From contig JAWMAR010001283.1 in assembly GCA_036785375.1 (NCBI GenBank), positions 1 through 64,000 on the forward strand: a stretch of 64,000 bases of DNA. Reading direction: 5' to 3'. This DNA is from Leucoraja ocellata (taxonomy: Eukaryota). Under the pieces are notes generated by a model. The model did no database searches and was not told the origin of the DNA. It saw nothing but the letters and a program-made list of their open reading frames with translations. Within the stretch, counting starts at the first letter, position 1, and every line of letters begins with the position of its first letter. Shown piece after piece: positions 1 through 64,000 of this stretch. Made by a program: the position numbers and the translations under genes.

Positions 1-95
1 TAGTGGCAGTACACGAGGATCGCTGGTCGGCGTGGACCCGATGGGCCAAAGGGTCTGTTTCCATGCTGCATCTCTAAACTAAACTAAACTAAAGT
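1..95 (+). mobile_element. 3' end of tRNA-derived V-SINE (HE1-like) with CR1-type tail
   Basis: ggatcgctggtcgg...gggccaaagggtctgtttccatgctgcatctc followed by a (TAAAC)n tail; matches the 3' end of the full copy at 57649-57960. Confidence 0.75.
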
Positions 96-204
96 CTAAG
101 TGGAGCCACTTCTGCTCGTTGACAGAACAGTCCTTTTCCATCTCCAGAGCTCCAATGTACACTCATCTATGTTTTTCCCCCTCTGAGCTTTTGATTTGTG
201 AAAA

Positions 205-388
205 ATCACTCCAAAGATCTGTACGTCCTTGGAGTGTGGGAGGAAACCGGAGCACCCGGGGAAAACCCACGCGGTCATGGGGAGAACGTACAAACTCTGT
301 ACATACAGAGCCCATAGTCTAGATCGATCCTGGGGCACTGGCGCTGTACAGCAGCAGCTCTATAGCTGCACCACCGTGCCGCCCCAGG
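205..388 (-). mobile_element. V-SINE (HE1-like), 5' half
   Basis: Reverse complement gives a tRNA-like head (ggcggcacggtggtgcagc) plus the V-SINE core gagtttgtacgttctcccc...ccgggtgctccggtttcctcccacactcc. Confidence 0.75.
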
Positions 389-602
389 GGGAAATGTCAG
401 ATATTCGGTTCGAAGAAAATATAGAGGAAACTATAGAGGAAACTGCATTGTAAATGTTTTATTTTCATTCATTGTTGGTTCTCCTGTCTCGTCAGATTAT
501 GCCTTGTATCTTACTTACAGATTTTCTTTAAGTAATGGTTAATGACACTAAAAATTGTGCACAGTGTGTTTGCTATTTCTGATTTTCTTTCTTCTGATAC
601 AG

Positions 603-651
603 CCAAGCTCTCTCACTGGTCTTCTGGCTCCAGCCACAGAGGAAGGGCATG
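603..651 (+). CDS. DEPDC5: Candidate DEPDC5 exon in the low-conservation linker (PSSLTGLLAPATEEGH)
   Basis: Strong polypyrimidine acceptor (tttctttcttctgatacag) and a G|gtagtt donor; exits in phase 1, which the next exon needs. No recognisable homology, so tentative. Confidence 0.35.
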
Positions 652-659
652 GTAGTTAT

Positions 660-1066
660 TGAGAGAATGCAGAAGATTGGACAGATGGGGCTTGTTGTCA
701 CTGGAATGTAAGAGACTGAGGGGTGACCCTGTGGACATTTATATGATAGATAGGATAGACAGTCTTTTTCCCAAGGTAGGGGAGTTTAAAACTAGAGGGC
801 ACGGGATTAAGGCGAGTGGGGTAAACTTTAAAGGGCAGGTTCCACACACAGGGTGATGGGTACATGGAACAAAGTGCCAGAGGAGGCGGCAGGGACAGGC
901 ACAGTTACAATGTTTAAAAGACATTTGGACAGGTACTTGGGTTTGAACGTTCCTCAGGGATATAGACCAAATTGAAGCAAATGGGATTAGCCTAAGTAGG
1001 CATCTAGGTAGGCATGGATGAGTTGGGATGAGGGGCCTGTTTGTGTGCGGTATGACCCTATAACTT
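660..1066 (+). mobile_element. CR1 LINE 3' fragment
   Basis: Degenerate RLDRxGLxSLExKRLRGD...KTRGH (CR1 ORF2 C-terminus) followed by a CR1 3' tail. Confidence 0.75.
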
Positions 1067-2259
1067 ATGGTCCCAGGGCTGCCACAGGAGCATGCTTGTG
1101 AAGGGTTGTGGGTGTTTGCGGGGATGGGCATGAGGCTGTGGGAAGCAGATCAGCCAGATTGGCAGACTCTGACTGCTCTACAATGTGTCCATTTGGGCAG
1201 TGAGTCTGTGGGAGTACCAGACTCCATAACCTCAGTGAGAGGACTTGAGTGAATTCTGGGTGCCACACTTTCAGCTAGGGTTCAGAAGATTCACTAAAGT
1301 GGTCCAGAACTGAGGGACAACAGTTTTGTGGATAGATTTTGACAAACATGGAATGTTTGCAGCATAGAATGGGCTCATCAGGTCCATAAAACCTATATTG
1401 GCCTTGAGTGTAAACTGACTGGTAGTTACTGGGTTTGGGAAATTCAAGGTTGTTTTCCTGGAGCACTGCTGACATGGGCTGCCCAGACTTGCTGGATGGG
1501 AGTGGCGATTTGACCTGGATTCTGCAGCCGGTTCTTGACCATGGAACAGAAACCCAGTGAGAGACGTAGCTTGAGAAAAGGGGAAGACAAATCGAACGGA
1601 TAAACAAGGTGCACTTGGTCTGACCATTTCTAAAACCAAACAAATGTAACAAATAACAATGACCAGATGCATGGACTATGTCTTAACTCCAACATAATCT
1701 TTTGTGGTCTAACGTAAGCAGCACTCTGTGCAATCATCACCTGATGGGGAACGGGGACAGATATTTGTTACTTGATTAACAATTTAAACATTTGTTTGCT
1801 GATATCGATGGAGAGAAGTTTCCATGTGACTCCTGGTACAGCAGGAGGAACAGAGCAAGGTTCTCTGAGGATAATGTTAGAATTTGCAGGATTTCGTACT
1901 GTTTTTATTTTACTTCCCACTTTGATTTCTGCTCTTATTTTTTTGTTCCCCCTGTTCCTGCTCTGAGACTTAGTGGCATGGTATGTGATCTGCTCCTTCG
2001 CCTGCCTGTATTATGTATGTGTTGAATGTAGCATTCACAGTGAAACCTCACGTTACCTAGTGACCCCAATCCTGCTAATTTTTAACAATGGATGAAAAAT
2101 ATGATCAATAAACAAATGATCCCTTCCCTTGTTTTGAAAACTACCCATTTAATTTATCTACTTAACAGTTACTAATGTGTTACCTTTGTGTTGTGATATT
2201 GCTGTCAAATTTTGCATAATATAAATGCATGTTAAATTTGGATACAGGAATTTTTTTAA

Positions 2260-2721
<462 letters not shown>

Positions 2722-3610
2722 TGAGGTTTAACGTAGTGTAGCAGTTACTTGTCAAACTTAAGGGTTAGCACTACACGCTACGAATCCCAGCTGTGGAGAC
2801 ACTGGTATCGTTGTCTCGTTGTAGGACATTGATCATTCTTTTAATCTGAATTTTTAATTCATGTATCGTGTTTTTTTTTAAATATATAATTTATGGTGCT
2901 TTTATAAGTGATATACTAAGATTTTATATGTACTTATGATATTTTTTAATATGCAATGGATTTCTATGTAATGTTGCCCCTTGTCTGGACCTCGAGTCTG
3001 TAATAAAGTTTTTATTATTATTACTGTTGGCCATTATCATTGGCCACTCTGCATCACAAATTGAATTACAGCACTTGTGTGTCTGCTTAATCTGAGAATG
3101 CAAAAAACAAAATGAAGTATTTGAATTCCTGATATTGGATATGAAATATGCAGAAAGAGTATCTGTGTTCCAGTGTCAATTCACTGGAGTTTGGATCTTA
3201 AAATGCAGAACTTACAGCAAAGGGGGAACACATTTGGTGAATGACGTCAGGAGGGTGGAAGGAGACGCCTTGACCGACAAGCTGGAGATCCCCAAAGTCA
3301 AATTGGTTTTAACAGCAAAAGAGCTAGAACAGAATCAGAACAATACCATCATAATTCTTGGCCACACAAAAGAATTGGCAAAACCCATTTGTAGTCAAAT
3401 GGATGGTCAGCCTAAACTCCATGGGCTGAAGGGCCCGTTTTTTTTTGCTCTATGGTCTATATTACAATATTAAAAGTAACCACTTCACTTCCACAAATGG
3501 ATCAGGTTAAAATGTTATTTAATTTGTAAGGGTCTGTATGTAGAAGCTTGGTGTAATGCCAGCTCTACCAAAGAGATGTGTGGCTTTAAACAATAAAATG
3601 GAGGAATGGG

Positions 3611-4195
3611 ATAGAAACATAGAAAATAGGTGCAGGAGTAGGCCATTCGACCATTCAATATGACAATGGCTGATCATCCAAATCAATATCCCATACCTGC
3701 CTTCTCCCCATACCCCCTGATCCCTTTAGCCACAAGGGCCACATCTAACTCCCTCTTAAATCTAGCCCATGAACTGGCTTCAACTACCTTCTGTGGCAGA
3801 GAATTCCACTGATTCACCACTCTCTGTGTAAAAAATGATTTTCTCATCTCGGTCCTAAAAGACTTCCCTCTTATCCTTAAACTGTGACCCCTTGTTCTGG
3901 ACTTCCCCAACATCGGGAATAATCTTACTGCATCTAGCCTGTCCAACCCCTTAAGAATTTTGAAAGTTTCTATAAGATCCCCCCTCAATCTTCTAAATTC
4001 TAGCGAGTACAAGCCGAGTCTATCCAGTCTTTCTTCATATGAAAGTCCTGCCATCCCAGGAATCAGTCTGGTGAACCTTCTCTGTACTCCCTCTATGGCA
4101 AAAATGTCTTTTCTCAGATTAGGAGACCAAAACTGTACGCAATACTCCAGGTGTGGTCTCAACTGCAGTAGAACCTCCCTGCTCTTATACTCAAA
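3611..4195 (-). mobile_element. Young CR1 LINE 3' fragment (open ORF2 C-terminus)
   Basis: ORF 3683-4252: RPHLEYCVQFWSP...RLGLYSLEFRRLRGDLIE...RTRGHSL...FFTQRVVN; (TTTCTATG)n tail. Confidence 0.92.
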
Positions 4196-6189
4196 TGAGT
4201 ATAAAATGGTGAAAAGAGGGTGTAGTATTGGGGTGTGATACAGATATAACACATCTTGTACTGAAGGTGGTGTGGACTGACGACTGGTTGGGTGGAGTAC
4301 GGATTACATATAGTAAGTGATGATTTTCACAAATGTAATAATTCCCCACTAGCTTGGTAACTCGTGCCAGTGAATGGTCTGCTTTATGCTAAAAATACCA
4401 CTAAAATTCCTACTTTCAGCAGAGTGAAGACAAATGAGCTGACCTGCCTGATGTGTTTACAATCTGGGGAGTGGATTTTGGCAGGGAAAGCTGTCTGAGA
4501 CCACAGTTTCTGTGTTTTGAACTGCAGGTGATGATTCACCAGGAGCTCCTGTTCACTCCAGCAGATGGCAGTGATGTAGCAGCTTCTGACAAGCAAAGTG
4601 AGGGTGGGGGGAGTTGGGGCTGGCAGTCATTTTGAAGCTTCACTTTGAAGTGAGAATGCACCGCATTTGAAGCAAATGATGTGACATTTGATTCTGTGGT
4701 TTACTGGGGGCAGCTCTTCACGCCCCAATCTTCAAGATTGTGATCTTACCCGCGCTTTGAATGTCCCACACCTCAGCCGGTTTTGGACAGAGTCTGATGC
4801 CTTCTGCACATTCCTGTCAACTCCGGCAGCCAGTAAAATTCTCCCTCCTGAGCAAAGTCTCTTGACAAAGGCAGCCTATGCAGGTGTCATCAAATCCTCC
4901 CAGTATGTTGGTCATGTTTACCAAAATCTTGCAGATCCTCAGAGTAACAGCCTGTCCTTCACATTGGTGTATTTGTCCTGTGCTTCTGAGAGGGGAGCTG
5001 AGCACGACAGTTGTCATTTTTTTATAATGTGCTGCAGTCTCTGGGATCGAGCATCAATTCGGAGCCTGTGCCATCGGTGAATGTGTGGCCCCATTCATAC
5101 CTCACACCATCAGAAGCAATGAGGGTTGGGAAGACCAGTCGCTGTTGTGCCGAGACCGCAGCTCCAGCCTGTCAAATGTCAAAAGATAGATACAGAATAC
5201 TGGAGTAACTCAGCGGGACATACAGCATCTGTGGATAGAAGGAATGGGTGACGTTTCAGGTCCCACAGCAGGGATATCCCCACGCTCACTGCAAGTCCTT
5301 GTCATCGTGGGTTAAATCCTGAAGGCAATGCTCCAGGCAGCCAGGGTTCACTTTCTTGCCTTTCGCTCTTGCAGGGGGAGCGTTGAATCACTCGTATCCC
5401 AGGAGCACCCATGAGAGAGTGACAGGCGCTTGTTCAGCAGCAGCTGCAGCAGTTTGATACACTTCAGCAGCTTTATATTAAGAGCAGTTCACGGCCCTGT
5501 CTGTTCCCGGTGGATATTTGCTGATATGTTGGCAGAGGGTGAATGGCTTGTGCTTTATAATGAAGTAGGGAGCAGTCATCGAGACTCACAGCACAGAAAC
5601 AGGCCCTTCGGCCCATCATATCCATGTTGAGCCCACTGCGCTTCAACCTACTGTGTGTGCTGTCTCTAATATACTTGACTGTGGCTGCAACATAGCGATA
5701 GAAGGGGAGGAGGCACCTCAGTCCCAGCTGTAGCTGGACCAGTGACCGGGGGGGGGGTGTCCAAACCAAGGTCCTCACGGTGCAATTCCACGGCGTGTGG
5801 AATCGCCCCCCAGTGCATCTGCTCCTTCCAGTGAGAAAGGATAACACTTTCGCCAGATTTGTACCTGGTCATTTCTCATTAACTTGCTGCTGTCCGTAGC
5901 TTGCTGCCCTTCCGCCCCTGGTGACTGTGAGGAGTGTGACAATGGCAGCACCTGGTCTGAGAGAGGTGGTGCACAGAAGCAGGGGTTCGCACACCACCAG
6001 CCCTGGCTTGGTTGCACAGCAGTCGAGTTTGTGGTGCTAACCTGTGGATGAGGGTTTCCGACTCCCTGAGTTTAAAGAGGTGGCCAAAGGGATTGAGGAG
6101 CAGAAGTGCTTTGTGATGGGCCATGGTGTCCCGAGTTGGAGAGCTGTATAACACCACCACGACCATCCCGGGGAATCTGACACAGTCAT

Positions 6190-7365
6190 GTGGGTCAGTG
6201 ACAATGGAGAGAAATGGCAAGCCAACGGGACTTGCCTTCCAGACGAGACCGGCCTGTCATCTGGCCGCCCGCTTCGGCGACTGCGGAGATTGCTGTCCCG
6301 ACCGCGGGGGAGAGTGGAGGACGATGCTTTGTGCCTTCCACCACAGTGAAGCGTGCTGTGGTGGATGTTTGTGTTAAATGTATATTGTGTATTGTGTGTT
6401 CTTTTTTTATTGTACAAGATACAAGATACAAGATACATTTAATTGTCATTTGGACCCCTTGAGGTCCAAACGAAATGCCGTTTCTGCAGCCATACATTAC
6501 AAACACATAGACCCAAGACACAACATAATTAACATAAACATCCATCACATAGCTGTGATGGAAGGCCTAATAAACTTATCTCTCCACTGCACTCTCCCCC
6601 CCCCGATGTCAGAGTCAAAGTCAAAGCCCCCGGCTGGCGATGGCGATTGTCCCGCGGCCATTAAAGCCACGCCGGGTGGTGCGAGGTCGCACACCGGGTC
6701 TTGGTGTTAGAGCCCCCGGCGTGCGCTCACAGAGTCCCGCGGCCATTCCAAGCCGCGCGGGGCAGTGATGTTAGGCCCCGCTCCAGGAGCTCTTCAACCC
6801 CGCAACTCGGGCGGGGGAAGTCGCCGTTGCGAGAGCCCTGAAAAGCGGTCTCCCTCCAGGGAGCCGCGGGCTCCCGGTGCCGCCGTCCACAGACCTGCCG
6901 TTGGAGCCTCCGACTCTCCGGTAGCAGCAGCAGCAGCAGCAGCGCGCCTCCACCGCTCCACCCGCTCCGGACTCGGCCAGCCCCGCGACGGCGACGGTGA
7001 GTCGTAGCACCAGAGTCCCCGGCTTCTTCCTGTTGGAGGCCGCTCCTCGTTGCGGCTCCAACGACAACGGAAACCCAACGAGAAAAGGTCGGGTCTCCAG
7101 TGCAGGGAGAGATTTAAAAAAGTTTCCCCCCCCCCTCCCACCCCACCCCCACCCCCCCACACACACACCCCAACAAAAAATAACAAAAACTACATTTAAA
7201 CACAGACAGAAAATAATAAAACGCGGACAGACTGCAGAGGCCGCTGCTGACCAGAGTCGCGCCGCCCACCAGATTTGTACCGCTGCTGGCAAATTCATTT
7301 CACTGCACTTTATTGTTATTGTGTATGTGATGAATAAATCTTGATTGATTGATTGATTGATTGAT
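6190..7365 (+). mobile_element. Non-autonomous non-LTR element with (TTGA)n tail, split by the insertion at 6416-7274
   Basis: The two flanking pieces join to match the uninterrupted copy at ~45060-45350 (-); ends aataaatcttgattgattgattga. Confidence 0.6.
6416..7274 (-). mobile_element. GC/CpG-rich non-coding retroelement with (TATCTTG)n tail, nested insertion
   Basis: Flanked by the TTGTAC duplication (6410-6415 and 7275-7280); tail reads caagatacaagatacaagata on +; CpG-rich; no credible ORF. Confidence 0.65.
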
Positions 7366-7731
7366 GAGCAGGGCTTCCTTGATACTAGCGGGTGGGCAGG
7401 CTCGGTGATGGAGCTCACAGAGAGGAGACACATTCAGACGAGATAGCAGCAAAGGATGAGAGATTGGTAATGGTTTTAGTTTAGTTTTGTGTTGTGTACC
7501 ACGGTGCAGGGCTATCTGGGCGAATCACGCCATACATACATACACCAGGTAGTGCAAAAGAAAAAAATAAAACGGAGAGCATGGATCTCCTTGCGGGTGA
7601 ATTGCCCACTAGTTTTCTCCTTGCCCAGGGTTTTGTGGGTTCCCACCCTCTTGCCTGTGCAGGTGGTGCGTGCATTGCGGGGGGGGAAGAGGGTGAAGCG
7701 TTTTCTGATCTGTTTGTTCTGGTCACTTCAG

Positions 7732-7892
7732 GAGAGATGAGGATGGTCCAATAATGTCTGCCCAGCAGGTGTTTGAGGAGTTTATTTGCCAGCGGCTCAT
7801 GCAGGGCTACCAGATCATCGTGCAGCCCAAGAACAAGCTGACCACCACCGCTGCCCCGGCCCCCCTCAGCAGCAGCCCCCTCTACACACGAG
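7732..7892 (+). CDS. DEPDC5: DEPDC5 exon ([33 protein letters not shown]...SSSPLYTR)
   Basis: cag| acceptor, G|gtaagt donor; phases 2 to 1 consistent; matches DEPDC5. Confidence 0.96.
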
Positions 7893-9156
7893 GTAAGTAG
7901 CCTCGCTGGATCCTCACTGACATGGTGATCCGCGTCACCTGTGGTTCACCTACAAGACTGTACATTCGAGGTGGGGCAACAAGCGCTCGGTCCCGGTCAC
8001 TGTGGAACAGTTCACTGTTGGCAGATTCTCTCACAGCTCCACTGTTCCCTGGGGGCAGGCAGGAGAAGTGAGTTGGTGCGGGTTGCAGCTCCACTGGCCA
8101 CACTGCGGAGAAGCCTGGAGATGGTCATCAGTTGAGCCAGCAGGCAAAGGATTGCTGATTGATGGGGTGTAGGAGTTAGCTTATAAACATGCCCTGTCCT
8201 GTCACTGCCAGGAAAGGAGGACTCATGGACTAGAGAGCTACTGTCCTGAAACAGGCCCTTCGGCCCACAGAGTCCATGCCAACCCATTAACCACCCATTT
8301 CCTTTGAACCCACTCGATTCCTTCCAAATTCTTTTCTCATTCCTCCCAGATCCCACCCCTCACCTAACCACGAGGGATTATATACAGGGGTCAGTTGACT
8401 TTCCAGGGGCACCCGAGGAAAATCCACATGTCAGAGTGGATCCTGGGTCGATGGAGCTGTGAAACACCGGCTCTATCAGGAAGAGTTTGGCACCTGAGAA
8501 AAGAACGTGGGAGAAAAATGTTCAAGGGAAACATAGATGATCCTGGTGGGGCCCAGACAGGGTGTTGCTTTTTCATGTGGTTGAATCTACAACTCACGAC
8601 CACCATTTTGAAATAAGGAGTTGCACATTTGAGACAGATGTGGGGTGAATTTTGTTTCTCTGTGAAGGTCACGAGTCTTTTGAGTTCAGTGGAAACAGTC
8701 TTTAAATATTTTTCAGGCGGATTCTTGAATTTCAAGGGGTGAAGGGTTACTGCAGCTAGATGGAATTGGATCAGCCACAGTCTCTGATAGAATAGACTTG
8801 AGTGGCCGAATGCCTACCTCCTCCCATTTTGTGTATCAGGTAAAGATGTTGACAGAAAGTGCCCACCATCGGTGAGCCTCTAGCTGAGGCCCAGTCTGGT
8901 TCAGGACTGGGGTGCTGAGACAGTGTTCTGTCCTCTGGCTGCAGGTTATAGAAACTGTCAGTAAATTCACGCTCTAGTTTCACTTAATTCCTCCCTGCAC
9001 TGATCCATCTCCAGGAGCTTGAGCATCTGAAACCAGCAGCACTTTCTGGCAGCAGCCAAGTTACTTTACCACTTGCACATCAATGTTCTTGTCTCACGGC
9101 ATCATACTGTAATGATCTTAACTCCTCGATTGCAGAGAAGAATAACTTCACTTTAG

Positions 9157-9760
9157 AGTGGTAGAGAAGGCATATGGTATGCTTGCCTTCATTGGTCAAG
9201 GCATTGAGTATGAGTGTCCGGAACACATGATGCGGCTTTATATGACTAAGTTAGGCTGGATTTGGAGTGTTGCATGCAAGTCTGGTTGCATCATTACAGG
9301 AACAATGTGGAGGCTTAGGAAAGGGTGCAGAGGAGGTTTACCAGAATGAAGCCTGAATTTGAGCAGACTAGTTATTAGCTACAAGGAGAGTTTGGAAAGA
9401 CTTTTCTATTGTTTTCTCTGGAACATCCAAGGTTGAGGTAAGACCTGATAGATGTATATAAAATTATGAAATACATAAATAGGGTAGCCGGTCACTCGCG
9501 TTACTCACTCGATGGGCAATACTAGGGGGTATAGTTTAAAGGAGATATGCGGGGCAAGGAATGCACTGCCATGGGTGGTAATGGTGGAGGCCGGTAAGTT
9601 AGTGGCATGTAAGATGCTTTTGGATACGCACATGGATATGCTAAGAATGGAGGGATATGGATCATGTGCAGGCAGCTAAATGTTTGTCTTGACATATTGT
9701 TCGGCAGAGGACATTGTGGGCGGATGGGTCTGTTTCTATGCTATACTGTTCTATGGTCTA
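9157..9760 (+). mobile_element. Degraded CR1 LINE 3' fragment
   Basis: KAYGMLAFIGQGIEY... motif, ending in a CR1 tail (tgttctatggtctat). Confidence 0.75.
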
Positions 9761-10289
9761 TTTCAGCCACACAGAATGAAAATCAAGTGCTTCCCTGTCT
9801 GGGACAACCTAGCACCCTGTAACCCAATTTGAGTCGATCGCTCTCGCCATGCCTGTTCTACATCAGTACCCCTTAACCTCTAGGCTCTCATGCATGAAAA
9901 AAAGTCTTAAGTCTGGGAAGTGAAAGGTGCCAGGGAGAATTGGTTCTTCAATAAGTCAGTGGGGACCCTGAGCTCAAATTATTAATCATCTACTCATGCT
10001 GGGATAGTGGGTATGTTCAACAAGCTCATGACGAAAACGGAAGTACCAGCTAGGTGAAGAAATCTGCTGACCCCTCCAGCCACAAACCAAGCCTGTCCGG
10101 GGGGGCGTCTCCAACTCTCATATCTCCCGGAGCCACCACTGGGATCAGATTGATCTCTGTGGTCCATGACTCTGCTTGGATGCAACTGCCAACTGCAAGG
10201 TGTTAATTAACACCAGCACTTTGCGGGTTCACCTGATGGCTCTCTTCAGTGGCGATGTATAATCACTGGTTTATTCGCTGTACCTGCAG

Positions 10290-10410
10290 GCCTGGTGTCC
10301 AGGAACAAGCTGGAAGAGGAGGAGATCTCATTCTGGCTGAGCATGGGGCGCACCTTCCACAAGGTCTGTCTGAAGGACAAGATAATCACTGTCACTCGCT
10401 ACTTACCCAA
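10290..10410 (+). CDS. DEPDC5: DEPDC5 exon ([41 protein letters not shown])
   Basis: ctgcag| acceptor, |gtaagt donor; matches DEPDC5. Confidence 0.96.
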
Positions 10411-10917
10411 GTAAGTGGTATGTAAGGGCTCCAGTCAGACGTTAACCTGCCTAGTGTCTGGGTGGTTTGATCAATAAACAGTAAGCACTGTTCTAACCTT
10501 TGTTAAAGTTAAGTGAAATCACAATCTGAAGTTGGGAATGAGTGTAGATCTGGGGCAACATGTACCCTTTACCCAGGTCGCAGCATTACCCACTCTTAAT
10601 ATGTGGTGCAGGACTTGGGTTGGTGTGCACCAAGTGAAATGAGGCAAGGATGATGGCTTCAGCAGCAAGAATCTCAGCTGAGCATGGATCTGTGAGGCTG
10701 TTGTGTTTGCATAAGCTGGATGCTGTCCTTGTTGTGAAATAACTGTGTTGTATTTCTAAAAAGATAAAGAGCACAATAACTGGCATTTAAATGGAGCCAT
10801 TGCAACCCTGGGACATCCCAAAGCACACTGCAACCAATAAAGCATGTTTGAACTATAATATATCATGCCCCTGTGTTCCATCGCCAGTCTTGTGTGCTCA
10901 CTAGTACCGTGATTTAA

Positions 10918-11039
10918 GAAAGAAATGTAGATGCTGGAAAAATCGAGAGACAAAAATGCTGGAGAAACTCAGCGGGTGAGGCCGCATCTATGGAGCGAAG
11001 GAATAGGTGACGTTTCTGGTCGAGATCCTTCTTCAGTAC
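10918..11039 (-). mobile_element. Penelope-like terminal repeat copy with hammerhead-like core
   Basis: Reverse complement: gtaCTGAAGAaggatctcgaccaGAAAcgTCacctattccttcgctccatagatgc...; same family as 13243-13340. Confidence 0.75.
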
Positions 11040-11795
11040 CGTGCTTTAGATATTTTTAACTAAAATAATAACTCATTAAACGACTCTCAGCTCTGGGAGG
11101 CATGATCCAAGTTGCTGCACTAGTGTCACGTGCGAATGTTTCTGATCGGATGCCATCTTCCAATTGAATGTTGATATTGAAGGCCTTTCTACGCTCCCTG
11201 CACTCCAAGATTCTTAATTATTGTCTGTGCAGATGGGGCTCCCTTGCTTCACTGCCCTTGGTCAACTCCAAAACAGACCCTTTGCCTTCTTGTTACCTAG
11301 TTGTCTGTGGCATTTGGGTTCTTTGCAACACCACTTTAACGGCACGGGAAATCTTTACAAACCATGGGGGACACAGTTAGTGGGTGTAATTTGGATGATT
11401 CAGTGTGTGTGTTTTTTAGGGAATGTGTATTGAGGAAAAATTGACTGGGGAACTGCAGAGCAGTGCGGAGACAGGAGATTTGACGTAATAGAAATGCACA
11501 GAGGGAAGAGTAGTAGACCATTTGGAATGGTTTCCCACCGAAGCAGCGAGAGTACTACATCATCCAGGAAACTCGGACGACTCGCTAATGTTGCCTTGTA
11601 TTTTACCATGTTGAGGCGAGAAGAGAGTTAGAAAATGATGTGAAGGTCAAAACAACGTGTTTATAATCGATCAAATCCTATTGCTGTTTGTTCCTTATTC
11701 TAGCAAAGCTTGGGAGGGGGTGGGGTTGGAGAATGAGGACATGCCTCAACTGGGAAGAACATTGATCTGACTCTGACCATAATTGTCTCCTTCAG

Positions 11796-11963
11796 GTACC
11801 CGTATGAATCGGCTCAGATCCAGTACAGTTACAGCCTCTGCCCCCCACATTCCAGCATTGAGTTTGTGTCCTGTTGGGTGGAGTTCTCCCACGAGCGGCT
11901 GGAGGAGTACAAATGGAATTATCTGGATCAGTACATCTGCTCTTCAGGCTCCGAGGATTTCAG
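11796..11963 (+). CDS. DEPDC5: DEPDC5 exon ([16 protein letters not shown]...[30 protein letters not shown])
   Basis: ttcag| acceptor, AG|gtatgt donor; matches DEPDC5. Confidence 0.97.
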
Positions 11964-12453
11964 GTATGTGTCCCCGCAAGCCACCCACCCCAGCTGTGCA
12001 ACCCGAGGAAGGAGTCCCTCTCTGCTATGGTCCCACCCCCCCATCTCTCAGTCAGGGCGAGGACATCATGTTTTTCCACTCAGTTCAGCACTAGCATCGG
12101 CCTATGTCACTCATAGCACTAAACATTAAAGCCAGTGAAATTCCCGGTAAAACTTGAATAAGAAATTAGAAGCAGTTCCCACACACGCCTCAGTTGTGAA
12201 TGACCACCCCCTAATCACATAAAGATGTATCCTCATTTGAGATTCTCCCACTGCTGCAAACATCTCGACATCTACCCTGTTATTTCCCCTGAAGGTGGGA
12301 ATCTGAAGTCCCGTGCACCATTTGGGGAACTTTCATTGCCAAGGGATATAGACAGGTTAAATAGTGGCCTTAAATGTAGCGTTCAAGTGTAAAGCAGGAA
12401 ATTGAGATTATATGTTTTGGCTGGAAGGCGATGAAAGCAAAGAGCATTTTGTA

Positions 12454-13340
12454 ACCAGGGCATCTGAAATGTCCTCATTCTTCAGGGAACGGGGATTCCC
12501 CTCCTCCACCATAGATGAGGCTCGCACCAGGGTCTCATCCATACCCCGCAACATTGCTCTCTCTCCCCATCCCCGCACTCGCAACAAGGGCAGAGTCCAC
12601 CTAGTCCTCACCTTTCACCCCACCAGCCGTCACATACAACAAATAATCCTAAGTCATTTCCGCCACCTCCAACGTGACCCCACCACTCGCCACATCTTCC
12701 CATCTCCCCCAATGTCTGCCTTCCGCAAAGACCGCTCACTCCGCAACTCCCTGGTCAATTCTTCCCTTCCCTCCCGTGCCACCCCCTCCCCGGGCACTTT
12801 CCGTTGCAACCGCAAGAAATGCAACACCTGTCCCTTTACCTCCCCCCTCGACTCCATTCAAGGACCCAAGCAGTCGTTCCAGGTGAGACAGAGGTTCACC
12901 TGTATCTCCTCCAACCTCATCTACTGCATCCGCTGCTCTAGATGTCAGCTGATCTACATCGGTGAGACTAAGCGGAGGTTGGGCGATCGTTTCGGTCCGC
13001 AAGAACCTACCTGACCTCCCGGTGGCTCAGCACTTCAACTCCCCTTCCCATTCCCGATCCGACCTCTCTGTCCTGGGTCTCCTCCATTGCCAGAGTGAGC
13101 AACACCGGAAATTGAAGGAACAGCACCTCATATTCCGCTTGGGGAGCCTGCATCCGAAGGGCATGAACATTGAATTCTCCCAATTTTGCTAGCCCTTGCT
13201 GTCTCCTCCCCTTCCTTAGCCCTCGAGCTGTCTCCTCCCTATCAGTCTGAAGAAGGGTTTTGGCCCGAAACGTTACCTATTTCCTTCGCTCCATAGATGC
13301 TGCTGCACCCGCTGAGTTTCTCCAGCATTTTTGTGTACCT
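12454..13340 (+). mobile_element. 5'-truncated Penelope-like retroelement (Cys-rich linker, GIY-YIG endonuclease, terminal repeat)
   Basis: ORF: CNRKKCNTC...NLIYCIRCSRCQLIYIGETKRRLGDRF; after a frameshift, PVAQHFNSPSH...EQHLIFRLGSLHPKGMNIEF. These are typical PLE (Neptune-type) GIY-YIG features. Confidence 0.9.
13245..13276 (+). ncRNA. Minimal type-I hammerhead ribozyme-like motif in the PLE terminal repeat
   Basis: gt-CTGAAGA-a-GGGT tttg GCCC-GAAA-cg-TT-ac: CUGANGA box, 4-bp stem II, GAAA box, palindromic ACGU in place of stem III, UH site. Activity is untested. Confidence 0.6.
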
Positions 13341-13972
13341 AGCATTTTGTAAATGGTGAGAGTTTATTAAATGTGGCTGTACTGAGGGATTTTGGTATGT
13401 TGATACTTGGAAACATACTGCGGTGTGTGGAGATGGCAAAATAAGTTGTAAGTCAGATGGTACGTTGGTCTTTGTTGCAAGGAAATTGGTGTTTAGGCGT
13501 AAGGAAGTTTTGCTGCAAGTCAACATTGGTGTTGGCCTCCTTATGTTGGTGGCAGTGCCAAATGGATTTACCAGTCTGCTTCCTGAGCCGAGGAGAAACT
13601 GAGAAGAAAGACCTGACATGGATAGGACGTTAGACGAATGAGAGGTGGATCCCGCTGAAACTCACAAGATTCACAGGCGGCTGGAAATAGTTGGAAGCAA
13701 AGGTCCAATCTTGGAGTGGATTGGGGAGAGAAGTCCAAGATAGTCCAGCAAAAAGATCAGCAATTTACAACTAAGATGGGGAATGTCTTCTGTTGGATGT
13801 GAATCTTACGCTGTGGGTGCCCCATCATAGAGGACATCAAAGGTGTGGTGATAAACCCTTTGGCACAAGGAATTGAAGGAAGCGTGCACGGGGTGAGGGA
13901 TGTGCTGCTCCAGTGAATGGTAGCGAGGTGCTGCATAGCCTCTCCCTCTTCTTATGATCTTGTGCTCCTCAG

Positions 13973-14192
13973 TTTGATCGAGTCGCTGAAGTTCTGGCGC
14001 ACGAGGTTCCTGCTGCTGCCGGCCTGCGTCACGGCCACAAAGCGGATCACGGAGGGCGAGAGCCACTGTGACGTTTACGGGGAGAAGCTGCGCTCGGACC
14101 AGGAGGAGTGGCAGCTGCTAGACGGCTTCATTCGATTCGTGGAGGGTTTGAATCGGATTCGGAGAAGGCATCGGTCTGACAGGATTATACGG
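13973..14192 (+). CDS. DEPDC5: DEPDC5 exon ([18 protein letters not shown]...[17 protein letters not shown])
   Basis: ctcag| acceptor, CGG|gtgagg donor; matches DEPDC5. Confidence 0.97.
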
Positions 14193-14614
14193 GTGAGGCT
14201 GTCCCATCGCTCCCTACCCGAGCACCAATAGCTGGCAGCTGCTGACTCAAGCAGCAGAGTTTAGACAATCGATCAGTGGGCTTGATGGCGTCACCTATTC
14301 CTTTTCTCCAGAGATGCTGTCACGAGACCTGCCGAGTTACTCCAGCTTTTTCTGTATATCTTTTGTTTAAACCAGCATCTGAACATCCCGTTTTTATTCC
14401 TCATTTCAGTCCAAACAGCCTCATGTGATGATCCTTTTAACAGATCATCACTTCTCACAGCTTTCAACTCCTCCCGCCTCCTCCCACACATCTCTTCCTC
14501 ACAGCTCCCAACCCCCCCCACCCCCCCCACCACCTCCTCACACAACCACACTGCCCCAGATCTCTTGTGTGAAAATCCTGTAACCGAAAGCATTAAGCAA
14601 CCAGTCCTAGAGTC

Positions 14615-14752
14615 GTCTTCTTCTTGCGTATGGTGTGCACAGCCTAAAGTTGTAGGACAACTTGTTCTATTTGATTTTATTTGATTGTGCATGCCGGGTT
14701 GATTGCATTCGTTGAAACAAGGCGGACCACATGAAGGTTGTAATCTTCCACC
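14615..14752 (-). mobile_element. ~137-bp SINE-like element with (GAA)n tail (second copy at 51705-51841)
   Basis: Two copies share both ends; CCAGTCCTAG is duplicated at 14601-14610 and 14752-14761. Confidence 0.7.
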
Positions 14753-15177
14753 CAGTCCTAGTCATACAGCATGGAAACAGTCCTGTACATCATTTCTCTG
14801 AAAAATGTGACCATTTACCTTGTATATGCCCCCTCATATTTTGATTGGACTATATAATCACCCCTTCAGCCTCCATCGGTCCAGGGGAAACAATCAAAAT
14901 CTATCCAGACTCTCCTGATAACTCAAGCCCTTTGATTTTCTTATCCTAATCAAACTTATTGAATTCCCAGCACTTAATGGTTTTGTCTGCACAGATTCAG
15001 AATTGCCAGCAAGCAAATAGCAAACCTGGGCTATGCCTTTCACCCGTGTTTTTTGTTTTTTTGTTGAGACTGATTCTCACCCAGTTTTACCCGACCTCTT
15101 GTTCGCTGTAACTGGAGCTTTCCCGACAAAGACTCTACACGATGTTCAATTAACACAGATGTTCCTCTCCATTTCAG

Positions 15178-15311
15178 AAGGCAGCCCCTATTAAAGGCCT
15201 GCAGGTGACAGGCTCCCTATCGAGCTATCCCACTGAACCAGCGGGTCCCCAAGTTGGGAAAAAGGGGACTTCAGTTTTGTCAGCGTTGCTGGAGATGGAG
15301 GCCAACCAAAG
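15178..15311 (+). CDS. DEPDC5: DEPDC5 exon (KAAPIKGLQVTG...VGKKGTSVLSALLEMEANQR)
   Basis: tttcag| acceptor, AG|gtgaga donor; homologous to human KGTAMKGLQMTG...SALLEMEASQK. Confidence 0.93.
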
Positions 15312-15580
15312 GTGAGATGCTGCAACAACTGGTTCTTAGTTACTGAATGGTTTCAGTCAGCAAATGACTTTGGAGTTTAATTTTCCTCCCTCAGTCATAT
15401 CCCATCCATGGAATACCAGTGAAGGAAGGGCTAGAGAGTTTGGAATCCTGTGATGGGTTGGGAGCTGCGGGAAGAGGAGGTGGTCCTATCCCGGGCTCCA
15501 TTCAGTTTCCATTGAGTGTTCAGAGCATCATCAAACTTCATTCATCAGGGGTTATTGGGAGAAGGCAGGAGAATGGGATT

Positions 15581-16035
15581 GAAACATAGAAACATAGAAA
15601 TTAGGTGCAGGAGTAGGCCATTCAGCCCTTCGAGCCTGCACCGCCATTCAATATGATCATGGCTGATCATCCAAATCAATATCCCATACCTGCCTTCTCT
15701 CCATACCCTCTGATCCCTTTAGCCACAAGGGCCACATCTAACTCCCTCTTAAATCCAGCCAATGAACTGGCCTCAACTACCTTCTGTGGCAGAGAATTCC
15801 ACAGATTCACCACTCTCTGTGTAAAAAATGATTTTCTCATCTCGGTCCTAAAAGACTTCCCTCTTATCCTTAAACTGTGACCCCTTGTTCTGGACTTCCC
15901 CAACATCGGGAATAATCTTCCTGCATCTAGCCTGTCCAACCCCTTAAGAATTTTGTAAGTTTCTATAAGATCCCCCCTCAATCTTCTAAATTCTAGCGTG
16001 TACAAGCCGAGTCTATCCAGTCTTCCTTCATATGA
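15581..16035 (-). mobile_element. Young CR1 LINE 3' fragment, near-identical to 3611-4195
   Basis: ORF 15676-16005 (LEFRRLRGDLIETYKILKGLDR...); (TTTCTATG)n tail. Confidence 0.92.
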
Positions 16036-16767
16036 TGGGCTGATGGGCTGATTCTGCTCCTATAACTTATGAACCTCTGTAATTTAGATTGCAATCTGGG
16101 TGATGTTCCACGTACCATAAATAATACACTATGCCATAATAGCTAATTTTCGCATTTAGTTTTATTTGGATTAATTCCAACGTGACTGTTTAAACAAAAA
16201 AAACTAAATTGGTTCCTAGGTTTTCAGCCTAATGTGAGGAACATGTATCCCTGTGGATTTGAGGGACATCAGCGCAAATTCCTATGGATCTGAGGGGCAT
16301 TACTGTAAATCCCCACAGATGATGGGGACAGGCATTTAGATTGATAACGTTTTATGATAAAATGCCAATGCAATTGAAGCTAAAAGCTTGACTTTGCAAT
16401 GTTTGTGCATGTACATTTTTGCTTGTATTGTGACTGACAAGGGAGCAGCTGGATGGAAGGGTGGATGTGCAACTGAGCCTTTCTTTGGAGATTCCTGGCA
16501 GAACTTTGCAATTTGGGGGGGGAAAAAAATCTCTTGTCCCAAAGTAGCACCGTGAGGTATTACATTTAAATGGAGTGCGTAATTCAATTACAATGACTTG
16601 TATAATTAAACTCATTTCATGACTGGAAGGTGAGCATGAAATCCATGTCTTTAGAGATCCTAGTTGTGAGTGGGACTGACCTTGCCCTGGATCGTGTGTC
16701 CCAGCTACGAATTTTGCTTCACGTTGAAATGAAAAAAGGAAACTGATTTCTCTTTGAATTTCTCCAG

Positions 16768-16891
16768 GAGCTTTGAGGAGCACCAGGCAGCGGCACATTC
16801 TGGGAAAGGAACTGCCTTTACCATTGAGAGCACTGCACACTCGGGGACGAATGTTGTGATCACTCCCACACACGTGGACAGCCCGAGGAAG
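16768..16891 (+). CDS. DEPDC5: DEPDC5 exon (SFEEHQAAAHSGKG...ITPTHVDSPRK)
   Basis: tctccag| acceptor, AAG|gtaaaa donor; ends in the conserved DSPRK. Confidence 0.9.
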
Positions 16892-17139
16892 GTAAAAGAA
16901 CTCGGGTGTGTAAATCACACTTGACCTGTTATGATGCCGAAGTGTGTCAGGGTGCACGGGACCTTTGTTTCAGGATCTGTAGAAACCTGGTCATCAAGTG
17001 GACACGACTGGCAGCTCGATGTTCTGGGGTTTCGTTGCTACAGACGCGATCAAGAGGGCGGCAAAAGATGTGGAAGAGTTCATCAGGGAGACTGATTAGT
17101 CACAGCGGCATTCGGAGAGAACATACTGGGAGGTTCGTC

Positions 17140-18920
17140 CACTGAGACGATATGGATGTATCCTAGAAATAAGACCAGTGCAAGCACTCGATGGTATTGT
17201 ACAATAAGCCCCCGAATAGTAAGCTGGAGATAGAGGAACTGATATGAAGACAGATTTCCAAAAGATGCCAAAGCAACAGGGTTGTCTCAGTGGGCGACTT
17301 CAACTTCCCCAATATTAACTGGGATTTGCTCAGTGCCAAAGGCAGAATTTGTGAAGTTTATCCAAGGGGGATACATTTGAGAAGGGAACATACTTGACCA
17401 GTGATGGGAAATGAGCCTGGTGATTGGTGTTTCAGTGGAAGTGTGTTTTGGGGATAATGACCACAACTCCATAAGTTGAACCACATGCAAACTGGAGAGG
17501 AGCACCTCATATTCCACTAGCCACCAACCCAATTGGAATATGATTGCTCGTTGAATTCTCCAATTTTAGGTAACTTCTGCAAATTAACCCTATTCTCTTC
17601 CCCTGCCGCCCACCCCACAAGATTCTCCCTCACCTTACTTTTCCTCCCGCACTCCCTTCCCCTGAACCCTGTCTGACCTTACACTGGTTTCTTACCCCCC
17701 TTACCCTCCCCCCCCCCCCCCCCCCCCCAAATATCCAGGACCTGTTGGGATTTATCCCAGGCTATTGAAAGAGGCAACGGGAGGAGATATCCGGAGCCTT
17801 GATGAAGATCTTTGCATCTTCGCTTGCAACTGGCGAGGTCCTGGAGGACTGGAGAGTAGCTAATGTTGCTCCTTTATTTAAGAAGGGAAGTAGGGAGAAT
17901 CCAGGGAATTATAGGTCGTAAGCCTCACATTCGTGGCACGGAAGTTTTTGGAGAAGATCCTTTGGGCTGGTATTTACTTCCTTTTGGAGGAGAATTAGTT
18001 AATTAGGGCCAGTCAACATTGCTTACTACAAGGCAGGGTGTGTCTCACTAACGATAGAGTTTTTGAGGAGGTGACAAAGGTGATCGATGTGTGTAGGGTA
18101 GGGGATTTTAGTAAGCCATTTGATAAAGAACCCTATGGTAGGCTGATCCAGATGATTACAATGAACAAGGTTAATAATGACTTGGTCGTATAGATTTGGA
18201 ACTGGCATACTGATAGAAGACAGAGGATGCTGGTGGACGGACAATATTCAGGTTGGGGGACTGTCACCAGTGGAACTCCGCAGGAATTGTGCCGGGACCT
18301 ATCAGCTGTTTGTGATATGTAAAAATGACTGGGACATAAATGTAGACGGGTTAATTATTATGCTTGCAGATGAAACCAAGATTGCCAGGGTCGCAGATTA
18401 CGATGAAGACTGTCAAAGTTTATAGTGGGATACAGATCAACCACAGAAATGGGCAGAGAAAGAGCAGATGGAGTTTAATCCGAACAATTGCAAGGTGGTT
18501 GTACTTGATCAAATGTGGAGGGGGTATTAATTGCACGGAGAGGTTGGACAGACTTGGATTGTTTTCACTGGAACGCCGGAGGTTGTGAGGAGATCTGATA
18601 CAATTTGAGAGGCTTTGATAGAGTAGAACCTCTTTCTCAGGATGGAATAATCAAATTCTAGAGAGAACAGATTTAAAGTGTGAGGGATAAAGTTTAAAGA
18701 TGATGTGCAGGGCATTTGTTTTACACAGAGGGTGGTGAATGCCTGGAATGCCCTGCCAGGTTTGGTGGTTGAGGCAGATATGTTAGTGGACTTTCAGAGG
18801 CTATTTGCTATATAGCCAAGCAGGGGGTGAAGGGACAGGGACTATAAGCAGGTAGATATAATATGGTCTTGGCATCATGTTTGCCACAGACATCGTGAGT
18901 TGTACTGTTCTATGTTCTAT
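17140..18920 (+). mobile_element. Degraded CR1 LINE (endonuclease end plus RT remnants), interrupted
   Basis: GDFNFPNINW, VLEDWRVANVAPLFKKG...NPGNYR, LADETKI and RLGLFSLERRRL motifs; CR1 tail (tgttctatgttctat). Confidence 0.8.
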
Positions 18921-19798
18921 CTCTCAGTCGTTTGGGAAGGCGACAAGTTGAAGCTGGGGAGATGTGCTACTATTCTAGGGTGGCTTTGTGGCATTCCCCG
19001 TGCAAGAGGCATCTTGCATCAAGATAAAGCCTGGCAGTTTCACCAGTAACTAGTTGAGTTTTTTTTCCAACAGACTTTGCATGAAATAATGGATGAAATT
19101 GGGCTTCATGCAGTTTATGGAAGAGGGTTGTTACTGCACAGCACAGTTACAATGGGGCATTTAGGTTCCACAGTCTTCTGAATTCACCATTTTGCATTTC
19201 CTCTAAGCCTTTTACCGCCAAATCCATGTGTTGGAGGGCAAAATCTTCATTCTAGTTTTGTTGTGACTTATTTAAAATTTGCGTTGGAAATCCAGACGGA
19301 ATTTTGAAGGAGCTGAATACTTCATCTGTTGTGCTGTTGAGCGGGTATCAGTTGGCCACATTTGGACCTGTCTCGGGTGAGGGAGCAAAGCTCTACACAC
19401 CAGGCTCCCTGGTGTTGCAGCCATCTGCTGAAATGTATACTTGCAAACATTGATACACTACCAGAATTATGCACATTAGGTCAACTCTGCAGGTGAAGCT
19501 GTTACCAGAATGTGACCTGATTATTAAAAAAAAGTATGTATTTTACTTGTGTTCTTCATGATCCTTTTAAGTATACTTATTAATGTTTTAATAAAGAGGG
19601 TTTTAATTCCTTCAAACACTCATAACATATTTCAATGTTGTCATTGGCCACGTTTAGTTTGACCTGGCACAGTTTGGATTTTGGTTTGCTGGACTTGGAT
19701 TCATTCTCTGGTTAGTTTCAGTACTGAGTTTCACCTTCTCTCTGACTCGGGAGTATAACTGCGTGTTTATATGTGTGTTTATTTTAATACGCACACAG

Positions 19799-19965
19799 GT
19801 CCAAGGGGAGCAGATGTCAACTGGCACTGACCATTCTGATTACAGCCCAGCTTCTGCGTCCACTGCTGCATCTGGAGACAGACTAGGCAACGTGCAGAAC
19901 TCTGCCATGGGTATCACTCAGACTACAGGGGACCAGTCTTTGGCTTCCACCACAGTGGAGGGCAG
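19799..19965 (+). CDS. DEPDC5: DEPDC5 exon (VQGEQMSTGTDHSD...ASTTVEGS), divergent linker
   Basis: acacag| acceptor, AG|gtaaga donor; phases 0 to 2 bridge the flanking exons; positional match to the human VSVDQ... exon. Confidence 0.82.
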
Positions 19966-20644
19966 GTAAGATCATCACTGATCATTGTCACATCGTCATC
20001 CACAGCGCACCCTTGCACAAATATATTCAGTTGTTCCTCTCCTCATGCAAGTTGACACATCATTATTTATTGGGAATAATCTTCAATCTTGTTGCATTAC
20101 CATGTTGCCGCTATGCTGTGCTGGCCCTGAGGCATCATGTGAATACTGAATTAATTCAAGTTTGCTTTAAACCAATAATCTCTAGGAAGTAAAGGCAGTG
20201 TTATTTCTGAAGCTGTGTTTACAAACTAGTTGAGAATTGCTATCATGTAGGAAAGTCCCTTTTTTCTTGTGGATCTGTATATAAATTATTTTGACAATAC
20301 ATGGGTTTTTAACCATAATAAACCTAATCTGGTAAAGCGTAACGTTTGTTCCAAGCCTTGCAATATGTGCTTTGATTCTCATCTGGATTATCACTTAGTG
20401 AATTTGACAGCAGCAAAGATTAGAACTTTTCATTTATTGTATGGAAAGAAAAGATATTTGCTGCATTCTTTTTAGCGTAGATACTGAAGCGGCCAAAAGG
20501 TTGAGCCTTTGATTAAAGCCTAGTTCTGATACCATGGTATCATATTTCAATGACACCTTATTGTCATATGTACCTAGGTACTAAGAAATGCTTTGATGAA
20601 CTCTGAAACTTGCAACCGCGGGAGAAGATAGTTTAAACCAGAGA

Positions 20645-20950
20645 GGGACACAAAATGCTGGAGTAACTCAGTGGGTCAGGCAGCATCTCTGGAGAAGAGG
20701 AAGAGGTGATGTTTCAGGTCAAGGCCCTTCTTCAGACTGAGAGTCGGGGGGAAAGGAAGCGAGAGAAATAGACAGTACACAGAACAAATGAATGAAAGAT
20801 ATGTAAAAAGCAACGATGATCAAATGTCCACCTTACTCTGCTTTAAAAATATTCTGAATCTGAGACTGAAGAAGGGATCCGACCTGAAACATCTTCTGTT
20901 CATTTCCCTCCAGAGATGGTGCCTTACCCGCTAAGTTCCTCCAGCAGTTT
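20645..20950. mobile_element. Inverted pair of PLE terminal-repeat copies
   Basis: Minus copy at 20645-20740 (ctgaagaagggccttgacctgaaacatc) and plus copy at 20865-20950 (ctgaagaagggatccgacctgaaacatc). Confidence 0.7.
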
Positions 20951-21269
20951 TTTTTTCAAAGACTCTGCTTCTGTCTTCCTTTGAGAAATAGAGTAATGAA
21001 GACTTGTGAGAAAAGTTGGGGAGTAACCCAGCCAGTCAAGCGGCATCTCTAGGGGACATGGACAGGCCACGTTTCGAGTCAGGAGACTTCTTCAGACTCT
21101 TCGCCTATCCATGTTCTCTGGAAATCCACCTGACGCCCATAATGTCATTCTCTGTTGACACCTGTCATCCCGTGACCATGTGTGTTTCCTCTGGTTTCAT
21201 ATCATATACTAAAGACCTACAGGTTAGTACGAACTAAATTTCCCTCATGCTAGATGATAGAGCTGACAT

Positions 21270-22340
21270 ATCTATGAGTTTGCAAATGACACCACTGTGA
21301 TGGGCCAGGTCATGAATCAGTACAGGAAGGAAGTAGAGAAGTTAGTAACATGGTGCCAGAACAACAACCACTCCCTTATTATCAGCAAGACGGAGGAGCT
21401 AGTTATTGATCTCAGGAGGGTGGTAGAGTACATGAATCAATGCATTAATGAGCATCAATTGCACCTAACTAGGAATGGTTTTGATCTTAAAGCTAACGTT
21501 ACCAATGATCTGTCAAGCAGAGACGGAAACCGCTTTCAAAACATGGAGAGGACCGAGGGTCAGGGGGGACACAATTTCTAGGCGGCCGCGCGCGCATGTG
21601 CACACACACGCACACACACACACGCTAGGCATCGGAAGCATCAGCCGTGTGCCCTGAATTAGATTTAAAGCTTGTAACGTGAGGAGGACCGTCCCCCACC
21701 TCTGAAAACATGGAGGGGACATGTCCTGAAACCCTGGCCCCCCCGGGTTTTCCGCCAATGCTGTCAAGGACCAACCAAACTGAAGTGACAACCAAGAAGG
21801 CACAACAACACCTCTACTTTGCCTCGATAGGCGACTGAGGAAATTCAGCATCTCCAATGACTCTCACAAACATCTACAGATACACCATATAAAGCATACT
21901 GTCGGATTGCATTGCAACTTGGCTTGAGACTATTAAGAAATTGCAGAGACTTGTACATGTAGCCCTGTCCATCACACAGACCAGACTCACACCATTGACT
22001 CAATCTATGCTTCACGCTGCCTCGGAGAAGCAACCAACATAATCAAAGACTTGTCCCATCCTGGCCATTCCTTCCTCCTAATCCCATCACGCTGAAAGTA
22101 TGAAAGCTTGAAAGCACGCAGCACCAGACTTGGGAACAGCTTATTCCCCACTGTTATCAGGATTCTGAATAGTCATTTAATAAGCTAGGGTACTGTCCAA
22201 CTCACCTCTAACCCATTGCTGGCATTGGACTTTGCCTATGGTACTGCTGCGCTCCAATGCTGAGAACTATATTCTGCACTCTATCTTCCCCTTTGCACTT
22301 TATCCATTGTACTTGAGTTTGATTTGATTGTAATCAAGTT
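21270..22340 (+). mobile_element. Degraded Rex/L2-type LINE RT 3' fragment, interrupted by a hAT MITE
   Basis: FANDTTVMG...YRKEVEKLVTWCQNN...KTEELVID motif and a typical 3' region. Confidence 0.65.
21518..21760. mobile_element. hAT-family MITE
   Basis: Perfect 8-bp TSD CTGTCAAG (21510-21517 and 21761-21768); imperfect TIRs CAGAGACGGAAACC / CATTGGCGGAAAACC. Confidence 0.8.
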
Positions 22341-23336
22341 TGTAAGTCCAGTCGGCAGAGAAGGAGAGTAGATGCACATGAGGGGAATACAAAGCAACAT
22401 TTGCAGCTGTTTTAATGCAAGGAGTTTAACTCGTAAGGTGAATGATCTCAAGTGTTTATGTGGGACTATGACATTGGTTTCATCACTGAGACATGGTTGA
22501 AGGACGGGCAGGTCTGGCAACTCAGTATCCAGGGTATATCATTTTCAGGTTAGACGTAGAGGAGTAAAGGAGGACATGGCTTTACACTGCTAGTCAAGGA
22601 ATGCATTACTTCGGTATTGAAGAAGGATATCCGAGATGGTTCATCAAATGAGACCATATGGTTAGCGATTAGGAACAAAGAGGGCGTTGTCATTTTACTT
22701 GGGGGTGTATAATAGGTATCAATGGTACTTTAATCAATGGTACTTACAATCAATTGTAATTATTATATGTAGGCAAATAACAGGGAGATGTGATATATTT
22801 AGGGTAATTGTATGTACTGGTGAATTTCAAATTCCCAACTTTACAGGGTGATGGAACTTGCTAACTCGAGCAAAGGTCTTGTTAGGGTCTTTTAAAAATG
22901 TATGAAAGAGGGAATAAGGTGGATGGAGTGGAAGGATGTTTCTTTGGAGTATGCTTATTAAAGGCAGGAACGGGGTACTGATTGTGGATGATCACCCATG
23001 ATCACAGTGAATGGCAGTGCTGGCTCAAAGGGCCGAATGGCCTACTCCACCTATTGTCTATAAACCAGGACCCCCCTCTCCAAAAGACATCAGGCTGGAG
23101 AGGTGACAGATGCCCTTCCATCATAAGCCACTTTACACTTTGTTTATATAATAATAATAATAATTTTATTTATAGAGCACTTTAAAAACAAACATAGTTG
23201 CAACAAAGTGCTGTACATCACTAATCATTGACAAAAAAGTTAATACACACCAAAAATAACAATCAAAAGAAATAGTATGACTAAGTTCTGTGTACTACAT
23301 GTAAAATATGAAGTATGTTTTATTACATTGCTGTAG

Positions 23337-23417
23337 CCAGCTGGCCTCTGGGATTGCAAGTGCACTGACTTCCGCATCATCTCTGGCAGAGATACTGGAA
23401 ACAATGAAGCACCCCAC
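23337..23417 (+). CDS. DEPDC5: DEPDC5 exon (QLASGIASALTSASSLAEILETMKHPT), start of DEP domain
   Basis: tgtag| acceptor, |gtgagt donor; homologous to human LTEILEAMKHPS. Confidence 0.93.
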
Positions 23418-24035
23418 GTGAGTACCAAATCTCCAACTGTGTGCATGTGAGGACAGGACTTCTACCCAGCAACGTTGTCTGTTAAATTCCATACCAGTAG
23501 CTTGCAGGACATACATTTAAAGTTTGTGAACCAAGGGTATGCAGGATAAACAGGAATGAAATAAGTACTGTGCCACTGTTTGGACAGACTGTTGGAAAAT
23601 GAATTGTGTAGCATAACATTTTTTTCATTTGTATAGAAATGTACGTAGTTGCCATTTCACTGTCTACCATGTTGTGGGAAGTGCAGACTTGGGTCACTTG
23701 TGATGCTCTGGGATTTGACATTTTCCGAGCACTGTGCTCACAAGCTGGGATTCACATTGCTTGGAAAGAGGGCAAAGATGACAGAGTAAATTCTCTTGAA
23801 GGGAATTGTTTACAGTGCAACAGATCCATAAAAGGGCAAATTTATTCAGGACTAGGCTGAGGCAAGTGAAAAGTGACCAGAAGTGGGATCATGTGAAGGT
23901 GGTATTTGGAATTGTGCCTGGGATTGGACCAGTAGTCAGTGAGATTGATGCAAACTGACCATAGAGGTACATTTATCAATGTTTTATGAACCTGTGGGAA
24001 TGAATTCTTAGTTTATTTTTGCTCTTTACTCCCAG

Positions 24036-24168
24036 AACTGGTATTCAACTGCTTCCCGAACAGAGGGGGTTGCACCCTAACTGCTTCATCAGTGCAGAGG
24101 TGGTCCACTGGCTGATCAGCAATGTTGAAGGGGTTCAGACACAGGCCATGGCCATTGACATCATGCAG
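24036..24168 (+). CDS. DEPDC5: DEPDC5 exon ([26 protein letters not shown]...AMAIDIMQ), DEP domain
   Basis: cccag| acceptor, CAG|gtacag donor; matches the DEP domain. Confidence 0.96.
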
Positions 24169-24879
24169 GTACAGTGAGCATATACATGGCACCTCTGTCC
24201 CACCACTCCCAGCACTGCTGCCCTGCTGGAGGGTTACTGCGAGCCCTGCTTTCTGTCGACCCAGCTATGCTGACTTATGGCCCTACAATTGCCCCCATCA
24301 ACACGCAGCCGTGCTGACATTTCTCCACACTGAGAAGGGAGAAACCAGGCAAGGTCCCAGTCTGCAATCACTCTTCACGTGGACATCAGACATCACGTAA
24401 CCACACCCTCGATCAATTGTTTTTACCTCAGTCTCCTTCTCTCAACTCCTCGGCTCCAGGGAAAATAGACCTAGACTCTCCAATCTCTTCTCGTAATTGA
24501 AACACTTCATCTCTGGCAACATCCTGATGAATCCCCTCCACCCTCTCCAGTACAACCACATCCATCCTATAATGTGGTGACTAGAACTGCATGCAGTACT
24601 CTAGCTGAGTCTGACCATTTTTAAAAATAAACTTGGTGTGTAACCAACCTGCTCAGGTATTCCAGGCCCTGACGTGAAGGCCGGCATCGCATACACCTTC
24701 TTAACCATGTTATCTACTTGCATTGTCACATCTTCCCAAAGGCACTTTTACACCTTCAACCCACTAATTTTATTTTTCCTTTTGAAATCACCTTAGTTTT
24801 TAAGATGCCTTTTTCCCAAGGTTTATCTTGACTAAAGTGTTTTGGATCGTCTCACTGCTTACCTCCTCACCTTCCCACA

Positions 24880-25420
24880 TGCGCTCGGTCCACCAAGGCT
24901 TGCTGGATCGCCTGGTTGCTAACTCACCTTCCCATTCCCACACCAACCTTCTGTCCTGGGCTTCTTCCATTGTCAGAGTGAGCCCACAGGCAAACTGGAG
25001 GAACAGCACCTCATATTCCGCTTGGGTAGCTCACAACCCAACAGTATGAACATTTAATTCTCCAATTTATGGTAACACCCCCCTCTCTCTTTCCTATATG
25101 GCCCCACCCATCTCAGTGCATACCCATTTCTCCTGCTATTCCACCACTCCCCCCCCCCCCCCCCTCCCCATTCCACCTACATCTCTCCCTCTGGCTTTAC
25201 ATTTCACTCCCTTCACTTATCTGACTCCCATTTGTGTCCTTTTCATCTCTAGCCTTTGTCTACCCACCTGACCATCCCCCACCTGTCATTTGCTAGACTT
25301 TGTCCCACCCTCAAATCCTTTCCAGCTTCCTCAACCCGACCCAAGAGGTTGTCTCCACAGATGCTGCCTGACCGGCTGAGTTACTCCAGCACATTGTGTT
25401 TTGATCAAGATTCCAGCACC
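24880..25420 (+). mobile_element. Degraded Penelope-like 3' fragment
   Basis: SPSHSHTNLSV...KLEEQHLIFRLGS motif plus a terminal repeat homologous to 13000-13340. Confidence 0.75.
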
Positions 25421-25864
25421 TATGGTTTTCTCATAATTGGAATAAACTGAAGTCAGATACTTGGGGCAGCACAAGCTTGGTTACCCAGCTCCAAACCTGA
25501 CCTCGATTCTGTCTGTGTGGATTTTGAATCTTCTCCCTGTGATCCAGTGGGTTACTTTCTACATCGTTTAGTTTATTGTCATGTGTACTGTGAAAAGCTT
25601 TTGTCATCAAGAAACGCAGTACTTTAATGAGCTGGTTTATACTGCCCCCAGGGTAGAGGGAGTGGCAGGAAAATCAGAGCATTGATGAACAATGGGAACA
25701 TATGTGGGTAAACGAGATTTTTGTAACGATTCCAAGGGCTGGCACGGACTCTGTAAATTGATGGTGAAGTACTCACATCCCTGGAGCATGTTCAATCTGC
25801 AGCTTCCAAAGGAAACTTACTGCATTGCTGTAAAATTGACCGTTTTGTGTGAATCTTTGTACAG

Positions 25865-25973
25865 AAAATGCTGGATGAGCAGCTGATTGTGCACGCCTTC
25901 GGGGAATCCATGCGGGCTTTTGTGTATGGTTTCTACCTGTACAGACTCCTCTCAGACAAAGACACGGAAAAAG
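25865..25973 (+). CDS. DEPDC5: DEPDC5 exon (KMLDEQLIVHAFGESMRAFVYGFYLYRLLSDKDTEK), end of DEP domain
   Basis: acag| acceptor, G|gtaacg donor; matches DEPDC5. Confidence 0.95.
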
Positions 25974-26477
25974 GTAACGGGGTACTTCATTGACGCCATT
26001 CTGTAACCTTTGCTTAAGGCACAGTAGACACTTCTTCAGCATGTACATATCCCCACCATTAAACAAAATGCTTCTAAACAAAGGAACTTCTGGTTAATGC
26101 GTGGTCACCGCTGCTTTGATGGTAGACATGTTATTGTCTGTGCACAGAACACTTGCATAACCGGAGGACTGTCATACTTTAATGGTTATGGTTGAGTGGT
26201 AAATGTTAGTTGTGAGAGTGAATAGCATTACCCTGTGAATAGCATTACCCTGTTTTTCCAATAGATTTAGTAGTTGTTGATGCCTGACTTCACTCTGGTT
26301 GCTGTTGCCACATTTTGATGATGAAACTTGGTTGAATGTCATCGTCTGTGGCTTAGTGATCGCACTGTCATCTCTCAATCCACCTTAGGCATGAACACAA
26401 CAACCCACAACGCCACAACTTGGCCTCCAGTGTTGGATCAGACAAGTGTAACAAGTTTTCAGGTCAATGTAACAAGT

Positions 26478-26770
26478 TTAGTTTAGTTTAGAGATACAGT
26501 ATGGAGACGGGCCCTTCGGCCCTCCACGTCCATGCCAAACAGCAATCCCCGTACACTAGTTCTATCCGATACTCTAGAGACGATTTACAGAAGCCAATTA
26601 ACCTACAAACATGCACGTCTTTAAAATGTGGGAGAAAACCAGAGCACCCAGAGAAAACCCATGCAGTCACAGGGAGAATGTACAAACTTCATACACATAC
26701 TTGAAATCAGGATTGAAACCGAGTTTCTGGCACTGTGTCAGGCAGCAACTTTACTGCTGCGCCACTGTCC
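26478..26770 (-). mobile_element. Near full-length V-SINE (HE1-like)
   Basis: tRNA-like head, V core and (TAAAC)n tail on the minus strand. Confidence 0.8.
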
Positions 26771-27530
26771 CTGTCACTGTGTTCCAGAAATGGCAAGGAG
26801 TTTTTGCCATATTTTCTTCTTCAACATTCTCATATTTCTCATGACATAAAGAGGCCATTCAGCCCACCAGCTCTCAGTGCAATCCCAAACCCCCCACATA
26901 TTTCCTTGCAGCATATACTTTTTCACCAGTCCCTTTTTCAACTCCCCCTTGACTCTCCAATCACAGACATACACATGCGATGATTTCGTAGTCAAATTGA
27001 CCAGCACATCTTTGGGTGAGGATGGAAATCAAAGCGCCTGAGGACACCCATCATAGTGAGAATTTGCAAACTCCCCACAAACACCACTCAGGCTTGAGCT
27101 TTGGTCTCTGGATCTGCCAGGCAGCCGCTTAACTAACTGCTTCTTACCAATCAATTTATTTTCAGATAGCCTGGTGTTGCAACCATTTTACCATGTGTTC
27201 CTTACCACATTGTCAAAATGTTTGTGCAAAAACATGTGTGACATTTCCTACATGTTACTTGGCTTCAGATTAAGATGTATACAACTGGGTGTGACATGCT
27301 TTGGGTGCTCTAGGGAAGTGGAGAGATGTTACATTGATGCAAATCTTTATTTTACGTTGAAGTCCCACTGTATTATATTTAAGTGAGATAAATAGATTCC
27401 CACCTGTGGCAATGATGTAATGCATGATTGGTAGAATGGCTGATTAACTTCTGAGAGTGTTGTCTGTGCATTGAACGCCTTCAAAGTGACTCTCTTTCAC
27501 TCCCACCCTCCACCCCGCTCCTCCCTGCAG

Positions 27531-27755
27531 GGATTATGCAGTCTTCCACTATCTGGTACACTTCCACAATGGACGACCTGGCTGCATTCCAGCGCAAGTG
27601 GTTTGAGGTGGCCTTCCTCACGGAAGAACGACTTCACATCGACATCCCTGCCTTCCTGTTGCCGTGGTTACCCAGTAGGCCAGCATCCTATGCAAGTAGG
27701 CACAGTTCCTTCAGCCGCAGTTTTGGAGGACGAAGTCAAGCCGCTGCCCTACTAG
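27531..27755 (+). CDS. DEPDC5: DEPDC5 exon (IMQSSTIW...[10 protein letters not shown]...[13 protein letters not shown])
   Basis: ctgcag| acceptor, G|gtagat donor; matches DEPDC5. Confidence 0.97.
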
Positions 27756-28856
27756 GTAGATGCACACCACAGGCAACGCGGAACAGTCTCCAAGGGAATG
27801 AGGTCATGTGGACAGTATTTGTCTCCTCCCATTCTGCACATTGGCTGCTCACACTATTTATTTGTATCCGTCTATGGTGTCTGTTTCAGGAATCCCCTCT
27901 TTGATCACAGCTCCCTGAAGTCCCCACAGCCTGCCTTTATAAAGCAAAACCACTTCTCATAAAGGTCATTCCAGGAATAAATAAGATGCCCAGCTGAGGG
28001 ACATAGTCTTGCAAGTGTCATATGTTCTGTTCAAATTTTAACTTTTTCCTCTGCATTGTCTCAAAAAACAACATAGACTGTTATTAATTTGGCATCTTCA
28101 GCCGGCGTGTGGCAGTGTTTCAGTGCCAAGTGAGTCCTGTGTTCTGGCTTGCATTGAAAACAAATACATTTCTGCCTCCAAGTGCTTTGCTTGCCACAAT
28201 GGAGACACACGCATGAAGAAGGTGCTTTGAACAGAATAGCCCAAACACTTCCAAACTAGTTTCACATTGAAAGGAGCCAAGCATGTTAAATTCAACTTCA
28301 GTGTAACTTCGACTTAACTAGCCTTAATTTTAGGGGGATATTGTAGAGGCCCTGGCCATAATTTTAGTTTAGTTTAGAGATACAGTGTGGAAACAGGCCC
28401 ATCGAGCCTGCACCAACCAACGATCACCCATACACTAGTTCTATCCAATCTTCAAGTTTAGATTTAGATTTATTAATGTCACATGTACTAAGGTACAGTG
28501 AAAAGCTTTGTTTTGCATGTTATCCAACCAGATCAGATATACCATACATGCATACAATTAGTTCAAACTCAAGTACAATAGATTAAGTGCAAGGGGGAAG
28601 ATATAGAGGGTGGAATATAGTTCTCAGCATTGTAGCACATCAGTTCCTTAAAGTCCACTGTCTGCAACGAGGTAGAAATGAATTGTAACTTAGCTCATGG
28701 AAGAACCCACATAACCAAAGACTTGTCCCACCTTAGACATTCCTCCTCTCTCTGCTCCTGTCCGATAGAAGATACAGAAACTTGAAAATGTGCTCCACCA
28801 GACTCTTCCCCTTCCGATATCAGGCTTCAGAACTCTGAAATTCCTAGCGCTCCAGC

Positions 28857-29035
28857 GCTCCCTTTAAACTTGTCCGGACCCCATTTCGTACATCCCTTTT
28901 AAACTTCCCAGGGCCCCTTTTCCTGCACTCCCTTTAAACTTGCCAGGGCGCCATTTCCCACACTCCCTTTAAAACTTGGTGGGGCCGCATTTCATGCCTT
29001 GCATTAAACTTGCAATGCCCATTACCATGCAACAT
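28857..29035. repeat. Minisatellite, about 5 degenerate ~33-bp units (ctccctttaaacttgccagggc-ccatttc)
   Basis: The cccttt(t)aaactt motif recurs at roughly 33-bp spacing. Confidence 0.75.
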
Positions 29036-30804
29036 TTCCCATGCTCCCATAAAATTAATCTGATTCACTGTAAAAAAAAAAAAAAAAAATTTGGTGTAAC
29101 ATCTTTCAAATTAAAAGATTAACTTTTAATGTTGGGTAATCTGCCAGTCTGAAACCACCAAAGTCATAGTGTGGCGGAATATCAAAATTATATTTGACTG
29201 GAAAATGACCTTGTGACCTGCATTCTAGCCGGTAATTGTGTTGTCTGTGTCATTAAGAAAGGCTATGATTTAACCTAAATTTGGCTAAGTATAAACAACT
29301 GGCCCTTCTATTCCGCACAATGAGTTATCTACAAGGCCTTGTAATCAGAAGTGGGGACCTCCTGGTGAAACAGAATTTATGAATTTCTTCAACCTATTTT
29401 GACCAATAAGCTTTACTAACCATGTGTGCTCAAATGCTTATTGTGACAAAACACTCTTGCTTTCAAGCAGAGATAGCCAATGGCTATTGAAATACGTGGT
29501 CGCTCTTCGCAACCAAGCTGTTAAGTTGGCCTCATGTATCTGTTCCATTTCTGGCTTCTGATTACTAGCTATTGTCCATTAAGGCTTTACTAAATCTAAA
29601 CTGTCCACATGACCTCATTGGTTCCACACTTGGACGTCATTGACTGATTCTCTACGTGAAGCCTGTGATGTGGAACTGTGTGTGTGACAGAGCTCAGGAA
29701 CAAGCTCAAACTCCCTATAATCAATAACCGTTTTACTATCCTTGGGTCCCAATAATCTGCCCTTCAGATTATCCTGCATGCTTCCTCCCCCCTTTTGACC
29801 TCAGTGCGGTAAATTTGGGTGCATGTTTTTGCAATGCATTTGGAATAACTTGAAAGTTGCAATTCTTGGGCGATAAAGACTCCTGATTTGGTGCTAAATC
29901 ATCTGGGATGATCCCACAGTCTGCCTTGAATGAGCTGTTGATTTTACCAGGGAAGGGCATTGGGAAGAAATGTGCCAGGTTAGCAAATGGAGAAATAATC
30001 CCATGTTCCCTTTACTGATCGTCATCAACCCGCCCTTCCTGGAAACAAGGTGAGATTCATTTGCAATGCCTTACAGTCAAACTTCCATGCACACCAACTA
30101 CCTAGATTCCCACAAGAAGGGCCACACGTTAGTACATACACTTGGTCGGCCATTGGTCACTATGAATTGCTCTCTAGAAAAGGGGAATTAATTAGAGGTA
30201 ACAATAATCTCAGTGGCTGTTATTGCAATGTTACTTTGTTGGTGTATTCATTTTCATCAGCATAGTTTGATTTATTGGATGTACTCGAGTGTACTCACTA
30301 TCTTTTTGTTTATGTTGGTTTCTTCTCCCCATTCACCACCTTCACCACCACATACCAGTTACAGGTGGTATCATATCACTTTAAATGCTGTCTGATCTGC
30401 TGACCAGTAGATTTCTCTCAATGCCCAGTGTGAGAAATATTTAGCCACTCTTATCTTTGACTTTATTGTTTGGTATCTAGGTGATCCTGGCAACGCCTTT
30501 GATGCCCATCCCAAATTAGCTTTGACAAGGTGATGGTGAGCTGGCGATTTGATAATACTGGGGAATCATCTTCACCAGAAGGTCTGCTGACCTTCTGGTG
30601 AAGATGATTCCCCAGTATTATATGGGAGAGATCTCCAACTTTAGATCCAGTGATGATGGGGGGGGGGGGGGATTGGCCACATATTTCCAAGTCAGGATAG
30701 GGGGCACCTGCAGGTGGTGGTGTTCCCCTGCTCTACTGCTCTTGTCCTTCTTGGTGGGAGAGGTCGCGGGTTTGGGAGGAGAAGCTTGGGCATTTTGTAG
30801 ACGG

Positions 30805-31207
30805 CAAAGATCCTATAGCAAACAAGATAGATCACTCGACAAAAAAGACGTAGTACGGTCACGGGCAGATTCATGGGTAATTTTCGGCCCCATTTCCGTA
30901 ACCGGCTTCCTCTCCGCACCAAAGATCCCTTAGCGGAGCAAAGATACTAGTGCGGAGACGGAAGCCGGTTACGGAAACATCCTCGTAAAAATAAAAGTTA
31001 TTTGATAAAAATCTTCTCCTCATATTCAGAATTATAATTTATTAACGCAAACTGTTCCCCCGCAACGTTGATTACACTGCGAGTCGGGTCGGGTCGGGTT
31101 ACTGAAATAGATGAAAAAAAGGCCCACGTACCGCTCCGTTGCGTACTACATGTCGGCCCATTGCATTTAGAAGGAGTGGTCTATCTTGCTCCACTATGGA
31201 ATCTTTG
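30805..31207. mobile_element. hAT-like MITE with ~33-bp imperfect TIRs
   Basis: Left TIR CAAAGATCCTATAGCAAACAAGATAGATCACTC; right TIR (reverse complement) CAAAGATTCCATAGTGGAGCAAGATAGACCACTC; degraded 8-bp TSD gtagacgg/gttgacag. Confidence 0.75.
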
Positions 31208-31689
31208 GTTGACAGTACACAATTCAGTGGGAATTGAATGTTAATATGTTAATTTTAAGGAATGTTAATGGGACCACCAGGAAGCAGGTTGCTTGGCCCT
31301 GGATGGGGTTGAGCTTGTGGAGTTGTCGGCACTGAACTCATCATGGAGAATATTTGTTGGAATTCCACAGTTTGTATAAAACCCCTCTGACTCTCTGTTT
31401 TCAAACACTTGGGACTGAGACTGGCTTATTGCGGGCCTTGTGCCTGATTGGTTATATAGACTGGAAACGCTCTACTATGTCAATATGATAGTTTTATCAG
31501 ATATTAGGAAGCATGGCATACCGTTCCCAAGGGAGATTGATCCCTTGTGGTGGGGATAACATCAGCCAAGGTCTCTGCATGTAACCATCACTGCCAAAGG
31601 AACAAGTGTGGACACTGGGAGAGGGTAGAATCAACATCAAACATCCTTCCTCATCCAAAATGGTAGACTACCACAAAACACAAAGTCTA

Positions 31690-32200
31690 GATCTCTTGGG
31701 TTGAAGATGACTTGCTTTCACTGATTTTTTTGGATTGTGAGATGGCTGATAATGTCAATGTTGGAATTCCAGCCTCACCCCCAGGTGGGGCATGAGGTAA
31801 CTGATGGGGTGGGTGGGTAGTTTGTGAGGTGATGCATTCCTTCAGTTGATAATTCAGGGCTTCTTTGAGCTCCCTACTCGAATGCCCCTCCTTCACCTTC
31901 AACGGTCATAGACCCAGGAATTCCCAGGATGGACACGTTGTAATTCTTGAACAAAACTTTGAGTGCACCCTTGAATCTTCTCTCTCCACCTGGTAAACTC
32001 TTCCCGGGATAGGCCTCGGATTAAAGTGTTTCAGGAGCCTGCTGTTGGGCATGTGAATGATGTGGCCTGCCCAATAGAGCCAGCTGAGTGTATCTAGCAC
32101 CCCAGTGCTGGGGACATGACTGATGTTAAATCACTTGTCCTTCCCCTGGAGTTGGAAGATTTTATGGAGTAAGCATTGATACTATTTTTTAGTGCCTTGA
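31690..32200 (-). mobile_element. Degraded RTE LINE 3' fragment
   Basis: LxWAGHIIHMPNSRLLK, resembling the RTE RT C-terminal W-GH--RM---R-PK motif. Confidence 0.55.
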
Positions 32201-32213
32201 GATGCAATATGTA

Positions 32214-32412
32214 CAGTGCCCTCCACAATGTTTGGGACAAAGACCCATCATTTATTTAATTACCTCTGTACTCCACAATTTGAGATTTGTAATTGAAAAA
32301 AATCACACGTTAAAGTGCACATTGTCAGATTTTAATAAAGGCCATTTTTATACATTTTGGTTTCACCATGTAGAAATTACAGCTGTGTTTATACATAGTC
32401 CCCCCATTTCAG
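32214..32412 (+). mobile_element. Tc1/mariner terminal inverted repeat fragment
   Basis: TA followed by CAGTGCCCTCCACAATGTTTGGGACAAAGAC..., a typical Tc1 end, then an AT-rich TIR body. Confidence 0.65.
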
Positions 32413-33359
32413 AGCTCTCTGCATGAAACAGCATTTAAAGATGTTAGCTGGTGTAACTAGGTTCTCACAGACATCATGTGCATCATTATATATCATGTAA
32501 GCATCATTATCTCCTCGTTGGTCTATGCTTTACACAGCAATTATCTGTACCTTCCTGATCACGACAGTGTTTATTGTTGCTGACTTTCTCTGATCTTGCT
32601 TCACCTTCAGAACTGTTTTCATCCTTTGCCCTTTTTCCTGATTGTCACCCAAAGTGCCATAAACAGTACCTTGTGATATTTCCCTTAGTTGATGATCTTT
32701 TATGAATCATTGGAGTTTATTTCTATTACTTGCCCTGCTGAAATATATGACCTTTCTTTGAAGCGTTTGTGGTTTGCATAGAGTTGACTCCTAGACCCCT
32801 GTATTGATTTGTACAATAATCTAAGCCAGGAGTGCTGGAGTCATGTCCATTTACAGGCTAACCCAGATACTTGGCCTTGTGTGTGTGTGTGTGTGTTTAT
32901 TTCTTCTTCAGATAGTGTTTCGTGCCATGCTCGGATTTGGATCATTTTAACAGGATTATGCTTGAGGTGTACAAATGAAGTCAATCCTGCTCTGGAGTGT
33001 CTTATTTAAGCAGAATAGTCCCCCTGTCTCCTGCCCAATTAAAACCACCTTCCTTCTCTGTCAATGGGGCCTCCTGCCCTCCAGCCGAGTTCAAAAGGTC
33101 AGACGTCTTTAAACATCCAGACTTGCTAACAAATTGGAATGTTTAGGCTCCACTTTAGAAGCGTGCACCCACTAGGGAATTCAGTGGAGCGGATTTTAGA
33201 GGTCACATTTCCCTTCAATAATCAGATCAGAGGAAGCGAGTCGAATGCTGAAAACGGGGCTTGTCCCTTTAGTATGAAGCAGGAGTTAGAGAAGAATAAG
33301 AAATCTCTCCAGTTTTAATTTGCTCCTGACTGCGTTCTTGTAATCCCTTCTCTCTGTAG

Positions 33360-33529
33360 CTGCCACAGTCCCAGAGCAGAAGACTGTGACGTTGGATGTG
33401 GATGTGAACAACCGTTCAGACCGCGTTGAGTGGTGCAGCTGTTATTACCATGGGAACTACTCACTAAGTGCTGCATTTGAAGTCAAGCTGCACTGGATGG
33501 CAGTCACATCAGCCATGCTGTTTGAAATG
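33360..33529 (+). CDS. DEPDC5: DEPDC5 exon ([31 protein letters not shown]...MLFEM), CTD
   Basis: tgtag| acceptor, ATG|gtcggt donor; matches DEPDC5. Confidence 0.97.
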
Positions 33530-33861
33530 GTCGGTACACCAGCCAATTAACTTGTGCCTTAAAACCAAAATAGTAGTTTGTCCTGACATCCAACAGTGTC
33601 CTGCAGAGTAATGGCAATTTCTGCCAGTCAGCACCATTTCCTGAGAGACAGAAATTAATCTAACGTAAAGCTGCCAGAACACAACGTGCTGGAGGAAGTT
33701 AGCCAGTCAGCCAGCATCTAGGGAGGGTTTGGGTCGCCAACGTTCTGGTTCAAGACCTTTCTCAGACTCTTGAATCTGAAGAAGGGCCCCGATCCAAGAC
33801 ATCACCTGTCCAGTCCCATCCCAGATGCAGCCTGAACCACTGAGTTTATCCAGTGCTCTGT

Positions 33862-34115
33862 GTTTAGTTTTGTTTAACATTACAGGGTGGAAACAGGCCC
33901 TTCAGCCCACCAAGTCTGCCCAACCAGCCGTACTCTAGTTCTAGCCAGCCACGGGACAATTTGCAGAAGCCAATTAACCTACAAACCTGCACGTTTTTGG
34001 AATGTGGGAGGAAAGTGGAGAAAATCCATGCACACAGGGAGAATGTACAGACAGCACCCGTGGTCGGGATTGAACCCGGGTCTCTGGCGCTGTAAGGCAG
34101 CAACTCCACTGCTGT
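33862..34115 (-). mobile_element. V-SINE (HE1-like)
   Basis: B-box (gggttcaatccc), V core and tail on the minus strand. Confidence 0.75.
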
Positions 34116-34964
34116 TTTGCTCAAGATTCCAGTGTCTGAAATTTCTTGTGTCAAAACAGGGAGGGAGCTGGATGGCAGGGAGCTGAGGTGTGTGTGTGTG
34201 AGGGCAGAGACGGTGGGGCAGCAGTAGGTGGTGTGGCCTCGCAGCTCAATGGACCTGGGTTCGAACCTGTTCTCAGGTGTTTTGTATATTTTCCCCGTGA
34301 CAACCACATACACTGGTTTCCCCTAACATCCTATGGCAGCTGGCAGGGCTATTTGTGACTGCAAATTACCCCTCTAGTAGGTAGTTGTCAAAAGGAGAGT
34401 CGATGAGAGAGGAAAATAAGTTGCTGAATCACAAGGAAATTCACTCATGGGGAACTAGGGCTGAAGGGATGGTTTTGTTGAGAGCAAACAGAACTATTGG
34501 GCCACAAAGTCTGTGTCTGTCGTAATATGTTCAGTAAGTCAGTCATCCGCCATGCTCCTAGAAGAGCCGTTTCAAGTGGTTTCTCTGGGAAGTTCACTCA
34601 CAGCAGTTATCAGGATGTTTTATTTTCCTAGACAGCATGAGAAGGGTGGAGCTTGCAAAGAGCAGGTCTTGGCACACGTCTTAATGATTAGCCTTGCTGC
34701 TGCTGGTCGGCAGGTGAGCTCTGGAGCAGTGGGTAGGGTAAACACTGGGAGCTGTATGTTGCTTGTGTGTTGAGTGCCTTAGCTCTCGGATGTTGGGAGA
34801 TGTCCTCCCACTGAGCCAGGGACATTCGAGGACTGTGCTGCTGTGTGTGAGGAACCTCCATCAGACCGATGATCAAATCACCCAGGAACTATGCTCCTGC
34901 TCACCAGATGAAAGATGGAAGGTTTTAGGTGGCGATAAGAATGTACTAAACAGCCCCTTCCTAA

Positions 34965-35186
<222 letters not shown>

Positions 35187-38121
35187 TAACTCACTGAACT
35201 GCAGGGGGGAGGGAGCTTAGATCTGGAAAGGTGCTGGCTGCAGCTACCAGTTAAACTTGCCTACAGAGAAGTGGGATACTTCCTTCCATTTAACCTGTGG
35301 TAAAGGTCCCAGCAGATGAGTTGGTATGTTTACTGTAGTTGTGTTAGGAGAGGCTTTGGAAAGTAGTGATCGCTGAGTCTGTGGGTGCAGAATGGCAGTA
35401 GTTTGATGAATTGACATGTCCTGTACCTTAAATAGATGGGTTCAGCTTCTTTATGAAGTACATTGCTGGTCATTCCGACAAGCGTTTTCATGAATTTTTT
35501 AAATTCCCATTGTTTATTTTCACCAATTCCTTATTTGTTCTGTTCATTAAGGGAATGAGAGGGAGGTGAATAGGCCAGCTGATTTAGAAAGGTCAAAGCC
35601 AGAGGAAATGTTTTTATGTCTTCCAAACACTTTCTGCAAGTGGAATCGCACCTGGGCTGGCAGCCAAATATTCTGTAAAATATAATGATAACACATTATC
35701 AGTTGTTTGTTTCTTTGTAGCAGGCTGTGAAAATCAACCGAATGCTTATGAAAGCTGGTGTGTGGTTAGTTTTGTTTTCAATGCCAATGTTTTTTTTTTC
35801 TTGTGTGATACTTAATCTTCTTGACAAAAAGGAAAACCATCTTGCATTCATGGAGCAGCAGAGGTGTTGAATTATCCAGTTTTCGTGAAATTTATTTGGT
35901 GTAAAAATAGCAGGCTGGAAAGATCACGCCATGGGCTGTAACACTCGCTAATAGCAACTCACAGCCCTTCCCACGTTTCATGGCTTTCATGTTCAATCTT
36001 CATGTTCTTGCGTTTGATTCCAGTTTGATGTTGTGGTGATTTATTGAATGTTTTGTGCTTGGAATGAGGATGTTGCTGCTGAGAATTGGAGCTGGCGACT
36101 TTACACATCACTTTATAACTGACTCGACAATGCAGGTAGCCTTTCTCCTTCTCCAGCCTTGCACTTTGGTGAGTGTGCTGCATCTACTCCAAGTTGTGGT
36201 GCTGATGTCCTTGAGTTCAGGAACAAGAACTAGTTAAATAACCAGGGTTCTGACAAGTATAATTCCCTGGGAATTGTGCTTGAGTCTGTGGATGGGATCG
36301 GGCACCCGTGAAGCTTTGGAACCCCTGCTAATGCAGGATGAATGTCAACTCCACTTGTTTACAGGAGCTCACAGCCCCTGATGGATTGAGCCTGGAGCCG
36401 TATTCTAATTCCGCTGTGACTCCAAGAGCAAATCTTGAAAAATAACAATAACAAAAACTGTTATATAAAAGATTTTGGAGAGAAAAAAATAGAATTTTCG
36501 CCACAAATCGGCAAGAAGTGCCATCGCATGTTTGTATTACATTAAACAAGATTCTGACATTACAACCAAAGATCATTATCACAATTCTTTAACGTTATAA
36601 TTAGTTCAGTCATGCGATTTTTGATAAACTAATGATTAATTGCAACCTAAGCCCTGTTCCAATAGCATCGGCAACAACCGTGGGAGACTGACATTCTTCA
36701 ACAGTAGAAAAGAAGAATGATTTGCTTTTAAGGCCGGGATGTAAGAGGGGATGAAGGAGAGGGAGAGGGAAATGGGAGGTGGTGGGAATTGGGATGGAGG
36801 GCTCTCATCTTCCAAAGCTTCTCTCAGTCCCTCGTTTACCACCATTTCTCTCCATAAGCGAAACCTACCCAACTCTCCCCCTCCACTCCAGGCTCCATGC
36901 CCCCCCCCCTTCCCATCTCGGGCACTCTCCCCCACCTCTCTCCCTCACCCCCCCTCCCTCACCTTCTGGCTGGCTTCCGCTCTTCCGATTCTCTTCCCCA
37001 CCCATGTATTAGAAAATTGGCTGGCTAACAGTAAACAAAGTGGGCTGATTTACAAGCTGTAAGAGTGCATTTGGCACTAGGGAGAATGCAACTTAATTAA
37101 GGAGCAATTATGAGGGTTTGAAAGCAGAGCTCACTAAACTGAACTGGTAAATTAAATTATTTTAATATATTTCCTTTCGACATTGCAACATGTCATTAGT
37201 CCACTGAGTCTATGCCGGATCTCAGCAATCCAGTCAGTCCCATTCCCAGTTATCTTCCTGTAATGCTCGCATTAATTCCGCACTGATTCTCTTGCCACAC
37301 TCATACCTCAGCCTGACTTTGGGGTGTGTGAGCATTCCAGAGCTCCTGGAAGAAATCCACGCTGTCACAGGGAGAGCATGCGAACTCCACACAGACAGCA
37401 TCAGAGCACAGGGTTGATCCCAATTCACTGGAGTTGTGAGCCAGTAGCATCACCTGCAGCACAATGTACTGCCTGGTCAATCAAGTTAAATGTTAATAAG
37501 GTCATAAGGAATAGGAGTAGAATTACGCCATTCAGCCCATCAAGTCTACACCGCCATTCAATCATGGTTGATCTATCTCTCCCTCCTAACCCCATTCTCT
37601 TGCCTTCTCCCCATAACTCTAAGACATGTACTAATCAAGAATCTATCTCTGCCTTAAAAATATCAATTGACTTGGCCTCCACAGCCTCTGTGGCAAAGAA
37701 TTACAGATTCTGACTAAATAAATTTCTCCTCATCTCCTTCCTAAAATAACATCCTTTCATTCTGAGGCTATGACCTCTAGTCCTCGACTCTCTCACTAGT
37801 GGAAACATCCTCCCCATATCCATGAATGCCTGCTAATGTCTGAAGGGCCTATTTCTGTACTACACGACTATAACTCTACCATAAATGGGGATGAACAGAT
37901 TATAATCCGAACAGAGAGATTAACAGGGCAACTAACAAGGTTAAGGGGTGGACAGAGCAGATTGGGGATGGGGAAAATTGGGGGTGTGAAATTGGGGGGG
38001 ATCGGTCCTGTGGGGTTCAGTGAGGTTTTTTGACTGATGCTGTTTTACCCAGGATGAGAACAATCCCTGTCACCCTTCATCCTGTTCCCTGGTTAATTTC
38101 TCTGTTGTGTTGTTCTCCCAG

Positions 38122-38182
38122 GTTTTGAGCCTGAGACGTACTGCGATCGGATGCAGCTTTTCCAGGAGGCCATTCTTGCCAG
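38122..38182 (+). CDS. DEPDC5: DEPDC5 exon (GFEPETYCDRMQLFQEAILAR)
   Basis: cccag| acceptor, AG|gtatgt donor; matches DEPDC5. Confidence 0.95.
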
Positions 38183-38556
38183 GTATGTCTCTACTCCTTC
38201 CCAGGGGTTTAAGATGAGAGGGGGAAGATTTAAAAGGAATCTGAGGCAACTTTTTCACACACAGAGTGGTGGGTATATGGAACAAGCTTCCAGAGAAAGT
38301 AGTTAGTGCGGGTACTATAACAGCTTTTAATAGACATGCGGACAGGTACGTGGATTGGAGTGGTTCAGAGAGATATGTATCATATATGAGCAAATGGGAT
38401 TAGCTTAGATGGGCATCTTGGTTGACCTGGGTGAATGGAGCCAAAGGGTTTGTTTCCATGCTGTATTACCTTGTGACATGCACACCCATTTCTGTATCAA
38501 AACACTGGGTAATGGTATGGACATGTGGCATCACCACCACTGTGATGACCTGTTAA

Positions 38557-38928
<372 letters not shown>

Positions 38929-39344
38929 TAGGTTCCCTGTTCTTTGTTTTCAGCTCTGTATTCCCCAATAGCGAGAGTCTTTGAGTAACATTTCTGACCC
39001 CATTATGAGCGAGCAGTGGGCTTTGACTGATTTGGCTTCAGAGATTCCCAGCTGTCCCACCAGGAGTCTGCTGGTCTGTCCATGGAAATTCCCAACTCTC
39101 CCACCAAGAGTCTGCTGGTATCTCCTCAAATATTCCTAACTATCCCACTAGGAGTCTGTTGGTATCTTGTCAGTGATCTCCTACTCTCCCACCAGCACTG
39201 TGCAACTGGGGGTAGGATTGATAAACGACCAAGAGCGTGTCATTATTTTGGTGAAAATGATCATGTTAAAACCCCAGATAAGTTGTGAGTTACTCGGTGT
39301 GTCCTTGCATTGAGGGTGACCTGATAGTTCTTTGTTCGCTCCAG

Positions 39345-39640
39345 GTACCGTCTTTCTCCAGCTGCCGTATTCCAAGCGCAAGTTTGCGAGTGGGCAGCAG
39401 AGGCGGAGGAGAAACTCCACCAGCTCCAGCACCCAGAGTCTCTTTGGCGAGGAGAGGATCGGCTACAACTGGGCGTACAACACCTTGCTGACCAAAACGT
39501 GGCGATCCAGTGCCACCGGCGATGAGAAATTTGCCGATCGTCTGCTCAAAGACCTTAACGACTTTTGCTCCAATAAGGACAACCGGCTGCTCAACTTCTG
39601 GGAAAGCTGTCTGGACAAAATGCATTCCAGCGCACCCTGA
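39345..39640 (+). CDS. DEPDC5: DEPDC5 terminal coding exon ([14 protein letters not shown]...[10 protein letters not shown])
   Basis: ccag| acceptor; TGA stop at 39638-39640; matches the DEPDC5 C-terminus. Confidence 0.97.
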
Positions 39641-41179
39641 GACGGGCAAAGCCATGTCCATGGGACACGTATCTGCCCTAGTCATGGCTCACACTAGTCA
39701 TGGTACACATATCTATCCTACGCCTGATGGATGGTCACTGCTGCCCTTGGTACATGCACCATTCTTTGCCCATCAGAAGGATAATCGTGCCCACCGGAAG
39801 GATGGTCAATGTCCATTGGCAGGGCAATCAATGTCCATTGGTGCGTAAGTCCAATGGTTCCCATTGGGAAACTGGTCAATGCCCACTGGTATATACATCA
39901 TTCTTTTTCCCACTGGAAGGATAGTCAGTGCTCATTAATACACACATATAATTGTTTCCCATTGGAAACACATGGAAAGCCCTTTGTATACTTTGGTTGA
40001 GTTGCAAAGACACCCGTCCCCATCACTCTGCTCACGACACCTCATGCAGCTCAGCTGAGAGTTCTTGATGATGGTCCCTTTACTGTATCACCTCCGCTGT
40101 CTTGTTGACCGTTGTGATATGTCTGATCATACTGACATTAAATGCAGATCTATATCTCGTCCAACAGCCTGTCATGGAATACCTAATGAAACCAATTAAG
40201 CCGAGAAGGAGAAAGTTCCTGGAATTCAATATAATGAGGGTTTGGAGGGGAGTTCAGAAACAGAAAGGGATATTGGCTTCATTGGCCCTCACACCTCGTG
40301 GTAAATGCATCATGCAACATGCATCTCCTTTCCCAACAACTAATGATTAGTTTCTATGGTTTTAGCACATTGCAAGCCTAATTAACATGGTCTCCACACT
40401 TGTCTTTGCCTTTTACCGTGCTGTATTACAAAGTCCATCATTCTACTATTGATTATTTACCTGAGTTTATTTTGTATTGAGATATTTCCCTCTGTTGATG
40501 AGGGGATAGGAATGGAAAGACTCGACCAGCTGCCATTGCGAACATTTGCGCCCACCCAAGGCACAATCCCCACTATCTCCTGTTTCTTTTTCTTCACTTT
40601 GGCTTCCATAATTTTCTTTCCTGCTCTCCCTGTCTCAGATACCTACCTCCTACCCAGGGGCCTGCATCTTCAGCTGGTCTGAGGGGGCAGTGGTCGAGAT
40701 CCACTGGAAATCCATTGAGAGACTGGGTGCACTGAAGACATCCCAATCTTTTCTGTTCAATGAGTCCCAAAACTGAACTCAAATGTAACTTTCTTCAGGG
40801 CATTTATTATTTCACACAATTTATAGAAAATGAATGGAGCAGCTGAGTTGGGCAAATATGGATCAGCTGGTTTTCCACCAGCTTGTGTTGGAGGTATGGA
40901 CCCAGAACTGATGATGAACTGTGAGGGGAAAAACTTGCTATTTTCGACTTGTACAAAACGCATTATCTCAGAGTAGTCATTGGCTTCACTAAATATGTGG
41001 ACGCTATATATTTGTTAGGCCAGTGTACTTGTGCAAGACCTTTAAATCCTCTCCATTAATTATTCCCACAGCCAACAAGTGATTTGTATGCCTCAGTTGT
41101 TATGTAGCTGTGGAACAGTTGGTGACTGATACGGGCACCATGAAAATGGCCATTGTCCCCAACATCCCATCTTGTAAAT

Positions 41180-41405
41180 CAGGTGTTCCCAACCTATTTC
41201 ATCCCATTTATCCCTGGCAACTTTAATAGCACATAACAATGTTATTTCACTTATTTATGAACAACTAATGATGAACAGATACCGGTATACCAAACACAGT
41301 CAGTCAATGAGGGAAAATATGTACAAATCCGGAATCAACAAATTTACCCCCTGGGTAGGCGAAATTTACCCCCCTGGGGGTAAATATACCCCAGGTTGGG
41401 AACCC
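41180..41405. mobile_element. hAT/Charlie-like MITE in the putative DEPDC5 3' UTR
   Basis: TIRs CAGGTGTTCCCAACCT / AGGTTGGGAACCC; TTGTAAAT duplicated at 41172-41179 and 41406-41413. Confidence 0.75.
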
Positions 41406-41457
41406 TTGTAAATGGAAACCTGCATCATTGACTCTTTCTCAGCGCTACATAATTTGC

Positions 41458-41470
41458 ATTAAAAAATAAA
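41458..41470 (+). terminator. Putative DEPDC5 polyadenylation signals (ATTAAA and AATAAA)
   Basis: ATTAAA at 41458-41463 and AATAAA at 41465-41470, followed by U/GU-rich ttgttttattttgtt. Confidence 0.6.
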
Positions 41471-41499
41471 AAGAGAAAATAGTCCTTGTTTTATTTTGT

Positions 41500-41631
41500 T
41501 TAAGAAGGAACTACACAGATGCTGGAAAACCGAAGGTAGACAAAAATGCTGGAGAAACTCAGCGGGTGAGGCAGCATATATGGAGCGAAGGAATAGGTGA
41601 CGTTTCGGGTCGAGAGCTTTCTTCAGACTGA
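41500..41631 (-). mobile_element. PLE terminal-repeat copy with hammerhead-like core
   Basis: Reverse complement: cagtCTGAAGAaagctctcgacccGAAAcgTCacctattcc... Confidence 0.75.
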
Positions 41632-41870
41632 GGGAGAGGTTACTGTCTTGACACCATGATACTAAGTTCTCTATCTCCTTCCAGTACTCCATTTTATCGT
41701 TGTTCCTGCTTCGGCCAACCACAGTGATGTCGTCTGCAAACAAACGTATGGGGAATCAGTCGAAATTGGCCGTACATTCGTGTGTGGATGGAGTATAGTG
41801 CGGGACTGAGAACACATCCCCGCAGGGTACCAGAGAATTGTAATGGAAGAGATGTTCTCACCCCACCTCT
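41632..41870 (-). mobile_element. Rex/L2-type LINE RT fragment
   Basis: FADDITVVG...EYWKEIENLVSWCQDSNLSL. Confidence 0.7.
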
Positions 41871-42479
41871 ATCTAAATCTAATCCCTGTTATACCTGTGG
41901 CTACAAATAAATCATGCGCAGGGAGTGTTACTCTGTTTCAAACTTGCGGTATCCATGCTCTAGAGAGCCAGTCTAGGCAGAATTAATTTGTTTCCACACT
42001 TCGAGTGTGGACGAAATTCAAAAATGCAGATACATGTGCTGCAAAGTATAAATTACCCGATCTCGACCTCGTTGCATCTTATTTCGACCCGCATTTCCTC
42101 TGTAGCTGTGTCTGCGCAGCTATATTCTGCACACAGTTTATTTTCTCTTGTGCACTGAGTGACTGGTAACATTTGCCTGGAGATAGCACGCAAAGCAAAG
42201 TCCCCCCCACAGTTTCCCCATACACGAAAAAAAACAGCACGACACATGAAAGAAGGATAGAAAATGCCGGGAAACACTCAGCGGGTCGGGCAGCAAGCGT
42301 GGGGGGGAGAAGCAAGTCAGGTAGCGGCCAACTGTGAGTCACATCTGTGCGGAGGGAGAGAGTGACTGGTTCCTCCTGATACTGGCCATGGAAACTGAAG
42401 TGACCTTTTGAGCGGTCACCATTTATACACACACACACATAGACCTTGCATCTAAATGTCCCGCTTCACCTTTTCACCC

Positions 42480-42730
42480 ACTCCGCAGGTCGGGTTGATC
42501 TAAAGTTGTTCAGTGCCGCTGTTTACAATTTTCCTTGGAGGGAAGGGGACGGGAGAGGGGGAGAGGGGGAGGGGGTTGACAACGCGCTGACGGACCGTGG
42601 ATGATCCCCAGGGGTTGGCGCTCTGGCGAGTCCGCCGCGGTCACCCCGCCAGCCCCCGGTGAGTCCGCCTTACACCCGCTAGCGGGGTTGAGAAACCATC
42701 CACGAGGCCGGCGGCCGGGCAGGAAGGGCT
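42480..42730 (+). promoter_or_regulatory. CpG-rich promoter and non-coding exon 1 of the ANHX-like gene (donor after 42658)
   Basis: Local CpG enrichment, G-tracts at 42538-42576, consensus donor CCG|gtgagt. Confidence 0.6.
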
Positions 42731-42739
42731 GATCCCTCC

Positions 42740-43460
42740 CTCCATCCTCCCCCTTCCCCTCAGACCCTCCACCCATTACACCCTCCACCATTCCCTCCTT
42801 TACGCCCACACGATCCCCTCACACCCTCCCTCCACCCACCATCGCCAGCAACATCCTCCCACGTTCCTTGTTGCTTCACATCCTCGCTCCAACCCTTCCC
42901 TTCCTCACACCCTCCCCTCTTCCCTTCCCCCAACACCAACCACTCTCTCCTCCTCCCCTCACACTTTCCCTCCACTCTCCCTCACAACCTCACTCCCTCA
43001 ATCTTTCCATTCTTTTCCCCCTCACATTCTAAAATCCGTCACTCATTTGAACCGTTACGCTCCCACCCTCCCTCACTCCTCATCTCCCTCACAACCTCAC
43101 ACATTCCCTCGCACCCAGTCCTCAGTCACTCCATTTCTCCCTCACCTACACGGTCATCTTCCTCTTCCTTCCCCCTCCCCTACATCTCCCTATTACCTCT
43201 CACAGTCATTCCTCAATCTCACTCCTCTGCCCTTTCTTCTCCTCCTCACCATCTACCTCCCCTCCACCTTTCTGTCCCTCTTTGCTCCTACTCTTCCTTC
43301 CCCCTTCCTCACTCCCTCTCCCCCTCCTCTGCCCCTCCATCTCCCCTCCCTCCCTCATGCTGCTCCTTCCTCACCCCTCACCCCATCCCCCTCACCACTT
43401 CCTCCTCATCACCTCCTCCTCACCCTCCCATCTCCTCCCCTCCCTCGCCCCCCTCCTGGT
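42740..43460 (+). repeat. ~700-bp C/T-rich low-complexity tract
   Basis: Almost purely pyrimidine (with some A) on the + strand. Confidence 0.9.
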
Positions 43461-43568
43461 TTCACACACTGGGCTGTCAGTTGGCCCAGTGAGGAGGTGG
43501 GCCGAGGTTCACTGGCTCTTGTTCCCTGGTTCCAGGAGCCGATTGAAGTGTGAAGAGAGGCCGAGAGG

Positions 43569-43682
43569 ATGGAGGGGAGTCAGAGTCGGCGAGGAGCTCC
43601 AGACACGGCTGAGCAACTGCGAGCGGAGGTCAGGGAGCTGCTGAGGAGGCAGGAGTACGACAGAGCCTCTGCCCTGCTGGAG
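43569..43682 (+). CDS. ANHX: ANHX-like coding exon 1 (MEGSQSRRGAPDTAEQLRAEVRELLRRQEYDRASALLE)
   Basis: Acceptor ttccag| (exon starts 43536), in-frame upstream TGA, strong Kozak AGGATGG, GAG|gtaaac donor; aligns with the ANHX ...QQQAACRLLE helix. Confidence 0.75.
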
Positions 43683-44547
43683 GTAAACCAGCCCGTGACT
43701 GCCCCTCCCCACTGCCCTCCATCCCATCCCACTACATTCTCATCCCACTACATTCCCATCCCACTGCCCGTCATATCATTGACCCTCCCCTTCAACTGAC
43801 CTCTGCCCGCTCCTCTCTTGCTGATCACTGTGCCCATCCTATTGACCACTATGCCCCCACCTCTTCCACTGGCCACCAGACCCCAGTTTCCCACTGAACA
43901 CTGGGCCATCCCCTCGCACTGACCACCAGACACTGCCCCCCCCCCCCCCCCTCCCCTCCCACCGACCTCTGGCAACTCCCAATTCTTACACCTCCATGTG
44001 CTTGATGTTTTCCTCTCCACAGACACTACCTCATCTGCTTTCTGTTTTCATTTCAAGCTCTCAGCCTATGCATTTTGTTTTGATTTCCCAGTGTAATTTC
44101 TATGTCTATGCTGGGATCAGTAGTCCCCTGGCTGCAGGGTAATCATTGTAGCCCAGTTTTGACCTTCCTCAAAGACTGCAGCCGTGTGCCATGGAGATGG
44201 TTGACTGTGGTGAAGTGTGTGAGGTAGGACTAATTCCTCTGGCACTGCGGCTAATTGCAGGAGTATACCCTCATTCACATCTTGTGTAGAAAGTATCGAC
44301 GTGCAAATCACTTGCTGCACAGCTGTGTGGCAGCTTTCATGAGAAAGTGCAACCTCTACACATATCTTCCAATTATCCGCCAACTTCACCAGAGGCCTAT
44401 GTCCTGGTGCCCTGTATCCTGTGCAGTCTCACCTGCATAGTCCCAGATATATTCACTTTAACTATTTTGCCATTGTGTATTCTTGTTCTAGGAGTTGCCG
44501 CTAGACTCTGCACTCGGAGACAATAGTTGGGTCCATCAGTTATGGTC

Positions 44548-46280
44548 AAAGTTATGCAGCATGGAAACAGGCCCGTCATCCCAGCCAAGATGCCCATTTA
44601 CACCATCCCTATTTGCTCACGTTTGACCAGCATCTCTCAAAACCTTTCCTATCTAAATACCTTTGAAATGTTGTATCTACATCAACCATTTCCTTAGGCA
44701 GCTCGTTCCACATACATTAGACGCTCTATGTGGAAAAAGTCCCTAATATACTTTATCTTCTCACATTAAAGCTATGCCTTTTAGTTCTTCATTTTCCAGT
44801 CCTGGGAAAAAGACAGTGCATTCATCGTATCTATGCCCTTCCTGATATTGAACACCTCTATACGATCACACCTCCACCTCTGATGCTCCAAGGAATCAAG
44901 TCCAAGCTTTCTCAACTTCTCTTTTTAACACCATCCATCGAGTCCTGGAAAGATCCTGGTAAATCTTTTCAGTCCGTCAATCAGTCAGTCAGTTTTATTT
45001 CCTTCGCTCCATAGATGCTGCTGCACCCGCTGAGTTTCTCCAGCTTTTTTGTGTACAGTCAGTTTTATTCGTCACATTGCACATAAAGTGCAAGTGAAAT
45101 GAATTTGTCAGCAGCGGTACAATGATAAAGAACACACAATACACAATAAAAATTTAACACAAACACCCACCACAGCATTCATCACGGTGGTGGAAGGCAC
45201 AAAATTTGGTCAGTCCTCCTCCAATTCCCCCCGTGTTCGGGACCAGAGTCAGTCCAGGATCGGCTCTTCCTCACCGGAGACCGCGGCTTTAGGTTGGTGT
45301 AGGCCGCAGGCCGGCGGTCGAAGATTTAAAGTCCCCGCCGCAGCCAGAAGCATTCTGCACTTTCCAGCTTAATTATATCTTTCTTATAGCAGGGTGACCT
45401 AAACTGGACACAATATTAAAAATGTGGCTTCCCAAAGGTCTTGTAATATAACATCCCAACTTCTACACTCATTGTGTGAGAAGAAACCGCAGATGCTGGT
45501 TTAAACTGAAGATAGACAAACATCTGGACAGGCAGCATCTCTGGAGAGAAGGAATGGGTGACGTTTCGGGTCTGAGGAATGGTCTTGACCCTAAACGTCA
45601 ACCATTCCTTCTCTCCAGAGATGCTGCCTGACCCGCTGAGTTACTCCAGCTTTTTGTGTCTACTGTACTCATTGTCCTTACTGATGAAGGCTAGTGTGCC
45701 AAAAGCCTTCCTCGCCTGTCCACCTGTGACTCCACTTTCAGGGAATTAAATATCTGCACTCCTAATTCCCTCGGTTCCACAACACATCTTTCATTGTGAG
45801 AGTCCTACCCTGGTTTGATTTCCCAAATGCAACACCTTACCTGAATTAAATTCTATTCGCCATTCTTGAACCCACATCCTCAGCAGATCAAGACCCCTCT
45901 GCAATTCTAGATAACCCTCGTCACTGTCTATGATACCACCTAATTTAGTATTATCTGCAAATTTACTAACCACATCTTGCACATTCACATCCAAATCATT
46001 GATATAGATGAGAAATAACAATGGGCCCAGGACTGATTCATGTGGCACATCACTAGTCACAGGCCTCCAGTCTGAAAAACAACCTTCTACCATCACCTTC
46101 TGCTTCTTACAATCAAGCCATTTATGTATCCAATTCAGTAACTCTCCCTGGATTCTATCTGATCTAACCTTCCAGTGTAAAGTACCATGAGGAATCTCAT
46201 CAAAAGCCTTGCTGGAATCCACATGGACCACGTCTCCTGCATTGCCCTCATTGACTTTCTTTGTTACTTCTTCAGAAACC
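44548..46280 (-). mobile_element. CR1 LINE RT fragment carrying three nested insertions
   Basis: ORF 45791-46282: DxSKAFDEIPH...SVLGPLLFLIYINDL...KFADNTKLGG. Confidence 0.88.
45476..45666. mobile_element. Inverted PLE terminal-repeat pair with TSD
   Basis: ~38-bp inverted arms (caggcagcatctctggagagaaggaatgg...); ACTCATTGT duplicated at 45467-45475 and 45667-45675. Confidence 0.75.
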
Positions 46281-46430
46281 AAAGTTACTATAAGGAATTG
46301 AATTGAGAGATTGCTGCAATGAGGCAGAATACAGGTGTTAGACTGTAAATAACTCCCAGAACATTGTGCGACTGTGGTGAGGGGGTAGGGAAGAAATCTT
46401 GTGTGTTACATCATGCATTTTTCACATTAG

Positions 46431-46555
46431 ACCTGCAGGATTAAAGAGAAGGATGTGGTCAGATCTCTGTGGTATGAAGTCCAATACATGAAACTGAAAG
46501 AACAGCTTGGAAAGAGCAAGTTGACTGCAGTGCAGCGTTTCCGCTGCAGAAAGAG
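46431..46555 (+). CDS. ANHX: ANHX-like coding exon 2, SIX-domain C-half (TCRIKEKDVVRSLWYEVQYMKLKEQLGKSKLTAVQRFRCRKR)
   Basis: attag| acceptor, AG|gtacgc donor; matches ANHX LWNDIHY...LTPVQKFRCRKR and SIX LW..AHY...LGAVGKYRVRRK. Confidence 0.88.
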
Positions 46556-46797
46556 GTACGCAAGGAGATTTTAACCTGCCTGGCCGCACCCAGAGCACAA
46601 TAACAGGCAGGCAGATCTGCCGAGACAAGAGACTGCACTTGCTGGAACCTGGAGCAACGATCTGCTGGAGGAACACAGTGGGTCGAGCAGCATCTGAGGG
46701 TGGAAAGGAATGCTCGACATAGCTCGAGTGAGTTTGTTGACCATTCCCTCCTCCCACTTTCCCTACTGATGCTGTTCGAGCTACTAAGTTTCACCAC

Positions 46798-47102
46798 AGG
46801 CAGCACAGTGGTGCAGCGGTAGAGTTGCTGCCTTACATTGCCAGAGACCTGGGTTCGAACCTAACCATGAGTGCTGTCTGTACAGAGTTTGTACGTTCTC
46901 CCTCCACATGGGTTTTCTCCGGGTGCACCAGTTTCTTCCCACACTCCAAATCCATAAAGTTTTTTAGGTTAATTGGCTTAGAAAAATTGTAAATTGTCCC
47001 AAGTGTGTAGGATAGTGTTAGTGTACTTGGATCGCTGGTCGGCACGGACTCGATGGGCTGAAGGGCCTGTTTCCGCACATAATCTCCAAAACTAAAAACT
47101 AA
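46798..47102 (+). mobile_element. Full-length V-SINE (HE1-like)
   Basis: A-box (tggtgcagcgg), B-box (gggttcgaacc), V core and tail. Confidence 0.85.
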
Positions 47103-48054
47103 GCAGCGTATTGAAGCAGATGTGCCTAGATGTCCCTTCACAGCACAGCTGTGACGCACCAGCAGATGTTGCTTCAATCGGTGGCCACAGGCTACTCCCA
47201 TGGCTGGAAATTCACCGGCAGCATTCATGTTCCCCAATGTGACGTAGCAAAATTCGTCACGAGTGGGGCAACAACAGCATTTCACACCATGTGGCAGATT
47301 GAGACGTGCTCTGCCAGTCTGGTCCCACGCAGACTGTCCCCATGTCAGCATGTGGGAGGACTGGAGAATTGTGGTCGAATGTGGACCACACCGTCCCAAA
47401 GAAGGTCACCGAGAGAGACAATCCTGGATAACCAGGATTCCCTGGGTCACGGTTCAATGTTACTTTATGTAATTTACTTCAAGATGTCAGTGAGGTCCCG
47501 ACCCTCTGCATTAACCCCCCCCCCCCAAATTCCCCACAATTATCAGGCAGCTCATGACCTCACCCCTGACTCCCTCACTACAATTCCCGATTTCCTCTCT
47601 CTGCCTTCTCAATGAAGGTTCCTCTACCTGCAATAGCAATATACCAGTTCCCACCTATTTCCCGAGCCCACTCCCATACAACAAGCCCCTGTTCCTGTTT
47701 TAATTGCCCCTCTGCTAACCTGTCTGGTAAGACCCCGACCCACATCTCGAGACTGCCTTGCACCTTCCTCAACCACTTTGTCTGGCAGCTTGTTCCAGTT
47801 ACTCACCATCCTCTGTGTGGAAAAAGTTGCCCCTTGGGTCTAGTTCAAACCTTCCTATTCTCACCTTAAATCTAAGCCCTCTAGTTTTAGATTCCCCTAA
47901 CATGGAAAAAAGATTGCAACCATTCACCTTATCTGTCCCCTTCGTGATTTATATACCTCCATAATATCACTGCGAGAGTGAAGGTGAGGTACATGATGAA
48001 GGACATCTTTGGGTGCCCAATAGGTCTAACAACGGTGCTTCATGTACCTTCCAG

Positions 48055-48178
48055 GAACCTGCTGCCCCGCTCTCTGCGTGTGGAGGAATTCAAGACCAGG
48101 ACCCTGCCTCGGGAGGCCAGAGAACAGCTACAAGCCTGGACCAGAGGAAACAGTGCAAGCCCTAGTATGGCAGAGCGG
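48055..48178 (+). CDS. ANHX: ANHX-like coding exon 3, homeodomain N-half (NLLPRSLRVEEFKTRTLPREAREQLQAWTRGNSASPSMAER)
   Basis: ttccag| acceptor, CGG|gtaagg donor; aligns with ANHX NPPPPSL...KSRNFPREVREKL...NPSKAER. Confidence 0.88.
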
Positions 48179-49108
48179 GTAAGGAGAGCCCTGATTAGTA
48201 CGGATGTCATAGGTTATGAGGAGAAGGCAGGAGAATGGGGTTAGGAGGGAGGGATAGATCAGCCATAATTGAATGGGGTAGTAAACTTGATGGGCCGAAT
48301 GGCCTAATTCTGCTTCAATCACATGATCATATGATCTGTGTGACCACGACAGGACACTGCAGCCTATGAATTCATTCTAATGAGGAATCAGTGAGGTATA
48401 ATAACCATGGCAACCAGTCTGCACATAGCAGGCTCTTACAAAAGCAGATTTTATTCTAATTGTTAACGTGGGTGGAACCAGGGAGAAGCAGGGGTGAATC
48501 CCATCTCTCCTATGCCCTCCATTCAAGGTGCACACTAATTTCTATCATCATCCCATCAATCTCCCCCCCCCCTCCCCCTCCCCTGTCCCCTTCCACCTAT
48601 ATTCCTGCCTCTGACTTTACATTTCACTCCAACTTTTACGTATTTCTTTGTGTTGTCTTTTCATCTCTAGCCTTTCTTCAGCCATTTGCCAATCAACCTC
48701 CCCCCCCCCCCACCCCCCCGGCCCGTATCCCCACCTCTTTGTCAATTTCCTCCACTCGCCACAATCAGTCTGAAAAAGGGTCCCAACACAAAATGTCACC
48801 ATCCACGCCCTTCAGGAATGCTTCCTGACCCACCGAGTCACTCCAGTACTTTGCACTTTGTTCAAGATTTCAGCGTCTGCAGTTCATTGTGTCCTATTTT
48901 CCTATTTTCTCGCGTTTTTTTGTTTGAGTCTGCTCTTGTGGTCCACTAGGTGAGTGGCTCCTGGTGTCGAGTGGTGTTTGGGTGTATGGAGAATGAGTGG
49001 AATGAATCTGTCTTGTGTTCCCGCTCCCTGAGCCAGAACGTTGGCAGCGACATACAGGTCCCACCCTAAGACTTGGTGAAACCCTGACCGGCCCGTATCT
49101 CTCTACAG

Positions 49109-49304
49109 GAGAAGCTGATGGAGGAGACCGGTCTGAATAAGCAACAGATCTGCAACTGGTTTGCAAATTACAGGAGAAAACTCAAGAAAGCCGCCAGCCA
49201 GCAAGAGAGTGTTGGAGAGTTAAATCAGAGCCCGGGATGTCCCCAACATTCGATGAGAAGTCCGCTGATCACTGTCGGGGGCAGCGGCAGGCCGCCTGTC
49301 TCAG
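49109..49304 (+). CDS. ANHX: ANHX-like coding exon 4, homeodomain helices 2-3 (EKLMEETGLNKQQICNWFANYRRKLKK...)
   Basis: ctacag| acceptor, G|gtaact donor; WFANYRR is the ANHX recognition-helix signature. Confidence 0.9.
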
Positions 49305-49439
49305 GTAACTCCGCAACTCTAACATTCGCTATGAATATGTTCTCTCTCCCGGTTCATTCCCCACTTCCGGCTTTTTCTCGGTTTATTTCCCACTGATCCC
49401 CATGTTCTGATCCCCCTGGTTCATTGCCTGGTTTTCATT

Positions 49440-49750
49440 TGATTTGCCACTGCTAGGACTGTGTGCACCAGTTCTAACCCATCCCCTTCCATCGATGCCG
49501 CATTCCCAATCAGGACCTCTCCCCTGGTGGATTCCCCATTCCCAACCTTCCCTTGTTCCTGGATGATCCCCCATTCCCGACCTTCCCTTGTTCCTGTAGG
49601 ATTCCCCATTCACAACCTGCCTTTCTCCTGCTGGATGAGCCATTCCCAAAATTCCCTCTCCCTTGGTAGATTTCCCATTCCACACCTTCTCACTCTGGTG
49701 GAATCCCATTCCCCACCTTCCTTGGCTGCTCTGAATTCTCCATTCCAACA
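49440..49750. repeat. Degenerate ~30-bp minisatellite (ttccccattccca-ccttcccttg-tcctgg)
   Basis: About 9 recurrences of cccattcc at roughly 30-bp spacing. Confidence 0.65.
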
Positions 49751-50142
49751 ATCCCTCCTAAACAAAACACAGAATGCTGGAGTAACTCAATGGGTTAGGC
49801 AGCATCTCTGGAGAGCTGATATTTCAGTTTGGGACTATTCTTCAGATGGAGGGCCCTGACTTGAATCATCAACTTCTTCATGTATCCCAGAGATGCTGCC
49901 TGACCCACAAACTTTGTATTAAAAAAAAACCCAGCATCTGCAGTTCCTTGTGTCCACATGTTCCTTCTCAATTCCCAACCTAGATTTAGGTATATTATCA
50001 CATTACCGAGATACAGTGTAAAGCTTGGCTTTGCACATTATCCAAGCATATGAGATATACTATACCTAAAAACAATTGTCAAACTTAAGTACAGCAAATA
50101 GAGTAATGGGGAATAAACAGAGTGCAGGATATAGTTCTCATC

Positions 50143-50339
50143 TTCTTCATCTTCTTTTCGTGTCCATCTTGTTACAAATGTTGGCCTCGCTGTCATCGCT
50201 CGTCCTGAAAAGGACGCAAGCTTCCGGCGACAATCAGTGGGACCCATCGCCTGTCACATTAGATGATGGTGGTAGCAGAATTAGCTCAGGATACTTCCAG
50301 TTTCCAGCCCCGCGACGTGGATGCTTCGGCTATGGGGCC
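50143..50339 (-). mobile_element. Short non-LTR (RTE-like) insertion with (GAA)-rich tail, nested in a Rex/L2 fragment
   Basis: AGTTCTCATC duplicated at 50133-50142 and 50340-50349; CpG retained. Confidence 0.65.
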
Positions 50340-51704
50340 AGTTCTCATCGTTTAAGTGCATCAGTTCCACAGACAAAGTCCAACGTCCACAATCGTACAG
50401 TATCCTAGTTTATGGAAGGACCATTCAGAAGTCCGATAACAGAGGAGAAGAAACTTATTCCTGAGTTTGGTGGTGCACACTTTCAAGCTTCTGCACCTTC
50501 TGCCAGACAGGAGCAGGAAGAAGGAATGACTGGGTGGGACAAGTCTTTGGTTATGTTGGCTGCTCTTCTGAGCCAGTGTAAAATGTAGATGGAATCAATG
50601 GTGGGAAGTCTAGTCTGGGTGATGGACTGGGTCACCTTTGTGTAATTTTCCCTGCTCCCTTTAACTTCACCCAGTTCACACCCCCACATTCACTTTATCC
50701 TCACCAGGAGCCCTTTTCCTGCTCTGTCTTTAAACTCTCCAGTTCCCATTCCCACGCTTGCTTTAACCTCACTGGAATCCTGTACCCATGCTCCCTTTGA
50801 CCTCACTGGGATCCTGTTCTGACACTTCCTTTCACCTGCATTAAAAAAATAAACTCAAAGTGGTGTATTGAGGAGTAATATTCTATACTCCAGAAAATCT
50901 GGTGGCGCAAAAGGCTGGAATCTGGAGCAGAAAAAAACAAAGTGCTGGGGAAGCTCAATGGGTCAGGCAGCATCTGTGGAGGGAAATGAACAGGGTGGGA
51001 GCTTTCTTCAAGACTTCCATTCACCAGTCCCAACGCTATTGGATATTGGGGGTTTTATGGTCTATGTATTTCCCTACAAAGGGAGATCGGACTAAAGCAT
51101 CGTGTACCAGATGTAGTGTCACCAGGACTCCATGTAATTGAGCAGATGTCTCTACTGAAACTCTTTTGCAGTGTTTGTAATTGCTAATTGGTTGCTATAC
51201 CTCTATTCAACGCATTCAACGAGGCTTTCAAAACAAGTTTGAACCTTGAATTCATATCTACAGCTTTGAATCTAACCACACGCTGAATAAAAATTCTTCC
51301 TGGAGTCACCACTGGTTCTTTGGCCAATCACCTTAATCCGTCACTTCTCACTATCTTGAGTCTTTTTTTCCTGCATTTTGATTGTTTTAACAGCTCCATC
51401 CAATCTCATCCCTCCAATCTCTCTTCCAGGAAAACCACGTCCCTCACATTATTGTGCAGAGTGCCTGGCGACCTTGCCTGCCCATTCAGCTACCTGTTAT
51501 CCCCCTGCTCATTGAATCATCCACCTTGGTGTTATTCACAAACTGCTCAATGCTTCAGCGAGTTTAAAGGGAGCATGGGTGCAGAGCTCCTGCAGGTTTG
51601 AATTAGTACTTGCTGTAGCAAGTCCATTTCACCTTCTTATCTGTTTGGGCACTCCCTTAATGACTTATTTCCACTCCAGTTCTGTGGCTTCTGAAGAGTC
51701 TGAT

Positions 51705-51841
51705 CTTCTTCTTGTGTATGGCGTGCACAGCCTAAAGTTGTAGGACAACTTGTTCTATTTGATCTTACTTGATTGTGCTCGCCAAGTTGATTGCATTCAT
51801 CGAAACAGGGCGGACCACATGAAGGTTGCAATCTCCACCCC
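51705..51841 (-). mobile_element. Second copy of the ~137-bp (GAA)n-tailed SINE-like element
   Basis: High identity to 14615-14752 over its full length. Confidence 0.7.
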
Positions 51842-52493
51842 AAGTGACTGATGAGGGTCCCACAGACTCTGCCACAGATAGATTCAGTCAGAGAGAGATA
51901 CAGCACGGAAACATACAATTTGGCCCACCGAGTCCGTGCTGAGAATCAACAACCCATTTACAGTCATCTTAAACTAATCACATTTTTGTTATTCTACTCA
52001 CATTTTCATCAACTCCCCCGGAGTCAACCTACACACTTTACAGCAGCCAATTAACCTACCCACCCATGCCTCGTTTGGGATGTGCACCATGCTGTCACAG
52101 GGAGAATATACAAACTACACACACAACATCTGAGGTCGTGATTGAACCCTAGTCTCTGGCACAATCAGGCAGTGGCTCTACCAGCTGCCTCATCCGTGCT
52201 GGACAGTTTATAAGAAACCCCTGTTCTTTTTGCTATTTGTGCAGGGCTTTAGTGTGGTCCTGGTCCCAGGAATCAAGATCTCATTGCCTTCGTGGCAGCT
52301 GCTTATTCACCGTGAGTGGCCGTGGGCCAGAAATCACCAAGGGTCACTGGCGATGATTGAACTTTTGCCCCATCTGCCCAGTAGTCTCTAACCAAGATGA
52401 ACGAGGGAACACAATCCCATCCGGTGTCAAACTTGGAGGCACCATGGTCTGTAATGTGTAACTCTCTGAGCTGTGCTTTTCAGACTGGCAGGA

Positions 52494-52553
52494 CCTGGGT
52501 CCCAGCCACCCTGTCTATGGGGTACCCCATAGACAGGGTGGCTGGGACCCAGG
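52494..52553. repeat. Perfect 60-bp palindrome with no spacer
   Basis: cctgggtcccagccaccctgtctatggggt|accccatagacagggtggctgggacccagg; the two 30-bp arms are exact reverse complements. Confidence 0.97.
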
Positions 52554-54678
52554 CCACAAGCTCCCTGCACAAGCTCGCTCAACTTTTTTGTTGAAGTGTG
52601 GTTACTGGGAAAAAAGCCAGATTATCCTTGGCACGGTCCCACAAGAACACAGCCAGTTAAATCATCTGTCATGCAGTGATAATGGCTGAGACGTGAATCT
52701 CGGGCAGCAGAGTTGTGCAGCAGGTAGTGCTGCTGCCTCACAGCTCCACAGACCCAGGTTGGACCCTGAGCTCAGGTTCCTGTCTTGTGTGTTAAGTTTG
52801 CACGTTCTCACTGGGTCTTCTCCCATGTGCTCCGGGTTCCTGGTAGGTTCGCTGGCCACTGTAAACTCAGTGCACTGAAATGCCAAATGAATCAAAGGGG
52901 AATTAGTGGGCATGTGTGTGGGATTGTGCCCCTGGATGCTGGCAGGCTTCAATCACGCAGAAGTGGCAGCCTGAACTGTGCCCAAGTCTGTGGGCTGTGC
53001 CAACTGTGTAAACCTGGCACCGAGCACAGCTGAAGTGATGATTCCTATCCACACTAGGCTGCCCGCTCACTGCCCTGTTGGCTCATTTAGGAATAGATCT
53101 GGGTTGTGTGGGAAGCTGTGGACTGTTTTGCTTTGGCACTGTAAAGACTGGTGGCTTGCAAAAACTGTGCCTTAGCATCATATAGCACAGAAACAGACCC
53201 AGTGGCCAATCTTATAGATGCCAACCAAGATGCCCCATCTACACTGGTCCCACCTGCCCGCGTTGGCCCATATCTCTCTAAACTTTTCCTGTGTGTTCAA
53301 TAAAACCAGAGTATTTCTGTAAACTGTTATGTATAAGGCTCTGTTCTTTCCCCAGATAACTATACTGCCGAGCATTTTGAATGGATTAAAAGTGAACCAC
53401 AAACTAGCATGATGGACTACACAGCTGCCACAAGACCAGGACTGTACATCCCACAGTAAGCGACCCAAGCCTTTGTGAATAGCTTAATGTCAGCGATTGA
53501 GAGGGGAAGACGGAGAAACTGTGTCTATCCATAGCAGCGGGTGATGAGGCAACTATTTCCTTCCTGTTGGGTGAGGGTCACCTCTTTGGACCCACCTTCC
53601 CTTTGAACAGACCATGTTGAATCACCTTACTGCTAAATGCCAAGCCAGATCTTAATTTCAGTTGAAGGGAGTGATTAGGATGAGATGTGTATTCAATGGC
53701 CAGTTAGATAATATCTCAAGTTAAGATATTGGCTGTTTGAGAAGTCTTCTTGGTTTTTTTTTTCATGCTAAAGGTTGGGCAGAAAACTCAACTTTGGCCA
53801 GTTCCCCACTGATACCTCCCTCCAACAGTCTGACTCTATCTCAGTTGCTGCCTGCTATCCTTTCTCAGTGGCACAGTTGGTAGAGCCACTGCCTCTCTGC
53901 GCTGGAGGCCCAGGTTCAATCCTGTTCTCCGGCATGTTTTCTGGAAGCTCCGGTTTCATTCCAAAAACATTTGGGTTGTTGGTTAATTGCCTACTGTATA
54001 TTGGCCCCTGGAGTGTAGGTGAGTGGTAGAGTCTGGGGGGAATGTGGTGGGAATGCCGGGAAACTTAAAATGTAGGATTGGTGTAAATGGTCAGCATGGA
54101 CTCGACGGGCCAAAGGGCCTCTTTCCACACTATATCTGTCTGTGAATATGTGACAGTGACTGGGACTGGGCACACGGAGCGTGAGAGAGAGATTGAGAGA
54201 TGGTGGGAACTTGAACTGAATTTTCTGTAATCAGTCTGTGATCCGTAGTACCAGACCCGGCAAAATGTGTCTCTTAGCTTCAACATTTCCGAAATTGCTA
54301 CCTTTTTCTCGCAGCCTCTTTGGGGGGAGGTTTTTGGGTTTCTCTCCTTTGTGTGAAGCTTTCAGGTGAAGTGGGAGACTGGGGGGGGGGGGGGGGGGGG
54401 GGGGGAGGACTATTCTGTGTGTTTTTGTGACTGATGCGAGTGTCTTGTTTGATGACCAGGTGTTGTACCACAGGACCACCCTCCCACCAGCTCTTCCTGC
54501 CTGAGACCGACCCTGCCACCTTGCTGAACGCAGCCTCGGGTTACTGGTGCCAGTCGGCGGAAGCATCCCACAGCCTCGCCCAGCCGCACGTGCCCCTCTG
54601 CCCCTGCATGTCGCTGGCCGTGAAACTTGCACAGGCCCCGCCGTTGATGGTCACCTCCCAGCCGGCCTTTCCCCACAG

Positions 54679-55029
54679 GACTCTTCGAGACAACTCTCTG
54701 GTCCAGCGGGCAGTTTGAGAGCGCAGCAGCCCTCGAGCAGTTCTACCCGAGTCAAGATATCCTCCGTCAAGGCAGCTGGAGTCTATGCAACAGGGGCCAG
54801 TTGTCACCACATGATGCCAGCCCATTCCACCCGTTCAGTAACCTCTTCCTCACTAACATGCAGCAGTCGGACGTCAGAGAACTCCTGAGGGAGGAAATGG
54901 TTAATGGCAGCTATCTGCACATGATGTGCCCGGATATTGGCAATACCAACCAGATACTGCTGGACGGGAGCACTAAGGGGGATTCCAGCTGGCCAGGGCT
55001 ATTGCCCAGTAGTGCCAGCCATTACCAAG
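54679..55029 (+). CDS. ANHX: ANHX-like putative coding exon 5 (GLFETTLWSSGQFES...LPSSASHYQ)
   Basis: cctttccccacag| acceptor, AAG|gtaagg donor; 351 nt open, phase 1-1, GC-rich. No recognised homology. Confidence 0.6.
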
Positions 55030-56464
55030 GTAAGGACAGGATAGATGTTGGTCTCATGGACTCTTTGGTAAAGGTATTGATTGAGGCGAAGGTGAACAAC
55101 CCCAGTCGATGCTGGACTATTGTCATCTCAGTCAGTAGAGCACAATAGGGCTTCAACAGGTGAATCTCCGCCCCACACTCTCCAACCTTGCACCCACTTG
55201 CCTCTTCTCTCTGCAGAACCTAATTCAATGGTAGCAGCACCATCATGGATGGTACAATTGAAACGTTTTAGAAACATCAGGACTAGAAGCATCTTCTCTG
55301 CCATTCAAGGGAATCGTGGTTGATCTTTTATTGCTGCACCACTTCCTTGCACTAACACCATGTCCATCCATCCCCATAATATATAAACATCAATCCATCC
55401 CTTCCTTCCACATCGTCAGTGACTGAGCTTCCACGCCCCTCAGTGTAGAATCTAATGTTACAGCTACAAAGTGCAGATAAAAGAAAGAGTGCATGTACTG
55501 CATGAGGTAGATTGAGGGATCGGGAAAACACAAGAACAAAATGTGCTGGATGTACTCGGCAGCTGGAAGCTACATCTGCGGTGGGAGAACAGTCCGTTTC
55601 AGGTCAGTCGCCCTTCCCCGGTCTTAAGATGCATGTGGCTGGGTGGAAGGTCAACTGTCGAGAGGTTAAATATTTGAGCAACTCAGTGATGGAGGGGATG
55701 AAGGAGCAAATCAGTGGACATTTGGCCAATACAGAAACATGCAGCCCTAGAGGAGGAGACCGTCGGGAGTGTAAAGGCAAGTGGGGTCCAGGCAGATCAA
55801 CATGGTCAGGGAGTAGATAGATCAGCCACGGAGATGAGACTGACTGACCCTTGTACCAAGCTCCAGTTCATTGCTGAAGCCAAGTCTCTGCGGCAAGAAC
55901 CAACTAAAACAAAGGCAGGAGGGGGCCCTTTCAGCCCCTCAAGCCTGCCCTCTACTAAATGACCATGAGCAGGAGCCTTGACTATCGCTATCAGCAGTGT
56001 GTCTGCCCTCTGTGAGACTGATGGAGCAGAATAGTTGGTAGTAACTAGTGATCTCTGGCACCATCGCACCTCATCCACATTGTTGGAAATATCTTTATTA
56101 ATTGTACTCCCACCCCTATCCTGAGCATCCTCAACCGTCATAAATGTTGATTCCGGATATACTTGTGTGAGGGTGACAATTGTTCTGCGTGTTTGGTCCA
56201 TCAGCTCCTTTACTCGATGGAAGATTCCTTGCACCTGGAGGGTTTCCTGAAGAGAGTGAGGCAGGGACTGAGGGAATGCCGCTCTGTGTAGATGGAGATG
56301 GAGCCGGGAGCTACAGAGGAGGTAGAGTGTGAGAATCTTTGTGTTCCCGTTTTATCTTTCAAAGTAATTTCCATGTCCACATAGAACACTATGATTGGAA
56401 CAGCCCTTTGCTATTGATGGAAGATCTGAATCGATTAGTCTCCTTCATTGGTCATACAGTCAGA

Positions 56465-57290
56465 TCACATGGAAACAGGCCCTTCGGCCCACTTGCCCTG
56501 GCCTATCAAGATGCCCCATCTACCCCATCTACATTAGTCCCACCTGCCCCTGCCTGGCCCATATCCCTCTAAACCTTTCCTATCCATGGTACCCTGCCTG
56601 TTCAGGCACTGAGCCTCATGGATCATGTTTTTCCCACTAGTTTTAGACGCCACTGCTATTGGAAAAGACTGTGGCTATTCACCTTATCTGTGCCCTTCAT
56701 GACTTTATAAACCTTTATAAAGACACCCCTTAGCCAGTGAAAAAAGACCCAGTCTAGCCAACCTCTCCTTATAACTCCATATCCAGAAACATCCTCGTAA
56801 TGTGTTTCTACACCCTTTCCAAGTTCATGACATCCTTCCATTAGTAGGGCAACCAGAACTGTACATGGTACGTCAAATGTGGCCTGACCTATATCTTGTA
56901 CATCTGCAACTGGTCCCAACTCCTGCATTGACCAACAAAGGTAAGCATCCATATACAGCTTCTTCAAGTCCTTGTCTACCTGCGTCACTACTTTCATGGG
57001 ATTATGTACCTACACACCCAGGTCTCTCTGTCCCACAACACTCCCTAGGCCCCTGCCATTTACTGTGCGAGTCCTGTCTGCTTTGTCTTGCCAAAACACA
57101 ACATCTCACGTTTATCTGAATTAAATTCCTTCTACCATTCCTCGGCCAATTGGCCCAGATGATCGAGATCCCTTTCTAATGTAAGATAACCTTCTTCCCT
57201 ATCCACTACACCACCAATTTTAGTGTCATCTGTAAACTTACGAACCATGCTGCTTACACTCACATCCATTTGTTAACATAAATAATGGAT
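56465..57290 (-). mobile_element. Degraded CR1 LINE 3' fragment
   Basis: KFTDDTKIGG RT remnant plus C-terminal CR1 motifs and tail. Confidence 0.75.
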
Positions 57291-57648
57291 CCAATACCTG
57301 TAACTATGAACCTCTGGTGAACAGATTGTGATGCCTAGAATTTGACCTCCTACCCTCAGGATATAGAAATCGATGTGTGATGCAAAGCCAAGCCTTTGCA
57401 GTGAAAGTGATGTCCCCGCGCCCGTCACTGCTTAGACTCCTCAGAGCTGAGCTCGCCTTTAGTTCCCCACCAGGGATGATATTGTAGTAAGCTCAGACTG
57501 TGGAGAGCGTCGGAGCTAAACCTTCCTCCTCTCACCCTGATGGACTCTTAATGCAAAAGCCATCAGATTCAGGCTGGTGACCTCACTCCCAATGATGAAT
57601 GAGTTCAGGGGTCCCGAGGCTAATTATGGCACCTCGAATAGTTTTCCA

Positions 57649-57960
57649 CGGGCAGTCACGGTGGTGTAGCGGTGGAGTTGCTGCCTTACAGCGAATGCAG
57701 CGCCGGAGACCCGGGTTCGATCCCGATTGCGGGTGCTGTCTGTACGGAGTTTGTACGTTCTCCCCGTGACCTGCGTGGGATTTCTCCGAGATCTTCGGTT
57801 TCCTCCCACATTCCAAAGACGTACAGGTTTGTAGGTTAATTGACTTGGTAAATGTAAAAATTGTCCCTGGTGAGTGTAGGATAGTGTTAATGTGCGGGGA
57901 TCGCTGGTCAGCCGGCCAAAGGGCCTGTTTCCGTGCTGTATCTCTAAACTAAAAAAAAAA
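57649..57960 (+). mobile_element. Full-length young V-SINE (HE1-like)
   Basis: A-box (tggtgtagcgg), B-box (gggttcgatccc), V core, CpG retained, tail ctctaaact(a)n. Confidence 0.88.
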
Positions 57961-58218
57961 TGAGCTGAGCTGAGACCTGTTACATGAATGCAGGGTGAGA
58001 ATAGAAACCTGTCAATGGTTCAGTGCAACTTTCACCAAATAATGCAGAAACAGCTTTTACTGGCTGGTATTTGATGAGCGATGAACGTAACACAAGGGCC
58101 AGAGGGTTTATTCTACTGGGCTGTGCAATGGTTTATTTTTCTATTGTGTATACCATGGATGTGGTAGTTAACTCTGATCATTGGATGACTGATTGCCCCT
58201 ATGTAACACTTTACGCAG

Positions 58219-58300
58219 GTTTAAACCAGCCATCACAAGCAACCTTTGGAGAATGCAGTCCACAAAGCAACGTTGATGGTGTGAAGATAGATTGCAGGAG
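58219..58300 (+). CDS. ANHX: ANHX-like putative coding exon 6 (GLNQPSQATFGECSPQSNVDGVKIDCRR)
   Basis: ttacgcag| acceptor, strong GAG|gtaaga donor; phases 1 to 2 fit the model. Confidence 0.5.
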
Positions 58301-59111
58301 GTAAGATGGGGTTGAGGACAGAGGAAGGCATGGAGCATCTTTGAATTTGTTTTTCTGTGGATTACTTTATTGAAGTGAAAAATGTGATTTTAATTAATAT
58401 ATTTCATTCTCAAAAGATATATTTTTTAATACAAGTGGAGAAGTAGAGATGAAGTCACTAGGTCACTCTTCACTCACCATATCCATCACTGAAACTTGCC
58501 TCCTTGAGTCTGCTCTGCCATTCAGTGAGATCACTTTCTTGCTTGTTTCCCACAACAGGGTGGTACTGAACCTAATCTTCGGTCTTGAAGAAGGTCTTGG
58601 GAGACGGGGCAGGGATCTGTGCTGGTGCCTTGGAAGCTGTGAATCAATATGACCTTAACCTCTCAGGTGGGAGCAGTCCAGGAACAAGGCAACCTACACA
58701 GATATCAGCCAACACAGATATACCTCTCTGCTGCTCAGGTGCTGATTGAATTGTTTTGTGTTTAAATGACACTCGTTAAGGAGTCGGCCTTCTTCCTGGA
58801 AGTTTCTTCACATTGTACTGCTCATCTCCTTCCTATTCACCCTGTATATTCATCTAACAAAAGCGACACATCAGGTGGCGTTGCTGAGCTCTGTCCCAGT
58901 GAGGCCGGCTGACGCCATTCATTCATTCAGTCAGCATTTTTATTCCGTCACGCTCTTCATAAACTCTCTCTTGTCTGCTTCCATCAAGACTTCTGGTGTT
59001 TAAAGTACCGAGCCAGTTCAGCACACTGTCATCTTACTCTCATTTTATAGAGAATGGGTGAAATTTCAGGGAGCAGTAACTATTTGTCTTGTTTTTCTGT
59101 TGTGTTCGCAG

Positions 59112-59166
59112 GCTGACGTACGTAAAGGTTGAGACGGAAGTGTGGTGCCATCCCCAACACAGCCAG
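59112..59166 (+). CDS. ANHX: ANHX-like putative coding exon 7 (LTYVKVETEVWCHPQHSQ)
   Basis: Long pyrimidine-rich acceptor (ttgtttttctgttgtgttcgcag|) and CAG|gtccgt donor; phases 2 to 0 fit the model. Confidence 0.45.
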
Positions 59167-60326
59167 GTCCGTGTATAAGCTCAACTCTCCCCCCACTCCG
59201 TGATGTTGCCTACTTCAGACGCTGTAGTTTTCACGTCACGAGCTGGACACAGAGGCAAGCTCTTCCCATTATAAACCCTATTAGATCCTGCACTCCATTA
59301 ATAAAACTCCTCATTATTCCAAAAAATCTCCAACCTAGTTTCTTGACCTTACACTGCCTTAAATCACGAGATCTACCTCCTCCCTCCTCACCTTGAAACA
59401 GGTGCAGAGCGCCTGGGCTTTTTTTGCCACAAACTTCAGACCTGTTCGTCCAGCTGCCTCTGTGCTCTCTCCCTTTATCTCACCCCAAGATCGCCCCCAA
59501 AATACCCTTCTGCATTTGCTATGAACTCCTCTCTTCTTTCTCTTTAACCCCATGAGGCACCCCCATCTCCCTATACCCTACTGCCACAAACTTTATGCCA
59601 AGAAACTTCTGCCCCTGTCCTATCTGTTCCATTCCTCATACCAAATCCCTCAGCCCCAGCTAAGCATTTTTGGTTTAATTTATCTCCTAATGTGAGAGTC
59701 CCCACTGTTAATTAATGTACTGAGTTGTGGTTGAATTGGTCGAACTGCTGCTCCCGGAATCAGGAAACTGTTTGTTCACATCCCGCTCCAAAGACTTGAG
59801 AACAGACGATACGCTCTCTCTGGTCAGCACTGAAGGCCTGTCGAAGTAGGTGTCTTTAACATCAGAAGAGTGGTGGAGTTTGTTTGATGTCCCAGACAAT
59901 ATTTCCATGTTGACCAGACAAACGAAGCAGACTTACCGAGCGGTGTTTGCTCGTTCTCCCTTTGACCCCGTGGGATTCCCCCAGACATGCCAGTTTCCTC
60001 CAATATCCCAAAGACATGTGAGTTCACAGGTCATTTGGCCACTGTGTGTAGTTGAATGGTACAATCTGGGGAGAGCTGATTGGAATGAGGGCAGAATCAT
60101 ATGGAATCAATGAAGCAGTGGAATAAATGCAAGCTTAATGGTTGGCACGAACTCAATGGGCTGAAGGGCCTGTTTCCATGCTGTACGACTCTATGACATT
60201 GAGGGTGGGCTGGTTTGTGATCCCTGCTGATACCCACTGTTGCTCTGCATAGCTGGAATTGACCCACACAGGGACTGATGTGGGTCAGTGACATGCAGAA
60301 TGATGTTCCTGTTCTGTGTCTTCCAG

Positions 60327-60455
60327 GTTCAGCAGGACACTAAACTGGACATAGCAGCACAGGCCCTGATCCAGCTCTCCCAGATACCCATCGGCAGCCT
60401 TTCAACACCGGACGGCACTGCTTCCACAGAGTGCCAGAGAACATGGGAGCCGTAA
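60327..60455 (+). CDS. ANHX: ANHX-like putative terminal coding exon (VQQDTKLDIAAQALIQLSQ...RTWEP*)
   Basis: gttctgtgtcttccag| acceptor; open in phase 0 to TAA; amphipathic AAQALIQLS motif. Confidence 0.5.
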   Translation, partial: VQQDTKLDIAAQALIQLSQIPIGSLSTPDGTASTECQRTWEP

Positions 60456-62681
60456 GAACACAGCAAGCAATGTCCTTTATCTCAGTTACCCTGGGAGTCA
60501 GGAGAGCTTTATCTGTGTGAGGCAACACTCTTCAGGATCTGCCCCACGTGGCTGTGTGACCAGCCAGTAGGCTGGTGCTGTGAGTTTGAGGAATCCACTG
60601 TCCATTGAGAACAGTCAGCAAGCGAGTGGGGAGGAGGCCATCAGTCTGCGTTCACTCTAACTGGTTGGTCGTAGATCAAACGACCTTCGATTTACATGGA
60701 GAGCAGAGTCCATTTAGAGGACGGAGGAGCCAGAACTTACGACGGTAAATGCAGAAGGTTCCCCATTGAAACGCAGCAGGTTTTGATTTGATTGATTGAT
60801 TGACTGATTGTGAGAATAATTACCTACAGTCGCCATTCAGAAAAACAATCTCAACGCCTCAACAAACTGGTCACTGGGCTTGAGTGCCAGTGGAGTTACC
60901 CAACACACCAGCTCCAGTTGGGACAGTATTGTCTAGAGGGAGGTTATATGACATATTGTCCCTCAAGTGGATTCCTTTAAAGGCACTGTCATTTTCCTCT
61001 CCCTTTTTCTCCATGATCTCGCAACTTTTTTTTTACCATTCCATTTTACACAGGGCCATTTCAAACATAACTCCTAAATCCTTGGGGAAAAAACACTCTT
61101 ACCTTTTCATTTGGTTTACCCATAAACACCTGGGGCTCGCTTACAGATCTTCCTAACACCGTTATTCCTTTTCAGTGCACCCTGGCACTATTGAAGCTGA
61201 AGCAGCCCCTCCACAGTGAACCCATCTCTGAGGCACAGATATCTATTCACACCCTGTAGCATTCTTGGTGCCTTGAGTGCCGATCCCCACATTCACCTAC
61301 ATTATGGGGCCCTCGTGCAGAGCACGCTGTTGGTCTCAACTCTGGCCAAGGATTGATTGCTTTGTTTTCCTGTTTCACATTTCACTCGTTCGGTACAGAC
61401 ACATATTCAAAGATGACAACTTACCCTCATATCAATTTCTTGACTAGATAGGTTGCTCTGATTTCAAATTCCATGCCCCAGTCTACCTCAGCAATTGAAA
61501 CCTCTTCAACTAGCCCACCAAAATGTTACAATCCTCTGCCAAATACCATTTGCTTCGGTATTACTGAGAATACAGGCACAATCCAAGCAATCTCCCCTTG
61601 TACTTATGTCCGAGGATGACTGGTGATAATTTGGTGGGTTTGTACAGTTGTGCTCCCAGCCCAGTAAACCTTGCTTCAGATATGGTGCCCAGAACCTTGC
61701 ATGATAATCCAGCAGTGACTTCAGGGTTTAGCTTGATTGCAACAAAACGTCTTAGTTATTCTGGTCCTGTCTGATTTCTATCCTTTATTTGTATGTGGCT
61801 ACTTAATTTAATATTCTGTAGAAACAAGCAACTGCAGATGCTGGTTTACCAAAAAAAAAGGCACAAAGTGCTGGAGTAACTCAGCGGGCCAGGCAGCATC
61901 TCTGGAGAACATGGATTGGTGATGTTTTGGATCAGAACCCTTCTCCAACACTTTGTGTCATTTCTACATGAATGTATTGTCTACTTAGACCCCCATATCT
62001 CTTTGGACTTCCAAGATTCTTAGCTTTTCAACCTTTGGACTAATTTCCTGAATTTCCAAAATGAATGAACCAATACAAATCTGTGTGGAAACACAGCTGC
62101 CACAGATCTGCCCATTCACTTCATCCATCCATGTCCTTTTATGATCTGGGTGCTTTGTGTACCATGCAGTACCACTCATGTACAGCAACAGAGAACTTGG
62201 ATTTATAATGGCACATTAATTCTGAGGTTAGTTTCAGAGGACAGAACTTAGTGGGTTTTGATGGTTAGTTTTACACTTTGTCACACAAGTTAACTGATGT
62301 TTTTAGTATGTTTTCTGAATGTTGCTTAACTTTTAAGATACATCAACTCTCAACTTTTAAGATCCATTTTCATTGACCAGTTTTTGGAGTGTGTCTTTGG
62401 CACAGAATGAGTGTAGAGAAGAGTGAACCTATTTGTGCGTTTGGAGTTTAATTCTCTCGTTGCAGAATGAGTGGGTGGTGGGAGGTAGCTGAGGCAGAAC
62501 GTGGCTGTTTCCCATTCACTGTAGATGGACACGCTCCAGAACTGTAGGTACTAGCCTCAGGGGTCCACCCACCTACCTCATGACGGCTTGTTATTGATGG
62601 CAGAAAGTATATATTTAAAATGTTCTGAATTAACATTTTGTATTTATAAGTGTTTTCCAAACCTTAATCTGAGCCGATGTT

Positions 62682-62687
62682 AATAAA
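62682..62687 (+). terminator. Putative poly(A) signal of the ANHX-like gene
   Basis: AATAAA preceded by AU-rich sequence and followed by GU-rich gtgtggttttg. Confidence 0.45.
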
Positions 62688-63839
62688 GTTATTGAAGGCC
62701 TCAGTGTGGTTTTGAAATGTTCTCAAACTTCACCTGGAAAACTTAGATTGATTTGCCCCATTCCTTCCACATGTCGCGTGCAGTCCCATGTGGAATCTAC
62801 CCAGTCCTTTGCAATTGGTGAGAAGCTTGAGTTTGGCCTGCCCCCAGTAATGTTTCCATTCGGAGCACCCAACTCTGTTCTTGTCTCTAATTCAGAGATT
62901 GTGCACTGGGCCTTCTAGATGCATTTCCTTAGTCAGATGGTTTCATTGTCTAGACTAGCATAGAGTTCTACAGCAGGGTGCAACTCATCCATGCTGACCA
63001 AGGGCTGATGCATCAGTTCCTGCACTCTGACCTATGTTCTATGTCTACATGCCAACATAGCGCACATTGTCATATTTACATCTTATGGCCGTTGAATGGG
63101 AAGGGTCTTACACCATTTGCAGGGGGTTGGGTGGGAATACTGACTACTGTGGCAGAGAGTGGAAGAGCAGAGGTTGACCATGGATTGCTGGGGTGAGGAA
63201 AGAGTATCAAGCAAGGCTCAGGGTAATCTGGGGCACTCGGGGGGATGGGATCATGTTTGGGCAGGGTTGGGAGATGAAGGTGGGCGAGGTGGTGAGATCT
63301 GCTCAGCTGGTGGTGCCTATGCTGGCAAACATTGGGCAGGGTCCACTGAGCTTCGGCTGGGGCCTGGCGTTGGGTTGGTACCTCAGGACATCTGCAGAGT
63401 GAGGAGAGGTAGAGTGGGGTGGAGTGAACAGCTTTCAGCAGGTCCTACTTGAAAGATGATGGGTGCCTTAAACTCCCTGCCAGCGTCTGGGTAGGGGTTG
63501 CATCCTCTTTAGCTGATGCAAGGTTTGTGCGGTTCTTGGGATTAGATTATGCTAGTGAATGCAAAATGTACACGCTCTCATTGTGTACGAACAGCCGACA
63601 CATGGTCTAATTGTAGGTTTGCTTCCACACACAAAGAGGACCCAAGTCAAACCATGGGGACACATCCTACTTATCTACAAAGGAAAGGGGGTCAGATTGT
63701 AGATTAAGTTTATTCAGGTTGTACACAAGATGGTTGTCCCACAGGAGGGAGGTTCTGTCCCTCCGACCCTGTTGGTGCTGAAGCTACCATGTTGAATCTC
63801 TGTTGTGGGACACCAACTTCCCACTCAGCAATGGTGCTT

Positions 63840-63955
63840 TCATTTGAACCAATCCTGACAAAATGGAACAAGGGGCACATGTTGCCCAGGAAAGTACACA
63901 CTAGATTCTTGACCAGTGCCGTTAGTTATGCTGCAACTGGCTTTTCTCTCCTGAG
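63840..63955 (-). CDS. Candidate terminal exon of an unidentified convergent gene (QERKASCSITNGTGQESSVYFPGQHVPLVPFCQDWFK*)
   Basis: Minus-strand acceptor ttcctcctttttgtag|, open to TGA, with AATAAA on minus at 63709-63714. No recognised homology. Confidence 0.3.
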
Positions 63956-64000
63956 CTACAAAAAGGAGGAATGTCCTGATCAGCATTCAGTTTGCTTGTC

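Follow-up and report, generated by a model that had tools for sequence, protein, structure and literature searches.

A candidate ANHX orthologue in Leucoraja ocellata and its resemblance to invertebrate Six-X proteins

Organisation of the ANHX locus

The window analysed here is a 64,000-nucleotide stretch of the Leucoraja ocellata genome (GenBank assembly GCA_036785375.1, contig JAWMAR010001283.1, positions 1 to 64,000). It carries on its + strand a multi-exon gene encoding a partial SIX domain, a homeodomain and a long, low-complexity tail that ends in an amphipathic AxxALxxL motif (Table 1). DEPDC5 is located directly upstream of this gene on the same strand. The four core exons, which are bounded by GT-AG sites with phases 0/2/0/1 as originally proposed, are real and encode an orthologue of ANHX (anomalous homeobox, LOC647589; the human locus is 12q24.33). 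All the peptide motifs quoted in the original prediction (8/8) are found on the + strand where it had placed them, and each of exons 1-4 matches an uncharacterized protein of the electric ray Narcine bancroftii better than 500/500 shuffles. At the 5' end, an in-frame TGA at 43551-43553 closes the reading frame upstream of the ATG, and the CpG observed/expected ratio is 0.68-0.97 across 42251-43250.

Table 1. Features of the ANHX gene in the window
Feature	Position	Strand	Basis or remark
Probable non-coding first exon	42580..42658	+	Inferred; donor after 42658; CpG-rich stretch; start uncertain
5' UTR part of coding exon 1	43536..43568	+	Acceptor score 6.8
Coding exon 1: start Met, SIX-domain helices 3-4 only	43569..43682	+	65% identity to Narcine 37-70
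Coding exon 2: SIX-domain helices 5-6, Arg-rich helix 6 motif	46431..46555	+	Narcine and SIX1_SD matches
Coding exon 3: linker, homeodomain helix 1, loop with one extra residue	48055..48178	+	Shuffle test, alignment
Coding exon 4: homeodomain helices 2-3, WFANYRR (A50, N51, R53, R54)	49109..49304	+	Homeobox_KN
Exon 5a, absent from the earlier model, phase 1 to phase 2	53356..53455	+	Colinear with Narcine 211-239
Exon 5b, 570 nt	54460..55029	+	Two halves match Narcine in different frames
Frame switch (within about 54665-54686) and premature TGA (54716-54718)	54665..54718	+	Sequence, Narcine alignment
Two internal acceptors rejoining the downstream frame	54662, 54679	+	Percentiles 88 and 98
Exon 6	58219..58300	+	Colinear with Narcine 406-434; donor at 99.6th percentile
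Exon 7 (tentative)	59112..59166	+	Phase and splice sites only
Exon 8, last coding exon, AxxALxxL(S) motif at 60354-60380	60327..60455	+	Conserved family motif
First AATAAA/ATTAAA-type signal past the stop codon, possible 3' end	62682..62687	+	Inferred

Protein and profile searches agree with the assignment. Exon 2 alone retrieves the Narcine protein at E 1.7e-11 with 74% identity and matches the SIX1_SD profile at E 1e-4, a score that falls short of the curated cut-off; exon 4 matches Homeobox_KN at E 2e-8. Over the 158 residues compared, the spliced protein is 67% identical to the Narcine protein; used as a query, it scores 115 bits against the named ANHX of the lizard Hemicordylus capensis versus 53-55 bits against four named SIX5 proteins. 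With the Narcine protein as the query, the lizard ANHX is found at 4e-26 and SIX5 at 5e-4. In the Atlas, the Narcine core (0.93) and an invertebrate Six-X-type core (0.92) both have 'ANHX protein' as their top cluster. The window protein and the named lizard ANHX have identical WFANYRR recognition helices and helix-6 motifs, and share the +1 homeodomain loop, the SIX-plus-homeodomain layout and a C-terminal AxxLxxL-type motif.

The original prediction held that the exon structure is more fragmented than that of SIX1-6. The three introns within the SIX domain and homeodomain are real; they look like a general ANHX trait, not something peculiar to this fish. In other ANHX-type sequences, 22 of 29 internal ends of partial hits fall within 2 columns of these introns (about 10% expected), a likeness read from hit boundaries, in which non-independent fragment ends serve as a proxy for gene structures. 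SINE/SIX class genes have few introns.

Downstream of the core, the eight-exon model drawn originally does yield an open 391-aa frame, and, scored with a rough weight matrix, 11/14 of its splice sites exceed the 95th percentile for GT/AG sites across the window. Its tail, however, is incomplete: homology to Narcine also spans 54464-54664 in another frame, and by omitting this coding sequence the model hides a frameshift. The added exon 5a has an acceptor at the 99.5th percentile of window sites, its protein similarity by itself being weak (28/500 shuffles as good). The two halves of exon 5b each match Narcine in their different frames with 0/500 shuffles as good, and to fit the flanking phases the exon would have to lose one base (mod 3). 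The stretch where the frame switches contains a C4 run and, compared with Narcine, about 7 additional codons, and the premature TGA halts the full-length form at residue 305, ahead of the C-terminal motif. Two in-frame acceptors are predicted to bypass the frameshift: use of 54662 after exon 5a would give a 430 aa form, and use of 54679 after exon 4 would give the 391 aa form of the original model. Taken by itself, exon 6 is non-significant against Narcine (71/500 shuffles as good), and the same comparison gives no support for exon 7 (240/500) or exon 8 (326/500).

The exon-5b frameshift reflects an error in the assembly or else a young lesion. A decaying ANHX pseudogene in the lineage, or a truncated allele targeted by NMD, could account for the frameshift, whose stop lies upstream of three more junctions, as well as for the absence of SIX-domain helices 1-2 and the in-frame stop ahead of the start codon; ANHX is reportedly lost in mouse and rat (PMC3141429), and no annotated protein from the same genome was returned in the exon-2 protein search. 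We consider this improbable, given that exons 1-4 are intact and close to Narcine, which itself shares the N-terminal truncation, and that exon 5b differs from Narcine by five in-frame gaps and a single frame hop, both matching halves being free of stops. Furthermore, exon 8 retains its motif, a homopolymer run lies within the break and in-frame bypass acceptors exist. That the gene is live or very recently damaged, with the frameshift being an assembly indel or bypassed by splicing, is the reading we hold with good confidence.

A truncated SIX domain and an atypical homeodomain

The original prediction overlooked that SIX-domain helices 1-2, among them the EYA-binding helix, have been lost; helices 3-6 are present. 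Relative to the class norm of about 115-120 aa, this leaves the C-terminal two thirds of the domain. A search for a remnant of helices 1-2 in six frames of 39600-43682 found none (398/1000 shuffles as good). The Narcine protein is truncated in the same way, its model aligning to SIX1 from chain residue 416, at about SIX1 residue 46. The two batoid proteins share the core and are colinear in the tail up to exon 6; the Narcine protein, which is not named ANHX, differs in that its exon 5b is open, its model has about 30 more N-terminal residues and the one isoform seen lacks the exon-8 motif. Other ANHX rows typically have a complete SIX domain. In SIX1, SIX-domain helix 1 is the binding site of EYA2, and modelling puts helix 6 in the major groove (PMC4901127). 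Because helix 1 is absent, the window protein very probably could not use the EYA co-activator in the manner of SIX1.

The homeodomain comprises 61 residues, with A50 and R54. Position 50 thus carries not the lysine of the SINE/SIX class (PMC6125248) but one of the I/A/G residues by which TALE homeodomains are recognised (PMC5322547), alanine being the residue in IRO and MKX (PMC4901127). The three-residue TALE loop extension is absent, and the window protein has a single extra residue. This +1 loop is found in 20/20 ANHX-clade rows, the window protein included; Six-X rows have +3 in 21/24 cases and +1 in 3/24, and 44/44 K50 SIX rows have no extension. Neither the ETSY/QKTH/ETVY tetrapeptide nor the W-x-G-E linker of SIX proteins is present in the window protein, which does combine a SIX domain with WFAN, the feature pair of Six-X. 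The PxxSxCP linker, seen in 18/18 other ANHX rows, 19/24 Six-X rows and 0/44 SIX rows, has been lost in the window and Narcine proteins (0/2).

Phylogenetic analysis places the window protein in an ANHX clade supported at 99/99 in an 89-row tree and 100/100 in a 44-row tree, and by the SIX domain (100/97) and the homeodomain (100/99) taken singly; one row of this clade is a named ANHX (lizard), and the rest are unnamed. A 100/100 branch has all K50 SIX rows on one side (single domains 100/99 and 99/97). The trees are unrooted, have long branches and contain no TALE outgroup. In agreement with the bit scores and homeodomain features, they identify the gene as ANHX, neither a canonical SIX nor a TALE gene, and its membership of the ANHX clade is in our view highly likely. 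The window protein is sister to Narcine (100/99, 68% identity), a pairing in keeping with a batoid host; the 44-row tree nests the batoids, with weak support, among the other ANHX rows. The batoid pair therefore dates ANHX at least to the jawed-vertebrate ancestor, as originally predicted. ANHX was first reported only in placental mammals, as absent from chicken and frog, and was left outside all homeobox classes (PMC3141429); it was later annotated in reptiles (the lizard protein in our search results), and a cartilaginous-fish orthologue shifts its origin back from placental mammals. In a search of chiefly open-access literature we found no paper linking ANHX to cartilaginous fish or to Six-X; genome-annotation or orthology databases may already label fish ANHX. 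Compared with other ANHX, the window protein stands out by its missing SIX-domain helices 1-2 and PPPxSLCP linker, its long branch and the exon-5b frameshift.

Relationship to Six-X proteins

What ANHX most resembles is a set of invertebrate proteins that combine a SIX domain with a TALE homeodomain. These Six-X-type proteins, an unclassified family, occur in the jellyfish Craspedacusta (csSix-X, PMC3340352), Hydractinia, the coral Stylophora, the amphioxus Branchiostoma and the scallop Mizuhopecten, and calcisponge SIX/TALE hybrids may be relatives (PMC4083861). They have a SIX domain followed by a WFAN-type homeodomain, R54, a W-x-E-x-H-Y helix 5 and the C-terminal motif; the linker, A50/R54 and C-terminal AxxALxxL motif are common to ANHX and Six-X. 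Unlike the window protein, most Six-X proteins have a SIX domain that is complete and retain all three residues of the TALE loop, with PYP. Each domain taken separately, 20/20 ANHX-clade rows prefer Six-X over K50 SIX profiles.

In the last 35 aa, the strict C-terminal motif occurs in 8/16 ANHX (0.3 expected), 6/30 Six-X (0.2) and 0/22 SIX proteins, the motif having been defined after examples had been viewed. When trained on Six-X proteins alone, it scores exon 8 as the best of 40 test tails (19.5 bits, 0/200 shuffles) and only 3/16 ANHX tails at p<=0.02. It is absent from the one Narcine isoform seen and from 8/16 ANHX tails. A comparable C-terminal stretch in two named SIX5 proteins (p 0.03-0.06) means that the motif is not strictly confined to this family, and its effect may be activation instead of repression. 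The C-terminus of SIX4/5 is an activation region.

We think it rather likely that ANHX is the vertebrate line of the old Six-X family, with only one of the three TALE loop residues left. An unrooted split leaves ANHX and Six-X on one side at 98/92 and 100/100, and a clade of ANHX with amphioxus Six-X is not rejected (p 0.16). The rather unlikely alternative is that the two are separate lineages which kept ancestral TALE-like states or attract each other as long branches, with ANHX branching near the base of the SIX class. A50 and the loop residues may indeed be ancestral, the Six-X sequences were gathered with an ANHX-built profile, the unrooted trees show only that K50 SIX rows lie on one side of a branch, and the 89-row tree has a Six-X group without ANHX at 98/83; yet separate lineages would mean that all invertebrates lost the ANHX line and vertebrates lost Six-X, and sit poorly with the common linker and C-terminal motif, the Six-X rows with a +1 loop and the amphioxus result. 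Highly improbable, in our estimate, is an origin of ANHX within the vertebrate K50 SIX genes by fast evolution. SIX1 is the top PDB match by structure and sequence (4EGC; helices 3-6 and homeodomain, Z 10.7, rmsd 11.2, 127 residues aligned, Narcine model), one paper groups ANHX with SIX1 and SIX6 (PMC5928047) and the SIX5 tails are faintly similar, but ANHX with SIX4/5 or with SIX1/2 is rejected (AU p=0.0025, a test of nesting that covered these two groups), all K50 SIX rows stand apart, and the window protein lacks the K50, 60-residue homeodomain, family tetrapeptides, linker and EYA-binding helix of that class. The gene had been called SIX-derived, a wording that these results do not sustain. 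TALE proteins of the IRX/MKX/TGIF type share the small residue at position 50 and R54, and TGIF1 is the best homeodomain-only PDB hit; the TALE loop, PYP and lack of a SIX domain set them apart. A spiralian PADRE-domain TALE gene was also considered and rejected, since the published PADRE alignment, inspected by eye, is without SIX-domain motifs.

If ANHX does belong with Six-X, an orphan human gene would gain a family, several 'unclassifiable' invertebrate genes would be united, and an origin of the SIX class from TALE-like ancestors would become testable with living intermediates. We give even chances to a broader scenario, in which ANHX is what survives in vertebrates of a fourth SIX-domain homeobox family, one that pre-dates the cnidarian-bilaterian split and is perhaps as old as sponges, a living intermediate between TALE and SINE; a C-terminal Sin3-type repression helix and a gonad or germline role would have been kept from jellyfish to humans, and rays would have pared the protein to an EYA-independent form.

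Possible function in the germline

Judging from its domains, the window protein could act as an EYA-independent, TALE-like DNA-binding factor that recruits Sin3/HDAC. DNA would be contacted through homeodomain helix 3 and SIX-domain helix 6, as modelled for SIX1, and the specificity is likely to be IRX/MKX/TGIF-like rather than that of K50 SIX proteins. The C-terminal helix may dock on a Sin3 PAH domain and bring in HDAC1/2, making the protein mainly a repressor, a possibility that we place just short of even. By pattern, the motif matches the Sin3-interaction face of Tet1 (A893/I894/A896/L897/L900, PMC6168491); the A-x-x-A-L-x-x-L hydrophobic face resembles the Tet1/Sap25 Sin3-interaction domain (PAH1), such motifs recurring by convergence. 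That the same helix instead recruits a co-activator and switches germline genes on seems somewhat unlikely: the rise of reproductive and meiotic genes on overexpression of human ANHX (PMC11850904) and the weak motif score of the SIX4/5 C-terminal region would suit it, but the small/small/large/large spacing fits the tested Tet1 face, in which Ala is tolerated at the second position (PMC6168491), and mesenchymal and cardiac genes go down under human ANHX (PMC11850904). The conserved motif offers a direct first hypothesis for how human ANHX acts.

The site of action would be the gonad or germ cells, a role that we slightly favour by analogy. In jellyfish, the gonads are one of several sites of Six-X expression (PMC3340352). 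Human oogonia express ANHX, which belongs to a set of five factors improving the induction of human oogonia-like cells; it boosts their yield and reduces off-target somatic genes (PMC11850904). On balance, a batoid ANHX orthologue with the features and mechanism proposed here is the account we prefer for the locus as a whole. The increase in germline genes under human ANHX overexpression would be explained by a pure repressor only indirectly.

ANHX identity of the window gene

The window gene is a genuine orthologue of ANHX in truncated form, carrying one frameshift, and by itself extends a known family only modestly. Each of the eight peptide motifs cited in the original prediction was found on the + strand where it had placed them, and its four core exons are bounded by GT-AG splice sites with matching phases. 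When exon 2 alone was searched against a large protein set, one candidate was returned, an uncharacterised protein of Narcine bancroftii (E 1.7e-11, 74%). Across 158 aa the spliced protein shares 67% identity with the Narcine protein; its score is 115 bits against the named ANHX of the lizard Hemicordylus capensis, as compared with 53-55 bits against four named SIX5 proteins. Pfam identifies exon 2 as SIX1_SD, below the curated cut-off (E 1e-4), and exon 4 as Homeobox_KN (E 2e-8), with no family assigned to the remaining five of the seven pieces.

A profile built from the Narcine protein and lizard ANHX retrieved 801 proteins at E<=0.001, of which the best 150 were used. Excluded from these were 14 possibly human matches, 44 rows without a usable core of SIX domain plus homeodomain and, prior to tree building, eight aberrant or redundant cores (P0004, P0005, P0025, P0036, P0081, P0131, P0138 and P0145); one more protein from this search, P0108, was additionally excluded from the profile counts. 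In the 89-row tree from the best 150 of 801, the window protein groups with Narcine (support 100/99) inside a 20-row ANHX clade (99/99, the bootstrap being not fully settled). This pairing with Narcine makes a ray or skate the probable host. The clade is recovered in a 44-row subset tree (100/100) and in the single-domain trees of the SIX domain (100/97) and the homeodomain (100/99), and the phylogeny supports the proposed ANHX identity. The two batoids nest only weakly among the remaining ANHX rows of the 44-row tree, which makes the internal order of the clade tentative. The first homeodomain loop is longer by one residue in 20/20 ANHX-clade rows and in 0/44 rows of the canonical K50 SIX proteins (SIX1/2, SIX3/6 and SIX4/5) among the best 150 of 801.

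PMC3141429 (correction: PMC3142236) describes ANHX (LOC647589) as belonging to no class, the gene occurring in several placental mammals and being absent in mouse, rat, chicken and frog; for its naming see PMC5094009 (excerpt). The homeobox class criteria we used were drawn from parts of PMC6125248, PMC2959044, PMC5322547 (with supplement), PMC6118893 and PMC8524836. Our literature search, with annotation databases outside its scope, returned neither a cartilaginous-fish ANHX nor a reported link between ANHX and the proteins that we informally call Six-X, i.e. invertebrate proteins that combine a SIX domain with a TALE-type homeodomain.

Exon structure and the frame break in exon 5b

The frame of the eight-exon, 391-aa model first proposed is open, but tblastn with the Narcine protein as query shows that the model missed homologous coding sequence. 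Splice phases and colinearity with Narcine led us to add exon 5a and to lengthen exon 5b; Narcine matches the latter at 54464-54664 in a frame differing from that of a further match at 54666-55031. With an X placed at the frame break, the revised model is colinear with Narcine residues 5 to 436. Against Narcine, each half of exon 5b outscores 500/500 shuffles, which exons 5a, 6, 7 and 8 fail to do (28, 71, 240 and 326 of 500 shuffles, respectively, are as good).

Exon 5b is 570 nt long and the flanking phases demand one base less (mod 3), so that the full form as assembled ends at residue 305. Its protein alignment contains five in-frame gaps and only one frame hop, which argues for a frame constraint of long standing followed by a break that is recent or artefactual. 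Internal acceptors at 54662 and 54679 restore the downstream frame, the latter being the one taken by the 391-aa model. Exon 5a encodes an I-K-x-E stretch (53379-53393), which we take to fit the SUMO consensus; Narcine carries Glu at the Lys position. A near-perfect inverted repeat, detected as a self-match, occupies 52493-52553 in the intron preceding exon 5a.

SIX1-6 have few introns. The introns underlying the predicted fragmented exon structure are real in the window; that this structure is peculiar to the fish is doubtful, since among 19 other ANHX-type matches, mostly partial, 22/29 internal ends (which are not independent) lie no more than two columns from one of the three core introns of the window gene, with ~10% expected. 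As indirect evidence, this suggests that fragmentation may be an ANHX trait.

The ATG is preceded, six codons upstream, by an in-frame stop. A search of all six frames from the end of DEPDC5 to the ATG recovered nothing of SIX-domain helices 1-2, and a decayed coding remnant of these helices, suggested by eye, was rejected: 398/1000 shuffles were as good in an HMM comparison and 158/300 in a pairwise one. The AlphaFold model of the Narcine protein, rather than of the window protein, has a core with pLDDT > 90 and best matches SIX1, the alignment beginning only at about SIX1 residue 46; its tail, with pLDDT under 50, is modelled as disordered and carries no information. Within a probable non-coding first exon, an ATG (42601-42658) would open a short upstream frame if joined to 43536.

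Proposed relationship of ANHX to Six-X proteins and a possible mechanism

The profile search also yielded 24 Six-X rows with usable cores among the best 150 of 801, with named members from Craspedacusta, Hydractinia, Stylophora, Branchiostoma and Mizuhopecten. Their first homeodomain loop is +3 in 21 and +1 in three, and position 50 is Ala in 16. Craspedacusta csSix-X, with a SIX domain and an Irx-like WFAN helix, has been called unclassifiable, and is expressed in the gonads, gastric cavity and manubrium opening (PMC3340352, excerpt). On the basis of organism and features, our Craspedacusta match, which contains the RRTN tag, is taken to be csSix-X. Similar SIX/TALE hybrids were described in calcisponges (PMC4083861, excerpt). 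Reading the SIX domain of Six-X proteins as a PADRE domain was ruled out on viewing the published alignment.

ANHX had been predicted to be SIX-derived, and one table groups it under the SIX class (PMC5928047, excerpt). Placing it with SIX4/5 or with SIX1/2 is rejected by the AU test (p 0.0025 each), which speaks against the prediction, and placing it with amphioxus Six-X is not rejected (p 0.16); the trees are unrooted, with long branches and no TALE outgroup. Six-X profiles outscore K50 SIX profiles in both domains separately in 20/20 ANHX-clade rows, the Six-X matches having themselves been selected via the ANHX profile. A PxxSxCP linker is present in 18/18 other ANHX, 19/24 Six-X and 0/44 SIX rows, and is lost in both batoids.

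Beyond the aligned core, a shared motif lies within the last 35 residues of 8/16 ANHX (0.3 expected), 6/30 Six-X (0.2 expected) and 0/22 SIX tails, the stricter form of the pattern having been composed after examples were seen. With a matrix from 27 Six-X tails only, window exon 8 ranked top of 40 test tails (0/200 shuffles); at p<=0.02 the matrix detected 3/16 ANHX and 0/22 SIX tails, with both SIX5 proteins near threshold (p 0.03 and 0.06), and the motif was absent from the Narcine isoform. The C-termini of P0003 and P0006, named mammalian SIX5 proteins, weakly match the motif. Given the complementary distribution among named rows and the common linker and tail motif, orthology of ANHX and Six-X is proposed as the most economical reading of the sequences. 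Three Six-X-type proteins with an ANHX-like +1 loop (P0067, P0074 and P0079) would either be nearer ANHX relatives or indicate that two TALE loop residues were lost more than once.

SIX1 is bound by EYA2 at helix 1, and its helix 6 has been modelled in the major groove alongside homeodomain helix 3; IRO and MKX have A50 (PMC4901127, excerpt). The motif spacing equals that of the Tet1 face binding Sin3A PAH1 (PMC6168491, excerpt). What the analysis demonstrates is the parts and their conservation; we propose that the window protein would bind DNA with TALE-like specificity, using helix 6 together with an A50/N51/R54 recognition helix, that EYA recruitment in the SIX1 manner would be impossible for it, and that its C-terminal helix would recruit Sin3/HDAC. 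SIX4/5 have an activation region. Human ANHX is expressed in oogonia and, together with three other factors, upregulates germline genes and downregulates mesenchymal and cardiac genes (PMC11850904, excerpt); these data fit a germline regulator and do not settle whether it is a repressor or an activator. What makes the window gene valuable is a testable tie to an ancient family of SIX/TALE hybrids, together with a first lead on the mechanism of ANHX.

DEPDC5 and the remainder of the window

Among the candidate frames searched against Pfam, in sets of 62 and 143 (the latter out of 695 on the + strand), DEPDC5 was the sole other cellular gene. Location of the ANHX-like gene inside a DEPDC5 intron was ruled out by the end of DEPDC5 at 39640. 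Of the retroelement remnants, the one at 45717-46405 overlaps a weak minus-strand RVT_1 match (46097-46369, Pfam); the other four are presumed remnants by resemblance.

Features of the window
Feature	Coordinates	Strand	Remarks
DEPDC5 3' part	24064-39640	+	upstream of ANHX-like gene, identical strand
DEPDC5 DEP-domain exon	~24064-24168	+	
DEPDC5 C-terminal-domain exons	~27530-27780, 35010-35181, 38122-38182, 38640-38722	+	
DEPDC5 last coding exon	39345-39640	+	
ANHX-like core exons 1-4	43569-43682, 46431-46555, 48055-48178, 49109-49304	+	GT-AG, phases match
ANHX-like exon 5a	53356-53455	+	absent from earlier model
ANHX-like exon 5b	54460-55029	+	extended
Retroelement remnants (four presumed)	3611-4303, 15586-16059, 45717-46405, 55806-56351, 12406-13014		reverse-transcriptase-like frames

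A CpG-rich stretch at 6250-7250 (o/e 0.83-0.91, GC up to 0.64) has long open frames matching no Pfam family, a repeat and an internal promoter being the candidate readings. About 14% of the window is self-matching.
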